50,042 bases of DNA. Origin: a virus (Duplodnaviria > Caudoviricetes). A program made the position numbers and the translations under genes. The notes below the pieces were generated by a model, which was given only the letters and a program-made list of their open reading frames with translations, did no database searches and was not told the DNA's origin. Position 1 is the first letter of the stretch, and every line of letters starts with the position of its first letter. The stretch is from positions 1-50,042 of the IMG/VR virus record IMGVR_UViG_3300025133_000164. One strand, given 5' to 3'. Shown here piece after piece: positions 1 through 50,042 of this stretch.

Positions 1-2921
1 TCGTCCCCGACCCGACCCACACCGGCCTCTCCGATGAGGGAGCGCTGGTAGATGAGGTTGATCTTGTCTTCGTTCTTCCGGATGGCAGCAGCCATGGTCC
101 GGTAGGATTCAGCCTGAGCCTTGGCCACGTCCTCCATGATCTGAGGGAGGATCTCTTCATAGGCAGCGTTGGACCAGTTCTTGGTCTCGGCCTTGAACTT
201 CTTGACCAGACTCCAGTACGCCTTCTCCGCACCCTTCCCGGCCTTCTTCATCGGGCCGAGAGCCTTACGCATGGCGGTCTCGGCTTCCTTGGCCTCCTTC
301 ACCTTCGCTACCCAAGCGTCTCGGTGAGCCTGAAGCTGGACGTAGGGGCGTAGCTCCGCCTCACGGGTGCGAGCCTTCTTCTTCCTGTTGGCGAGCTTCT
401 TCCGCTCCTGGTGGAACTTCTTGTGCTCCGCCTGGACCTGGCGCAGATACTTCTTCGCCTCCTTCACGTCGTTCTGGAGGGCCTTCCGTTCAGCCCGCAG
501 GTCCTTGATCTGCTGATTGGTGCCCTTGATCTTGGCGTTGATCGCAGTCCGGTTCGCACCAGCACCAGCCTTCGACTGCTGGAGCGCCTTGACGTGCTCC
601 TGGCCCTTCTTGATCGCCTGCTCCAGGGCGGGGGCGTTCGTCGCCAACTCCTGGTTGGCGGTTTGGACCGCTGAGTGGCCGGCCTTCTCGCGACGGAACT
701 TGGCGCTGTTGCTGAGGTTGAGCTTCCGCTCAGCCTGGATGATCTCAGACAGCTCCTCGGTGACCCGCTCGTGGGCCTGAGCCCACTGCTTGCGGGAAGC
801 CGTCTTGGTGTCCACCCCGTGTAGCTGAGCCTGCGTCTCGTAGGTCTTCCGCAGCTGCTCGGCGTCGCGCTCGTGAGTAGCCCACTCGTCGACCTTGCCG
901 GCGTAGTCTGCGTGAGCGACTCCGGTCTCCGTAGCCTGAGCTTCGAAGTCGGTCTTCAGCTTGGTGAGGGCTTCCTCGCCGTCCTCGATCGCCTTCTTCG
1001 TCCTCGGAGCCCGGGACATCATCTGGTCGACGTAGGGTCCGACCTCACCACCACCGACCTTGTACGACGGATCTGCTTCTCCGACCAACTCCGCACGGCG
1101 GTACTGGAGGGTCTCGTCGACAGCCTCGGACATGACGGCGATCGTCTCGTCCTGCCACAGCCGATGGGCGATGTCGTCCCGACGCTGAAGCTGACGGCTG
1201 ACCTCGGTAGCGGAGGATGCACGGACCTTCTCGGCCGTGACGATGGTGTCGAGCTTGGCGGCGTCTGCCATGCGCCAGCCTCGGAGGACCTTCGCCCCCT
1301 TCTGGGCAGCAGCACCAGGACCAGCCACGCCCAGCGAAACCGGGTCGGGCTCGATGAGGATGAGCCCCACAGCCCAGCCCGTCATGTAGTTGGCAGCCTG
1401 CTCCTGCATCCAGGTGTCGTTCTTGATCGCGTCCGGCAGGACTTCGGACTCCCGCACCCTCCGACGAGCAAGCTCCTGGAGGTAGGGGAGCGCATCGATG
1501 ATCTCGCCACCCGACATGATGTAGGCGACGTAGTCCTCGTTGACGAAGTCCCCCGCCATCGTGGACATCACGTTGTCCAGCTCGGGGTTCAGCACAGCCT
1601 GTCGAGCAGCGGCACCGATAGCCGTCGATCCAGCCAACCGCCCGAAGGAGTGGAGGAAGGACTCGCTCCGAAGCTCCCGCCCAGTGACGGCGAACTCCGA
1701 CGCGGAGTCCCCATGGATGCGCTTCGCCTCGTAGGTGTTCGCCGGAGCCGAGATGGCACGAGCAGTGACCATCGGCGCACTCGTCCGGATCGCCTCGGGC
1801 AGGGATTCGAAGCCCGGCATCCGACCGATGATGTCGATGTCGGCTTCGCCTTCCAGCACCTTCGTCGGGCTGGGGCTACCGCCCTTACCCACGACGGGGA
1901 TCCCACGCATGGTGCCCTGGACCTTCTCAGCCCACTGCGAGCGGTAGGCTTCAGCAGCCTGGGTGACGTCCGTCCACTCGCGAGCCTGGTTGACTGCCTG
2001 CCTGGAACCCGCTGCGTCTTCCAACGCCTGCGCTTCCTCGTCCCGCCCCTTCTTGCGGAGGGCGTCAGCCTTGGCGATGGCATCGATCATCGCGTCATGG
2101 GGGCGGAGCGTCTCGTACTGAGGCAGGCTCATCCCCGCTTCACGCAGCGCCTTGTGGAGCGAGAGCTTCTGCATCTCGTTCTTCATCTTGTTGACGTCGA
2201 GGATGACGCCCTTGCCGGGGACGTAGATCAACGACGTCGCCGCCTTGTCGAACGCCGTTCGGTAGTCCTCGCCGGCTTCGTAGCGCTCACGCTGACCGAC
2301 AGCAGCAGCGCGCAGCTGCTCGCCCTTGGAGACAGCACCCTCCCCACGAGCTTCGCGCTCACGAGCAGCTTCCAGTTCCGCTACGGGATCGCCCTTGTCG
2401 GTGGTGGGCTGGAGTCCCTGACTGCGTTCCAGCATGGACATCTGACGGCTCTTGTCGCGAGCCATCTCGATGGCCTTCGCCCGAGCGGCGGGGCTCAGCT
2501 TGTCGACATCCTCCGGTCCACGGAACGGGACAGGCTTCGCCTCCGTAGGCTGCATGTCCGACTCGGCAGCCAAGGTCCGACGCAGCAGATCGTTTCGGGA
2601 CTTCGTCAGCGAAAGATCGAGAGGCTCCGGCGATCGGGCGGGCGGACCTTCGATATGCCGATCCACTCCCCGGCCCGACTTGGCCCGGATACCCGACGAC
2701 GGCAAGTCGCCGCCAGGAGCCGACTGCGGCGCGCGGTTGGCATCGTGCGGGCCGATGACGACCCCCTCCGGGCCGAGGCCGTAAGCCGGATCACCGGGCT
2801 GGCGTCCGGCTCGAACCTGCTCGGCGACGTGCTGAGATTCCGGCGTAGGTGCAGGATTCTCTGCGGCCTTCTGTTCCCGGAGGTACGAGCGCAGGCTGCT
2901 GTAGTCGAACTTCTGTCCCAT
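1..2921 (-). CDS. Large internal virion / DNA-ejection protein, partial (>970 aa, runs off the window edge)
   Basis: Not in the ORF track because its stop lies outside the window. ATG at 2921 overlaps the upstream stop (TGATG). Manual translation (MGQKFDYSSLRSYLREQK...) stays open to the window edge and is A/E/K-rich and helical. Position after the tail genes fits podovirus ejection proteins; function is inferred. Confidence 0.75.
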   Translation of the reverse strand, partial: MGQKFDYSSLRSYLREQKAAENPAPTPESQHVAEQVRAGRQPGDPAYGLGPEGVVIGPHDANRAPQSAPGGDLPSSGIRAKSGRGVDRHIEGPPARSPEPLDLSLTKSRNDLLRRTLAAESDMQPTEAKPVPFRGPEDVDKLSPAARAKAIEMARDKSRQMSMLERSQGLQPTTDKGDPVAELEAAREREARGEGAVSKGEQLRAAAVGQRERYEAGEDYRTAFDKAATSLIYVPGKGVILDVNKMKNEMQKLSLHKALREAGMSLPQYETLRPHDAMIDAIAKADALRKKGRDEEAQALEDAAGSRQAVNQAREWTDVTQAAEAYRSQWAEKVQGTMRGIPVVGKGGSPSPTKVLEGEADIDIIGRMPGFESLPEAIRTSAPMVTARAISAPANTYEAKRIHGDSASEFAVTGRELRSESFLHSFGRLAGSTAIGAAARQAVLNPELDNVMSTMAGDFVNEDYVAYIMSGGEIIDALPYLQELARRRVRESEVLPDAIKNDTWMQEQAANYMTGWAVGLILIEPDPVSLGVAGPGAAAQKGAKVLRGWRMADAAKLDTIVTAEKVRASSATEVSRQLQRRDDIAHRLWQDETIAVMSEAVDETLQYRRAELVGEADPSYKVGGGEVGPYVDQMMSRAPRTKKAIEDGEEALTKLKTDFEAQATETGVAHADYAGKVDEWATHERDAEQLRKTYETQAQLHGVDTKTASRKQWAQAHERVTEELSEIIQAERKLNLSNSAKFRREKAGHSAVQTANQELATNAPALEQAIKKGQEHVKALQQSKAGAGANRTAINAKIKGTNQQIKDLRAERKALQNDVKEAKKYLRQVQAEHKKFHQERKKLANRKKKARTREAELRPYVQLQAHRDAWVAKVKEAKEAETAMRKALGPMKKAGKGAEKAYWSLVKKFKAETKNWSNAAYEEILPQIMEDVAKAQAESYRTMAAAIRKNEDKINLIYQRSLIGEAGVGRVGD

Positions 2922-4678
2922 CAGACAAGACCGCCCTGCTGCTCTTCGCCCTTGAGGAGATCACGGAGCGCACGCGCACGACGCGCAGCCTTCGTAGGTA
3001 GCACAGCGAGGCCCGTACCTTCGTCGCCCGGAAGGCGAGTCGGAGCCGGCTCGGAAGTCGGAGCCTTGGGTGCAGCACCCAGTGGACCCGAACCCGGGAG
3101 GCCGGTGCCCTCATACTTCTGAGGCTTCGCTTCCTTGCGAGCAGCCTTCTTCTCCTCGCGGGCACCCTTGCGCGTCGTCGGACCGACTTCGCCCAAGCGT
3201 TCTTCCAGGGCAGCGCGGTAGTGCTCCGGAGACTGCGTCTCCTCGGGATCCATCTGCGGGGGCTGCCCGAAGGTCGGCTCCGGAGTCGTCATCTTCGTCG
3301 AGCCCGGCACGTACTGGGGCTGCTCCATGCCTCCAGCCCCTGCCGTTGCACGGGCAGCGTCCGAAGCATCGAGCGCACCCAGCTGGTGCCTGAGGGCGTC
3401 AGCCTTTGCCTGGTTCGCGGACGGGATCGCACCGACACCACCCAAGTGGTTGGCGGCGATCGCTGCACGGTCGTTCCGCTTCAGCTGACGCTGGCGGGAC
3501 TGCTCCTCCCGCATGAACTCGCGGAAGGCGACGTCCTTGTTCTGGAGTCCGCGCTCGTCCATGAAGGTCTGGAAGGCAGGCGTCCCCTGCACCCGCTGCT
3601 TGTACTCCAGCAGGGGAGCGTTCGGCTCCCCGTCGGTCTGCTCCCAGACCTCGTAGAGCTTGGCGATGTCGTCATCGATCTTACCCGACAGCTCGGGGAG
3701 CGGACGACCAGCAGCAGCCTCCGTCAACTCCGCCATCGCCTCGTCGTGCTGCGGATCCTCCGGGTTCATCGCCTTCTGGTAGAAGTCCCACTGCGCTGCG
3801 AAGCCTTGACCAGCCTTGGCCTGGATTGCCACGCGGGTCTCGCGATGCTGGTCGCGGATCGCTTCCTGCTCGGCGATCTTGTCCTCGACCTGTGCCAGGT
3901 CGGAGAGCTTGTCGTCGATGGTGATGTAGAGAGCATCAGCAGCAGTCGGCTCACCGATGTGCTTGGAGCCTACGACCCAGCTGCCCTTCTCCTTCTCCTT
4001 CTCCTTCTCCCGCCGGGCTGCGTGCAGGCCCATGAAGCCGCCCACCTCGGGCATGGCTCCTTCACTCCGCGACATGATGGCGGCAGCCGTAGCCGGATCG
4101 GCAGCAGCGAGGATGTCTCGCATCTTGCCGACGGACTCGCCATCCTGGAGCATGGCCTGTCCCCGCCCACCAACCATCAGCTGTTCGGCGGCGTCGTAGA
4201 GCTTCCGCTGCTCCTGGTCCAGCTGGTCAGGATCGGAGACGTACGGGTTCAGTCGGCGGACCTCTTCATCCGCCACCATCTCCTGCTTCATCCCCTCCAA
4301 GGCGATGTCCAGCTCCTTCTGGGTCAGATCGGCCTGGTTGTTCATGGCCGTCTTCATCAGTTCCAGGAGCGCATCCATGGATGCACCCTTCATCGCCATT
4401 GCCTGCCGCTCGGTGGCGGCATCGTCAGCATGCAGCCCAGCCTGAATGTCGCGCAGGTTCGCGATGATCCGAGCCAGCTCTGCACGAGCTTCTGCGACTT
4501 CGGCGGGCGTCATCGCCCCCGTGTACCAGTCGTAGAACTCCGGCCCCGACACATCGGGGTCCATGCCTGCCAGCTTCTGGGCGAGCCGCTGACGACGCAG
4601 CTGCCGGTAGCCGGGAGCTTCCGACGACAGCTGAGGGTCCAGTGTTGCGCCCTCGGGCGCTCCAGTCAGGTCTGCCAC
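2921..4678 (-). CDS. Putative internal virion / ejection protein (585 aa)
   Basis: Helical, A/E/Q/M-rich ORF translationally coupled to its neighbours and located after the tail genes. Confidence 0.6.
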   Translation of the reverse strand: MADLTGAPEGATLDPQLSSEAPGYRQLRRQRLAQKLAGMDPDVSGPEFYDWYTGAMTPAEVAEARAELARIIANLRDIQAGLHADDAATERQAMAMKGASMDALLELMKTAMNNQADLTQKELDIALEGMKQEMVADEEVRRLNPYVSDPDQLDQEQRKLYDAAEQLMVGGRGQAMLQDGESVGKMRDILAAADPATAAAIMSRSEGAMPEVGGFMGLHAARREKEKEKEKGSWVVGSKHIGEPTAADALYITIDDKLSDLAQVEDKIAEQEAIRDQHRETRVAIQAKAGQGFAAQWDFYQKAMNPEDPQHDEAMAELTEAAAGRPLPELSGKIDDDIAKLYEVWEQTDGEPNAPLLEYKQRVQGTPAFQTFMDERGLQNKDVAFREFMREEQSRQRQLKRNDRAAIAANHLGGVGAIPSANQAKADALRHQLGALDASDAARATAGAGGMEQPQYVPGSTKMTTPEPTFGQPPQMDPEETQSPEHYRAALEERLGEVGPTTRKGAREEKKAARKEAKPQKYEGTGLPGSGPLGAAPKAPTSEPAPTRLPGDEGTGLAVLPTKAARRARALRDLLKGEEQQGGLV

Positions 4679-4687
4679 GATCTACTC

Positions 4688-5233
4688 CTACGCCGGAACG
4701 GCGAGCTTGCCGACCTGGGACGTGACTTCGCTGGTCGTGTCCACCACGGAAGGCACGCCCTCGCTCGTCCAGTACTGGGCGTTCTCTCGGTTCCGGTCCT
4801 GCTGGCCCGACAGGGCAGCGCGGAACTGCTGCTGCTTGTAGAGGGCCATCTGCTGGTCCCGCTGGTCGACGTCCGCACGGGACTGGGCTCCCAGCTCACC
4901 GACAGCAGCCAGCTTGTCCAGCTTGTTGTCCGTCTGCTCGCCCATTCCGTGGTGGCTCATCAGGGCCTCCCGGTTGGCTTCGGGGCCGAAGTACTGCTCC
5001 ATCGCCTGGGCACCAGCACGAGAAGCCTTCCGAGCCTGGGAGTCCTTCTCGGCTTCCGAGGAGTGGAACCCGGTATCCTTGTAGGTGTCGTAGTCCTGGA
5101 GCAGAAGCTCCTTGGCCTTGCGCGGCGCACGGATGGAGCCGGTCATGCTCCCCTGGCCGCCCTCCTTGACTTCCTTCCGATCCTTCAGGACCTTGTAGGT
5201 TCCAAGAGCAGCTGCACCCAAAAGAAGAGACAT
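4688..5233 (-). CDS. Putative small ejection (pilot-like) protein (181 aa)
   Basis: Hydrophobic Gly/Ala N-terminus (MSLLLGAAALG) followed by Q/A-rich helices. First of three increasingly large genes, as with T7 gp14-16 or P22 gp7/20/16. Confidence 0.5.
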   Translation of the reverse strand: MSLLLGAAALGTYKVLKDRKEVKEGGQGSMTGSIRAPRKAKELLLQDYDTYKDTGFHSSEAEKDSQARKASRAGAQAMEQYFGPEANREALMSHHGMGEQTDNKLDKLAAVGELGAQSRADVDQRDQQMALYKQQQFRAALSGQQDRNRENAQYWTSEGVPSVVDTTSEVTSQVGKLAVPA

Positions 5234-5240
5234 GTTGACC

Positions 5241-5915
5241 TCAGCGGAAGTAGACGTAGTTCAGGGACCGGCACCGAACACGGCAGAGCCCGCCTCCCCG
5301 CATGGCGGGGGCGACGTCCCGGGCGAAGTCGTGTGCGATCCGGAGGGAGACGTTGTGCCAGCCGGCAGCCAGGCCGGCTCGTAGGTCCGACCCGGAGTAG
5401 AGCCGATCCCGCTCACCACCGTAGCGGGTGGTGCTGAAGATAGCGGGACCCATGTGCCGACGGGTGTGTTCGATGGCTGTGCCATCCACGAAGAACTTCA
5501 GGACCCCCTGCTCCGCAGCCCCGTTCCCGTCGTTGGCGATGGCGATCGACCACGTAAACAGGGTGAACCCGGGCGAGAACGGCAGGTAGAACCGCATGCT
5601 CGCGCCGGGGATCGGCTGGAAGTAGTTGTTGTCCTCGGACCCCTGGTCGGGGTCGGCGTCGAAGCTCTGGAACAGGTCGACGGAGTAGTCGAGGTTGGCC
5701 GTAGCGCCGACCATCTTCCCCCCGGTCCACGTCCCCCGCTGGAAGTGCCGACGCAGCATGTCGACACCAGCATCGAAGTTCGTCAGTTCGACGTTTCCGT
5801 TGAAGGTCTCCAGGCTGTTGTCACCACCCAGGGGGTCGTACGTGTTCTCCGAGACCTCCAACCCCGTCGGCGTGGTGCCGTCTGCGAAGGTGGTGCTGAA
5901 CGTGATCTGGCCCAT
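5241..5915 (-). CDS. Short tail fibre/spike-like protein (224 aa)
   Basis: N-terminal F-x-DG...EVSEN virion-attachment-like motif and a beta-rich C-terminal domain (GWHNVSLRI...RSLNYVYFR). Confidence 0.55.
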   Translation of the reverse strand: MGQITFSTTFADGTTPTGLEVSENTYDPLGGDNSLETFNGNVELTNFDAGVDMLRRHFQRGTWTGGKMVGATANLDYSVDLFQSFDADPDQGSEDNNYFQPIPGASMRFYLPFSPGFTLFTWSIAIANDGNGAAEQGVLKFFVDGTAIEHTRRHMGPAIFSTTRYGGERDRLYSGSDLRAGLAAGWHNVSLRIAHDFARDVAPAMRGGGLCRVRCRSLNYVYFR

Positions 5916-5930
5916 GCTGGAAGGCTATCA
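5916..5930 (-). promoter_or_regulatory. Extended -10 element, possible leaderless promoter
   Basis: Minus strand reads TGA-TAGCCT-6 nt-ATG with no Shine-Dalgarno. The same geometry occurs at 9535-9549. Confidence 0.4.
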
Positions 5931-6008
5931 CCGGTGTGAGTGCAACAACAGACTACTAAACGTGTACCAATACTTGACCCCGCCCTCGCTGCCCGAGGCG
6001 AGAGATTG

Positions 6009-6707
6009 CTACGTCGGGTAGTCGGCGTAGAGTGGGATGCCGATGAGGTTGCCCTTCCGGATCCAGGCCCCGAGGGTGTCGGCGTCGACCGTGTTCACGT
6101 AGGAGGCGACCGCCCGGATCTCGCGGATGGCGTTGGTCGTCGTGTCCGCACGGGTGATGAGCGTCCGGATGGGGATGTCCATGTTGATGTACTGGGTCTG
6201 CGATCCCTGGCTGACGAACCGCTCCGTCCGCCCCATCGGGTGCCACGTACCACCACTGTCCTTCCACTCGATGGCGAAGGCGATGTACTGCCCGGTGTTG
6301 ACCGTAGCGTCGACCGTGTCCTGGATCCGTTCCAGGTGGACGTTCAGCAGGACCAGGATGCCCGTCAAGCCCATGCTGCCCTGGGCAAGGAGTGTCAGAT
6401 CTGACCCGAAGTCGTACTGGAGGTTGGTCGTGCCGTCGTTGATGACGGTCCAGCCGAGAGTCTGGTAGCCAGGGTAGAGGGCGACGGCGTGCAGCCGGGG
6501 CGCACCCAAGTCGTAGACGTCCTGTCCCGCACCGGAGACGGGGGTCACCCCAGGGTTGATGTGCGGATCTCCGACAGCGCCGTCCTTCAGGGCGTAGGTC
6601 GGCAGGTCGTCGATGCTGTTGCCCACGCCCGTGAAGCGCGAGTTCACGCTCGCAGCATCGAAGGCGTCCTGGTCCTCGACCGGGGTGTAGGTCACATCAA
6701 CAGGCAT
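6009..6707 (-). CDS. Short tail fibre/spike-like protein (232 aa)
   Basis: N-terminal DAFDAASVNSRF motif and beta-rich C-terminus; size and layout resemble both neighbours. Confidence 0.55.
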   Translation of the reverse strand: MPVDVTYTPVEDQDAFDAASVNSRFTGVGNSIDDLPTYALKDGAVGDPHINPGVTPVSGAGQDVYDLGAPRLHAVALYPGYQTLGWTVINDGTTNLQYDFGSDLTLLAQGSMGLTGILVLLNVHLERIQDTVDATVNTGQYIAFAIEWKDSGGTWHPMGRTERFVSQGSQTQYINMDIPIRTLITRADTTTNAIREIRAVASYVNTVDADTLGAWIRKGNLIGIPLYADYPT

Positions 6708-6748
6708 GGATCACCATTTCCTGAAAGTTAATCATAAATATTGATATA

Positions 6749-7405
6749 CTACCGGAACAGCTGGATGCAGATCAGCTCTCGGCTGTCGACCCCGATGGCC
6801 GCGCTCGTGTGCCAGCTGCCGTCGAGGATCCTCCCCAGAAGGCTGACGGAGTACTTGCCCTCCGGGAGGGGGAGCAGCAGCTGGCTCGCCATGGGCATCC
6901 GACGACGAGTCGGTGCGTAGGTAGAGTCGGAGGTTCCGGTGGTGACGGCGAGCCCACCGCGCGTGGTCAGTTCGTTGTCTCCCTCCACCCCACCCAGGAT
7001 CGTCTCCGGGATGGCCTGGCTCTCGACACTCAGGGCGTAGAGCGTGCCAGGACCGTCGATGGCGTGCTGCCACGAAGCGTGCACCATGAGGATGCAGCCT
7101 GGGGAGATGATGTCCGTAGTCGTGGTGGCGATGATCTCCCAGCTGTTCGTCCTCGGGATCCCGAAGCGCCCACCGGGACTGGAGAAGCCAGCCGGGTCTG
7201 ATGCGAACCCCACCTCAGACTTCGCCAGACGCATGACTGCGCCCCCATCGACACGGGCGATGTCGGTGAGGAAGTTCTGCTTCAGGTTCTGCTCGTTGGT
7301 CGCTCCACCGACCTCGTCGGCGAACTCCTGGACGTTCTCGTTGAAGTCCTCGGTCGACACCACCTGGAGGTTGGAGATCGGCCAGGGCGGGTACTTGTGA
7401 GCCAC
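6749..7405 (-). CDS. Short tail fibre/spike-like protein (218 aa)
   Basis: Start reassigned to GTG at 7405, which has GGAG 5 nt upstream next to the previous stop. Contains STEDFNEN and a C-terminal GKYSVSL...RELICIQLFR. Confidence 0.55.
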   Translation of the reverse strand: MAHKYPPWPISNLQVVSTEDFNENVQEFADEVGGATNEQNLKQNFLTDIARVDGGAVMRLAKSEVGFASDPAGFSSPGGRFGIPRTNSWEIIATTTTDIISPGCILMVHASWQHAIDGPGTLYALSVESQAIPETILGGVEGDNELTTRGGLAVTTGTSDSTYAPTRRRMPMASQLLLPLPEGKYSVSLLGRILDGSWHTSAAIGVDSRELICIQLFR

Positions 7406-7413
7406 AGGCCCTC

Positions 7414-9534
7414 CTACGGTGGGGTGCTTGCGCCGCCCTTGTTGTGGGGGATCTCGGTGAAGGAGAGTCCGATGAACTCCCAGTCGGTGGTCTGGCTGAG
7501 CCGCAGCTTGAAGACCTCGCAGTCGGGGATGTGGACCCAGACCCTGCGCCAGTAGGGACGACGCTTCGCCCACGTCGTGTCCGCAGCCCCAAGCTCTGCC
7601 GTACCCCAGAAGTCCGGGGTGTCGTCGGCGGGGTACATCAGCGGAGCCTGCTCGGTCGAGTTGGCGTCGACCGTGTACAGCACCGTGTTCCGCCAGTCGC
7701 GCATCACCTCGACGGTGAGGCTGGCGTTCTGAGTCTCCCGAAGCCAGAGCCAGACGGTCGTAGGGCTGCCTCGACGCTGACTGTCAGGAGTCCGAATCCA
7801 GCCCGTCTCCACCATCGAGGTGCGGGCACCCGGGGTGTAGTCGTGCTGCTGGTGATCGAGGACCCAGACCCCGCGAGTCGGGACGGTCTCGCTGACGGCA
7901 ACCACGTACTGGCGATGATCTCGGGTGACGCACACGGCAACGGCATCGACGTCGGTACGGCGGCGGAGGTTGTCCCCGTCGTAGACGATGCAGAGGGTGT
8001 TGGTGAGCGCCCCGTCGACGGGGACCCAGCAGCGGTACTCGCCCGACTTCGGATCGACGGCTGCACACGCCTGGAGGCGGCGAGCCTTGTTGAGCCGACG
8101 GAGCAGGTTGTCCGGATCCTCCAGCTTCGACACCGTAGGCGCGGCGTCCTTGCTCGCGGGAGCCAAGCCGTAGAAGCCGCCGCGACCCAGCCAGATGGTG
8201 ACGCCGTTCTCCATCGTCTGGATGGAACTGGGTGCCACGCAGCCCACGGTGGAACTGAGCGTCAGCCAGCGGAACCGCTGGCCGTCGTCGGACGGGACGA
8301 TGAGGAAGGTGCTGACCTCGGTGAACGCCAGAAGACCGGCAGAAGTACTATGGAGACCGGTGATCTCGTGCCCACCGGGGTCAGGACGTAGGTCGTCGCC
8401 ATCGACGAAGGTCCCCCACCGACCGGGGACGGAGGCGTAGAGCCTGCCCGGATCTGCTTCCGTGTTCGCCACCCAGCATCGCCCGAAGGCGAGGCAAGCG
8501 AGCTTGAAGCGGGGGACGGAGATGGTGTCGAGCGGTTCCTTGAACACCCAGCTGTCGGGGATGTTGTCGGGGAAGACCGTCGTGACGTTGTCGGGCAGCG
8601 TAGCGAAGTTGAACACGCCCTCAGCAGCGTAGCTGGGGAGTTCGAAGAGCTTCTGCGTGCCAGAGTGGAGTTCGTCCTGCGTACGGGCGAGCCCTCGACC
8701 GATGCAGTGAGCCGGTCCGGGTGACACGCTGGTCACCAGCACCTGCTTCGGGAGGAGATCGACCTGGGCGTTGGCCGACTCCTGGACCCAGGATACCCGG
8801 GCGGATCGCCCAGAGAGGGCCGACTGGTTGCCCCAGTAGTCCAGCCAGTAGGCGGCGTATCGGACGCCACCACGCTCCAGGATCCCCGACTCGTCGTCGC
8901 TGGCGCTGTTCCCACGGGCAGTACCCAGGCGGCCGTAGCAGAAGTCGGGGTTCATCACCCCGCCGTCCATGTGGTAGCCGCTACTGTTGGACCCAGTGAG
9001 GTCCGTCAGCGTCTGGGGACCCACCGGCTGCGGAGGTGCGGGCCGCTCGTCGAAGCCGAAGGGCGCAGCGACGGTGCCATCGTAGAAGTATGCCCGCGCC
9101 TTCGGGCCTTGGGGGATGATGATCACCCCGCTGGGCGTCGCCACGAACTGGGTCGGGAATCGGGGGACCTGATCGTCCGTCAGTTCCGCTTCGACCAGCG
9201 GGTTCGCAGCCGACTCCCCAATGATGGTCTTCCACGTCGAGGCCCAGCCCTGGAACTCCTCCACCCGCACACCGGAGTGCAAGAGCAGAATGTCCCGGCT
9301 GCCGTTCTGGAGCAGGCAGTGAAACACACCGTGTACACGGCTGAAGGTGGGCGCACCCCCATTCCGCTTGTCGGGCTGGAGGGGGCAAGGACCCACGACG
9401 CTGCGGAGGGTGGCGTCCTCCGTCAGCATCATGTTCTCGATCCGAGCGCCGACCTCGTCCGGCAGGAAGAGCTTGCCGCTCTCCCCCCGGATGACGAGGG
9501 GACCACGTTCCTGCTGGACGGAGAGATCAGCCAT
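7414..9534 (-). CDS. Tail nozzle / head-closure protein (T7 gp12 or P22 gp10-like, 706 aa)
   Basis: Beta-propeller-like sequence with VGCVAPSSIQ and IWLGRGGFY motifs typical of podoviral nozzle/stabilisation proteins; lies downstream of the adaptor. Confidence 0.7.
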   Translation of the reverse strand: MADLSVQQERGPLVIRGESGKLFLPDEVGARIENMMLTEDATLRSVVGPCPLQPDKRNGGAPTFSRVHGVFHCLLQNGSRDILLLHSGVRVEEFQGWASTWKTIIGESAANPLVEAELTDDQVPRFPTQFVATPSGVIIIPQGPKARAYFYDGTVAAPFGFDERPAPPQPVGPQTLTDLTGSNSSGYHMDGGVMNPDFCYGRLGTARGNSASDDESGILERGGVRYAAYWLDYWGNQSALSGRSARVSWVQESANAQVDLLPKQVLVTSVSPGPAHCIGRGLARTQDELHSGTQKLFELPSYAAEGVFNFATLPDNVTTVFPDNIPDSWVFKEPLDTISVPRFKLACLAFGRCWVANTEADPGRLYASVPGRWGTFVDGDDLRPDPGGHEITGLHSTSAGLLAFTEVSTFLIVPSDDGQRFRWLTLSSTVGCVAPSSIQTMENGVTIWLGRGGFYGLAPASKDAAPTVSKLEDPDNLLRRLNKARRLQACAAVDPKSGEYRCWVPVDGALTNTLCIVYDGDNLRRRTDVDAVAVCVTRDHRQYVVAVSETVPTRGVWVLDHQQHDYTPGARTSMVETGWIRTPDSQRRGSPTTVWLWLRETQNASLTVEVMRDWRNTVLYTVDANSTEQAPLMYPADDTPDFWGTAELGAADTTWAKRRPYWRRVWVHIPDCEVFKLRLSQTTDWEFIGLSFTEIPHNKGGASTPP

Positions 9535-9549
9535 GCCGACAGCCTATCA
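9535..9549 (-). promoter_or_regulatory. Extended -10 element, possible leaderless promoter
   Basis: Minus strand reads TGA-TAGGCT-6 nt-ATG with no SD. Confidence 0.4.
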
Positions 9550-9816
9550 GGCGGAAGCCTGCTCGACAGTGCCATTCACGGGCGGGAAGTCTTCGAAGGT
9601 TGCCCCGTCGGCCATCTGGGAGTGGGTCATCTTGTCGACGAGCTTGCCGAGCACCTCCTCGCACTTCGGACAGAGATCTCCGAGCGAGAGTTCGCGGCGT
9701 CCCAGGCGGACAAAGATGGAGGGGAGCGTACGCGAGGTGGGGGCCTGCTCTTCACCGACCTCCACGGTCTTGGCGCAGCGGTCGCACTTGAGGGCCTGGA
9801 TGGTGACGATAGCCAT
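9547..9816 (-). CDS. Small zinc-binding protein (89 aa; CDRC...DLCPKC)
   Basis: ATG at 9816 lies just after the upstream stop; two CxxC pairs. Confidence 0.65.
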   Translation of the reverse strand: MAIVTIQALKCDRCAKTVEVGEEQAPTSRTLPSIFVRLGRRELSLGDLCPKCEEVLGKLVDKMTHSQMADGATFEDFPPVNGTVEQASA

Positions 9817-9818
9817 GA

Positions 9819-10352
9819 TCAGACGACCTTCTTCGGGGCACGGGTGTTGGAGCGGCGGGGGGCGGCCTTGGGGGCAGGGGCCTTCGTCGCAGTGGCGAGA
9901 GCCTGGGCGACGATGGTGTTGACCTTCTCCGTCAGTTCGACGGTCTTGGCGGCGACGGCAGCTTCGACCATCGGCTTCAGCGTACGCTTCACTTCGAACT
10001 TGAGCTTCTCCTCGATGCCCTCCCACAGGGACTCATCCGAGAAGATGACGGTGGAGCTGTACGTGACGTTGCCCTTGTCGTCGGTGTGCTCCGCGTAGGA
10101 GCACTCGACGTTGACGGGCGCGGAGATGAGGGTGAACTTCGCCAGACGCTCGGAGCCCTCGGCGATCTCTTCGTCGCGGTAGCCGGCGCGCCAGAAGACG
10201 CCCATGTTCTTGTTCGACTTCACCCGGATGGCGACGCAGGTCACCGTTTCCGCACCCTGGTGCGTGGGATCGAGGGCGTAGACACCGCCCACGACGATGG
10301 GCGGGCACTTCCAGTCCGTCTCGGACTGCGGGAGTGGCGCGTTGTTGGCCAT
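9819..10352 (-). CDS. Hypothetical protein (177 aa) with basic A/K/P/R tail
   Basis: AAGGA RBS, high GC3 codon use, and a TGtTACTCT extended -10 upstream (~10381-10389). Confidence 0.7.
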   Translation of the reverse strand: MANNAPLPQSETDWKCPPIVVGGVYALDPTHQGAETVTCVAIRVKSNKNMGVFWRAGYRDEEIAEGSERLAKFTLISAPVNVECSYAEHTDDKGNVTYSSTVIFSDESLWEGIEEKLKFEVKRTLKPMVEAAVAAKTVELTEKVNTIVAQALATATKAPAPKAAPRRSNTRAPKKVV

Positions 10353-10399
10353 GATGTAGATTCCTTGGTTGGGGACCTACAGAGTAACACGGCTACTGA

Positions 10400-11908
10400 C
10401 TAACTGGGGAGCGTATACCACCTACGCCAGCCGCCCTTTCGGAATCGGCTGGGCGTAGCACGAGCAGCGTGCTTGGAGACCGGCGTACTTGCCGGGCGCA
10501 GATCGCCATAGCGCTTCGCCATCAAGAACAGGCCCTCGTCGTAGCGAACCTTCGCCATGGCGGAGCCGGTCTTGTCTCCCTGCGTCTCGTACATCCGCAT
10601 GAGGACGGCGTCGATGAGGATGTCCACTGCTTCGGGGCGGAGCCTCGGGGCGTCGGCGTCGTTCGTCAGCTTCGTCGGCCGACGGATGACGCGGAGATCG
10701 ACCTCGTAGCGAGCATCCGGGCGCGGGGACAGGAACAGCGTCTCGTAGACGCCGTGATCGTCGCGCAGTCGACGGTGGTAGTCCGGGGTCACCGTACCGT
10801 CGTCGTCCCACGTCGTGGCGTGGCCATTGATGTCGGCGATCAGGTAGTAGGTCTCGTCGGCTTCGACACGCGGGTTGCCTGCACTGGTGGTGTCCAGGAC
10901 ATGGCGACGACGCCAGATCCGCTTCCGCCAACCGGCGTGGTGGTACCGGGCGGTGGCGCTGCCACCGAAGCCCTGCATGTAGTGGAGATCGGGGCTGGTG
11001 ACCCGCACGGCGTTGCCGTTGTGGGTGACGGTGACGGTGCTGCTCGCCGTGCTGGGGCTGGATTCCCAGCGAGGCTCTTCGCGCACCATGTTCACAGCAT
11101 CCCAACCAGGGTTCTGCCACTCGTCGTCGCGCTCGGCCCAGTAGTAGGTGACCCGGTAGGAGAACTGCCCGACAGGCTGGGCCGTCGCCAAGCTCGCATC
11201 CCAGGTACCGGCAGCCACAGCCGTCGCAGCCGTCGGTGCAGTCGACGGTGCAGGCACGGGAGCCTCGATCTTCCGTCGGAACATCAGCCGGGGAACCCCA
11301 GCGACATTGGTCGACGGAGTGTCTGCAAGGCTCCACTCCTCCGCTTCGCCCTGGTCCACGACGGCGAGGGGCCAGTCCTGGTTGTTCTTGTAGAGCCGAG
11401 CAGAGTGGATCTGGAGGACGTCGCCAGGCACGGAGTACTGAGGCGTGAAGATCCGCCACGTCATCCCGGTGTCCGTGACGTTGTGCCACGGCGTCATCAG
11501 GGAGATGTGGTCCTTGGTGCCCGTCTGGTCGCTGTCGGCGGTCCAGATCTCACGAATCTGGTGCCGGTGAACCGTGCCGTCGGACTCGGTGACTTCAATC
11601 CAACGACCCCAGTGGGTGGGATCGGTGTTCCAGTTCGTCTGCGGGGTCGTCGCCGACGCCAACGTCTTCTGGAGGACCCACCGGTCCGAAGCGTGGACGC
11701 GGCAGGTGTCATCGGCGTCCGCGTTCACCAGATCGGGCTGCGAAGCGAAGTGGACCTTGTCCTGGAAGAACAGGTACGGGGCTTCCATCGCCATGCGGAA
11801 GTAGGCGCGGTTGATGAACTCGTTGGCGCGGTCGACCGCAGTCGTTGCCTGGGCAGGGCTCCAGTCCAGCTGGGCCCACACTGCCTTGCGGATGTCTTCA
11901 CGGTTCAT
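10400..11908 (-). CDS. Head-tail adaptor (tail tubular A-like) with large inserted beta domains (502 aa)
   Basis: N-terminus MNREDIRKAV...NEFINRAY and C-terminus DADAPRL.PEAVDILIDAVL match adaptor helical bundles; follows the capsid and decoration genes. Confidence 0.65.
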   Translation of the reverse strand: MNREDIRKAVWAQLDWSPAQATTAVDRANEFINRAYFRMAMEAPYLFFQDKVHFASQPDLVNADADDTCRVHASDRWVLQKTLASATTPQTNWNTDPTHWGRWIEVTESDGTVHRHQIREIWTADSDQTGTKDHISLMTPWHNVTDTGMTWRIFTPQYSVPGDVLQIHSARLYKNNQDWPLAVVDQGEAEEWSLADTPSTNVAGVPRLMFRRKIEAPVPAPSTAPTAATAVAAGTWDASLATAQPVGQFSYRVTYYWAERDDEWQNPGWDAVNMVREEPRWESSPSTASSTVTVTHNGNAVRVTSPDLHYMQGFGGSATARYHHAGWRKRIWRRRHVLDTTSAGNPRVEADETYYLIADINGHATTWDDDGTVTPDYHRRLRDDHGVYETLFLSPRPDARYEVDLRVIRRPTKLTNDADAPRLRPEAVDILIDAVLMRMYETQGDKTGSAMAKVRYDEGLFLMAKRYGDLRPASTPVSKHAARATPSRFRKGGWRRWYTLPS

Positions 11909-11943
11909 GGTCAGGCTCCCGAGTCAGTGTACCAGAACGAAGA

Positions 11944-11985
11944 TGACCCCAGGCCGACGGCAGGGGGTACCGTGACCTGGGGCCA
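11944..11985 (-). terminator. Putative terminator hairpin after the capsid/decoration genes
   Basis: Minus strand GGCCCCAGGTC..ACGGTA/TGCCGT..GGCCTGGGGTC followed by ATCTTCGTT. Confidence 0.4.
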
Positions 11986-12020
11986 AAGCCCGCCTGAGCT
12001 GGAGGAGGGGGCCGGGGGGA

Positions 12021-12545
12021 CTACCAGCCGCAGTCGATCACCGCGAGGCCCGTCGCGCTCGCCGCGATCTCGGCGATCGGGAAGGCGATGACGGCGATGT
12101 TCTCGTTGGCGGTTCCGTCGGCGTATTCGAGGAGAGATCCGACCTCGGCACCACCGGTGGTGGCGGCGGTGTCCGCAGACAGGACCGCACCGGAGCCGGC
12201 GAGGACCGAACCCACACCCTTGCGGAGGACGAAGCCGTAGCTGCCGACCGCGATGGCGTGCTGAGCGACACCGATGACGCTGATCTTCGGCTGGTGGACG
12301 GTCACCGGAGTGATCGTCGCACCGAAGTAGTCTTCGGTAGCCGCCGACGGGTCGCGGTAGACCGCCGTACCGAGGGCGAAAGCGTTGGCGGGGTCGTCGT
12401 TGAAGACGTAGACCCACTCCTGCTCACCACGGTCGGCACGGTCGTGCCCACCGCTGGTGGCCGGAAGCTTGAGGACGAAGCCAAGAGGGCACTGCTGGTC
12501 GGTCGAGACCAGGGTGACGCTGATGCCGGCACCGGACTGGGACAT
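12021..12545 (-). CDS. Capsid decoration / cement protein (174 aa)
   Basis: Immediately after the MCP. EWVYV and IGVAQHAIAVGSYGFV motifs are typical of beta-tulip decoration proteins. Confidence 0.65.
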   Translation of the reverse strand: MSQSGAGISVTLVSTDQQCPLGFVLKLPATSGGHDRADRGEQEWVYVFNDDPANAFALGTAVYRDPSAATEDYFGATITPVTVHQPKISVIGVAQHAIAVGSYGFVLRKGVGSVLAGSGAVLSADTAATTGGAEVGSLLEYADGTANENIAVIAFPIAEIAASATGLAVIDCGW

Positions 12546-12581
12546 GAGGGTGTCTCCTGAAGATGAGGTAGGGTCGTCGCC

Positions 12582-13664
12582 TTAGGCGATCGAGGAACCC
12601 TCGATGACGCCGTTGCAGCGCAGCTGGTTGCAGTGGATGCCCCGGTAGTCGACGATCTCGTACCGGAAGAGGTCCTGCTCGGGGAGCCGGAAGGGACCAC
12701 GGAGGCTGAAGTCGCCCTTGGTCTCCTTGCTGGCGTCGTGGCCGAGGGTGTACATGTGCCAGGAAGCGGTCTTCATGAAGTAGATCACGCCGTTCCGGCC
12801 CGCACCACTGTTGAAGGCGGTAGCCGCCGGGCGGAGAGCGTCTTCCAGGAAGAAGTCCGCGTCGAGGAACTTGACGCCCATGCGGACGTTGCCCGGAACG
12901 TGGTCGTTCTGGACCGCCGTGGTCCGGACGTGATCGTCCAGATCCTCCAGGTAGTTCAGGTACGAGGTCTCGTCACCCAGCATCAGGTCGACGGGACCCA
13001 TCGACTTGCCCTGGCGCGAACAGGCGTAGTAGACCTGGCGCATGGTCGAGCGACCGTCGGTGGCGAAGCTGGTGACCTGGCCGTACTGGTTGTGCCAACC
13101 GGCGAGGCCGCCAGCCGCAGCCGGCTTGCCGAGACCGAAGACAGTCGAGGACTGCGCCGTGGTCGCAGCGAACTCGAAGACGCCAGTGCGAGCGGTGCCG
13201 TTCGGGTTGTAGGTCGTGTCGCCGTTGAGCGTGAGCAGGCCACCGACATCGGTGCCATCACCGGTCGCCAGCTGGTCCGCGTAGCGCTCGTGGAAGTCCG
13301 ACATGCCCAGTTCGGGGTAGTCGCGGAGGATCCGAGCGAGATCCTGTTCACCGTTGGCCTCGGCGAGGTCCTTGCCGGGGACGTCGAACGCGTAGATGAG
13401 CCGGGGGGCGTAGGTGTCACCGCGCGAGGCGTTCTGGCGGCGTCCGCCAGCGATGACCTCGGAGCCGGTCAGGACCTGGGTCACCGAGCCGGGGCCGTCG
13501 GTCACGACGGTGAACTCACGGTACGGTCCGGTGAGGACCGACTTGGTGAGGTTGCCCTTGAGGACGATCTTCTCCAGGATCGGATGCCACTGAACGAACA
13601 GCTCGCTGTACTTCGGCATCAGCTCCTGAAGAGCGGTGGCGAGAACGTCTGCGGAGATGGCCAT
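12582..13664 (-). CDS. Major capsid protein (HK97 fold, 360 aa)
   Basis: Size, position after an acidic scaffold, very strong codon bias, and a C-terminal YRGIHCNQLRCNGVI motif. Confidence 0.85.
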   Translation of the reverse strand: MAISADVLATALQELMPKYSELFVQWHPILEKIVLKGNLTKSVLTGPYREFTVVTDGPGSVTQVLTGSEVIAGGRRQNASRGDTYAPRLIYAFDVPGKDLAEANGEQDLARILRDYPELGMSDFHERYADQLATGDGTDVGGLLTLNGDTTYNPNGTARTGVFEFAATTAQSSTVFGLGKPAAAGGLAGWHNQYGQVTSFATDGRSTMRQVYYACSRQGKSMGPVDLMLGDETSYLNYLEDLDDHVRTTAVQNDHVPGNVRMGVKFLDADFFLEDALRPAATAFNSGAGRNGVIYFMKTASWHMYTLGHDASKETKGDFSLRGPFRLPEQDLFRYEIVDYRGIHCNQLRCNGVIEGSSIA

Positions 13665-13667
13665 GTT

Positions 13668-14606
13668 CTACTTCCTTCGGCTGGACCCCTTGAGGGCCCT
13701 CTTGACTGCGATGTTGCGGATGTCGTCCATGGAGTTGGCGCTCTGCATCGGATCGATCGGTGCAGGCGTTCCAGCCTTGCTGTCGCCTTCGGCACCGGAG
13801 GTGACTTGGGCTGACGATCGAGGAGCGGGTCGCTCTACTGGAGGTGTACCAGATCCCTGAGTCTCCAGCAAGGAGAATCTCACGGCGTGGTGCTGCGGAA
13901 CGCCCTGCTTCCACAGGGCGGTAGCCGCTTCGATGACTTCCTTGGGCTGAGAGAACAGCTGGACAGCCAGTTCGGGGTCCCAGTCCTGGTTGATCAGGTC
14001 GAGGATGCCCTTCTTGGAGGTCTTGTCCTTCAGGATGTCTGCGTGTCGGGCGTTGAACGCCGTCACCCAGTCCCGAGCTTCGTCGTCCGCCTGCTTCTGG
14101 ACGCGTTCCTTGTAGGTCGCGAAGTCGGACGTCAGCTTCTCGTGGTCTCCACGCCACTTGTCGCGCTCGGAGGTCAGGGTTCCGACTCGCGGATCCTCCT
14201 GCCCCTGGAGCATGGCGTCGTAGACGGTCTGGAGGCTGTTGAAGCTATCCTCGGCGGCCTTCACCCTCGGCTGGTAGTAGCCGTGGAACTTGTGGGCCAT
14301 CGTCCGATGCTCTTCGGGGAAGGTCATCAGATCCCCGTCCCACTCCTCCCAGCCGAAGTCGTCGTACCAGGGGGTCTCTGGCGGAGCGGCGACACCCGAC
14401 GTCGGGGACGAGGTCACGGAAGGGGGGGTTGAAGAGGCTCCGGCGTCGGAAGCCGCCTCTCCACCAGAGGTTTCGGAGTCCGACCCGGAGGTCGCAGACT
14501 CGGATCCACCGGCACCGCTGGTAGCGGACTCTCCGCCCCCAGCATCACCAGCAGGAGCGGATCCCACATCCGCAGTAGGTTCGTCTTCCAGCTCGTAGAG
14601 GTGCAT
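13668..14606 (-). CDS. Capsid scaffolding protein (312 aa)
   Basis: Acidic, low-complexity N-terminus (duplicated ESATSG), central coiled coil and basic C-terminal helix; directly upstream of the MCP. Confidence 0.75.
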   Translation of the reverse strand: MHLYELEDEPTADVGSAPAGDAGGGESATSGAGGSESATSGSDSETSGGEAASDAGASSTPPSVTSSPTSGVAAPPETPWYDDFGWEEWDGDLMTFPEEHRTMAHKFHGYYQPRVKAAEDSFNSLQTVYDAMLQGQEDPRVGTLTSERDKWRGDHEKLTSDFATYKERVQKQADDEARDWVTAFNARHADILKDKTSKKGILDLINQDWDPELAVQLFSQPKEVIEAATALWKQGVPQHHAVRFSLLETQGSGTPPVERPAPRSSAQVTSGAEGDSKAGTPAPIDPMQSANSMDDIRNIAVKRALKGSSRRK

Positions 14607-14962
14607 CAGATGTCCTCGCCCTTGTCGTCGGCCTCACCCTCGGACTTGTCGTCGGACTTGCTCTTCTTCTTGGGCGGACCGCCGTCGGCGTCGTCCTTCC
14701 CGAAAGCCTTCTTCACCGCGCCCATCCGCATGGACTCGATCGACATCGGCTCTTCGTCCGGAGGACCGCCAGCCAGCGGGTCGCCCATCGGAGGTCCACC
14801 CAGGGGGTCGGCACCCAGATCGCCCATCGGAGCTTCACCAGCGCTGGGAGCCAACTCGTAGCCCTCCATCTGGAGGAGCGACATCAGGGCCTGCCCGTCT
14901 GCGGGAGGGGCGGAAGCCAGCTTCTGAGCCAGGGCATCGTAGCCGGCGGGATCCATGGGCAT
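14606..14962 (-). CDS. Hypothetical acidic P/G-rich protein (118 aa)
   Basis: ATG at 14962 with AAAGGA RBS; TGATG overlap with the scaffold gene. Confidence 0.7.
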   Translation of the reverse strand: MPMDPAGYDALAQKLASAPPADGQALMSLLQMEGYELAPSAGEAPMGDLGADPLGGPPMGDPLAGGPPDEEPMSIESMRMGAVKKAFGKDDADGGPPKKKSKSDDKSEGEADDKGEDI

Positions 14963-14981
14963 GAGAACGTCCTTTGAAGAG

Positions 14982-15010
14982 AGGGTATGTGGTGTCCGAT
15001 CAGCTGTCAA
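14982..15010 (-). promoter_or_regulatory. Sigma-70-type promoter for the head operon
   Basis: Minus strand TTGACA-17 nt-TACCCT, ~20 nt upstream of the 14962 start. Confidence 0.65.
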
Positions 15011-15014
15011 CTAC

Positions 15015-17633
15015 CTAAAACTCGTCGCGTTCGCCGGTCAGGTAGCGGTGTGCACGGGTGAAGGGGGACTGCGGGGGTGCAGTCTGGATGACCTCACCGG
15101 AGTGCTTCATCACCTGGGCGAGAACCTCTTGCGAGATCGCCCCGTCCTTGTGCAGCTGTTGTGCCATCGGCTTGGAAGCTGCAAGAGCAAGCAGCCCCTC
15201 CTCGGAGAGGTCCCCAGGCTGAAGGGGCTTGCCCATCCGAAGAGCCTGGTGACGGAACTGGTTGCTGACCTCGTTGATCGCCTTCAGGTTCTCAGCAGCA
15301 AGAAGAGGGATGATGGCGACAGCTGCTGCGGCAGGGGATCCGGCAGCCATAAGCGCCTTGCTACCCAACGAATCCGGGGTGAGCTTGGCTTTCTCCCCCA
15401 GAAGGGCGTACTCGGAGGCCCGATTCCGGGCGTCGGCAAGGTTCATCTCCTCGATCTTCAAGTCCTGAGGAGCCAACTCGGCGGCTGGAGTCCCGAGCTT
15501 CTGCACCGAAGGGTCGAACCAGGGCTTCAGCTGGTCGCCTTCGAAGAAGTGGGCGTGAGGCTTAGTGCCGGGGGTTAGGCCAGACATGCCCCCCTCTGCT
15601 GTCAGCAACCCGTCGTAGCCCAGGGCCCGGATCTTCTGGTTCAGAGGCTCCAAAGTCTGCCAGTTGCCGTGGGCGGACACGAAGGAGTCAAACAACTCCC
15701 TGTTGTGCGGTAGTTTGACCGGCTCAATCAACTCCGGAGAAGACACAGGGAAGGACTTGAAGATCTGAGAAGGCATCAGATGAGTGCCTGAAGCAATCCC
15801 GGCCTCCAGATGCTGGATGAGCTTGCCTCGGTCCATCCAGGCCGTCTTATTCACCTCATCGGGCATGATCTCGACAAGGCTCGCGTAGACTTGGCCGTCG
15901 GAACTGGTGTAGGCAAGGACGGGCACCTTTTCAGGTAGCGCCTTCTTCAAGTACTCGACAGAGTCTGAAATGTCCTCAAAGCTGTACGTCGCCTTCAAAA
16001 GTTCATCATGGGGCAGCGCCCCACCCCACTGCTTCAAGTCGGGGTAGCTATCCATGACCGCTTCGTAGACATCCGGTTCGATCTTCGAAAACAGGTCGCC
16101 CTCTTCCTGCGGAGTCAACGACTCCCAGAGGCTGGTTCGATGTGCGGAATCCCACGGGTCGAACAGGTTCTTCGCACCCCCAACCAGCGGCAAAATCCGG
16201 GCGTACTGGGTCCTCTTCAGCAGAGGATCCGGATCGAAGGACTCCACTGCCGCCTGCCGAGGGATCGCTTCGGCTACTTCTACCGGCAGCAAGATCCGGC
16301 TATTCGGCTTTGGGTCCTCTTGGTAGAGGATGAGCTTGAGCGCCTCCTCTTTGGGGATCAGGACCCGATCGCCCAGGTTCCCCGAATCGGGGCCAAACCG
16401 AATCTTGACCGCAGGCTCTCCAGATACGAGGTCCTTCCCAGGTACTGAGACCCAAGTTGCGGTGACCTGCTCGGGAAGCTCCTGCTCCAAAAAATAGCGA
16501 ACAGCACGCGTGTTGCTGGGGTCTAACCGATAGCGTTGCTGGGCCTTATTGATTGCATCCACGCTCTTCACGTACTCAGGCGAATCCCAGTCCCATGGAG
16601 GGTCATAAGTACGCATGGCGTCGTGGACGGTGTTCTCGTCGTAGCCGATCCAATGAGAAGCAAACTCTGGACGCAGTGTTGTGGAGATCTGAGGCTCTGC
16701 CGCCAACCCCGGCTGGCGCGGCTCCAGGGTGATCTCCTTCTGCATCGTCGGAGACGGAACGTTGGGGAACCCCCGAACCTCAACAAGGTGCGACTCAAAG
16801 TCGTCTCCCGAAACGTGGAACTCCACCTGATCAACTTCGTTCTTCAGCATCTCTACGACTTCTCCCGAATACTCGTGAAAAAGCCCCCGACTTACAAGAT
16901 GAGTGACTGAATCCGCATCATCAGGCACCCCCACCAGCAAGGTTGCGGGGAACCCCCCCGCCCCCGGTTCGGCCTCGCGCATGCTGACTGGAACCCAGTC
17001 CGGGAAGAACCGATTGATGTGGGCATCCGCATCCTGGACGCTGGTAAGCCCGCCGTGAAACACCCGACCAGCCAAAGTATCCCAACCCTTTATGGCCCGG
17101 GCATGCAAGTAGGGCAGCTCCTTGCTTGTCAACTCTGAGAACCTGGCCCGATCAACCTCTTCGATTGGGAGGGCAGCGGTGCCGTGGTAGAGCCGCTCCG
17201 GCTTGCCTTCCTCGGTCTTGAGCTTCGGGTCGGTGCCCTTCCACCACTCCTGGGTGTCGACCAGATCCTGAAGCTCAGCCTGCTTCAAGGCGGATTGGGC
17301 TGCCTCTTGCCGAGCGACGGCGACCTTGTTCTGGGGAAGGGTCCGCTCGTAGGCGGCTTCCTTCATCCCTGGAGGCTGCCTCTTGAGGCCCTCCTTCATG
17401 ATCGTGTGCTCCAAGACGGGGAGCGGCGCGACCCAGTCGACCGCACGGGCGGCGATCCGCTTGCCCTGATCGGACTCCCAATCCTGGAGCCCCTGGAAGC
17501 GGTCGTCGTCCGTCTGCGTGCCGAGCGCCTTCCGAGCCGCACCCAGCCGATCATCCTGAAGCTCCTGGCTGGCAGACTTCTCCTGCTCGGGAAGGCCGTA
17601 GTGCTGCCGGATGCTCTTGTAGGGATCGGCCAC
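15015..17633 (-). CDS. ADP-ribosyltransferase-like protein (ART-PolyVal type) with three repeated insertions (872 aa)
   Basis: GTG at 17633 with AAGGAG RBS. Motifs in order: EGKPERLYHGT, ISTT.RPEFA, ILPL...KNLFD, GNWQTLE, LGYDG...EGG, FFEGDQLK. AT-richer than its flanks. Confidence 0.7.
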   Translation of the reverse strand: MADPYKSIRQHYGLPEQEKSASQELQDDRLGAARKALGTQTDDDRFQGLQDWESDQGKRIAARAVDWVAPLPVLEHTIMKEGLKRQPPGMKEAAYERTLPQNKVAVARQEAAQSALKQAELQDLVDTQEWWKGTDPKLKTEEGKPERLYHGTAALPIEEVDRARFSELTSKELPYLHARAIKGWDTLAGRVFHGGLTSVQDADAHINRFFPDWVPVSMREAEPGAGGFPATLLVGVPDDADSVTHLVSRGLFHEYSGEVVEMLKNEVDQVEFHVSGDDFESHLVEVRGFPNVPSPTMQKEITLEPRQPGLAAEPQISTTLRPEFASHWIGYDENTVHDAMRTYDPPWDWDSPEYVKSVDAINKAQQRYRLDPSNTRAVRYFLEQELPEQVTATWVSVPGKDLVSGEPAVKIRFGPDSGNLGDRVLIPKEEALKLILYQEDPKPNSRILLPVEVAEAIPRQAAVESFDPDPLLKRTQYARILPLVGGAKNLFDPWDSAHRTSLWESLTPQEEGDLFSKIEPDVYEAVMDSYPDLKQWGGALPHDELLKATYSFEDISDSVEYLKKALPEKVPVLAYTSSDGQVYASLVEIMPDEVNKTAWMDRGKLIQHLEAGIASGTHLMPSQIFKSFPVSSPELIEPVKLPHNRELFDSFVSAHGNWQTLEPLNQKIRALGYDGLLTAEGGMSGLTPGTKPHAHFFEGDQLKPWFDPSVQKLGTPAAELAPQDLKIEEMNLADARNRASEYALLGEKAKLTPDSLGSKALMAAGSPAAAAVAIIPLLAAENLKAINEVSNQFRHQALRMGKPLQPGDLSEEGLLALAASKPMAQQLHKDGAISQEVLAQVMKHSGEVIQTAPPQSPFTRAHRYLTGERDEF

Positions 17634-17635
17634 TT

Positions 17636-18142
17636 CTACTCCTTGGCGGGGCCTTGCCCACCACCTTCGAAGGTGTGCATCGCCGTAGCCCGCTCTTGCA
17701 GTTCGGGGGCCTTCTTGGCTTCGGGCGTTCTGTTGTGGAGGTCCGCACTCTTGTAGTAGGCGTCCCCGGCGTCGGCTACCTGATCCCGATGCTCCGACCA
17801 AGCCCGGTAGTCATCCATGTCCGACCTGAAGTCAGGCGAAATCGTGATCATCCCCTTCTGCTCCAAGAGCCGAGCTGTCTCCAGCGCGTTGATGATGTCC
17901 CGACTCCAGCCTTGAGGGAGGGGCGTCCCGGGATGGTCCTCGGGATCGAAACGCTCCTTCAACCCCCAGGCGCTACCGATACGCTCTGCCGAAGAAAGCT
18001 GCCGATCGTAGAGAGCGTCTCGCTTTTGGCCCAAGTCCTTATAAGCAGCAACATCTTCCTGCGCGCGTTCAGCCGAATCCCGAGAAGCTGTGATGGCGTC
18101 GCGTGCGGCACTGTCGCGCCAGGACTTCAGTTCATCCGACAT
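17636..18142 (-). CDS. Hypothetical protein (168 aa), partner of the ART gene
   Basis: AAAGGAG RBS; lies in the same AT-richer block; helical. Confidence 0.7.
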   Translation of the reverse strand: MSDELKSWRDSAARDAITASRDSAERAQEDVAAYKDLGQKRDALYDRQLSSAERIGSAWGLKERFDPEDHPGTPLPQGWSRDIINALETARLLEQKGMITISPDFRSDMDDYRAWSEHRDQVADAGDAYYKSADLHNRTPEAKKAPELQERATAMHTFEGGGQGPAKE

Positions 18143-18164
18143 GGATCTACTCCTTTCTCTGCTG

Positions 18165-18590
18165 CTATCCTACATGGGGGACGGGTGTGCTGTCTCCAAC
18201 TGCGCGCTTCTTCTCGGCTTCCTTCTTCGTGTACTCACGGCGGTGGTTCAGGTCGCGGAAGCCAGCTTCCTTCGACCGATCCTCAGCCAGGTTGCGGACG
18301 TGGTCGTAGTGGTCTCGCCACTCCTTGTCCTTCGGGTCGTGGAAGACGCCGTGCTTGCCCTCGTACTCCCGAAGCTGACTCTTCGTCGTGAAGGTCTTGC
18401 CAATCTGATCCACCCTGAAGGGGTGAGTGTCGGTGGGGCCTGACTGGACGGTCGGAAAGAGGACGTTGCTGGCGGGACCGCCACATTCCTCGCACCGGTG
18501 GCCATGCTCCTCGATGTCGGCCAGCTTCCAGTAGGTCTCCTGCTCGATGCCGCATTCCGGATCCAGGCAGCGTTCCATGTAGACAGGCAT
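18165..18590 (-). CDS. FmdB-like zinc-ribbon protein (141 aa)
   Basis: MPVY.ERC....C...CEECG pattern with a TGATG-coupled start; such genes commonly follow portal genes. Confidence 0.7.
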   Translation of the reverse strand: MPVYMERCLDPECGIEQETYWKLADIEEHGHRCEECGGPASNVLFPTVQSGPTDTHPFRVDQIGKTFTTKSQLREYEGKHGVFHDPKDKEWRDHYDHVRNLAEDRSKEAGFRDLNHRREYTKKEAEKKRAVGDSTPVPHVG

Positions 18591-18868
18591 CAGCCGTTCT
18601 CCTCGATGCCGTCCTTGAACATCTTGCTCTTGCACCAGTCCATAGCGTAGTAGAGGCGGGCGAGACCGGCGTCTCCGGGATCGAGTTGGGTGAGGTAGGT
18701 CAGCCCCTCCTCACCGGGCATGTCGACCACGGCGACGAGCGCGTACCCTTCCAGGTACCCGGCCTCCGCAATGTTGAGCATGTTGGTGAGGAACTTCTCG
18801 GCGGTCTCGCAGCTTGTCTTCTTCGTGGTCGCAGCCAGGATCGGCGCGCCAGCGGTGTCGTTCTCCAT
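18590..18868 (-). CDS. Hypothetical protein (92 aa)
   Basis: AGGAG RBS, strong codon bias, coupled to the downstream gene. Confidence 0.7.
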   Translation of the reverse strand: MENDTAGAPILAATTKKTSCETAEKFLTNMLNIAEAGYLEGYALVAVVDMPGEEGLTYLTQLDPGDAGLARLYYAMDWCKSKMFKDGIEENG

Positions 18869-18892
18869 GAGGTCCAGCTCCTTGGGTTTGGG

Positions 18893-20764
18893 CTACAGGG
18901 GGGATCCGGTCGGGCTTCCTTGGAAGCCGGCTTCGATGTCGGCGGGCAGGGGCGAACCCTGAGCAGGCCCCGGACCACCCGTCGGGAGGGCGGGAGGCTC
19001 GACGCCGGGAGGGAGATCCCCACCGGCCATGTTCGGGAGCGCACCGACGGGGCCACCAGCGGCGGGCGGACCCTCCGGAGCCGGGGGCTGCATCTGCTGC
19101 ATCTCCATCTGCTCCAGCATCTGCTTCACCATCTGGAGCTTCTGGTCGTCGACCATGATGTCCGTCATCTGGAGCGCCTGGAGCATCTTCTGGTAGAGCT
19201 TGATCTTGTCGACGATGGGCGAGTTGACCAGCATCTCCATGAAGTTCTGCATGTTGTTCAGCTGGACGAGGCGGTTGTTCTCCGTCGGGGAGTAGGGCAC
19301 CACGTCGTAGTCGTAGTCGAAGACGCCTTCGCCTCGGAAGTCCCGAAGCTCCTTTGCCCCGATGGCACCCATGTCCTTCCGGGTGACGTTGACCACCTCG
19401 CGCGAGTCCGTCAGACGGATCGCAAGCTCGGCGTCGTCCGCCATGAACTCCTCGTAGAGCGAGACGGCGGCGTGCGACATCCAGCCCACGGTGTCGTAGA
19501 CCTCCTTCATCCGACGCCCGTTCCGCGTACGAGTAGCGGTGTCCGCGAGCGCCACCTCGGTAGCGACGTCGGTGGTACCGACCGCTCCACGGGTGTATGC
19601 CGGGATGCCGAGCACGAACTCGATGATCTCGATGCAGCGGGCACGCATCTTGTCGAAGCTGGGCGACAGCTGCGGAGTCGGAGTCTGGCCGATGATGTCC
19701 TGGAGCGGCACGTTGTGCCGGCCATTCAGCTGGACCATCATGCCAGGGCTGACCGCGTTCCGCAGAGCAGCCATCGCCTGCTCGACGTTGTCGCACAGCC
19801 CGGCGTTCACGAGCAGGACAGGGATGGTGGTGTGGACGAACCACAGCTCCAAGCTGTCGATCTCGTTCAAGCGCTCCTGCACCGGAGCGATGAGCTTCAC
19901 ATCGGAGACGCCACCGATGTCCTGGATGGCATCGTTGAAGGTCATCAGGTGGAAGTTGCGCTTCAGCAGCCGGTACGGGAGGTCGTCCGACATGAGCGCG
20001 TCGGGGACCTCGTCGGCGTAGTGGAAGACCTTGTCGACGGTGTAGTCGTGGAACTCGTAGACGATCACCCACTTGAAGGCGTCCTTCGCCGGCTTCCCGG
20101 AGAAGTGATCCTCCCGGACTTGGTCTCGCAACCACTCCGGGTAGCCGGTGGCCTGGACCTTGTCGGAGGTGGCCTTGTCGTAGACGCCCTTGCCCTTGCC
20201 CTTCTTGTAGCGGCCGGGCGTCTTCACCCGCTGCTTGAACTCGGACTTGGTCATCGTGGTGACGTGGATGAAGTAGCGGATGTTCTCCCACCGATCCGCC
20301 GTCATGTCGAACCACCCACGGCGGGGGTCGATGCTGACGAACTCGGGGCGCGAGCGCTTGAAGTTCCACACTGCCTTCTGGAGGCCACGTCCGGTGATGG
20401 ACGCCTGGGTCGCCATCCGCCAGATGGCCTTGTGAGCCTTCTGATCCTTCAGCGTCGTGTTGGCGAGAGCCTCCCGGAAGATGGCCATGGGCTGGAGGGC
20501 CTTCCGTCGAGCGTTCACCGTCACCTGCGGGTTCGTCGGGCAGACGTTCGCGACCATGGTGTCGATGTAGGCGTACGGGTAGTTGGTCTCCAGGCTGAGG
20601 TCGCCATCGGACTCGGCGTCGCCACCGCTACCGGAGGGGCTGTCGACCGCAGGAGCGTTGTACTCGGACAGATACCAGCTCTGGTACCGGTCCCACTCCT
20701 CCCGCTCGTCGCGAGCCTTCTCCTTGTGGATCTTGATGATGTCGAGGTGCTCGGAGGTGTCCAC
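18893..20764 (-). CDS. Portal protein (623 aa)
   Basis: Follows the terminase; TTDVATEVAL motif and a Q/M/P-rich C-terminal tail as in P22-type portals. Confidence 0.85.
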   Translation of the reverse strand: MDTSEHLDIIKIHKEKARDEREEWDRYQSWYLSEYNAPAVDSPSGSGGDAESDGDLSLETNYPYAYIDTMVANVCPTNPQVTVNARRKALQPMAIFREALANTTLKDQKAHKAIWRMATQASITGRGLQKAVWNFKRSRPEFVSIDPRRGWFDMTADRWENIRYFIHVTTMTKSEFKQRVKTPGRYKKGKGKGVYDKATSDKVQATGYPEWLRDQVREDHFSGKPAKDAFKWVIVYEFHDYTVDKVFHYADEVPDALMSDDLPYRLLKRNFHLMTFNDAIQDIGGVSDVKLIAPVQERLNEIDSLELWFVHTTIPVLLVNAGLCDNVEQAMAALRNAVSPGMMVQLNGRHNVPLQDIIGQTPTPQLSPSFDKMRARCIEIIEFVLGIPAYTRGAVGTTDVATEVALADTATRTRNGRRMKEVYDTVGWMSHAAVSLYEEFMADDAELAIRLTDSREVVNVTRKDMGAIGAKELRDFRGEGVFDYDYDVVPYSPTENNRLVQLNNMQNFMEMLVNSPIVDKIKLYQKMLQALQMTDIMVDDQKLQMVKQMLEQMEMQQMQPPAPEGPPAAGGPVGALPNMAGGDLPPGVEPPALPTGGPGPAQGSPLPADIEAGFQGSPTGSPL

Positions 20765-20837
20765 TTGTCAAGTCTCTTTCGGTAATATTCTCGCCGCCCA
20801 GCCCGTGGTGTGAGAAGGGAGCTTGGTGGGGCGCGAA

Positions 20838-22640
20838 TTACTTCCGTCGGCGGTTCCGACCCACCCTAACACGCTTCCGGCGGGACGATTCTCGGTGCCT
20901 TTCTTCCTTGAGGCGGTACTCCTGCACCTGATTCCAGGTCAGGTCCTTGAACAGGACAGCGTTTCCGGCCTTGTCGACCGCCTTTCGGGGCTTGATTCGC
21001 CTCGGAGCGAACCTCGCGCCCACCACTGCCATCATCAGGGCGCTGATCTTGTCCCAGTGGTGCCTGTCGCGGCGTCCCTTGCCCACCTTTCCGCGCGCTG
21101 TCTCCGCTCGGGCGCTGTCTTCGATGAGCTTGTCGTTCCGGTAGGTGACCAGCTGGCTGACGGTGTCCTTGTCGAGCAGAATCAGCTCGTCCTTCAGCCC
21201 GTCAGAGAGCCATCCGATCATCTCGTGGAGGCTCTTGCTGGTAGTGGCGAACCCAGGGCGGCGGGGCTTCTCGTAGAAGAGGTTCCGGTAGCCGCTCTGC
21301 TGGATGGAGGTGATCACGGCCTGTCCAACACCGTTGGACTCGACGATGATGTTGGCGTTGTTGTACCGCTCAGCCGTCAGGAGGAGGTGTCGGGTGAACT
21401 CCAGGGGAGGGCTGTGATCCGCGAAGGAAGCGACCTGGGTCCACTCCCCGTCCCACACCTTCAGCACCTGATAGGCGGCATGATCTCGGGCGGTGGAGCC
21501 TGCGGGGTCGACGCCGATGATGTACTGCGCCGCATCCTGCGGAGGTTCGAACTCCTTGTAGGGACCCTCCCACTCCTGGAGGTCCGGATTCTTCTGGTGC
21601 TTCTCGATGAGCGTCGGGTGGATGGCAGACCGGGAGGTGGCGACCCAGCAGGTGACGTCGTCGAAGGGGTAGAAGACGCGGAAGAGGTCGGGGTTCCGAC
21701 GGATCTCTGCGTCGGTGTCCAGCATCAGGCGCCGGAACTGGAGGTTGTCCCTCGTCAGGTAGATCCCGAACCTGCCGTGGGTGTCGGCGCTGTCGTCGGG
21801 GTTGCCGTTGGGGTTGCCGTACTGCTGGAGCATCTGAAGCTCCTCGTCGGTCAGCTTGTTCCGCTTGTCCCATGTACGGGCGTTCAGCTTCCCGTCCCAG
21901 AAGGGGAAGAAGCCGTAGACCAGCCGCCCCTTCCGGAGCTTGGCGTCCCGGCAGTGATCCTGCCACCACTCCACGGAGGGCTCGTCCGCCGGTGCGGGCG
22001 TCGCCTCGTTGATGACGAAGGCGTTGTCGCGCTGGATCATCGAGGGCCAGAAGTAGTTGAACTGCCCTGCCGCATCCGACCAGAAGGGAAGCTCGCTCCC
22101 GTGGAAGGAGTCGGGGGACTGCCCGATACCGACAGCGCCAGCCTCACCTGACAGGACGCGCATCCGCCCACCGACCTTGTCGTGGAAGGTCAGCTGGCGG
22201 CTCTCCCTCACAGGCAGCGTCGGGGCGCGTAGCTCCGCAGGCCATCGAGAGTGGAGGAAGTGGACACGGCGGTGGAGGTAGTCGGCGCGGTCCCTGGTAT
22301 CGGCGATCGTCAGATGGTCCCAGCCCGGAGTGTAGGCGGCCTTGGTGTAGCAGCCGTACTCGGCGGTCAGGGACTTGCCCCCCTGCCGGTAGCCGAGGCA
22401 GACATAGAAGGCGTTCTGCCCGTTGACCTGTGGAGGGTTCGACATGTACGCCAGCATCGACAGCTGGAGTCGGTGCGTGATCGCCTTGGGGTCGTAGTCG
22501 ACGAAGCTCGCGGTTCGGATGTCGTGGACCTGCCCCCACATGGGGAGGGACTGGATCGGAGACCGGAGCGTCGTGAGCAGCTTGCGCGCCGCAGCCTGCT
22601 GGGCCTTACTCGTGGAGCCAGGCTTGCTGAGGATGCTCAT
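20838..22640 (-). CDS. terL: Terminase large subunit (600 aa)
   Basis: Walker A YRQGGKS, Walker B FHGSE, coupling motif EAT, nuclease motifs GVDPAG, VESNGVG and HHWD. Confidence 0.92.
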   Translation of the reverse strand: MSILSKPGSTSKAQQAAARKLLTTLRSPIQSLPMWGQVHDIRTASFVDYDPKAITHRLQLSMLAYMSNPPQVNGQNAFYVCLGYRQGGKSLTAEYGCYTKAAYTPGWDHLTIADTRDRADYLHRRVHFLHSRWPAELRAPTLPVRESRQLTFHDKVGGRMRVLSGEAGAVGIGQSPDSFHGSELPFWSDAAGQFNYFWPSMIQRDNAFVINEATPAPADEPSVEWWQDHCRDAKLRKGRLVYGFFPFWDGKLNARTWDKRNKLTDEELQMLQQYGNPNGNPDDSADTHGRFGIYLTRDNLQFRRLMLDTDAEIRRNPDLFRVFYPFDDVTCWVATSRSAIHPTLIEKHQKNPDLQEWEGPYKEFEPPQDAAQYIIGVDPAGSTARDHAAYQVLKVWDGEWTQVASFADHSPPLEFTRHLLLTAERYNNANIIVESNGVGQAVITSIQQSGYRNLFYEKPRRPGFATTSKSLHEMIGWLSDGLKDELILLDKDTVSQLVTYRNDKLIEDSARAETARGKVGKGRRDRHHWDKISALMMAVVGARFAPRRIKPRKAVDKAGNAVLFKDLTWNQVQEYRLKEERHRESSRRKRVRVGRNRRRK

Positions 22641-23053
22641 TCGGCTGCCGCCATCTCAGAGAGGATGGCTTCCGCCTCGTCCATCAAGTCGAGGGTGACC
22701 GCGACCTTCTGGTCCTCCAGCTGGGCGGGCTCCGCTGCCACCTCGATGGCACCCGCCCGGCGCGCCTGCTCCAGGTGGGCCTCCCGACTCTCCCCCTCGT
22801 TGGCGAGGGTGATGAGCTGGTTGATCTGGACCACGTTCCCCCCCGCCTCTGCGGGGCGACCAGCGGCGATGCACGCGAGGCAGAACTCCATGTGAGCACG
22901 CAGCTCCTTGGAGATCGTAGACTTCAGCTGCCCCTGGACCAGAGCGAGCATGACCTCCCGCGACAGGTCGATCAGGTCTTCGGGCTCCCGGATCTCCTCC
23001 CGCAGCATGGGGAGGTCGGCGGGCGGAGTCGGCGGTCGGGGGTTGCGCGCCAT
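22637..23053 (-). CDS. Putative terminase small subunit (138 aa)
   Basis: ATG at 23053 with GAGG RBS; ATGA overlap with terL; helical. Confidence 0.55.
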   Translation of the reverse strand: MARNPRPPTPPADLPMLREEIREPEDLIDLSREVMLALVQGQLKSTISKELRAHMEFCLACIAAGRPAEAGGNVVQINQLITLANEGESREAHLEQARRAGAIEVAAEPAQLEDQKVAVTLDLMDEAEAILSEMAAAE

Positions 23054-23128
23054 GTCTTCCTCGTTGTATACAGCGTAGTACCACACTGGGGACTGCCCAG
23101 GGGTGAGAGAATCGACTATGGAGGATCG

Positions 23129-23443
23129 ATGCCTGAGTCTACCCGGTCCGATGCGCAGCTGACTGAAGCCGTTGAGGGCCTTGCGGAAGAGAAGCTCCGG
23201 GCATGGGAAAGGGAAGAGGAAGAGTTGCGCGCCGCACGAGTCGGTGAGCACAACACCTCCAAACTCGTCTCCGCCCGCATCCCCTACCTCCTGCTGGAGG
23301 ACGTCCGAGACTTCCAGGCGTACCTCGCAGGTCGACTCCCTCCGGAGGCGGCGAACACCGTCAACCGGACGACCGCCCTGACCGTCCTCCTCCGGTGGGG
23401 GCTGGCGAAGTGGCGACAAGAACACGGCACCACGGGCGGATAG
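23129..23443 (+). CDS. Putative ribbon-helix-helix DNA-binding protein (104 aa)
   Basis: GGAGG RBS. KLVSARIP (strand), YLLLEDVRDF (helix) and VNRTTALTVLLRWGL (helix) fit the RHH pattern. Divergent from the packaging genes. Confidence 0.55.
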   Translation: MPESTRSDAQLTEAVEGLAEEKLRAWEREEEELRAARVGEHNTSKLVSARIPYLLLEDVRDFQAYLAGRLPPEAANTVNRTTALTVLLRWGLAKWRQEHGTTGG

Positions 23444-23569
23444 CCGGTGCCCTGCCGGACCCTACCAACCGTAGGACTTGTCACACACGCTGACGGGATG
23501 GCCCGAGAGGTCGGCGAGGTGTGTGGATCCCCATCTTCGGTGGTGGCCGGACGGCTCGCGGGGTTGTAG

Positions 23570-24361
23570 ATGCCTCCGACTTGGAGTCCGTTCTCGGCGA
23601 TCGCTGGTCTGAGTCTCGCCGGTCGGCAGTGTCCGCCCGCTGGCTACTTCGACCTCGTCTTGGCGGTGCGCAGGTTCCCGCCCTACCTCAAGGGGCGCAG
23701 CCTCCAGCACACGGGGGTGTCGAAGTTCTACTTCAGGCACTTCAGGGAGGTCTCTCGCCTCAACCACTACCGGAATCGCCTGCTCACCGCCCCTACGGAC
23801 TGGCCCCCGATGGTGCGCGCTGCCTTTCGGCTCCGTTCACCGCCCACGCCCTACGAATGCGCGTGCTGCATGATCATGGATCCGCCCGGTACGCTCTCCT
23901 ACTGGAGGGGCGCGCACCAAAAGGACCTCCCGCTCGACCTGCGCCGCCGGCATTGGGCCCTCTGGTGGGGCTTCCTGGTAGGCTTTCCGCTACCCTACCT
24001 GGAGCGTCAGCTCGGACTCGACCCCATCCCCACGCTCTCTGCCCAGGTGCGCTGGATGATGACGTCCTCCCTACGCTTTGCAGCGTGGGCGCTGTCTTCC
24101 GACCTCACCCCAGCCGCCGTTTCGCCCTGGGAAGCGAAGGCCATCCTCGGGATCCAGACCGGCACCTCCTTCACAGCCTACGGAAAGACCGGCCCAGATG
24201 GAGGGACCTCCAGATCAGCAGGATGGCACCTGCCAACCCACGCCGCACAACGAGTCCTACGCTCCCCCCTGGTGAGAAGCCAGCTTCTATCTGGGGTTGC
24301 ACTGCATCCAATCCCACGCCCAGTGTATAGACCGGGCCTGGTATTCGGAGGACCAGAGTAA
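23570..24361 (+). CDS. Hypothetical protein (263 aa)
   Basis: Long ORF with plausible codon bias; no clear family; start uncertain. Confidence 0.55.
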   Translation: MPPTWSPFSAIAGLSLAGRQCPPAGYFDLVLAVRRFPPYLKGRSLQHTGVSKFYFRHFREVSRLNHYRNRLLTAPTDWPPMVRAAFRLRSPPTPYECACCMIMDPPGTLSYWRGAHQKDLPLDLRRRHWALWWGFLVGFPLPYLERQLGLDPIPTLSAQVRWMMTSSLRFAAWALSSDLTPAAVSPWEAKAILGIQTGTSFTAYGKTGPDGGTSRSAGWHLPTHAAQRVLRSPLVRSQLLSGVALHPIPRPVYRPGLVFGGPE

Positions 24362-24598
24362 GAAGCAGGGGAGATAGTAGGACCCCCAAAACGCTCCCCG
24401 CATGAAGGGACATGTCCGGCTTTAAAAAACCGGCCCCCCAAAGGGGGGGGTACCCCCCTCCCGCGCAGGGGCTGGAGGGCTCACTGCGCAGGTGTTCAGG
24501 TGCACGGATGCGCAGGTGAACGGGGTAGCGCCTGAACGGGCGCACCGCTGCGCACGTGTTCACCGGGGAAACCCCCCCCGATCCCCCCGGGCTCCAGG

Positions 24599-24698
24599 TG
24601 CGAAAACCGTTACGCACCCCCCCGGCCCTAAGTGCTCGAGATCCTTACGGTTTTCGGTAGTGCGTAGCGGGCTACGCAGGTGCGAACGGGATTACGCA
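24599..24698. promoter_or_regulatory. Three palindromic TGCG-N10-CGCA sites (candidate enhancer/UAS)
   Basis: tgcgaaaaccgttacgca (24599-24616), tgcgtagcgggctacgca (24661-24678), tgcgaacgggattacgca (24681-24698). Confidence 0.6.
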
Positions 24699-24730
24699 CC
24701 AACGATCGCCGTAAGTGCCTGAAATCATTA
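24629..24730 (+). promoter_or_regulatory. Two IHF-like sites
   Basis: taagtgctcgagatcctta (24629-24647) and taagtgcctgaaatcatta (24712-24730) loosely match the reverse IHF consensus YAA-N4-TTGATW. The same motif recurs at 33.4-33.85 kb. Confidence 0.45.
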
Positions 24731-24739
24731 GGGTTTCCG

Positions 24740-24756
24740 CTGGCACGGGGCTTGCA
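24740..24756 (+). promoter_or_regulatory. Sigma-54 (-24/-12) promoter of the early operon
   Basis: CTGGCACGGGGCTTGCA matches YTGGCACG-N4-TTGCW with exact GG-N10-GC spacing; intergenic and facing the early genes. Confidence 0.75.
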
Positions 24757-24932
24757 CTACTTGCCCTCCCCCCTGGCGTCGGTCAGGGGGCGGCCCGCTC
24801 CTTCTCAGTCCCCCATACGTGTGTGTGCTGCTCTCCCTGAGAGACAGGCTCCAGGCTCAGTCTGGAGTCTCTCTCTCAGGTGAGAGCCTGAGACAGGAAC
24901 CACGGTGGTTCCTGCACTGTAGAGAGAACATC

Positions 24933-25445
24933 ATGGACAACAACAAGTCCAAGAGCAAGTCCAAGAGCAAGTCCAACGGTTCGAAGAACATCGTGACCCG
25001 TGTCCAGTTCAGCGAACACAAGGTGGTCTTCCTGCCCTGCTGGTCGCCCGTCAAGGGGTCGGCCACGGACGAGGATGGCAACAAGTGCCTGCCGGCGTTC
25101 AAGCCGACCGGCTTCGTCGTGGCCCTGGAAGGGCCCGACGGAACGCTGACCATCGACCGCAACTGCGGAAACGGCCCCCGCCACGAGGATGCGCAGGACA
25201 AGAGCCTGTTCCCCTCCGGCCCGCGCTTCTGGTCCGCCGTCGCTCCCGGCTTCGCGTCGGGCACCGCGAAGGTGTCGTGGTTCGACCGCCAGCGCGACGC
25301 GGCACAGGATGCGGCGGAGCGCATCTGGCCGGACCTCTTGAACGTCGCACCGGAGGACGTCTCCATCGCCGACCGTGAGGCGGAAGCGGCCCGACTGGAG
25401 GCCGAATTCCGCGCTGAACTGCGCAAGTCGCTGGGGCTGGACTGA
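24933..25445 (+). CDS. First early protein, hypothetical (170 aa) with N-terminal (KS)n repeat
   Basis: ATG at 24933; very strong codon bias; a 12-bp tandem caagtccaagag encodes KSKS. Confidence 0.75.
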   Translation: MDNNKSKSKSKSKSNGSKNIVTRVQFSEHKVVFLPCWSPVKGSATDEDGNKCLPAFKPTGFVVALEGPDGTLTIDRNCGNGPRHEDAQDKSLFPSGPRFWSAVAPGFASGTAKVSWFDRQRDAAQDAAERIWPDLLNVAPEDVSIADREAEAARLEAEFRAELRKSLGLD

Positions 25446-25615
25446 GAGAGGAGAGAGGGGAGAGCAGCACACCACGTAGGGAACCCCGAACGGCTCCACC
25501 CGGAAACGGGTGGGGCCAGTTTCGGTCCAGGCTCGACAGCCTGTAGCTAAGAATCCAGGGCGTGCTTCCTGGGTTCCTACCTGCCTACTGTCAGCGGCAG
25601 CGAAAGGAAGACACA

Positions 25616-25834
25616 ATGCGAACGGCAACCCTCGCGAACCGGACGCGCGACCTGTACGCAGGTGCAGCTATCTGCCTGTACCGGCGCCAGTCCAGCATCG
25701 CCAACAGCATCGGCTCGACGGCGGACAAGATGCACCGCCAGCTGGAAGGGGTGAAGCTGGACAGCTGGGTGCGCGACGACCTGGAGAAGGAACGTCGGAA
25801 GTGGCAGGAAGCCCTCGCTGAGCACCGCTCGTAG
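25616..25834 (+). CDS. Hypothetical early protein (72 aa)
   Basis: AAAGGAAG RBS before the ATG at 25616. Confidence 0.7.
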   Translation: MRTATLANRTRDLYAGAAICLYRRQSSIANSIGSTADKMHRQLEGVKLDSWVRDDLEKERRKWQEALAEHRS

Positions 25835-25936
25835 TCAGACGGGAGGGGAGACGCTGGGTTCTACCTGGCTTCTCCCTTCTCGCCTGTCTACTGACAGGGG
25901 CCAGCCACGGTGGCTGGTCTACCCTTGGAGCTACCC

Positions 25937-26059
25937 ATGCTTCCCACGATCTACCTGCTCGCCATGCTGGTGAGTGAACAGGCCGAAGAAGACAGCGCCA
26001 CCCACTACGTGGTGACGGACAACGACACGCAGGACCAGACGCCCCCGGCGGACTCCTGA
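25937..26059 (+). CDS. Small acidic protein (40 aa)
   Basis: GGAG RBS; MLPTIYLLAML...; TGATG overlap with the next gene; below the ORF-track size cutoff. Confidence 0.5.
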   Translation: MLPTIYLLAMLVSEQAEEDSATHYVVTDNDTQDQTPPADS

Positions 26060-26397
26060 TGCCCCGTCCCTGGCATCTGGCCGAACAGGCCGTCATCGCC
26101 CGTAGGGAGGGGCGAGTCTCCGACGCTCTCTTCCTGTTCCGTGCTGCTGCTGAGCAGTCCAGGCGAGAGAGCGAGAGCGGGCGGGCGACCGACCCCTCCG
26201 GTCTGGCCGCTGTCCAGTACGACAGCGCAGCGGAGGCACTGCTCTCCAAGCTGCCCGATGGTGTGACCGAAGCCTCCCTGTCGGGTCACAGCTACGCTCC
26301 CTCCCTGGTGCACGCCGGAGAAGAGGTGTGCAAGCGCTGTCAGGTCGTCATCGCTGTCGGTGACAGCCAGGCCGGTGTGTGTGGGGGTGTCCGATGA
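26059..26397 (+). CDS. Hypothetical protein (112 aa), C-terminal Cys/His motif
   Basis: Coupled ORF with H..CKRC..C. Confidence 0.6.
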   Translation: MPRPWHLAEQAVIARREGRVSDALFLFRAAAEQSRRESESGRATDPSGLAAVQYDSAAEALLSKLPDGVTEASLSGHSYAPSLVHAGEEVCKRCQVVIAVGDSQAGVCGGVR

Positions 26398-26570
26398 CCG
26401 CCTTCGCTTCCGTGGACAAGCTGATGCTGCTCGTCATCCTGTGGTCGTCCTTCGGTGTCTGCCTGGGCATGGTCGGGGCCAACGTGGAGCGTCTCTTCAA
26501 GAGCAGCGCCGACAGTGAGGGCGAGTCGACCTACTTCCTGCTCGACAGGGGGAGTGATGGACGGGAGTGA
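26394..26570 (+). CDS. Small membrane protein (58 aa)
   Basis: ATGA overlap; one hydrophobic segment. Confidence 0.55.
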   Translation: MTAFASVDKLMLLVILWSSFGVCLGMVGANVERLFKSSADSEGESTYFLLDRGSDGRE

Positions 26571-26733
26571 CCAGCTGGTCCTGGCGCTGGCACTGGTAGT
26601 GGTGCTCCTCTTCGGGTGGGCATGGTCGACCCAAGCTGAGTGCGTCCAGGCTTGCCTCCCCTACCGGGGAGAGGCGCACACCTTCGGGTGCTTCTGCGAC
26701 ACGACCAAGCGCCAGTCTCAAGGGCTGGACTGA
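26557..26733 (+). CDS. Small membrane-anchored Cys-rich protein (58 aa)
   Basis: GGGGGAG RBS; TM helix followed by CxxxC...CFC. Confidence 0.55.
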   Translation: MDGSDQLVLALALVVVLLFGWAWSTQAECVQACLPYRGEAHTFGCFCDTTKRQSQGLD

Positions 26734-26806
26734 GACGGGAGAGCAGGGGGCTACGCTACGGCGTGGCTCCCTGCCTTCTCGCCTCTACTACTGGAAGGGA
26801 GAGAGC

Positions 26807-27103
26807 ATGAAGAACATCGAAGTCGTGCGCGCCTGGCTGGCTGGTCAGGCTGCTGTCAACGGCGGAGCAACCCTGCGTACGGACGGGCGCTCCCTGTGGA
26901 GCTACGATCTGCTCATTGGGGACAGCGCCGTCGGCGAGAGCCGACACTTCTGCCTGGACTACAGGGGAGAGGTGTCCCACACCACGTCGTGTCACATCTG
27001 GCTGTGTGTGCGGCTGAGCGTCCCGCTCATCAAGCCGCCCCGGTTCCTGGTGGAGCAAGCGAAGAGCCAGCTGTCAACGGACTGGCCCATGGAGGTGAAG
27101 TGA
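26807..27103 (+). CDS. Conserved-looking phage early protein (98 aa)
   Basis: Strong RBS; TDG..LWSY...IG and S.TTS.H motifs that I recall from small phage early proteins. Confidence 0.7.
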   Translation: MKNIEVVRAWLAGQAAVNGGATLRTDGRSLWSYDLLIGDSAVGESRHFCLDYRGEVSHTTSCHIWLCVRLSVPLIKPPRFLVEQAKSQLSTDWPMEVK

Positions 27104-27501
27104 TGGCAGCCTACAGCAGCTGGGCCTACGAGGTGCAGGAGCCCAACCAGAACGTCGAGGTGAACGTCGACGTCGACGGCGAAGCTGAGATGGAGGTGGA
27201 CGGTGGTGACCTGGGCACACACAACGTGTGTGGTTCCGTCAGCCTCGTCGACGAGGACGCGAGCTACGTCAACAGCTGCACCGTGGAGTTCACCGCTGAG
27301 GAGGTGGCTCTCTGCCTGGGGTGGGAGGATGCAGTGGAACTGGCTGGTGAACTGCTCGTGGCTGCCATGCTGGAGAACGGGGTGAAGACCTACGCTGAGA
27401 TGCTGGAGCTTCTGGGGTCGGCGGCTGCCGGGTGCCTGGGCAACGGCATGGCGGAGGGTGTCGCTCACCTGGACGTGGGTGCGCTGGGTCCGAAGGGCTA
27501 A
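27103..27501 (+). CDS. Acidic hypothetical protein (132 aa)
   Basis: GGAGG RBS and TGATG coupling; very D/E-rich. Confidence 0.7.
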   Translation: MAAYSSWAYEVQEPNQNVEVNVDVDGEAEMEVDGGDLGTHNVCGSVSLVDEDASYVNSCTVEFTAEEVALCLGWEDAVELAGELLVAAMLENGVKTYAEMLELLGSAAAGCLGNGMAEGVAHLDVGALGPKG

Positions 27502-27615
27502 GCCTGGGGTGGACGAGAGAGTAGGGCTGGCTTGGCCCTACTCTTTCGCCTGTCAACAGGAACGTTGAACGGGTACAGCTGGCGCGGTGCTGGCTGTAAG
27601 AAGGGAGAGAGAAAG

Positions 27616-28749
27616 ATGAGCAAGACCCCCGATGTGGTCAACGCATTCGCACTGGCCGTCCAGGCTGGCGTCGCACCCTACGCCGAAGGTGAGCCCGGCA
27701 CTGCCAAGTCGGCGCTGCACGAGGCCATCGCCCGGCAGCTGGGCTTCCACCTGGAGCCCGTGGTGGCGTCGTTGTTGTTCGATTCGTCGGACGTCAACGG
27801 CATCAACTACGTCACGCCGGACGGTGGCCTGGGCCACGTCATGGCCCCGTTCGTACAGTCCTGCATGGACGCCTCGGCGGAAGGGCTGGTGCCCTGGATG
27901 TTCTTCGACGAACTGCCCACCGCTGCGCAGGCGGTGCGCGCTGGCCTGCTGCGTGTCGTGGTGCAGAAGGACGTCAACGGCATGGCTCTGCCGGAGGAGA
28001 TTCGCTTCTCCGCTGCCGGCAACCCGCTGGAGCAGGGCGAGGGAGGCAGCCGCCTCTCCGCTGCGATGGCGAACCGCTTCTGCCACCTGGACTGGAGCCT
28101 GCCGGCGGAGTGGCGTGTCTCCCAGATGATGGCGGGCTACCCCGACCCGCCCGTCACCCTGGTGCCCGAGGGGTGGGAGGAGTGGCTGGAAGAGGCACGC
28201 CTCCTGTCGGGACAGTTCATCCTGTCTCCGGCGGGGAGCGACCACTTCCAGAAGTGCCCCAGGGAGCGCAAGCTCCAGTCCGGAGCGTGGCCGTCGGGTC
28301 GCTCGTGGGAGAACGCGAACCGCTGCGTCGCAGCGTGCGCCTCCACGGGGCTGCTCGGTTCCATCGTGGAGTCCCTCCTGCTGGAGGGCTGCGTCGGGTC
28401 GGCAGCTGCGCAGCAGTTCCTCTCCTGGCGCAGGGAGTTGGCGCTGCCCGACCCCGAAGACGTGCTGCGCAAGCCTCGCGGCTGGGCTGCCGACCGGGGT
28501 GACCGTGTGCTCGTGACCCTCTTCGGTGTGGTGCGCGCGGTGGCGACATCGAAGACGCAGGACCGCTACGACGCAGCGTTCCAGGCGTGCCTGTTCGCGG
28601 AGCAGCAGGGCTTCCTCGACGTCGCAGCCATGGCCGCCGGCAAGCTGTGCGCGCTCCGCTCCCAGAAGGGAGGGAACGTGCTGGTGGCGAAGCCCAAGAT
28701 GCTGACCCCCTTCGTGCCCTTCCTCCGGCAGGCCGGGTTCATCGGATGA
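27616..28749 (+). CDS. MoxR-like AAA+ ATPase (377 aa)
   Basis: Walker A GEPGTAKS, Walker B FFDE, sensor AAGNP, arginine finger ANRF, WPSGRSW motif. Confidence 0.9.
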   Translation: MSKTPDVVNAFALAVQAGVAPYAEGEPGTAKSALHEAIARQLGFHLEPVVASLLFDSSDVNGINYVTPDGGLGHVMAPFVQSCMDASAEGLVPWMFFDELPTAAQAVRAGLLRVVVQKDVNGMALPEEIRFSAAGNPLEQGEGGSRLSAAMANRFCHLDWSLPAEWRVSQMMAGYPDPPVTLVPEGWEEWLEEARLLSGQFILSPAGSDHFQKCPRERKLQSGAWPSGRSWENANRCVAACASTGLLGSIVESLLLEGCVGSAAAQQFLSWRRELALPDPEDVLRKPRGWAADRGDRVLVTLFGVVRAVATSKTQDRYDAAFQACLFAEQQGFLDVAAMAAGKLCALRSQKGGNVLVAKPKMLTPFVPFLRQAGFIG

Positions 28750-28881
28750 CGACCGTGGGTGTGACCATCGCCGTGGTGTGTGCCGGCTGCTTGCTGCTGG
28801 CCTGCTTCACGGACTGATGTAGTCGGAGAGGGACAGGTCCTTCGGGGTCTGTCCTTCTGGTCTGCAACAGGAGCAACCCCG

Positions 28882-29676
28882 ATGGGTGACAAGAGAGACT
28901 ACTTCCACCCCCCTGTGATGGGGCAGGTCAAGCACTGGACCATGGGTGTGGGCAAGCGCAAGCTTCGGCGTGCGCTGCGTCAGATGGACAAGCCCGACCA
29001 GCAATGGCGTGTCCGCTGCGAGGCTGGTGCCTGGGAGAAGCGCCTGTCCCACGGAGGTGCCCGAACCGTGAGTGCGTGGGTGACCGCCCTGAAGGAAGAC
29101 GGCACTGTCCAGGGGCAGAACCACACCATCACCCTGTGGCGTTCGGGCAAGCTGACCTCCTGCTGTGGCTTCGCCGGCCCTCGCTGTCGGGAGGTGCTGG
29201 GTGCGTGGCGTGCAACGCTGCACGCTGCCAGTTGGGACCGGAAGAAGGAAGCCGCTGCCCTCCCCAAGAAGATGCGGGAAGCAGCCCTCCTTCTCGGGGC
29301 CACACGCCCCAAGGGGCTGAAGGACCGGAGTGAACCGACCAGGAGTGAGGCTCTTTGGAACCAGCCCTACAACCTGGGAAGGTGGGCGCGGGCCAGGGGG
29401 CTGTTCGGCCGCGGCCCGTTGAGCAAGCGCCTGTTCATCGAGGTGGTACGGCACGGCATGTACCGGATGCCCGTCATGTTCTCCGACCTGTTCACGCGCT
29501 GCGGTGGGACGGTGGTGCGTGCTGACTGGAGTAACGGCGTCTGCCTCGTGGACCCGCTGGGATCTGGAGGGTCTGCGGGCTGGGTGTGGGCAGACATCGT
29601 GCCCGACGGTGAAGGCAGCCACATCATCGTGGTCCGGAAGCTGCCACCGGCAGGTGGTGCGGCGTTGAAGTTCTGA
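28882..29676 (+). CDS. Hypothetical basic protein (264 aa)
   Basis: AGGAG RBS before the ATG at 28882; lies between the AAA and vWA genes. Confidence 0.65.
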   Translation: MGDKRDYFHPPVMGQVKHWTMGVGKRKLRRALRQMDKPDQQWRVRCEAGAWEKRLSHGGARTVSAWVTALKEDGTVQGQNHTITLWRSGKLTSCCGFAGPRCREVLGAWRATLHAASWDRKKEAAALPKKMREAALLLGATRPKGLKDRSEPTRSEALWNQPYNLGRWARARGLFGRGPLSKRLFIEVVRHGMYRMPVMFSDLFTRCGGTVVRADWSNGVCLVDPLGSGGSAGWVWADIVPDGEGSHIIVVRKLPPAGGAALKF

Positions 29677-29750
29677 AGCTGGACAAGAGGGAAGCAGGTG
29701 GGGTGACCTGCCTGCTTCCTTCTGGCCCAACATCGGGAAGGAGAGGAAGA

Positions 29751-31268
29751 ATGTCCTTGCAGATCGATACCACCCAGCTGCGCCCGGCGAAGCCGTGGCC
29801 CACGGAGATGCAGGTCGCACGCATCCGAGCACAGAAGGTCTACCCGTTCTTGTCGGACTGGCTGTTCAGTGTGTCGCTCATCGTGTCGGAGCAGGTCGCG
29901 CTCCCTCGTGGAGAAGGCAAGCCGCCCCAGCCCACGATGGCGTGCGATGCGTACGGTCGGGTGTACGTGCACCCCAGCCTGCTGACGGGCGACGACGCCT
30001 GGGACCGGGACGTCCTGGGTGGTGTCCTGCTCCACGAGATCGGACACCTCGTCCGTGACCACGCCAAGCGTGGAGCGAAGGCAGTGTGGCAAGGAGTGCG
30101 CGTGCACCCCACCGTCTACAACATCGCCGCCGACGGCGAGATGAACACGGGCCTGGAGCGTGACGGTGCGAAGCTGCCGGATTGGGGCGTGTTCCCCGGA
30201 CGGATGGCACCGGACGGAGGGGAGACTCTCCTCTCCGATGCTGTTCCGGGGCTCCTGGCTGAGCAGTACGTCGACCACATCATGAAGAAGCTCCAGCAGC
30301 AGGTGCAGCAGGGTGGGGCGACGGGTGACTCCGACGATCCCAACGCCGTGCCCGTGCCCATGCCGGGGGGGTCGGGTGGCGGCGCTTCCTGCCCGAAGGG
30401 TGAGGGTGCGAGCGGAGGTGAGTGCGGCTCCGGGGGTGGCGGTGAGAAGCAGCCGTGGGAACTGGACGCGCCGGGGCAGGGCTCATCTGATGGTGAGTCA
30501 GACTCATCTGATAGTGAGCCTGGGGGTTCGTCGGAGCAGGGTCGTCAGTCCCTGCGCGACCAGCTGAAGAGCCAGCAGGACCCGACGGGTGGGATGTCCG
30601 AACAGGAGATGGACACCCTGCGCAGGGTGACGGCGGGCAAGGTCCAGCAGTGGGCGAAGGGTCGCGGCCACGGTGCCGGTAGCTGGTCCATGTGGGCTGA
30701 CTCCGTGCTGGAGGAGCCCCCCGTCTCGCCGGAGGAACTGCTGCGCGACGCGCTGAACCAGGCCAGGGAGTGGGCGTCGGGTCGGGGTGACTTCACCTTC
30801 GGACGCATGCCCCACCGGCGCAGGGTGGTGGGCGGTGGTGGCATCGTGCCCCCCGGTGTCGTGCGCCCCGTGCCCCGTGTCATCCTGATGGTAGACACGT
30901 CCGGTTCCATGGGTGGCGACGGGCCGCAGGTGCTGGGCTGGGTCGATGCCTTCTGCCGTGAGTCGGCGACCCCCGTGGAGATCTTCTGCGTGGACTACGA
31001 CGTGAAGAGCACGGGTATGCAGAACGTGTCGGACGTGAGCGATGTCCAGTGGACGGGCGGCGGTGGCACCGACATGCGGGTGGGGTTCCAGTACCTGATG
31101 AAGACGGGGAACATCCCCGATGTCCTCGTGGTGGTGACCGACGGCTACACCCCGTGGCCCGCACGGGAGCCCGGCTTCCGCACGGTCATCGCCCTGACCC
31201 AGGACAGCGGCTCCCACTACAAGCCCCCCTCGTGGGCGGACGTGGTGGAGTGCAAGGAGAAGGTGTGA
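29751..31268 (+). CDS. Zincin-like metallopeptidase + vWA protein (DUF2201 type, 505 aa)
   Basis: HEIGH, YNIAADGEMN, G/S/D/E linker, MIDAS DTSGS, GGGGTDM and VTDG motifs. Confidence 0.9.
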   Translation: MSLQIDTTQLRPAKPWPTEMQVARIRAQKVYPFLSDWLFSVSLIVSEQVALPRGEGKPPQPTMACDAYGRVYVHPSLLTGDDAWDRDVLGGVLLHEIGHLVRDHAKRGAKAVWQGVRVHPTVYNIAADGEMNTGLERDGAKLPDWGVFPGRMAPDGGETLLSDAVPGLLAEQYVDHIMKKLQQQVQQGGATGDSDDPNAVPVPMPGGSGGGASCPKGEGASGGECGSGGGGEKQPWELDAPGQGSSDGESDSSDSEPGGSSEQGRQSLRDQLKSQQDPTGGMSEQEMDTLRRVTAGKVQQWAKGRGHGAGSWSMWADSVLEEPPVSPEELLRDALNQAREWASGRGDFTFGRMPHRRRVVGGGGIVPPGVVRPVPRVILMVDTSGSMGGDGPQVLGWVDAFCRESATPVEIFCVDYDVKSTGMQNVSDVSDVQWTGGGGTDMRVGFQYLMKTGNIPDVLVVVTDGYTPWPAREPGFRTVIALTQDSGSHYKPPSWADVVECKEKV

Positions 31269-31525
31269 GTACCAAGCCCGAGGTCATCCTGCTGTCCCGC
31301 AACTACAGCTGGGTGGTGGAGTGGAGCTGGCCGGGGCTCCGGTGGGTGTTCTCCGGCGCTTCCTTCCGGGAGCCTACTCTGGAGGAGAAGGTCCGGCTTC
31401 CCTCCCACCCCGGCCGACCTAAGGGTGTGGACAGGACGGCGTGGAGTATCGAAGTCCTGCGCCAGCACGGGTGGGAAGCCGAAGCAACGGAAGCCGCGCT
31501 CCTCCTCCTGAACAACAGCCTGTGA
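31265..31525 (+). CDS. Hypothetical protein (86 aa)
   Basis: GTGA overlap with the vWA gene; AAGGAG upstream. Confidence 0.55.
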   Translation: MSTKPEVILLSRNYSWVVEWSWPGLRWVFSGASFREPTLEEKVRLPSHPGRPKGVDRTAWSIEVLRQHGWEAEATEAALLLLNNSL

Positions 31526-31604
31526 CGACTCAGCCCTGTCCGTCTGCCACCTCCCTTCCTTTCTGGGTGGACGGGCAGGGCTTCGCCGCTACAAGGATGC
31601 ACTG

Positions 31605-31910
31605 ATGCTTCATCGTGGACCCCCCCACTTCTACGTCGTGCTCGACTTCCGGGACGATGACATGCGCTCCAACGCCCACGCCTACGTGTGCTGGGGCCTG
31701 ACCTTCGAAGAGACAGGCGGCTACGGTGGCGGCACCGATGCCTGGATGGTGGACGACGCCAAGCTGGAGTCGGTCCCCAAGCTGGGAGAGGCTGGCTTCT
31801 GGATGGGCGAGGAGCCGGAACGTGAGTGGTGGGATCGGGAGATCCAGCCACTGCTGACGGAAGAGAAGAAGGTGGAGCTGGCCTTGCAGCTGCTGGGGAG
31901 GCTGACGTGA
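31605..31910 (+). CDS. Hypothetical protein (101 aa)
   Basis: AAGGA RBS after a hairpin; good codon bias. Confidence 0.65.
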   Translation: MLHRGPPHFYVVLDFRDDDMRSNAHAYVCWGLTFEETGGYGGGTDAWMVDDAKLESVPKLGEAGFWMGEEPEREWWDREIQPLLTEEKKVELALQLLGRLT

Positions 31911-32281
31911 GCTTCAAGTACAACCCACAGGACTGCGCCATCGTCGTCCGTCGAGACCTGAAGTGGAGCCCCGCCAACACGTACGCCGTGACCGTCAGCC
32001 GCTGGGCATGGAAGAGGCCGGGGTATAGCAGACCCGGCTGGCTCCTGTGCGGCCCTTCGATCGAGGCCAAGACCATCACCGAAGCCCGCGTGCTCGCGGC
32101 ACGTATGGCTACGACGTACTCCCTCCCGAAGCTGAGGACCATGATCCCTCCCCGGAAGGAGATGGAGATCAGGCAGCGGCTGGGCGGCCCCCTATTCCCC
32201 TCGTGGTTCGAACAGCTGGACTGGGAGCACAAGCTCATCGAGTACCAGCTGATGCAGCTGGTGGAGGGCCTGGATGTCTGA
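31907..32281 (+). CDS. Hypothetical protein (124 aa)
   Basis: GGAGG RBS and GTGA overlap. Confidence 0.65.
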   Translation: MSFKYNPQDCAIVVRRDLKWSPANTYAVTVSRWAWKRPGYSRPGWLLCGPSIEAKTITEARVLAARMATTYSLPKLRTMIPPRKEMEIRQRLGGPLFPSWFEQLDWEHKLIEYQLMQLVEGLDV

Positions 32282-32314
32282 CAGGTACAAGACTACTTGA
32301 AAGGAGAGAAGAAG

Positions 32315-33178
32315 ATGCAAGACAAGAAGACGCTTCAAGTCACCGGTGCCGTGACCCTCTGGTCGCTGTCCGCCTACACGGCGTACGGCCCCATCGCCCA
32401 AGCCTGGTCCGACCTGGGACTGGAGAGGCTGGTGCCTCGCAGGTCGACGCTGACCGACGCAGTGTCGTGGGCACTGCGCTCGTCCTTCTCGGAGCAGCGC
32501 TTCCTCGTCCGCGCCCTGCCCGGTGGGTGGAGTGTGCAGGAGGAGCAGGTCATCGACGGTGGGCTGGAGTACCGCGAGGTGTGCCGGGTCAAGCTCGATG
32601 CCCGGACCACGGTGGAGACGGACTACTTCACGCTGGGCTCCGGCGCTGACGAGAGCACCATCGAGCGTGTCGTCAAGACGGTGACCTTGGCTACCCGGGC
32701 GCTGGGCTCCGTCCCCCGGAAGCATGTGACGGCTGCGCTCGTGTCGCTGGTCCGCTCGTGCGGCGGCATCCCTCTCCGTGACCGGGGTGGCGTCTACTAC
32801 ATGCCCGAGTGGGGCATGGAGAAGTGGGAGAAGGCAGCAGCTGCCGTCGAGAAGGCAGCCATGACGGGGAGCAACTCCATCTACCTGCTCCGTGTGAAGA
32901 AGGACGCCGACGGTGCGCGTGCCATCATCGCAGCGCTGACCTCCGAGGTGTACTCCGAGATCAGCACCATGCGACAGGAGATCGAGGCCAAGGGACTGAG
33001 CGGCAGCGCGCTCACCCGACGCCAGTCCAAGGCACGGCGCGTGCTCTCCAAGGTGGAGAACTACGAGGAACTGCTGGGCTCGGAGATGGATCTGCTGCGC
33101 GCAGCGTGCGCCGAGGTCGAGCCCGACGCTGCGGCGGAAGCCCTGACCGAACTGGGTTCCCTGTTCGGCGACCTCTGA
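32315..33178 (+). CDS. DUF6744/DUF3150-like protein (287 aa)
   Basis: G.VTLWSLS N-terminus, LR.RGGVYYMP motif and helical C-terminus with YEELLG; this family is often found beside AAA/vWA pairs. Confidence 0.65.
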   Translation: MQDKKTLQVTGAVTLWSLSAYTAYGPIAQAWSDLGLERLVPRRSTLTDAVSWALRSSFSEQRFLVRALPGGWSVQEEQVIDGGLEYREVCRVKLDARTTVETDYFTLGSGADESTIERVVKTVTLATRALGSVPRKHVTAALVSLVRSCGGIPLRDRGGVYYMPEWGMEKWEKAAAAVEKAAMTGSNSIYLLRVKKDADGARAIIAALTSEVYSEISTMRQEIEAKGLSGSALTRRQSKARRVLSKVENYEELLGSEMDLLRAACAEVEPDAAAEALTELGSLFGDL

Positions 33179-33352
33179 TGGGCCTGCGGCAGGGGAGGGC
33201 TGGCGCGTGCATCCTCGACACGCCTGAGGATCCGTACTTCAAACAGCGAACGCTGACCTTGGAGCTGTGATGAAGATCGTACGGCACCGATCCGACCGCC
33301 GACGTAAGGAAGCGGATCGTAAGCGGCGCGCCGAAGAGGCCAGCTGATAGTG

Positions 33353-33886
33353 GTCAGTCGGTAGGACCCCTGAAATTGAGTGACTTCCATATCGCGCAAG
33401 CCCTTGGAATCATTCAGTAGTAGGTCACCGCGACCCACTACCATGTGGGTCCTACCGAGTAGCAACCATCTGCTGTCAACAGACTACTAATGATCCCGGG
33501 CCGACCCGTAACCCCCCGGAATCATTCACATCCCGCACCAACCCGCTATCGTCAAGCTGCCGCACCCTCCCCATTAAAAAAGAAACCATATTACTATGGT
33601 ACTACCATATAGGATAGTAGTGGGGTGGTGGCACCTGATTACAGGTACTTAGCTATGGTAGTGGGTAGGTATGATTGTTTCCCTGGTGAGGAGAATGGGG
33701 TTCAAGGGGTTGGTAGGGGAGGGGTCGGCCGGCAATGATTCCAGGTACTTACGGCGACGCCGGTAGGACTTGGTTGCATTCGGTTGTTAGTCGGTAGCAC
33801 CCACTTGGTGGGGGGATGCTGGGGGGTAGTCCTGAATGATTCTAAGGGGTTAGGGTTAGGCAAAGTCGGGGGTCCTACCGACTGAC
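33353..33886. repeat. Putative replication origin: 18-bp terminal inverted repeats enclosing oppositely oriented 19-bp motifs and an AT-rich core
   Basis: gtcagtcggtaggacccc (33353-33370) and ggggtcctaccgactgac (33869-33886). YAAS-N-CYYGGAATCATT-like motifs at 33397 and 33509 (+), 33633, 33733 and 33834 (-). AT-rich core ~33573-33620. Non-coding and upstream of the primase cluster. Confidence 0.65.
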
Positions 33887-33927
33887 TATTGACTTGCCAA
33901 TGATGATCCACTCCCCAAACAACCTAC

Positions 33928-33956
33928 TTGCATCTGTCCGATGATAGTGATATGGT
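33928..33956 (+). promoter_or_regulatory. Sigma-70-type promoter of the replication operon
   Basis: TTGCAT-17 nt-TATGGT with an extended TG. Confidence 0.6.
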
Positions 33957-34004
33957 AGGAGAGTAAGCCGGCCGACCTCCCGGCCCGGCCGACCGGAGAT
34001 CCGC

Positions 34005-34463
34005 ATGTCCGAAGCCCCGCTGACCACCGACCCGACGGCGCTGCTGCGCTACCTGCACGAGCAGATGGGACTCACCCGCCCAGAGCAGACCATGGACCAG
34101 ACACTGGTCGCAGCGCTCCGCTGCTACGCAGCAGTCCTGGGTGTCCACCACGAGTACGAACCTCTCGCGGACCCGATGCACCCCGAGCACCGGGACATCG
34201 AACAGGTCCTGATGCAGGCATCCGACCTTGCTGCCATGGGTCCTTTCATGCTGGACGAACTGATGGCTGCAACGTGGCCTGTCCAGATCTTCGTGGCACC
34301 CAAGGTGATCAAGAACCGAATTGCCCGGTGGCTGCGAGCCGCTGGCTACACGTCCAAGCAACGAGAGATCGGCGGTCAGCGGTCCATCTACTGGGACCGG
34401 GCCCTTCCCGGCAAGCTCATGCGCCAGTCAGCAGCCCGCTACCGTGCGCTTCAGGAGGAGTAG
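34005..34463 (+). CDS. Putative winged-helix DNA-binding protein (152 aa)
   Basis: GGAG RBS. RIARWLRAAGY..KQREIGG.R..YW resembles the C-terminal wHTH of phage primase/VapE-type proteins. Confidence 0.55.
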   Translation: MSEAPLTTDPTALLRYLHEQMGLTRPEQTMDQTLVAALRCYAAVLGVHHEYEPLADPMHPEHRDIEQVLMQASDLAAMGPFMLDELMAATWPVQIFVAPKVIKNRIARWLRAAGYTSKQREIGGQRSIYWDRALPGKLMRQSAARYRALQEE

Positions 34464-34670
34464 GTGTCTGACATGAAACCCGTGCTCGACTTCTCCAAGC
34501 CCATCCGTGCTGGCGAACAGCAGCCCGCCGATGCGCTCGCCGACATCCGGAAGGAAGCTCTCCGCTACGAGGTACGCAAGCTGCGCGCCCGACTGGAGAA
34601 GCTGAAGGACCTGAGCCAGAAGATGCAGTCCATCTTGGACGAGGTCATCGATGAGCTGGAGTCAGGCTGA
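34464..34670 (+). CDS. Small coiled-coil protein (68 aa)
   Basis: AGGAGG RBS; heptad pattern. Confidence 0.65.
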   Translation: MSDMKPVLDFSKPIRAGEQQPADALADIRKEALRYEVRKLRARLEKLKDLSQKMQSILDEVIDELESG

Positions 34671-35071
34671 TGCAGCCCTGGGAGCAGGAGCCCGACCAGC
34701 TGGAGTGGGAGCACCTGGGGCTGAAGTGCCTCATCCTGCGGCACCCTACGATGCGCCACCTCTGCGGCTACGTCCGGATCCCGATGTCCAACCCGATGTC
34801 CAACCCCGGAGAGGAAGCCTGCTGGGACCTGGATGTCCACGGGGGGATCACCTGGAGTGGCAGCGGTCGTCCGCCCCGGGGTGACAGGAGCCTCGACTAC
34901 TGGTGGCTGGGCTTTGACTGCGGTCACGCAGGGGACTGGACGCCGGGACTGAAGGACTTCATCAAGAAGCTGCGGATCCCTCACGACGGCACCTACCGGA
35001 CGCTCGACTACGTGAAGAACGAATGCGAACGGCTGGCAGAGCAGCTGGCCTTTGGAGTAGGGGATGGATGA
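34670..35071 (+). CDS. Conserved phage hypothetical protein (133 aa)
   Basis: HLCGYV, LDVHGGIT and WWLGFDCGHAGD motifs of a widespread uncharacterised phage family. Confidence 0.75.
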   Translation: MQPWEQEPDQLEWEHLGLKCLILRHPTMRHLCGYVRIPMSNPMSNPGEEACWDLDVHGGITWSGSGRPPRGDRSLDYWWLGFDCGHAGDWTPGLKDFIKKLRIPHDGTYRTLDYVKNECERLAEQLAFGVGDG

Positions 35072-35414
35072 CAAGCCAGTGTGGCGTACGGTGCGCGAGG
35101 TCCTGCTGGCCCGCCCAGCTGTGACAGTAGAAGAAGCCCTGGTCAGTCTGGTCGAGCCCAAGGTGGAGGCCGCCCTCGCCCACTGGAACGTCGAGGTCGT
35201 CGGCCCCACATCTTGGTCGGGGCCGCGCCTGGCGGTGATGGTGCGGCTGGTCGTAGACGGCGTTCCTTTGGAACGTACCCTTACGCGATTCTACCGGCCG
35301 ACTCAGAGCAGCCGAGCCCACCTTGTTCACGCTGAGCGCTCCGTCTCCTTGGAGATTACCGGAGCCGACGGCTTGGCGATCCGCTCTGCCCTCAGCATCG
35401 ACAACGTTCGGTGA
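35064..35414 (+). CDS. Hypothetical protein (116 aa)
   Basis: Overlaps the previous stop; GGAG upstream. Confidence 0.55.
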   Translation: MDDKPVWRTVREVLLARPAVTVEEALVSLVEPKVEAALAHWNVEVVGPTSWSGPRLAVMVRLVVDGVPLERTLTRFYRPTQSSRAHLVHAERSVSLEITGADGLAIRSALSIDNVR

Positions 35415-35525
35415 CGGGGAAGCCTGTTCACCCGCACACCCGTTCAGCTACCGCCACCATGCCCGGTGCGGTACTCTGCTAAGACTCGCCCTGCTTCAAG
35501 GGCTCGACGAGAGGCACTCTCTTCC

Positions 35526-37766
35526 ATGCTTCCCTGGTCGTTCTCGATCTTCAGGGGTGGGTTCACCGATACCCAGCCCCAACAAGTGAACCTGCCTTCA
35601 GCACAGGCGATCCGCAGACTCTTCGAACGACCTCCCCAGAAGCCGAGCAGCTACTACAAGCGCCGGCTCCCGTGCTGGTCACCAGCCCTGTACCCGCAGG
35701 GCAAGACACGCAGGAACGACAACGTCCAGGGGCTCACTGCCCTGGTGCTGGACGTGGACGACGGCAGCGTCGGTCCCAAGGAAGCGGGTCACCTGCTCCA
35801 GGCTCAGAGCCTGAACCATGCGGTCTACTCGACGTGGAACCACAGCCTGTCCCGGCCCAAGTACCGGGTGGTGATCTTCGTCAACAGGGTCATCAAGGCT
35901 CACGAGTTCTCCTCCCTTTGGCAGTACGCCCAGAAGATCCTGGGTCACGTAGGTGACCAGGCGTGCAAGGATCTGGCCCGCCACTACGCCCTGCCGATCC
36001 GACGTCGGCGTGCCGAGGAGTACGTCGGCACCGTCTGGCTGGACGGCCAGGACCTCGACGTGGACAGGATCCTCATCGAGCAGAAGGTTCACGGTCAGCA
36101 GACCAACGCGCAGGGTGGCACCACCAAGGCTGCCAAGCTCACGGAGAAGGAACCTCCGATTGCGCTGACCAAGACGACGCCCATCACCCTGAACTCAGGG
36201 AAGACCATCACCCCCGAGGTGCTGATCAAGGCGGGCGAGGCCAAGTACAAGTGCTTCTGCCCGTGGGAGGATGGAGCCAGCGCAGGGTCTGCCTTCGTCC
36301 GCGTCATGGCAGACGGGCGCTGCTTCCTCCGCTGCACCTCCACGGGACACAGCCATCCGGGTCGGCAGTGGTGGGTCAGCAACACGGCGAAGAAGGGTGC
36401 GGGTACACGATCCGTCTCCGAACGCCGCAACCTGCTGACCGAAGTGCCCCCGGACATCGCCCGGTACGCGGAAGCGTCCCTCGCCTACAACCTCCAGCAG
36501 CAGGCGTTCTTCCGTCGGCAGCGGGGGAAGTGGTTGATCGGCTCACCGCTCCGGAAGAACGACCTCACTGATCACCTTGTTGGACTTCTGCCCGAGGGGT
36601 GCGGGCAGAAGCATGCTATTGCGCTGGTAGACCACGTTCTGAGCAGGCAGACCTACGGTTACGATGTAGTCTCAGAAGGACTACCGATCGTATCACGCGA
36701 TGGTCAGCGGATGATGAACCTGTACGCCGAGCCGAAGCTGAAGCCGAAGCCGCACCCCTTCCCTACCCTGAAGGCGATGCTGAAGGTGCTCGCTGCCAGC
36801 GACCCTGGCGCTGAGAAGTGGCTCGTCCACTGGTCAGCAGCCCTGGTCCAGGCACCCGAGCGCCGAGGCATGACCGCTGTCCTGTGCATGTCCCCTCAGC
36901 AGGGGATCGGCAAGAGCATGTACGGTCGGATCCTCTCCCACATCATCGGGGAAGGGAACACCGCCGTCGTCTCCAACCGCGCACTCCGGGACAACTTCAA
37001 CGCCAGCTACGTCACTGCGCTCTTCATCCTGGCCGACGAGGTCGGCATCCATCCTGCGGCGAAGGACGTCGTAGCTGAGATCAAGACCTACATCACGGAT
37101 GAAGAGGTCCACCTTGCTGCCCCCTACGCTGCGAGGACGAAGACGAAGAACCGCATGACGTGGTGGATGACGAGCAACGAACTTCGCCCCCTGCTCATCG
37201 AGCAGGACGACAGGCGGATGACGGTGCTCGCTTCCGGCACGGCGTCGGTCGACTACAAGCTGAGCTTGCGGGATGCCTTCGACTCCAAGACGGGGACGTT
37301 CACGGAAGACTTCCAGGCAGAGGTGTGCGGGTTCGCCCACGCCCTCCGCAAGCTGAAGGTGGACTGGTCTCTCATCGCCAAGCCTTACGAGACGGGAGCC
37401 AAGCGCCTCCTCTTGAAGGCCAGCCTTGGTAGCCTCACTGCCTACAAGAAGCTGCTGGAGCAGATCGGCATCGCCGGAACCCTGTCCTCCTACCCGCCCA
37501 ACCACGACGCCAAGCAGCTGATGCAGCTTGCAGCCCGTGGGACGGCCACCTGTCAGACAGCCTACTCGTCCTACCGGACGTGGTGTCAGCGGCACGGTCG
37601 ACGTGACGAGCGTCCCGAAGCCGAGTTCCAGCTCGTCATGCTCTCGATCCAGGGTGTCACGGTGAAGACCCTGCATCGAGGAGGGGAGTACATCGATGTC
37701 TACCGAGGACTACCTCAACGTCGGGGGAACGACCGCAAGGGCCAAGTGGTTAGCCTACCTGGATAG
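35526..37766 (+). CDS. Primase (AEP/PrimPol-like) fused to an SF3 helicase (DUF5906 type); start may be 35466
   Basis: Primase motifs LVLDVDD, YSTWNH, KYRVVI and D..CKD.AR; Zn-like CFCPW..C..H; Walker A QGIGKS, Walker B ILADE, motif C MTSN. Confidence 0.88.
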   Translation: MLPWSFSIFRGGFTDTQPQQVNLPSAQAIRRLFERPPQKPSSYYKRRLPCWSPALYPQGKTRRNDNVQGLTALVLDVDDGSVGPKEAGHLLQAQSLNHAVYSTWNHSLSRPKYRVVIFVNRVIKAHEFSSLWQYAQKILGHVGDQACKDLARHYALPIRRRRAEEYVGTVWLDGQDLDVDRILIEQKVHGQQTNAQGGTTKAAKLTEKEPPIALTKTTPITLNSGKTITPEVLIKAGEAKYKCFCPWEDGASAGSAFVRVMADGRCFLRCTSTGHSHPGRQWWVSNTAKKGAGTRSVSERRNLLTEVPPDIARYAEASLAYNLQQQAFFRRQRGKWLIGSPLRKNDLTDHLVGLLPEGCGQKHAIALVDHVLSRQTYGYDVVSEGLPIVSRDGQRMMNLYAEPKLKPKPHPFPTLKAMLKVLAASDPGAEKWLVHWSAALVQAPERRGMTAVLCMSPQQGIGKSMYGRILSHIIGEGNTAVVSNRALRDNFNASYVTALFILADEVGIHPAAKDVVAEIKTYITDEEVHLAAPYAARTKTKNRMTWWMTSNELRPLLIEQDDRRMTVLASGTASVDYKLSLRDAFDSKTGTFTEDFQAEVCGFAHALRKLKVDWSLIAKPYETGAKRLLLKASLGSLTAYKKLLEQIGIAGTLSSYPPNHDAKQLMQLAARGTATCQTAYSSYRTWCQRHGRRDERPEAEFQLVMLSIQGVTVKTLHRGGEYIDVYRGLPQRRGNDRKGQVVSLPG

Positions 37767-37788
37767 GCGGCCCATCCTTCGCGGAGAC

Positions 37789-38334
37789 ATGCCCCAGCGC
37801 CGAGCCGCAACCCGTGAGCTGGTGAGCAGCTGGGAGCGTAGTTTCTGGTGGCAGGCCCCTCTCCGGATCGTGCTCACCACACCGGAGAAGATCTCCGAAA
37901 GCGCGCTCATGCAGCTGGCCAACGAAGGCCAACCCGCCGACGTCAACGACGACTGCCTGTGTGGTGGCCGGCTCTACGAGGTTTGGGAGACCCTCCCCGA
38001 GGAGGGAGTTCTCTGCCCGTGGGAGTTCTGCACCACCTGCAACACCCACCACTACTACTTCGGAACTGGAGACCAAGTTGCCTCTCTTCTCGTGGCAGAA
38101 GACGATCCCGAACCACTGGCTGGAGGTCCCGGGAGTCTACAAGAACAAGCGCAACGACGGTGGGCGAGTCCCGCACAACGCGCATGGGATCTTGGGGCTG
38201 CCACCTGTGGTCCCAGCCAGTGGTGGCCTGAGGACGTTCGACAAGCTCGTTACATCCGCCTGCTTCCCCTCGTGGATGAAAAGCCTCCCGACGGAGTACC
38301 AACGCCGAACTACGGCTGGCGCACTGAGTCGTGA
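37789..38334 (+). CDS. Zinc-ribbon protein (181 aa; 3' part overlaps the helicase gene)
   Basis: GGAG RBS; CLCGG...CTTC; good codon bias only up to ~38065. Confidence 0.55.
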   Translation: MPQRRAATRELVSSWERSFWWQAPLRIVLTTPEKISESALMQLANEGQPADVNDDCLCGGRLYEVWETLPEEGVLCPWEFCTTCNTHHYYFGTGDQVASLLVAEDDPEPLAGGPGSLQEQAQRRWASPAQRAWDLGAATCGPSQWWPEDVRQARYIRLLPLVDEKPPDGVPTPNYGWRTES

Positions 38335-39679
38335 AGGCTTCCACGCCTGGGCTCCTCCGGGTGCAGGCAAGACCCTGATGGGCTTGATCTGGCTCGCAGC
38401 TGCGAGGCAGGCTCCGAAGCTGGTCATCACCCGAGCGCATGCCCGGTGGAACTGGAAGGAGGAGGTGCGCAAGTACACCCGCTTCCGGCCCGTCATGCTC
38501 ACGGGGAAGACACCGCCCCCCGACTTCAAGGTCGACCCCCGGTGCATCTACATCACCAGCTTCTCGACGATCATCGACTGGCGCGAGACTCTGCTTCAGA
38601 GCTTCAAGGGCGGCTGGCTCTGCATCGATGAGATCCACTGGTGCAAGAACCGGAAGCGGGTCAAGCCCGTCGTCCAGCCCGATGGCTCCACCAAGTGGCA
38701 GCCCCTGGGCAACCAGGCAGCAGCGATGCACCAGCTGTGCGGCGTCACGGCCCGAAGGTTCGGCCTGACGGCGACGCCCGTACCGAACAGGCTCTCCGAC
38801 CTGTGGGCGCAGCTGGACCTCGCAGAGCCTTGGCAGTGGGGCAACTTCCACGGCTTCGGCGTCCGCTACTGCGGTGCGTGGCAGGACACCTACGGCTGGA
38901 AGTACGACGGGATCAGCAACAAGCGCGAGTTGAAGCAACGGCTGAACCACTGCCGCCGAGTCACTCCGCAGTCCGACCTCGCCCGTATGCTCCCCCCCTT
39001 CCGCCGGCAGCTGATCCGCTTGCCGCACTCCGAGCAGGACAACCCCGCCCGGATGAAGGAGTACATGAAGAAGATGCTCCGAGGCGGAAGTGCCTGGGAG
39101 GGGCTGCTTGCCGAGGCTGCTACCCGGAAGCGTACCTACGTCACCCGCAAGGTGGTGGAGGAAGCCAAGGCAGGGATGAAGATCGTAGTCTTCACCGGAC
39201 GACGGAAGGACTGCGAGTCCCTGGCCAAGGCCATCCGGAGGAAGCTGCCGGACCAGATCCCTATGTGGTGGGCGCACGGTGGCACCAGCGGCGAGGAGCG
39301 GCACCGCATCCGGGACGAGTACATGGCCCACCAGGGAGCCTGTGTCCTCGTCGGCACCGGCAACGCCTGGGGTGAGAGCATCAACCTCCAGGACACCGAC
39401 CTCGCCCTGATGGTCATGCTGCCCTGGGAGCCCGAGAAGCTCCGGCAGTGGGAGGGTCGCTTCCCCCGCCTGGGTCAACAGCGTCCGGTCGTGGTCAGCT
39501 ACATCATCTGCGAGGGCACCGCCGACGAGCGGATGTCCGAGACCATGCTGGAGAAGCTCCCCATCGTCGGGCTCGTTGCCGACGACGAGGAAGCCCAGAA
39601 GCTGGAGGAGACTCTGGCCGACACCAAGGAGGGGGACTCGCTGCTTCAGCAGCTGATCTCCAGGGGGCAACGGAAGTGA
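38078..39679 (+). CDS. SNF2-family helicase (533 aa)
   Basis: TTG start with GGAG RBS; motifs PGAGKT, IDEIH, LTATP, GESINLQ and QWEGR..RLGQ. Confidence 0.88.
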   Translation: MPLFSWQKTIPNHWLEVPGVYKNKRNDGGRVPHNAHGILGLPPVVPASGGLRTFDKLVTSACFPSWMKSLPTEYQRRTTAGALSREGFHAWAPPGAGKTLMGLIWLAAARQAPKLVITRAHARWNWKEEVRKYTRFRPVMLTGKTPPPDFKVDPRCIYITSFSTIIDWRETLLQSFKGGWLCIDEIHWCKNRKRVKPVVQPDGSTKWQPLGNQAAAMHQLCGVTARRFGLTATPVPNRLSDLWAQLDLAEPWQWGNFHGFGVRYCGAWQDTYGWKYDGISNKRELKQRLNHCRRVTPQSDLARMLPPFRRQLIRLPHSEQDNPARMKEYMKKMLRGGSAWEGLLAEAATRKRTYVTRKVVEEAKAGMKIVVFTGRRKDCESLAKAIRRKLPDQIPMWWAHGGTSGEERHRIRDEYMAHQGACVLVGTGNAWGESINLQDTDLALMVMLPWEPEKLRQWEGRFPRLGQQRPVVVSYIICEGTADERMSETMLEKLPIVGLVADDEEAQKLEETLADTKEGDSLLQQLISRGQRK

Positions 39680-40077
39680 AGAGTAGCGAGGGGTGGACGT
39701 CGGATGACGTCATGCAGCTTTGGCAGCAGTTTGTCACCAGATGTCTCCGCCGCTATCGAGCCGGCGATCCGCTATCGGATCGTGTTACACTTGGTAGTAT
39801 GAAGACAGCCCGAAGCGAAGGAGTGGTAATGGCCCTTTGGCCATCCCGCTCCGCCTTCGATCACTGCTTCGCAGTCTGGTCGGAGGCAGGTCAAGTGAGC
39901 TACTTCATCCCGAACACCCTTGTTGGTGGGCTGGGTGCACTGAACTCCCCCAACCCCTGGTACCCGTTGGACCAGCTGACGGCGTGGGTCGAGGAGAACG
40001 TAGCTTCGGACCCGAAGCTCATCGAGCTTCTCGATGCCACCGACGCCCTTCAAGGGCTGGAGCGACTCAATGGGTGA
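39676..40077 (+). CDS. Hypothetical protein (133 aa)
   Basis: GTGA overlap with the helicase; slightly AT-richer. Confidence 0.55.
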   Translation: MKSSEGWTSDDVMQLWQQFVTRCLRRYRAGDPLSDRVTLGSMKTARSEGVVMALWPSRSAFDHCFAVWSEAGQVSYFIPNTLVGGLGALNSPNPWYPLDQLTAWVEENVASDPKLIELLDATDALQGLERLNG

Positions 40078-40432
40078 CACCGTCCACGGGAAAGAGTTCG
40101 GCACCCGCTTCCGTAAGCGGGACGGCCCGCTGAAGGTCACCTACTACAAGATGCCTTCGGGGATCATCGCCGCCAGGGCCCACAAGAGCTGGACTCTGCC
40201 TCGTGCCTGGCACGCCAGCATCGCCCGAGTAGGAAACAGCCATCGGCAGGTGGCAGACTTCACCTCCAAGGAAGAGGCCGTCGAGTGGATCGAGATGAAC
40301 CTGGGGTTCATGGAACTGAACGGCGACTTCGACGCCTCTCCCTGGGAGAACCAGTACGCCGACACGTCGTCCTTCACCGCAGCCGGGCGAGCCATGCTGA
40401 AGGCTGCCTACAACCGAGCCAAGAATGCCTGA
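40070..40432 (+). CDS. Hypothetical protein (120 aa)
   Basis: GGAG RBS; strong codon bias. Confidence 0.65.
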   Translation: MGDTVHGKEFGTRFRKRDGPLKVTYYKMPSGIIAARAHKSWTLPRAWHASIARVGNSHRQVADFTSKEEAVEWIEMNLGFMELNGDFDASPWENQYADTSSFTAAGRAMLKAAYNRAKNA

Positions 40433-41264
40433 GCTTCTTTTCTCCGGACCCTCCCCCCGAGGGTCCCACCGCATCGGACAGGCTGCCTTCTGCCTGAGGC
40501 TGCACGCCTTCAGCGTGGCTGGCATGGTCGACCGGAGCGGAGCGATGCCCCTCATCCGAGGGTCGCTCCTGCACATGGCTGCCGCCCACCACTACCGGCG
40601 CATGCAGGCAGTGCAGGAAGGCGAGGATCCGGAGCGGTGGTACACCCCGAAGGCTGCGCTGTACGCGCTCGCCAAGCAGGAGTTGGAAGCCGGCGGCCCA
40701 GCGATGTGGAAGGACCTGATCCCTCTCGTCTGGAATGCCTGGGAGGCGTACGAGAAGTACTACCCCTACGACCACGAAGAGTGGGAGATCCTCCAGGTGG
40801 AGGAGTACTTGCAGGCCAACGTCGGCAAGGGCAAGCACCTCTACACGCAGCGTCCCGACCTCGTGGTCCGTGACCGTAGGACCGGCAAGGTCTACATCGT
40901 CGACCACAAGACAGCCTGGAGGCTGGACCACAGCACACTGACCCAGCACCTGCTGGGCATCCAGTTCTTGGGCTACCAGCTGTTCGGCAAGGCCAAGTAC
41001 AAGCGAGCCTTCGGCGGCATCCTGGTCAACAGGATCAAGGTCAAGGCTCCCGTCCAGTTCAGCCGCACGCTGCTGGAGCGTTCACCCCACGCCATCCGTT
41101 CCTTCCCTACGTTCATCGACTTCTGGGAAGAGCAGATCGCCCGCTTCACCAAGACGGCTGAGTCTCCCTGGGACTGGCCGCCCACCTTCGACGAGCGTTG
41201 TTGCGTCTCCAAGTACGGAGCCTGCCCGATGTTCGAAAGCTGTCGTCATGGCCCAAGCAAGTAG
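40425..41264 (+). CDS. Cas4/RecB-like PD-(D/E)XK exonuclease with probable Fe-S cluster (279 aa)
   Basis: RG...H, VEE, RPDLV, VDHKT and Q...Y motifs; one N-terminal Cys plus a C-terminal Cys cluster (CC.....C.....C). Confidence 0.85.
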   Translation: MPELLFSGPSPRGSHRIGQAAFCLRLHAFSVAGMVDRSGAMPLIRGSLLHMAAAHHYRRMQAVQEGEDPERWYTPKAALYALAKQELEAGGPAMWKDLIPLVWNAWEAYEKYYPYDHEEWEILQVEEYLQANVGKGKHLYTQRPDLVVRDRRTGKVYIVDHKTAWRLDHSTLTQHLLGIQFLGYQLFGKAKYKRAFGGILVNRIKVKAPVQFSRTLLERSPHAIRSFPTFIDFWEEQIARFTKTAESPWDWPPTFDERCCVSKYGACPMFESCRHGPSK

Positions 41265-41271
41265 CGGAAGC

Positions 41272-41538
41272 ATGAGCACCCACCTGGAAGTCGCGATCCG
41301 AGAGCTGACGCGCGAGACCGAGGACTTCGCCGATGCCCACCAGTACCTGGACGAAGTCGTCGAAGACGTGGGCTGTACGGAAGCTGCCGCGTTGCACGCC
41401 CTGTACGCGCACTACGGCGACGAGGTACCTGTCGACCAGGCTGCGGAATGCCACGAATGCGGCGCACCTGCGCCGACGGGTGTGTACCAGTGCCCGGCAT
41501 GCCGCGCCGTCGCATGCGCAACGCAGAACACGCTGTGA
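41272..41538 (+). CDS. Zinc-ribbon protein (88 aa)
   Basis: CHEC...CPAC. Confidence 0.6.
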   Translation: MSTHLEVAIRELTRETEDFADAHQYLDEVVEDVGCTEAAALHALYAHYGDEVPVDQAAECHECGAPAPTGVYQCPACRAVACATQNTL

Positions 41539-41666
41539 GAGCGCACCTGGCGCGCCAACCCAGTGGGTACATCATCGGCCGCCGTAAGAGCCGGGAAGCT
41601 GCCGTTCGTACCGTTGAGCGGCACGCCGCAGATCTGGTACTTGCTTCTTTGGTGGAGGGCCTATGA
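41535..41666 (+). CDS. Small protein (43 aa)
   Basis: Start/stop overlaps on both sides; shares a C-terminal motif with the next two genes. Confidence 0.5.
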   Translation: MRAHLARQPSGYIIGRRKSREAAVRTVERHAADLVLASLVEGL

Positions 41667-41986
41667 GCATCAAGGCCAAGGGCCTGAACAGGATCCAGAC
41701 TGGCTACGAGGACCTGAACTTCGGCCCCAAGCTCATCGAGCCAGACCCTGTCCGGTGGAGGCACGTAGGTCGGCTCACGACAGCGCTCATCATCCACCAG
41801 AAGGTGGTGGGCTACATCGAGTACACCTACCTGAGCAAGAACGACTACCACTACGAAGGCAAGACCCCCCTCCGGGGTCCCGGACGTAGGATCATCCTTG
41901 TGTCGAAGGACAAGGCCGAGGTGATGCGAGCCATGGAAGCCCACTTCGCCGCCGAGATCCTGGAAGCTACGATGGGGAGCCTCTGA
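41663..41986 (+). CDS. Hypothetical protein (107 aa)
   Basis: GGAGG RBS and ATGA overlap. Confidence 0.7.
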   Translation: MSIKAKGLNRIQTGYEDLNFGPKLIEPDPVRWRHVGRLTTALIIHQKVVGYIEYTYLSKNDYHYEGKTPLRGPGRRIILVSKDKAEVMRAMEAHFAAEILEATMGSL

Positions 41987-42288
41987 TGGCGTGGCACTGG
42001 GGTGAGTGGGAAGACCTGGCAGGCGGCTGGCGGCGTAGAGGCTTCTACCTGGGCAGCATCTGCATGGCCATGGTCATGGACAAGCCGCTCGACAGCGGCA
42101 ACCACCGCCGTCGGATGGAGATCCGAGTTCGTGGCAAGGACATAGGCTCAGCACAGCTGATCGGCACTGCCGATTACGCCCCGGGACTGAACGCAGTGGA
42201 GTACGAGAACTGCTGGAAGAGCGTCCAGTACAAGGTTGAAAACCACTACGCGGAAGAGATACTATCGATGTCCTTCCGAGATTTCTGA
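41986..42288 (+). CDS. Hypothetical protein (100 aa)
   Basis: GGGGAG RBS and TGATG overlap. Confidence 0.65.
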   Translation: MAWHWGEWEDLAGGWRRRGFYLGSICMAMVMDKPLDSGNHRRRMEIRVRGKDIGSAQLIGTADYAPGLNAVEYENCWKSVQYKVENHYAEEILSMSFRDF

Positions 42289-42335
42289 GAGAGCGAGAGC
42301 AACCGAACAACCGAGACGAGTCAACAGGAGAGATC

Positions 42336-42878
42336 GTGAACATCGCAGCTTCGCCCGGCACTCTTGCCGAGCGCATCGCGTCCATGAAGCGGGACGAGGC
42401 ACGGAGTGCCGTCCGTTCGTGTACGCACATGGCAGAGGTCAAGGAAGTCAGCCGGGACGACACCCGGAAGACCATCCGAGACATCGCCTACCACCGGCTC
42501 CTCCAGCTGGAGGTCCTCGACCTGACCGGCGACGAGGAGGTCGTGAAGGCCCCGAAGAAGGCCAAGAAGGTCAAGGCTCCCAAGCCCAAGAAGGCCCTGC
42601 CGGATGTGCCCGAGGGGCACAAGTGGTGCCCGAAGTGCCTGGTGTTCCACCCCCTGGCCGAGTTCGGCACGCGGAAGATGAAGCGGACCCGCAAGGACGG
42701 GGAAGTGATCGTCACCGAGCGCCCCCAGAGCTACTGCACCCGGGCTCGCAACGGCCACGCCAAGGCGCTGCGCCAGAAGCGTGCAGCCAAGAAGCGGGCA
42801 GCCGAGGCGGAGATCTCCGAGGCTACCGTCGAGGACTTCACCGCAGCGCTCAAGGCGCAGCTGGCAGGTGAAGAGTGA
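42336..42878 (+). CDS. Basic protein with a zinc-finger-like KWCPKC...PLAEF...SYC module (180 aa)
   Basis: The module resembles the N-terminal Zn domain of phage HNH/endonuclease VII proteins, but no nuclease core is seen; K/A/P-rich linker. Confidence 0.65.
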   Translation: MNIAASPGTLAERIASMKRDEARSAVRSCTHMAEVKEVSRDDTRKTIRDIAYHRLLQLEVLDLTGDEEVVKAPKKAKKVKAPKPKKALPDVPEGHKWCPKCLVFHPLAEFGTRKMKRTRKDGEVIVTERPQSYCTRARNGHAKALRQKRAAKKRAAEAEISEATVEDFTAALKAQLAGEE

Positions 42879-43783
42879 AGCGGGGTGAGACCGGCATCCT
42901 CCTCGCCCTGTACGCCCCCTCCAAGTCAGGCAAGACCTTGGCCACCCTGTGCGCCGCCTTCCACGGCAAGTGGGTAGCGGAGAAGGGAGCCCTGCTGCCG
43001 GCGAACGAGTTCGGGATTCCGATCCCGGACGCTGTTCGTGCTCCCGAACTGCCTGACGTGGCGAAGTACGTGAGCACCCTGGTGAAGCAGAAGACCGTCA
43101 TCCCTGCGCTCGTCATCGACGACATGAGCCTGATCGTCCAGCGCACGCTGAGCCGCCTGGAGAACGAGGGTGTCGGCGTCGCCATGTGGGGTCGGATCCG
43201 ACAGTGGGTCATGTCCATCGCCTACGACGCCAAGGAACTGACGGAGCGTGGAACCCACGTGATCTTCAACTTCCACGAGCAGCCCCCGAGGACCTCGTCC
43301 GGCAAGTACATCCGGGGTGGACCCCAGATGCCGGGGCAGCTGCCCGAGCAGTTCAGCGCCGAGTGCTACGTCGTCTGCCGTGCAGTCTTCGACCCGACCG
43401 CCGCCCCCTGGAAGTACGTCCTCCACACCGGCCCGTCAGGTACACACATCCACGGTGACCGCATGGGCGTCTTCCCGGACGTAGGTCCGATGAACCTGCG
43501 AGAGGGCCTGATCCAGGCTGGCTACGACATCCCCCGCCCCAAGGGCATGGAGTGGATGGACAGCGTCGTCGAGAAGATGAGCGAGAAGCTCCTGGCCGAC
43601 GACAACCTGGAGAACTGGAAGCAGGTGCTGAAGGCTCCAGCCGTGAAGCTGGCGCAGAAGCACGGCTCCGGTCCCGTCCGGTGGGCGGTGCAGGATACGG
43701 TCCACAGGGCGGTGATCAAGCACCACCTCGCGGAGGGTGCCCTGATGAGCCTCTTCGAAGACGGGGGCGAAGATGACTGGTAG
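42875..43783 (+). CDS. Sak4/AAA_24-like P-loop ATPase (302 aa)
   Basis: LYAPSKSGKT, LVIDD, WG and HVIFNFHE motifs; adjacent to SSB and close to the Cas4-like gene. Confidence 0.75.
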   Translation: MKRGETGILLALYAPSKSGKTLATLCAAFHGKWVAEKGALLPANEFGIPIPDAVRAPELPDVAKYVSTLVKQKTVIPALVIDDMSLIVQRTLSRLENEGVGVAMWGRIRQWVMSIAYDAKELTERGTHVIFNFHEQPPRTSSGKYIRGGPQMPGQLPEQFSAECYVVCRAVFDPTAAPWKYVLHTGPSGTHIHGDRMGVFPDVGPMNLREGLIQAGYDIPRPKGMEWMDSVVEKMSEKLLADDNLENWKQVLKAPAVKLAQKHGSGPVRWAVQDTVHRAVIKHHLAEGALMSLFEDGGEDDW

Positions 43784-43910
43784 CGCCATCGAGACCGTGC
43801 TGGTCATCGCCGCCACCCTATTCCTCCTGTCGATGCTGTTCGGCAAGTAGTTTCCCTGGCCCAGGGTACGGGCATTTCTGACAACAACAACCATGCCAAG
43901 AGGAAAGAGC

Positions 43911-44426
43911 ATGTCTGATCTGAGCAACGTCGCGATCGACTTCACCGACGCGACCCCCGCAGGTGGCTTCGGCTACCCCAAGATGGGCCTGAACACGGCC
44001 CGCATCACCGAGTGGAAGCACTACCCGGCTGGTGATCGTGGGGGAGCCGTCTTCTACCTGTACATGGTGACCGATGGGATCCAGCACCGTGAGCGCTTCG
44101 GCGTCGAGCGGGGCCTGCCCTTCATGCTGTCCGCCCTCATCTCCGCCGGAGCGCCCGAGAAGGCCGTCGTCGGGAAGAAGGTGACCGGCAAGATCCTGGA
44201 GAAGACCACCGGCAAGCGCGTCTTCTTCCACTACACCCCGCCCGAACTGGACCCCAACGGCAAGGCTCGCAAGGGGAGCTACCCGTCGTACTCCTTCTAC
44301 ACGAAGGATCGCTACGACGCGATGGTGAAGGACCAGGAAGACGAGAACCTCGACGACGTCGGTGACTCCGAGGGCGACGACGACTTCGACTTCCTGAACG
44401 AAGACGAAGACGAGGCCGCCAAGTAG
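43911..44426 (+). CDS. Single-stranded DNA-binding protein (DUF669-like, 171 aa)
   Basis: IDFTD...P.G...ARIT N-terminus and a strongly acidic C-terminal tail with aromatic residues; follows the Sak4-like gene. Confidence 0.7.
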   Translation: MSDLSNVAIDFTDATPAGGFGYPKMGLNTARITEWKHYPAGDRGGAVFYLYMVTDGIQHRERFGVERGLPFMLSALISAGAPEKAVVGKKVTGKILEKTTGKRVFFHYTPPELDPNGKARKGSYPSYSFYTKDRYDAMVKDQEDENLDDVGDSEGDDDFDFLNEDEDEAAK

Positions 44427-44600
44427 ATCGGTACCAACGGCAGGTCAGCTGCTGAGTTGTGCTCCTCTCAGTGGCTGATCACCGAGAAGGCTTGGCCCCC
44501 ACCTTCTGCCAAGAACGGGGGCACCTCCGATGACAGTCGGGCCGGACCCAACCTACGGTCCTCACCCTCCGCCCGGCCCGGCTGTCTTCAGAGGTGACAC

Positions 44601-44906
44601 ATGAACGAGGAAGTCGAAGCTGTGTTCACCCAACTGGCGCTGATGCAGGCTGGTGGGGAGCGGCTCGTGCTCAACGAAGAAGACTTCGCCACGTACACCA
44701 AGTACCTGGAGAGCCAGTGCCGGGTGTCGAGCGCGACGACGATCGCGCTTGGTTGTGACAGCAGCGCTGTTGTGTCACCTACATCCGTGATGCAAGCCAA
44801 GATCAGCGCTTGGTACCAGAGGCCGACCACCTCCTTCCGGGGCGAGCGAGTCTACTCCCGTTCCGAACTCACCATGTGGACGCAGGCGTATGCAACCAGG
44901 AAGTGA
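44601..44906 (+). CDS. Hypothetical protein (101 aa)
   Basis: GAGGTG RBS; overlaps the polymerase start. Confidence 0.6.
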   Translation: MNEEVEAVFTQLALMQAGGERLVLNEEDFATYTKYLESQCRVSSATTIALGCDSSAVVSPTSVMQAKISAWYQRPTTSFRGERVYSRSELTMWTQAYATRK

Positions 44907-47577
44907 CTGCCAAGACTGTGCCTTGGGCCAGTACCACAAGCGGAAGGAGACCTTCTGCCCGGTGTTGGGGGAGGCGCACGCCAACGACAAGTACCTGATC
45001 ATCGGCCTCTTTCCTGGCTCACACGAAGTACAGGAAGGCAGGCCCTTCGTCGGTCCTTCGGGGATCGAACTGATGCAGGCGCTGGAGGCTACCGGCATTT
45101 CTCGTGACGAGTGCCACATCGAGCACGTGATCTCGTGCCAGCCCCCCGAGAACAACCTGGAGAAGTTCAGGTACCAGCTGAAGAAGAAGACCAAGGCCAG
45201 GAAGAAGAAGGATCCGGGGTGGGTAGCCCCACTGGACCCTCACCGCGCGTGCCAAGGGCACATCCACCAGCTGGACTACTCCAAGTACAAGGGCATCATC
45301 TGCCTGGGCAAGGAAGCGATGCAGCTCTTCCGGAAGCAGTCCTCCATCATGACGATGCGTGGGGCGTGCGAGGAAGTGCAGCAGGGATCGGGCGTCAGGG
45401 GCACCATCCGGCCCGTCAAGGTCGGGTACACCCTCCACCCTGCCTTCGTGTCTCGCTCACCGGAGTGGCGTGACGTCTTCCAGTCCGACATCGCCAAGGC
45501 GTTCCGATACTTCAGGGGAGACCTCCGCTGGCAGTGGCCGGACGTCCAGATTGCGGTCCAGGACCCGAAGCGCTGGCGCGATACGCCGCACGGACCCTAC
45601 GGAGCGGCCCACGTCAAGTTCACAGACATCAGCGGCGACCTGGGTCCCCTCGTAGTCGAGGCTTTGATCCAAGAACTCGTCGATGACGGCGAGCCGGTGG
45701 TCTACGACCTTGAAACCGACTCCAAGTACCCGATGGTCGCCAACATCCGGTGTGTCGGCTTCGGCAACCGCAAGCGGGCTGTCGTCTTCCCGATCAACGA
45801 CCTCCGGAACCACCCCATCTGCCCCGACTGGCTCGGACCTCGCGTCGGCAAGCTGCTTTCGGACCCCCCCTTCAAGCTCATCGGGCACAACGCCGGGCAG
45901 TACGACCGGGCAGTGATGGAAGCGCACGGTGTGACGCCCAGGTTGGACGGCGACACCATCCTCATGCACCTGCTCGCCGACAACGAGCAGAGCCACAGCC
46001 TGGGCTTCTTGGGCAGCTACTACACCGACAACATCGAGGCGTGGAAGGCGGATCACACCGCTACGGAGGCCAAGGACAACGTCGAGCTTTGGGTCTACAA
46101 CGCCAAGGACTGCGTAGTCAACGCCAGGATCATTCCACCGGTCATCAAGCAGGTTCGCCGCCGCAAGCAGGGCCACCTCCTGAAGCGGGAGCACATGCTC
46201 CAGGACGCGGGTGCTGGAATGACGAGGCTGGGCCTGGCTCTCGACGCCGGGAGGCTGGAGAAGATCCGCCAAGCAGTCGACACCAAGCGGCACACCAGCG
46301 CGACGGTCACCAGCCGCATCGCAGCTGGAGTGAACCCCCTGTCCTCACAGCAGCTGTCCAGGCTGCTCTTCGACACCTGGAAGCTGCACCCCGTAGGCTA
46401 CTCGGAGAAGACCGGAGAGCCTTCCACGGACGACGCGACCCTCCTTCGGATGCTGACGACCTACGACCTGACCTCAGACCAGCGTGAGTTCATCACAGCT
46501 GTCAGGTTCCTGCGTCGCTGCTCCAAGGTGAAGGGCACCTACCTCACTCCCTTCTCCAACCTCTCAGGGCTGTACGAAGACAAGCGGCTCCACCCGTCCT
46601 ACAACAGGCTGCCCGCTACAGGGCGCTACTCGTCCTCCAACCCCAACGCCCAGACGGTGCCCATGTACCTGCCCGGGATCGGATGGGTGGATGCGGACGA
46701 GGTGTACCACCCGCTGGCGCTGCGTTCCTGCTTCATCCCCCAGAGAGGGAGCGTCTTCGTCGGCGCAGACATGGACCAGCTGGAGCTTCGGGTCATCGCT
46801 GAAGAGGCGGAAGCCTCCCGGCTACTGCGGTCCTTCGAAGACGGCAGCGACCCGCACAACGACACCATGGAGATGATCTACGGCACCGGGATCTGGAGAA
46901 TGGACGGCGCTCCCGTAGACGCCGACGGCAACACCGACCGCTACGGGAAGGGCGGGGGCATCTTCAAGCAGACCCGAGGCATCACCAAGACGGTGCGCTA
47001 CGCCTGGCAGTACGCCGCGAAGGCCCCCAAGATTCACGAGCAGATCATCGGAGTCGAAGACCCGGTTTCCGGTAAGTTCCCGTATGGCCACTACACGATT
47101 CCAGATGTCCGCTCGATCTGCAAGGGCCTGGACAAGGCTGACCCCGAGATCCCACGCTGGTGGGAGCGCATCGTCGCAGGCTACCGGAGGGACGGCTTCG
47201 TAGCTGACACCCTCTGGGGCCGTCGTCGGGATTTCAAGGGCGACGAGAAGATCAACGAACTCGTCAACCACCCGATCCAGAGCAAAGGCGCGAGCATCGT
47301 CCACGAGGCGATGATCGAGCTTCTCTACGGAGAGCAGCCCTGGTTCACGACGGAGAAGGCAAGCGGCAACGGCAGGCGGGAGACGATTCCCTTCGACTTC
47401 AAGAAGAAGTACGGGCTCGTCAACCAGTGCCACGACTCGCTGGTGTTCGAAGTGCCTGAAGCCGACGCTGAACGCGTAGCAGAACTGATGACGGACGTCA
47501 TGACCCGCAAGGTGAAGGGCGGATCCGTCGTGTACTCGGCTGAGGCCGACATCGGAGAACGCTGGAGCGACGTCTAA
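44890..47577 (+). CDS. polA: Family A DNA polymerase with N-terminal family-4 uracil-DNA-glycosylase-like domain and 3'-5' exonuclease (895 aa)
   Basis: UDG4: CxxC, PG..E..G.PFVG.SG, C.PP.N, HPAF. Exonuclease: YDLETD, HN...YD, YN..D. Polymerase: ATGRYSSSNPN.Q, DMDQLELR, R...K...Y...Y, N.PIQS, HD. Confidence 0.93.
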   Translation: MQPGSDCQDCALGQYHKRKETFCPVLGEAHANDKYLIIGLFPGSHEVQEGRPFVGPSGIELMQALEATGISRDECHIEHVISCQPPENNLEKFRYQLKKKTKARKKKDPGWVAPLDPHRACQGHIHQLDYSKYKGIICLGKEAMQLFRKQSSIMTMRGACEEVQQGSGVRGTIRPVKVGYTLHPAFVSRSPEWRDVFQSDIAKAFRYFRGDLRWQWPDVQIAVQDPKRWRDTPHGPYGAAHVKFTDISGDLGPLVVEALIQELVDDGEPVVYDLETDSKYPMVANIRCVGFGNRKRAVVFPINDLRNHPICPDWLGPRVGKLLSDPPFKLIGHNAGQYDRAVMEAHGVTPRLDGDTILMHLLADNEQSHSLGFLGSYYTDNIEAWKADHTATEAKDNVELWVYNAKDCVVNARIIPPVIKQVRRRKQGHLLKREHMLQDAGAGMTRLGLALDAGRLEKIRQAVDTKRHTSATVTSRIAAGVNPLSSQQLSRLLFDTWKLHPVGYSEKTGEPSTDDATLLRMLTTYDLTSDQREFITAVRFLRRCSKVKGTYLTPFSNLSGLYEDKRLHPSYNRLPATGRYSSSNPNAQTVPMYLPGIGWVDADEVYHPLALRSCFIPQRGSVFVGADMDQLELRVIAEEAEASRLLRSFEDGSDPHNDTMEMIYGTGIWRMDGAPVDADGNTDRYGKGGGIFKQTRGITKTVRYAWQYAAKAPKIHEQIIGVEDPVSGKFPYGHYTIPDVRSICKGLDKADPEIPRWWERIVAGYRRDGFVADTLWGRRRDFKGDEKINELVNHPIQSKGASIVHEAMIELLYGEQPWFTTEKASGNGRRETIPFDFKKKYGLVNQCHDSLVFEVPEADAERVAELMTDVMTRKVKGGSVVYSAEADIGERWSDV

Positions 47578-47741
47578 GGAGAGTAGTCGGTCGGCAGACA
47601 GGCTTGAGCAGGCAACGGCAAGCGCAGCAACGGGTAGCCGGCACCCGGTAGATGTGCTCCTCTCCCGTCGGATTGGTACCCTACCCGGGACCTGCGAGAC
47701 CGGCTGACAAGTCCGGGGTTCGATTCCCCTACTCTCCCCCA
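47578..47741 (+). ncRNA. tRNA-like RNA of 164 nt ending in CCA
   Basis: GGAGAGT(A)/(T)ACTCTCC acceptor stem + C + CCA; T-arm GGGG-TTCGATT-CCCC; D-like arm GTC-GGTCGGCA-GAC; ~95-nt structured insert in place of an anticodon loop. Confidence 0.7.
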
Positions 47742-47759
47742 TTTTCAGGAGCAAAGAAC

Positions 47760-48227
47760 ATGACCTACATCTGGACACACCCCTCCGGCAAGCAGAAGGC
47801 GGAGCTGGTGGCTGAAGCGCGGAAGCTCGCGCTCGACATCGGGGACAAGGTCGTCCCCTCGCTGAAGGACTACAGCGCCTACTTCAAGGGCGACTGGAAC
47901 GCCTGGGCGACGAGCATCCCCCGCCGACAGAACACGACGACAGGGAAGCCCCTCTACCAGGGTGTGCTGCTGACGCAGCAGGTCCTGGGCAAGGCCACGG
48001 CTCAGATCGTGAACGCCGGCCTGCTTGCCGGGCTGCCTGTCCGGTGGTGGGACGGGAAGGTGCTGATCGAGATCGGCTCCGTCCGCACCACCGACCCCAA
48101 CAACTGGCAGGCGGGCTGGGAAGCCATGCCCAAGACCCCGGAGTCAGCAGAGGACGACGAGTCCGCTGCCGACTTCAAGCTCAACGACGACCCCTTCGCC
48201 GACCTCTTCGAACCGGACCTGTTCTAA
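47760..48227 (+). CDS. Hypothetical protein (155 aa), possible Rossmann-like (NDT/SLOG) fold
   Basis: AGGAG RBS; VLGKATAQIV.A...GLPV motif; acidic tail. Confidence 0.65.
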   Translation: MTYIWTHPSGKQKAELVAEARKLALDIGDKVVPSLKDYSAYFKGDWNAWATSIPRRQNTTTGKPLYQGVLLTQQVLGKATAQIVNAGLLAGLPVRWWDGKVLIEIGSVRTTDPNNWQAGWEAMPKTPESAEDDESAADFKLNDDPFADLFEPDLF

Positions 48228-48466
48228 GCGCCCCAGCGATCCTTCGCTTCGTTGAAGAAGGCGACGATCATGTCGACGAGAGCACCGATGAGCTTGGCTT
48301 CGACAGCCTCCCCGATGACGGGGATGTCGATCAGCTCGTTGACCTTCTCGACGACCCACGCCTTCTTCGCCGCGCCGGACTTCTCCCCGAAGAGGTCTTC
48401 CGCCGTACGGATGAGGTTCTTGATGATCGAGAAGAGCTTCTCGGGTGCTACCTTGCGCTTGGCCAT
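48224..48466 (-). CDS. Small protein resembling the LL-H holin soluble motif (80 aa; start may be 48490)
   Basis: AEDLFGEKSGAAKKAWV; AGGAG RBS; strong minus-strand codon bias; two genes from the amidase. Confidence 0.55.
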   Translation of the reverse strand: MAKRKVAPEKLFSIIKNLIRTAEDLFGEKSGAAKKAWVVEKVNELIDIPVIGEAVEAKLIGALVDMIVAFFNEAKDRWGA

Positions 48467-48557
48467 CTTCTTCTCCTGCCCACTGGGCACCAGCTACTAA
48501 CTGTACCGCTTGTCACACAGCTCGCTGAGACTGCCCCGCGAGTGAGAGAGGTCTACC

Positions 48558-48878
48558 ATGAACAAGTTCATCGCGTGGCTGCAATCCCAGTCGCGACGCC
48601 AGGATGAGATCGGCGTCGTCGCCGTTGCCCTCCTCCACGAGTGCGAAATCGTGGGTGCGCCCAAGCACTGGCAAGGCATGCTGAACCTCCTTCGGGGCGT
48701 CCTCCCGGGCAGCACCCACGAGGTGGAACGGATGTTCGCCCACGCCTACGACGAGTGGTGGCTGACGGTGAATCCTCGTCACTGGACCCAGTGGGGAGCA
48801 GACGGCCACTTGGATCCTACCAAGCTCACACCTGCTGTGATACATTCCCGCATAGCGGGGGCTCCCCCCGAGGAGTGA
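48558..48878 (+). CDS. YozE/SAM-like protein (106 aa)
   Basis: F..WL..Q..R.D.IG..A N-terminus and ...AYDEW. Confidence 0.5.
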   Translation: MNKFIAWLQSQSRRQDEIGVVAVALLHECEIVGAPKHWQGMLNLLRGVLPGSTHEVERMFAHAYDEWWLTVNPRHWTQWGADGHLDPTKLTPAVIHSRIAGAPPEE

Positions 48879-48880
48879 TC

Positions 48881-49345
48881 ATGCAGGTCGAGTGGATTGT
48901 CGTACATTGTTCGGATGCGCCCCCCAAGTACGGAGCGGCCGACATTCGTGCCTGGCACCTCGATCAGGGCTGGAGTGACATCGGCTACCACCGAGTCATC
49001 TCCAAGCCGGACGACCACTGGTTCACCGAACTGGGCCGGAATGAAGCAGTTCCCGGCTCCCACGCCTACGGGCTGAACAGCCGAAGCCTGGGCATCTGCG
49101 TCGCCGGCAAGTACGACGACGAAGCCCCGGAGCAGTCTCCCTGGGACCTTGCCGCGCGGATCTGCGCGATGTGGTGCATGGAGTACGGCCTAAATTCTGA
49201 GAGAGTCATTGGCCACCGTGAGGTGGATCGTGCTGGAGCACCCAAGACTCTCAAGACGTGTCCTGGGAAGATGTTCGACATGGACAGCTTCCGCGACGAG
49301 GTCCGCACGGTGGTGGACCTGCTTGAACGACTGGAGCCAGCATGA
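48881..49345 (+). CDS. N-acetylmuramoyl-L-alanine amidase (T7-lysozyme-like endolysin, 154 aa)
   Basis: IVVHCS, I..WH...GWSDIGYH, GSH..G.N..SLGIC, GHRE and KTCPG motifs; AGGAG RBS. Confidence 0.92.
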   Translation: MQVEWIVVHCSDAPPKYGAADIRAWHLDQGWSDIGYHRVISKPDDHWFTELGRNEAVPGSHAYGLNSRSLGICVAGKYDDEAPEQSPWDLAARICAMWCMEYGLNSERVIGHREVDRAGAPKTLKTCPGKMFDMDSFRDEVRTVVDLLERLEPA

Positions 49346-49424
49346 AGAATCAGCCTACCTGCCCCAACGGGCACCCCGCAGACGGGAAGCCCTGTACCGA
49401 GTACCAGTGCGAGCGGGTGAAGCG

Positions 49425-49703
49425 GTGATCCGCCGAATCCTGAACGGTACCGTCCGCCACCTGACCCGCCCGAGCCGCCGCCGCTTCGAACAGCTGGAGG
49501 AGCAGAACCTGCGGCTCCAGGCCCAGGTGGCCCGCGAGACGAAGCGCCGGGTGCAGACCTTCGACAAGCTGCAAGACCTCCGCTTCGCCGCGAAGCGTGC
49601 AGTCATCAACGCCACCCGAGCAGGGGATGGGACCGTAGTCGAGGTCGAGTACGACTTGATCGCGACGCTCGTCGCCCTCCTCCCCACCGACAGGATGGAC
49701 TGA
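49425..49703 (+). CDS. Coiled-coil hypothetical protein (92 aa)
   Basis: GTG start overlapping the stop of a 28-codon Cys-rich mini-ORF (49342-49428). Confidence 0.55.
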   Translation: MIRRILNGTVRHLTRPSRRRFEQLEEQNLRLQAQVARETKRRVQTFDKLQDLRFAAKRAVINATRAGDGTVVEVEYDLIATLVALLPTDRMD

Positions 49704-49942
49704 TGCACGACCATGACCTCTTCTGCCTCTTCGGGCTGTTCTGCTTTCTCTTCTTCACGATCCCCGCTGCCGTGGTGTGGTTGCGCGAGCCGCTCCCGCC
49801 GAGGCCCTTGGCCCCCTGGCCTGGCTTCTTCCGGGCAAGCGCCGCCTACATGGCCGGGCACCCCCGGTGGGTCTTCTTGGCGGGGCTGCCACGCGCATGG
49901 TGGCGGTTCCAGGTGGTGGCCGAGGTGGTGGCCGATGGCTGA
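49703..49942 (+). CDS. Small membrane protein (79 aa), possible lysis accessory
   Basis: N-terminal hydrophobic helix; TGATG coupling; near the endolysin. Confidence 0.5.
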   Translation: MHDHDLFCLFGLFCFLFFTIPAAVVWLREPLPPRPLAPWPGFFRASAAYMAGHPRWVFLAGLPRAWWRFQVVAEVVADG

Positions 49943-50042
49943 CCTCGACGTGCTCGTCCACGTCTTCGACTCGATCATCGACGGCGACCGCTTCTGCATC
50001 CACTGCAACCACTGGTCGCTGCTCTCCGCCCCCGTGTGCCCC
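49935..50042 (+). CDS. Partial hypothetical protein (CxxC)
   Basis: GAGGTG RBS; open to the window end. Confidence 0.45.
   Translation, partial: MADLDVLVHVFDSIIDGDRFCIHCNHWSLLSAPVCP

What the first reader, a model, noticed from the sequence alone, without database searches (positions are those of the whole stretch)
15015..17633. ADP-ribosyltransferase fold split three times by copies of one unknown domain
Seen: the motifs of a normally ~150-200-aa ART-PolyVal-like domain are spread over ~560 aa (YHGT ~17180, ISTT..P.FA ~16670, ILPL..KNLFD ~16180, GYDG..E..F...QLK ~15520-15620). Three inserts of ~150-165 aa separate them. Each insert contains a related core: DADAHINRFFPDWVPV..PATLLVGVPDD..THLVSRG; RAVRYFLEQELPEQVTA..PAVKIRFGPDS..RVLIPKE; DSVEYLKKALPEKVPV..YASLVEIMPDE..TAWMDRG. 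Inference: one module was inserted into three different loops of a virion-associated ART, giving a multivalent target-recognition or sensor-gated toxin/anti-defence enzyme. I do not recognise this architecture.
Basis: partly seen in the sequence, partly recalled or inferred. Interest (0 to 1): 0.85.

Follow-up and report, generated by a model that had tools for sequence, protein, structure and literature searches.

The report
Phage ADP-ribosyltransferase with a giant middle
A phage head-module gene encodes a protein whose two ends of an ADP-ribosyltransferase domain are clearly recognisable but lie about 490 amino acids apart, and the claim that three copies of one inserted domain split it could not be shown.

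Summary
The 872-aa ORF (15015-17633, minus strand) is real. It has an AAGGAG site 5 nt before its GTG start and is intact in three near-identical public copies.

A profile built here from 62 viral ART-PolyVal domains matches the protein at both ends of the claimed domain. These are residues 126-167 (LYHGT, catalytic-His strand) and 654-711 (GYDG, catalytic-Asp strand, then FF..DQLK..FDP). The HMMER score is 20.0 bits, against a maximum of 11.8 bits in 5000 shuffles, and it is the top hit among 2008 control frames.

The 486 residues between the two blocks show no similarity to the profile (z -0.1 and -1.2). The three "related cores" are the best three-way alignment present, but shuffles equal it (45-62 of 200; 5 of 100 for the two-block chain).

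Pfam's own PF18760 model gives no hit. Both AlphaFold runs were low-confidence, so the fold question stays open. A decayed tandem array of ART copies is a live rival.

The C-terminal 140 aa are shared with proteins encoded beside internal-virion genes. Verdict: a new variant of a known kind (a head-packaged ART). The triple-insert architecture is unproven.

The parts
15015..17633 (-). Whole gene, 872 codons plus stop; product P0001
   Evidence: Open frame and translation. GC3 is higher than GC2 along the whole frame. Three near-identical 872-aa copies lie on contigs of up to 53 kb.
17639..17644 (-). AAGGAG ribosome-binding site, 5 nt before the GTG start at 17633. The stop codon of the upstream gene (17636-17638) lies in the spacer.
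   Evidence: Read directly from the sequence.
17259..17633 (-). aa 1-125: charged region, predicted helical, no recognised family
   Evidence: No Pfam, PHROG or NCBIfam hit. Against the ART profile z=-0.5. Helices appear in a low-confidence model.
17133..17258 (-). aa 126-167: ART-PolyVal N block. It holds the W..K....EGKP lead-in, strand 1 LYHGT with the catalytic His150, and the following helix.
   Evidence: HMMER domain 1 covers residues 129-164 and profile nodes 4-36, 13.3 bits. z=11.4. hhalign P=1.7e-4. His and Thr align to family columns H 53 and T 46 of the covering rows.
15675..17132 (-). aa 168-653: orphan middle, where a normal domain has about 60-100 aa holding the strand-2 Tyr, helix 2, strand 3 and a variable loop
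   Evidence: No similarity to the ART profile: z=-0.1 against the whole profile and -1.2 against nodes 40-96. No strand-2 or strand-3 motif found. No relatives in 1.84 billion representatives. GC3 is 0.70 here against 0.79 in the rest of the gene, p=0.003.
   Evidence: Part of the best three-way block and chain, which are not above shuffles. Predicted helix-strand-strand-helix in a low-confidence model.
   Evidence: Predicted helix, three strands, helix in both low-confidence models.
   Evidence: Predicted helix, three strands, helix (block pLDDT 67-76 at aa 560-569 and 600-619).
15501..15674 (-). aa 654-711: ART-PolyVal C block. It holds a helix, the GYDG strand with the catalytic Asp674, then HAHFFEGDQLK and WFDP.
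   Evidence: HMMER domain 2 covers residues 654-682. z=7.7. hhalign aligns 657-703, P=0.004. G, Y, D, G, F, Q and K align to near-invariant family columns. pLDDT is 57-90 in the hybrid model.
15033..15431 (-). aa 735-867: C-terminal module shared with P0002 and P0003, including an uncharged 21-residue stretch at aa 760-780 (nt 15294-15356)
   Evidence: phmmer E=3.6e-7 and 2.1e-4. Alignment A1. The homologous genes lie beside an internal-virion-protein gene (phrog_511) in the marine contigs L002 and L003.

Best explanation
P0001 is an orphan head-module protein built around a genuine but highly atypical ART-PolyVal (H-Y-D clade) ADP-ribosyltransferase domain.

Shown:
- The block with the catalytic His (LYHGT, aa 126-167) is conserved.
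- The block with the catalytic Asp (GYDG…FF..DQLK..FDP, aa 654-711) is conserved.
- The two blocks lie in one frame, separated by 486 aa with no detectable relatives. The family normally has about 60-100 aa there.
- The last 140 aa are a module shared with small proteins encoded next to internal-virion genes.

Inferred:
- The two halves belong to one ART core. Its central strands, including the NAD-stacking Tyr, have diverged beyond recognition and sit within very large insertions. These insertions may contain up to three weakly similar alpha/beta units.
- The protein is made late and packed into the capsid through its C-terminal module.
- It enters the host with the DNA and uses NAD+ to ADP-ribosylate a host target.
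- The expanded middle provides target choice or regulation.
For: - ART homology of both ends.
- The protein-language-model search of aa 130-720 returned ART-PolyVal clusters as its three best hits, score 0.87-0.88. This is a lead only.
- The His-to-Gln span is 551 aa, against 87-216 in 59 family members. In that family only the strand-3 to GYDG loop takes large inserts, up to 145 aa.
- One continuous coding frame with GC3 above GC2 throughout, and a ribosome-binding site.
- Position between the terminase and a portal-sized ORF on one side and the capsid gene on the other. The capsid call rests on BLASTP E=1e-6 to a phrog_9953 head protein.
- Context of the C-terminal module.
- Literature, passages read: this ART clade has H in strand 1, Y in strand 2 and D in strand 5, and is predicted to be packaged (PMC5512222). 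About 44% of phage ARTs lie in head-packaging contexts, and ARTs carry inserts (PMC9503650).
Against: - Pfam's curated PF18760 model gives no hit at E<=10 on the protein or on the six frames of the record, so the curated threshold is not met.
- No strand-2 Tyr motif or strand-3 motif can be located. An active single core is therefore assumed, not shown.
- It is odd that strand 2, which is well conserved in the family, should be unrecognisable while strands 1 and 5 are kept.
- Both AlphaFold models are low-confidence (pLDDT 39.5 and 47.8), and fold searches found nothing.
- The portal assignment of the 623-aa ORF rests on position only: there is no family hit, and BLASTP to the L003 portal gives E=2.1.
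- Virion packaging is inferred from gene order only.
Confidence: 0.5

Rival explanations
1. Decayed tandem array. The region aa 126-711 descends from two or three head-to-tail ART-PolyVal copies. Only the first copy's N half and the last copy's C half stay well conserved. The reader's 'middle blocks' and 'cores' are then remnants of the other half-domains.
For: - Tandem copies are common in this family. Five of the seven family loci re-scanned carry two in-frame domain hits. Iyer et al. 2017 report up to 12 copies in one protein (passage read).
- The two best C-block hits in the middle are GYD (aa 330-332) and SPEYVKSVDA (aa 351-360). They fall in the right order and spacing, and hhalign lists 351-362 as its third hit.
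- The top three-block chain is SHWIGYDENT / WDWDSPEYVKSV / YRLDPSN at aa 326-374.
- A first copy ending there would span His150 to aa 354, 204 aa, which is inside the family range.
Against: None of this is above chance. The top C-block hit has p=0.18 and the top N-block hit p=0.29. The two-block chain has p=0.09 and the three-block chain p=0.10. The hhalign third hit has E=0.26. The whole middle against the whole profile gives z=-0.1. The model also has to explain why only the outermost halves stayed conserved.
Confidence: 0.25
2. One ART core is cut in three different loops (after YHGT, after ISTT..FA and after ILPL..KNLFD) by three copies of a single unknown domain of about 150 aa.
For:
- Windows cut around the cores give a summed Smith-Waterman p=0.002, and p=0.004 for cores 1 against 3.
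- Both AlphaFold runs predict a similar helix-strands-helix pattern at the aligned cores of inserts 2 and 3, and the first run predicts it for insert 1.
Against: - The windows were chosen after seeing the match.
- Unbiased tests fail: 45-62 of 200 shuffles match the three-way block, 5 of 100 match the chain, and z=-0.8, 1.6 and -0.3 for the whole inserts. Self-BLAST finds no repeat.
- ISTT and ILPL are only third-ranked, chance-level placements of strands 2 and 3.
- My long-gap alignment put strand 3 at aa 337-346 instead, and MAFFT scattered the family's middle differently in each run.
- In 59 family members the first two loops never exceed 22 and 32 aa.
- The secondary-structure agreement comes from models with pLDDT mostly under 60.
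Confidence: 0.12
3. Inactive remnant. The ART ends are relics kept for structural reasons in a purely structural or scaffolding internal head protein, and no ADP-ribosylation occurs.
For: - The strand-2 Tyr motif is missing.
- The family's P133 is Gly699 here, and the position with Glu in 18 of 60 members is His693.
- The curated Pfam threshold is not met.
- GC3 is lower than in the neighbouring head genes, 0.70-0.83 against 0.87-0.89.
Against: The two residues that define the clade's active site and can be checked, His150 and Asp674, are both kept, together with their flanking near-invariant residues. The frame is intact in three independent copies.
Confidence: 0.13

Closest known systems
ART-PolyVal domain (Pfam PF18760), the ART of phage and conjugative-element polyvalent proteins (Tox-ART-HYD2-related; Iyer et al. 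2017, PMC5512222)
   Same: Same lead-in and strand-1 motif (W..K…G.P..YHGT). Same GYDG strand with the catalytic Asp. Same F…Q.K and FDP tail. Phage origin and late or head-gene neighbourhood.
   Different: The domain spans 586 aa instead of about 105-230. The strand-2 Tyr motif and strand 3 are not detectable. There is no hit with the curated Pfam model. No second effector domain is recognised, so it is not a demonstrable 'polyvalent' protein.
Phage T4 Alt, a head-packaged ADP-ribosyltransferase
   Same: The proposed way of working: made late, packed in the head, injected with the DNA, modifies host proteins (description read in PMC5512222).
   Different: Alt belongs to the R-S-E (Alt/VIP2) clade, whereas P0001 has His rather than Arg in strand 1. 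No sequence relationship was seen or tested beyond Pfam and PHROG scans, which gave no hit.
Internal virion (ejected) proteins of T7-like podoviruses, as represented by the phrog_511 gene in L002
   Same: The C-terminal 140-aa module of P0001, with its uncharged 21-residue stretch, is homologous to 365-408-aa proteins encoded two genes upstream of a phrog_511 internal virion protein gene.
   Different: P0001 itself gives no PHROG hit. In the window it lies between the portal-sized ORF and the scaffold and capsid genes, not among the tail-proximal genes. Membership of any internal-virion family is not shown.

Membership tests
ART-PolyVal (PF18760) | Score above Pfam's gathering cut-off (31.2 bits) with the curated model | tested here: not met
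   No PF18760 hit at E<=10 on the whole protein or on aa 129-663, nor in the six frames of the record. The custom 62-sequence profile gives 20.0 bits.
ART-PolyVal (PF18760) | Strand-1 motif with catalytic His (YHGT) and its conserved lead-in | tested here: met
   aa 129-164 align to profile nodes 4-36, 13.3 bits. z=11.4. His150 aligns to a column with H in 53 of the 56 covering rows. hhalign P=1.7e-4.
ART-PolyVal (PF18760) | Strand-2 Tyr (G.GfYFT…A..Y) | tested here: inconclusive
   No regex match. The best placements score 4.3-4.9 bits, and shuffles reach that 67% of the time. The middle against nodes 40-96 gives z=-1.2. A diverged strand cannot be excluded.
ART-PolyVal (PF18760) | Catalytic Asp in the GYDG strand ('strand 5' of Iyer et al.) | tested here: met
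   G672-Y-D674-G675 align to columns with G 58, Y 43, D 58 and G 54 of about 60 covering rows. C block z=7.7.
ART-PolyVal (PF18760) | C-terminal yVAF.P.QIKS and GtFDP tail | tested here: met
   F697, Q701 and K703 align to near-invariant columns, and FDP is present at aa 706-708. However, family P133 (55 of 61) is Gly699 here.
ART-PolyVal (PF18760) | Compact single domain | tested here: not met
   The His-to-Gln distance is 551 aa, against 87-216 (median 125) in 59 members.
ART superfamily | Split beta-sheet ART fold | tested here: inconclusive
   AlphaFold pLDDT is 39.5 (single sequence) and 47.8 (hybrid alignment A3). Foldseek against the PDB gave no hit at E<=0.001. The best VIA-align Z was 4.3, to unrelated helical chains.
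ART superfamily | NAD+-dependent transfer activity | not testable with these tools
   Needs a biochemical assay.
Polyvalent proteins (Iyer et al. 2017) | Two or more unrelated effector domains in one virion-delivered polypeptide | tested here: inconclusive
   Only the ART ends and an uncharacterised C-terminal module are recognisable. The 486-aa middle and aa 1-125 have no assignment.
Internal repeat (three copies of one insert domain) | Inserts more alike than shuffled sequence | tested here: inconclusive
   Whole inserts give z=-0.8, 1.6 and -0.3. The three-way block is matched by 45-62 of 200 shuffles and the chain by 5 of 100. Windows chosen after the fact give p=0.002. Self-BLAST finds nothing.
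Head-packaged phage effector | Gene within the head morphogenesis module | tested here: met
   The minus-strand order is terminase (Terminase_6C, phrog_2), a 623-aa portal-sized ORF, three small ORFs, P0001, two acidic ORFs, a capsid-like ORF and an SU10-adaptor-like ORF. Physical presence in virions is not testable here.

The most novel reading that the evidence does not exclude
One ADP-ribosyltransferase core carries three copies of the same alpha/beta module (helix, two or three strands, helix) nested in three different loops. This would make a head-delivered enzyme whose single active site is surrounded by three similar recognition or gating domains. Such repeated nested insertion of one domain into one catalytic fold has, as far as my searches went, not been described for ARTs.
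Probability: 0.12. Interest if true: 0.75.

Novelty: new variant of a known kind. Interest (0 to 1): 0.42.

Why it matters
Head-packaged ARTs are a known phage strategy for taking over or disarming the host in the first seconds of infection. This one keeps the clade's catalytic His and Asp blocks but has about four times the normal domain length and no detectable relatives for 486 aa.

If the two ends do form one core, the protein is a natural example of how far an ART fold can be expanded, and of where target-recognition modules can be grafted onto it. If it is a decayed tandem array, it shows how multi-copy ART effectors erode.

Either way, the profile and long-gap approach used here shows that curated domain models can miss such stretched domains completely.

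Tried and rejected
**Searches that found nothing**
- Pfam, PHROGs and NCBIfam on P0001. The only Pfam row was MgtE_N at E=0.024, below its cut-off.
- phmmer against PDB sequences. The only row was an antibody Fab at E=2.3.
- tblastn against 50,697 phage records.
- Word-indexed protein search: only the query itself among 7996 scored candidates.
- phmmer over 1.84 billion representatives. It gave 4 hits: the query itself, two C-terminal-module proteins, and one spurious repeat protein, P0004.
- IMG/VR scans with P0001 peptides and with the C-terminal alignment A1.
- PHROGs on ten further structural-side ORFs.
- The middle region against the 62 family sequences with phmmer --max: all scores near 0 bits.
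- Protein-atlas search of aa 335-660 with PF18760 left out: best score 0.80, which is chance level.

**Structure**
- The single-sequence AlphaFold model (pLDDT 39.5) and the hybrid-alignment model (47.8) are too poor to read the fold.
- Foldseek against the PDB and the VIA-align wide search gave no usable match.
- A hybrid alignment made only of family full-length rows was rejected as circular, because MAFFT scatters the family's middle onto arbitrary query residues.
- A pieces-only alignment was rejected because MAFFT overlaid the N and C pieces.

**Steps not run**
A long-gap profile alignment was used instead (54.5 against 32.5±4.2, 0 of 1000 shuffles, Gumbel p about 0.002). Its signal comes from the outer blocks only.
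- Complex prediction, because no binding claim is made.

**Ideas considered and dropped**
- Inteins or introns as the inserts: there are no Hint or intein hits, and the coding frame with GC3 above GC2 is unbroken.
- An assembly artefact: three near-identical copies exist.
Full report
**The gene.** The window is a 50,042-bp virus record, about 91% complete by CheckV, with 61-67% G+C. The finding lies in one open frame on the minus strand. The start at GTG 17633 is preceded by AAGGAG with a 5-nt spacer that contains the stop codon of the upstream gene. The product, P0001, has 872 aa. GC1, GC2 and GC3 show a coding pattern along the whole frame. Three near-identical 872-aa versions exist on contigs of up to 53 kb, so the long frame is not an assembly accident.

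**Neighbourhood.** The gene order on the minus strand is:
- terminase large subunit (Terminase_6C, phrog_2)
- a 623-aa portal-sized ORF with no family hit
- three small ORFs
- P0001
- two acidic ORFs
- a 360-aa ORF
- an SU10-adaptor-like ORF

The 360-aa ORF matches a phrog_9953 major head protein of a marine contig by BLASTP, E=1e-6 over 101 aa. The portal assignment rests on size and position only; BLASTP to the L003 portal gives E=2.1.

**Standard annotation fails.**
- Pfam, PHROGs and NCBIfam give no family for P0001.
- PF18760 itself gives nothing at E<=10 on the protein or in the six frames of the record.
- The word-indexed search returned only the query.
- phmmer over 1.84 billion representatives returned the query, one spurious repeat protein, and two proteins of 408 and 365 aa. 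These two match only aa 735-867 (E=3.6e-7 and 2.1e-4).
- No relative is in the phage records or in IMG/VR.
- A protein-language-model search of aa 130-720 gave ART-PolyVal clusters as its three top hits at 0.87-0.88. The tool rates this as a lead only.

**Testing the ART claim.**
- I obtained two bona fide PF18760 domains from 401 Bacillota genomes; 2 of the 401 had a hit. One further protein came from the word-indexed search.
- I aligned the three (A2) and used the alignment to fetch 80 IMG/VR loci.
- Sixty-two distinct translations of at least 100 aa were aligned and turned into a 157-node HMM. Duplicates and fragments under 100 aa were dropped.
- hmmsearch --max gives P0001 20.0 bits (E=3.5e-8 for one sequence) in two colinear pieces. 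Residues 129-164 match nodes 4-36 (13.3 bits), and residues 654-682 match nodes 94-120 (4.1 bits).
- Five thousand shuffles of P0001 reach at most 11.8 bits.
- Among 2008 stop-to-stop frames of at least 100 aa (247 from the window, 1761 from 80 bacterial loci), the P0001 frame is first at 19.8 bits and the next scores 11.0.
- hhalign finds the same two blocks, with P=1.7e-4 and 4e-3.
- In the hybrid alignment A3, H150, T152, G672, Y673, D674, G675, F697, Q701 and K703 fall on the family's near-invariant columns (family counts).

Iyer et al. 2017 describe this ART clade as H (strand 1), Y (strand 2), D (strand 5), related to Tox-ART-HYD2 (passages read). The catalytic His and Asp are therefore present. 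The profile node with Glu in 18 of 60 members aligns to His693.

**The middle.**
- The His-to-Gln span is 551 aa in P0001, against 87-216 (median 125) in 59 family members. In that sample the first two loops never exceed 22 and 32 aa, and only the loop before GYDG takes large inserts, up to 145 aa.
- Region by region against shuffles: N block z=11.4, C block z=7.7, but aa 168-653 gives z=-0.1 against the whole profile and -1.2 against nodes 40-96.
Shuffles reach the top score 67% and 53% of the time. No strand-2 or strand-3 regular expression matches.
- My long-gap alignment scores 54.5 against 32.5±4.2 (0 of 1000 shuffles, Gumbel p about 0.002; twelve other window proteins score 15-41.6). It draws its signal from the outer blocks, and it placed strand 3 at aa 337-346, not at ILPL.
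- MAFFT put the family's middle somewhere different in each run.
- GC3 of the middle is 0.70, against 0.79 for the rest of the gene (Fisher p=0.003). The neighbouring head genes have 0.87-0.89. This is a modest hint of a different history.

**The three 'related inserts'.**
- Self-BLAST finds no repeat.
- Smith-Waterman scores of the whole inserts give z=-0.8, 1.6 and -0.3.
However, 62, 45 and 49 of 200 shuffles score as high, for windows of 10, 14 and 18 residues.
- Windows cut around the cores give a summed p=0.002, but that choice was made after the fact.
- Both AlphaFold runs predict a similar helix-strands-helix pattern at cores 2 and 3, and the first run predicts it at core 1. pLDDT is mostly below 60.

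I therefore rate the repeat as possible, not shown.

**Structure.**
- Single-sequence AlphaFold gave pLDDT 39.5.
- I then built an alignment in which 12 full family rows bridge 90 N-only or C-only pieces, so that the middle stays almost unbiased.
- That model reached pLDDT 47.8. The N block scored 60-81, the C block 57-90, and most of the rest was below 50.
- Foldseek against the PDB and the VIA-align wide search returned nothing usable; the best Z was 4.3, to helical chains.
- The fold question is open.

**A rival that emerged.**
- Tandem ART-PolyVal copies are frequent. Five of seven re-scanned family loci have two in-frame hits, and the literature reports up to 12 copies.
- In the middle of P0001 the two best C-block hits are GYD at aa 330-332 and SPEYVKSVDA at aa 351-360. 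They have the right order and spacing and are followed by YRLDPSN.
- The statistics are weak: p=0.18 and 0.29 for single blocks, 0.09 and 0.10 for chains.

**C-terminal module and delivery.**
- Residues 735-867, including an uncharged stretch at aa 760-780, align with P0002 and P0003.
- Their genes lie in marine podovirus-like contigs after the portal, head and two further genes, and two genes upstream of a phrog_511 internal virion protein.
- The head-module position, together with published surveys, makes packaging and injection the likeliest mode of action. Those surveys report that about 44% of phage ARTs lie in head-packaging contexts and that ARTs tolerate inserts (passages of PMC9503650).
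- Packaging itself is inferred, not shown.

**Novelty.** Three full-text searches turned up no description of an ART-PolyVal with such an interruption: 'ART-PolyVal', 2 papers; polyvalent proteins + ART + phage, 7 papers; and ART + domain insertion + bacteriophage + virion, 3 papers. A term search for 'insert' in Iyer et al. also found none. The kind, a head-module ART effector, is known. The stretched, largely orphan domain is a new variant.

Noticed in passing
window 44890-47577 (+): An 895-aa ORF combines a uracil-DNA-glycosylase-superfamily domain (aa 31-193), a 3'-5' exonuclease domain and a family A DNA polymerase in one polypeptide.
   Followed up: no
window 29703-31268 (+): A 521-aa ORF has a DUF2201_N putative metallopeptidase domain plus a VWA-like DUF2201 domain. 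Its partners in the neighbourhood were not examined.
   Followed up: no
window 35466-43783 (+): A replication block holds a DUF5906/VapE-like protein, an SNF2-type helicase, a PD-(D/E)XK nuclease and an AAA_24 protein.
   Followed up: no
window 12582-20764 (-): The capsid-like, scaffold-like and portal-sized ORFs, and ten further structural-side ORFs, give no Pfam or PHROG hit. The phage is very distant from described ones. Only a pairwise BLASTP hit (E=1e-6) ties the 360-aa ORF to a known head-protein family.
   Followed up: partly
window 15015-17633 versus 12582-13664, 18893-22640: P0001 has clearly lower third-position G+C (0.58-0.83 by segment) than the capsid, portal-sized and terminase genes (0.87-0.89). 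This suggests later acquisition or weaker codon adaptation.
   Followed up: partly
L139 (aa 195-457 of frame 1), L141, L144/L145, L203, L206: Viral ART-PolyVal domains often come as two in-frame copies. The second copy in L139 spans 263 aa through a long insert before its GYDG strand.
   Followed up: partly
L002 1405-2613 and L003 7194-8423: Marine contigs encode proteins of about 400 aa that share only the C-terminal module of P0001. They have unrelated N-terminal parts with no Pfam hit. The module looks like a portable unit.
   Followed up: partly
window 18165-18635 (-): A 156-aa ORF upstream of P0001 weakly matches phrog_13665 (unknown function, E=2e-4) over a Cys-pair-containing stretch.
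   Followed up: no
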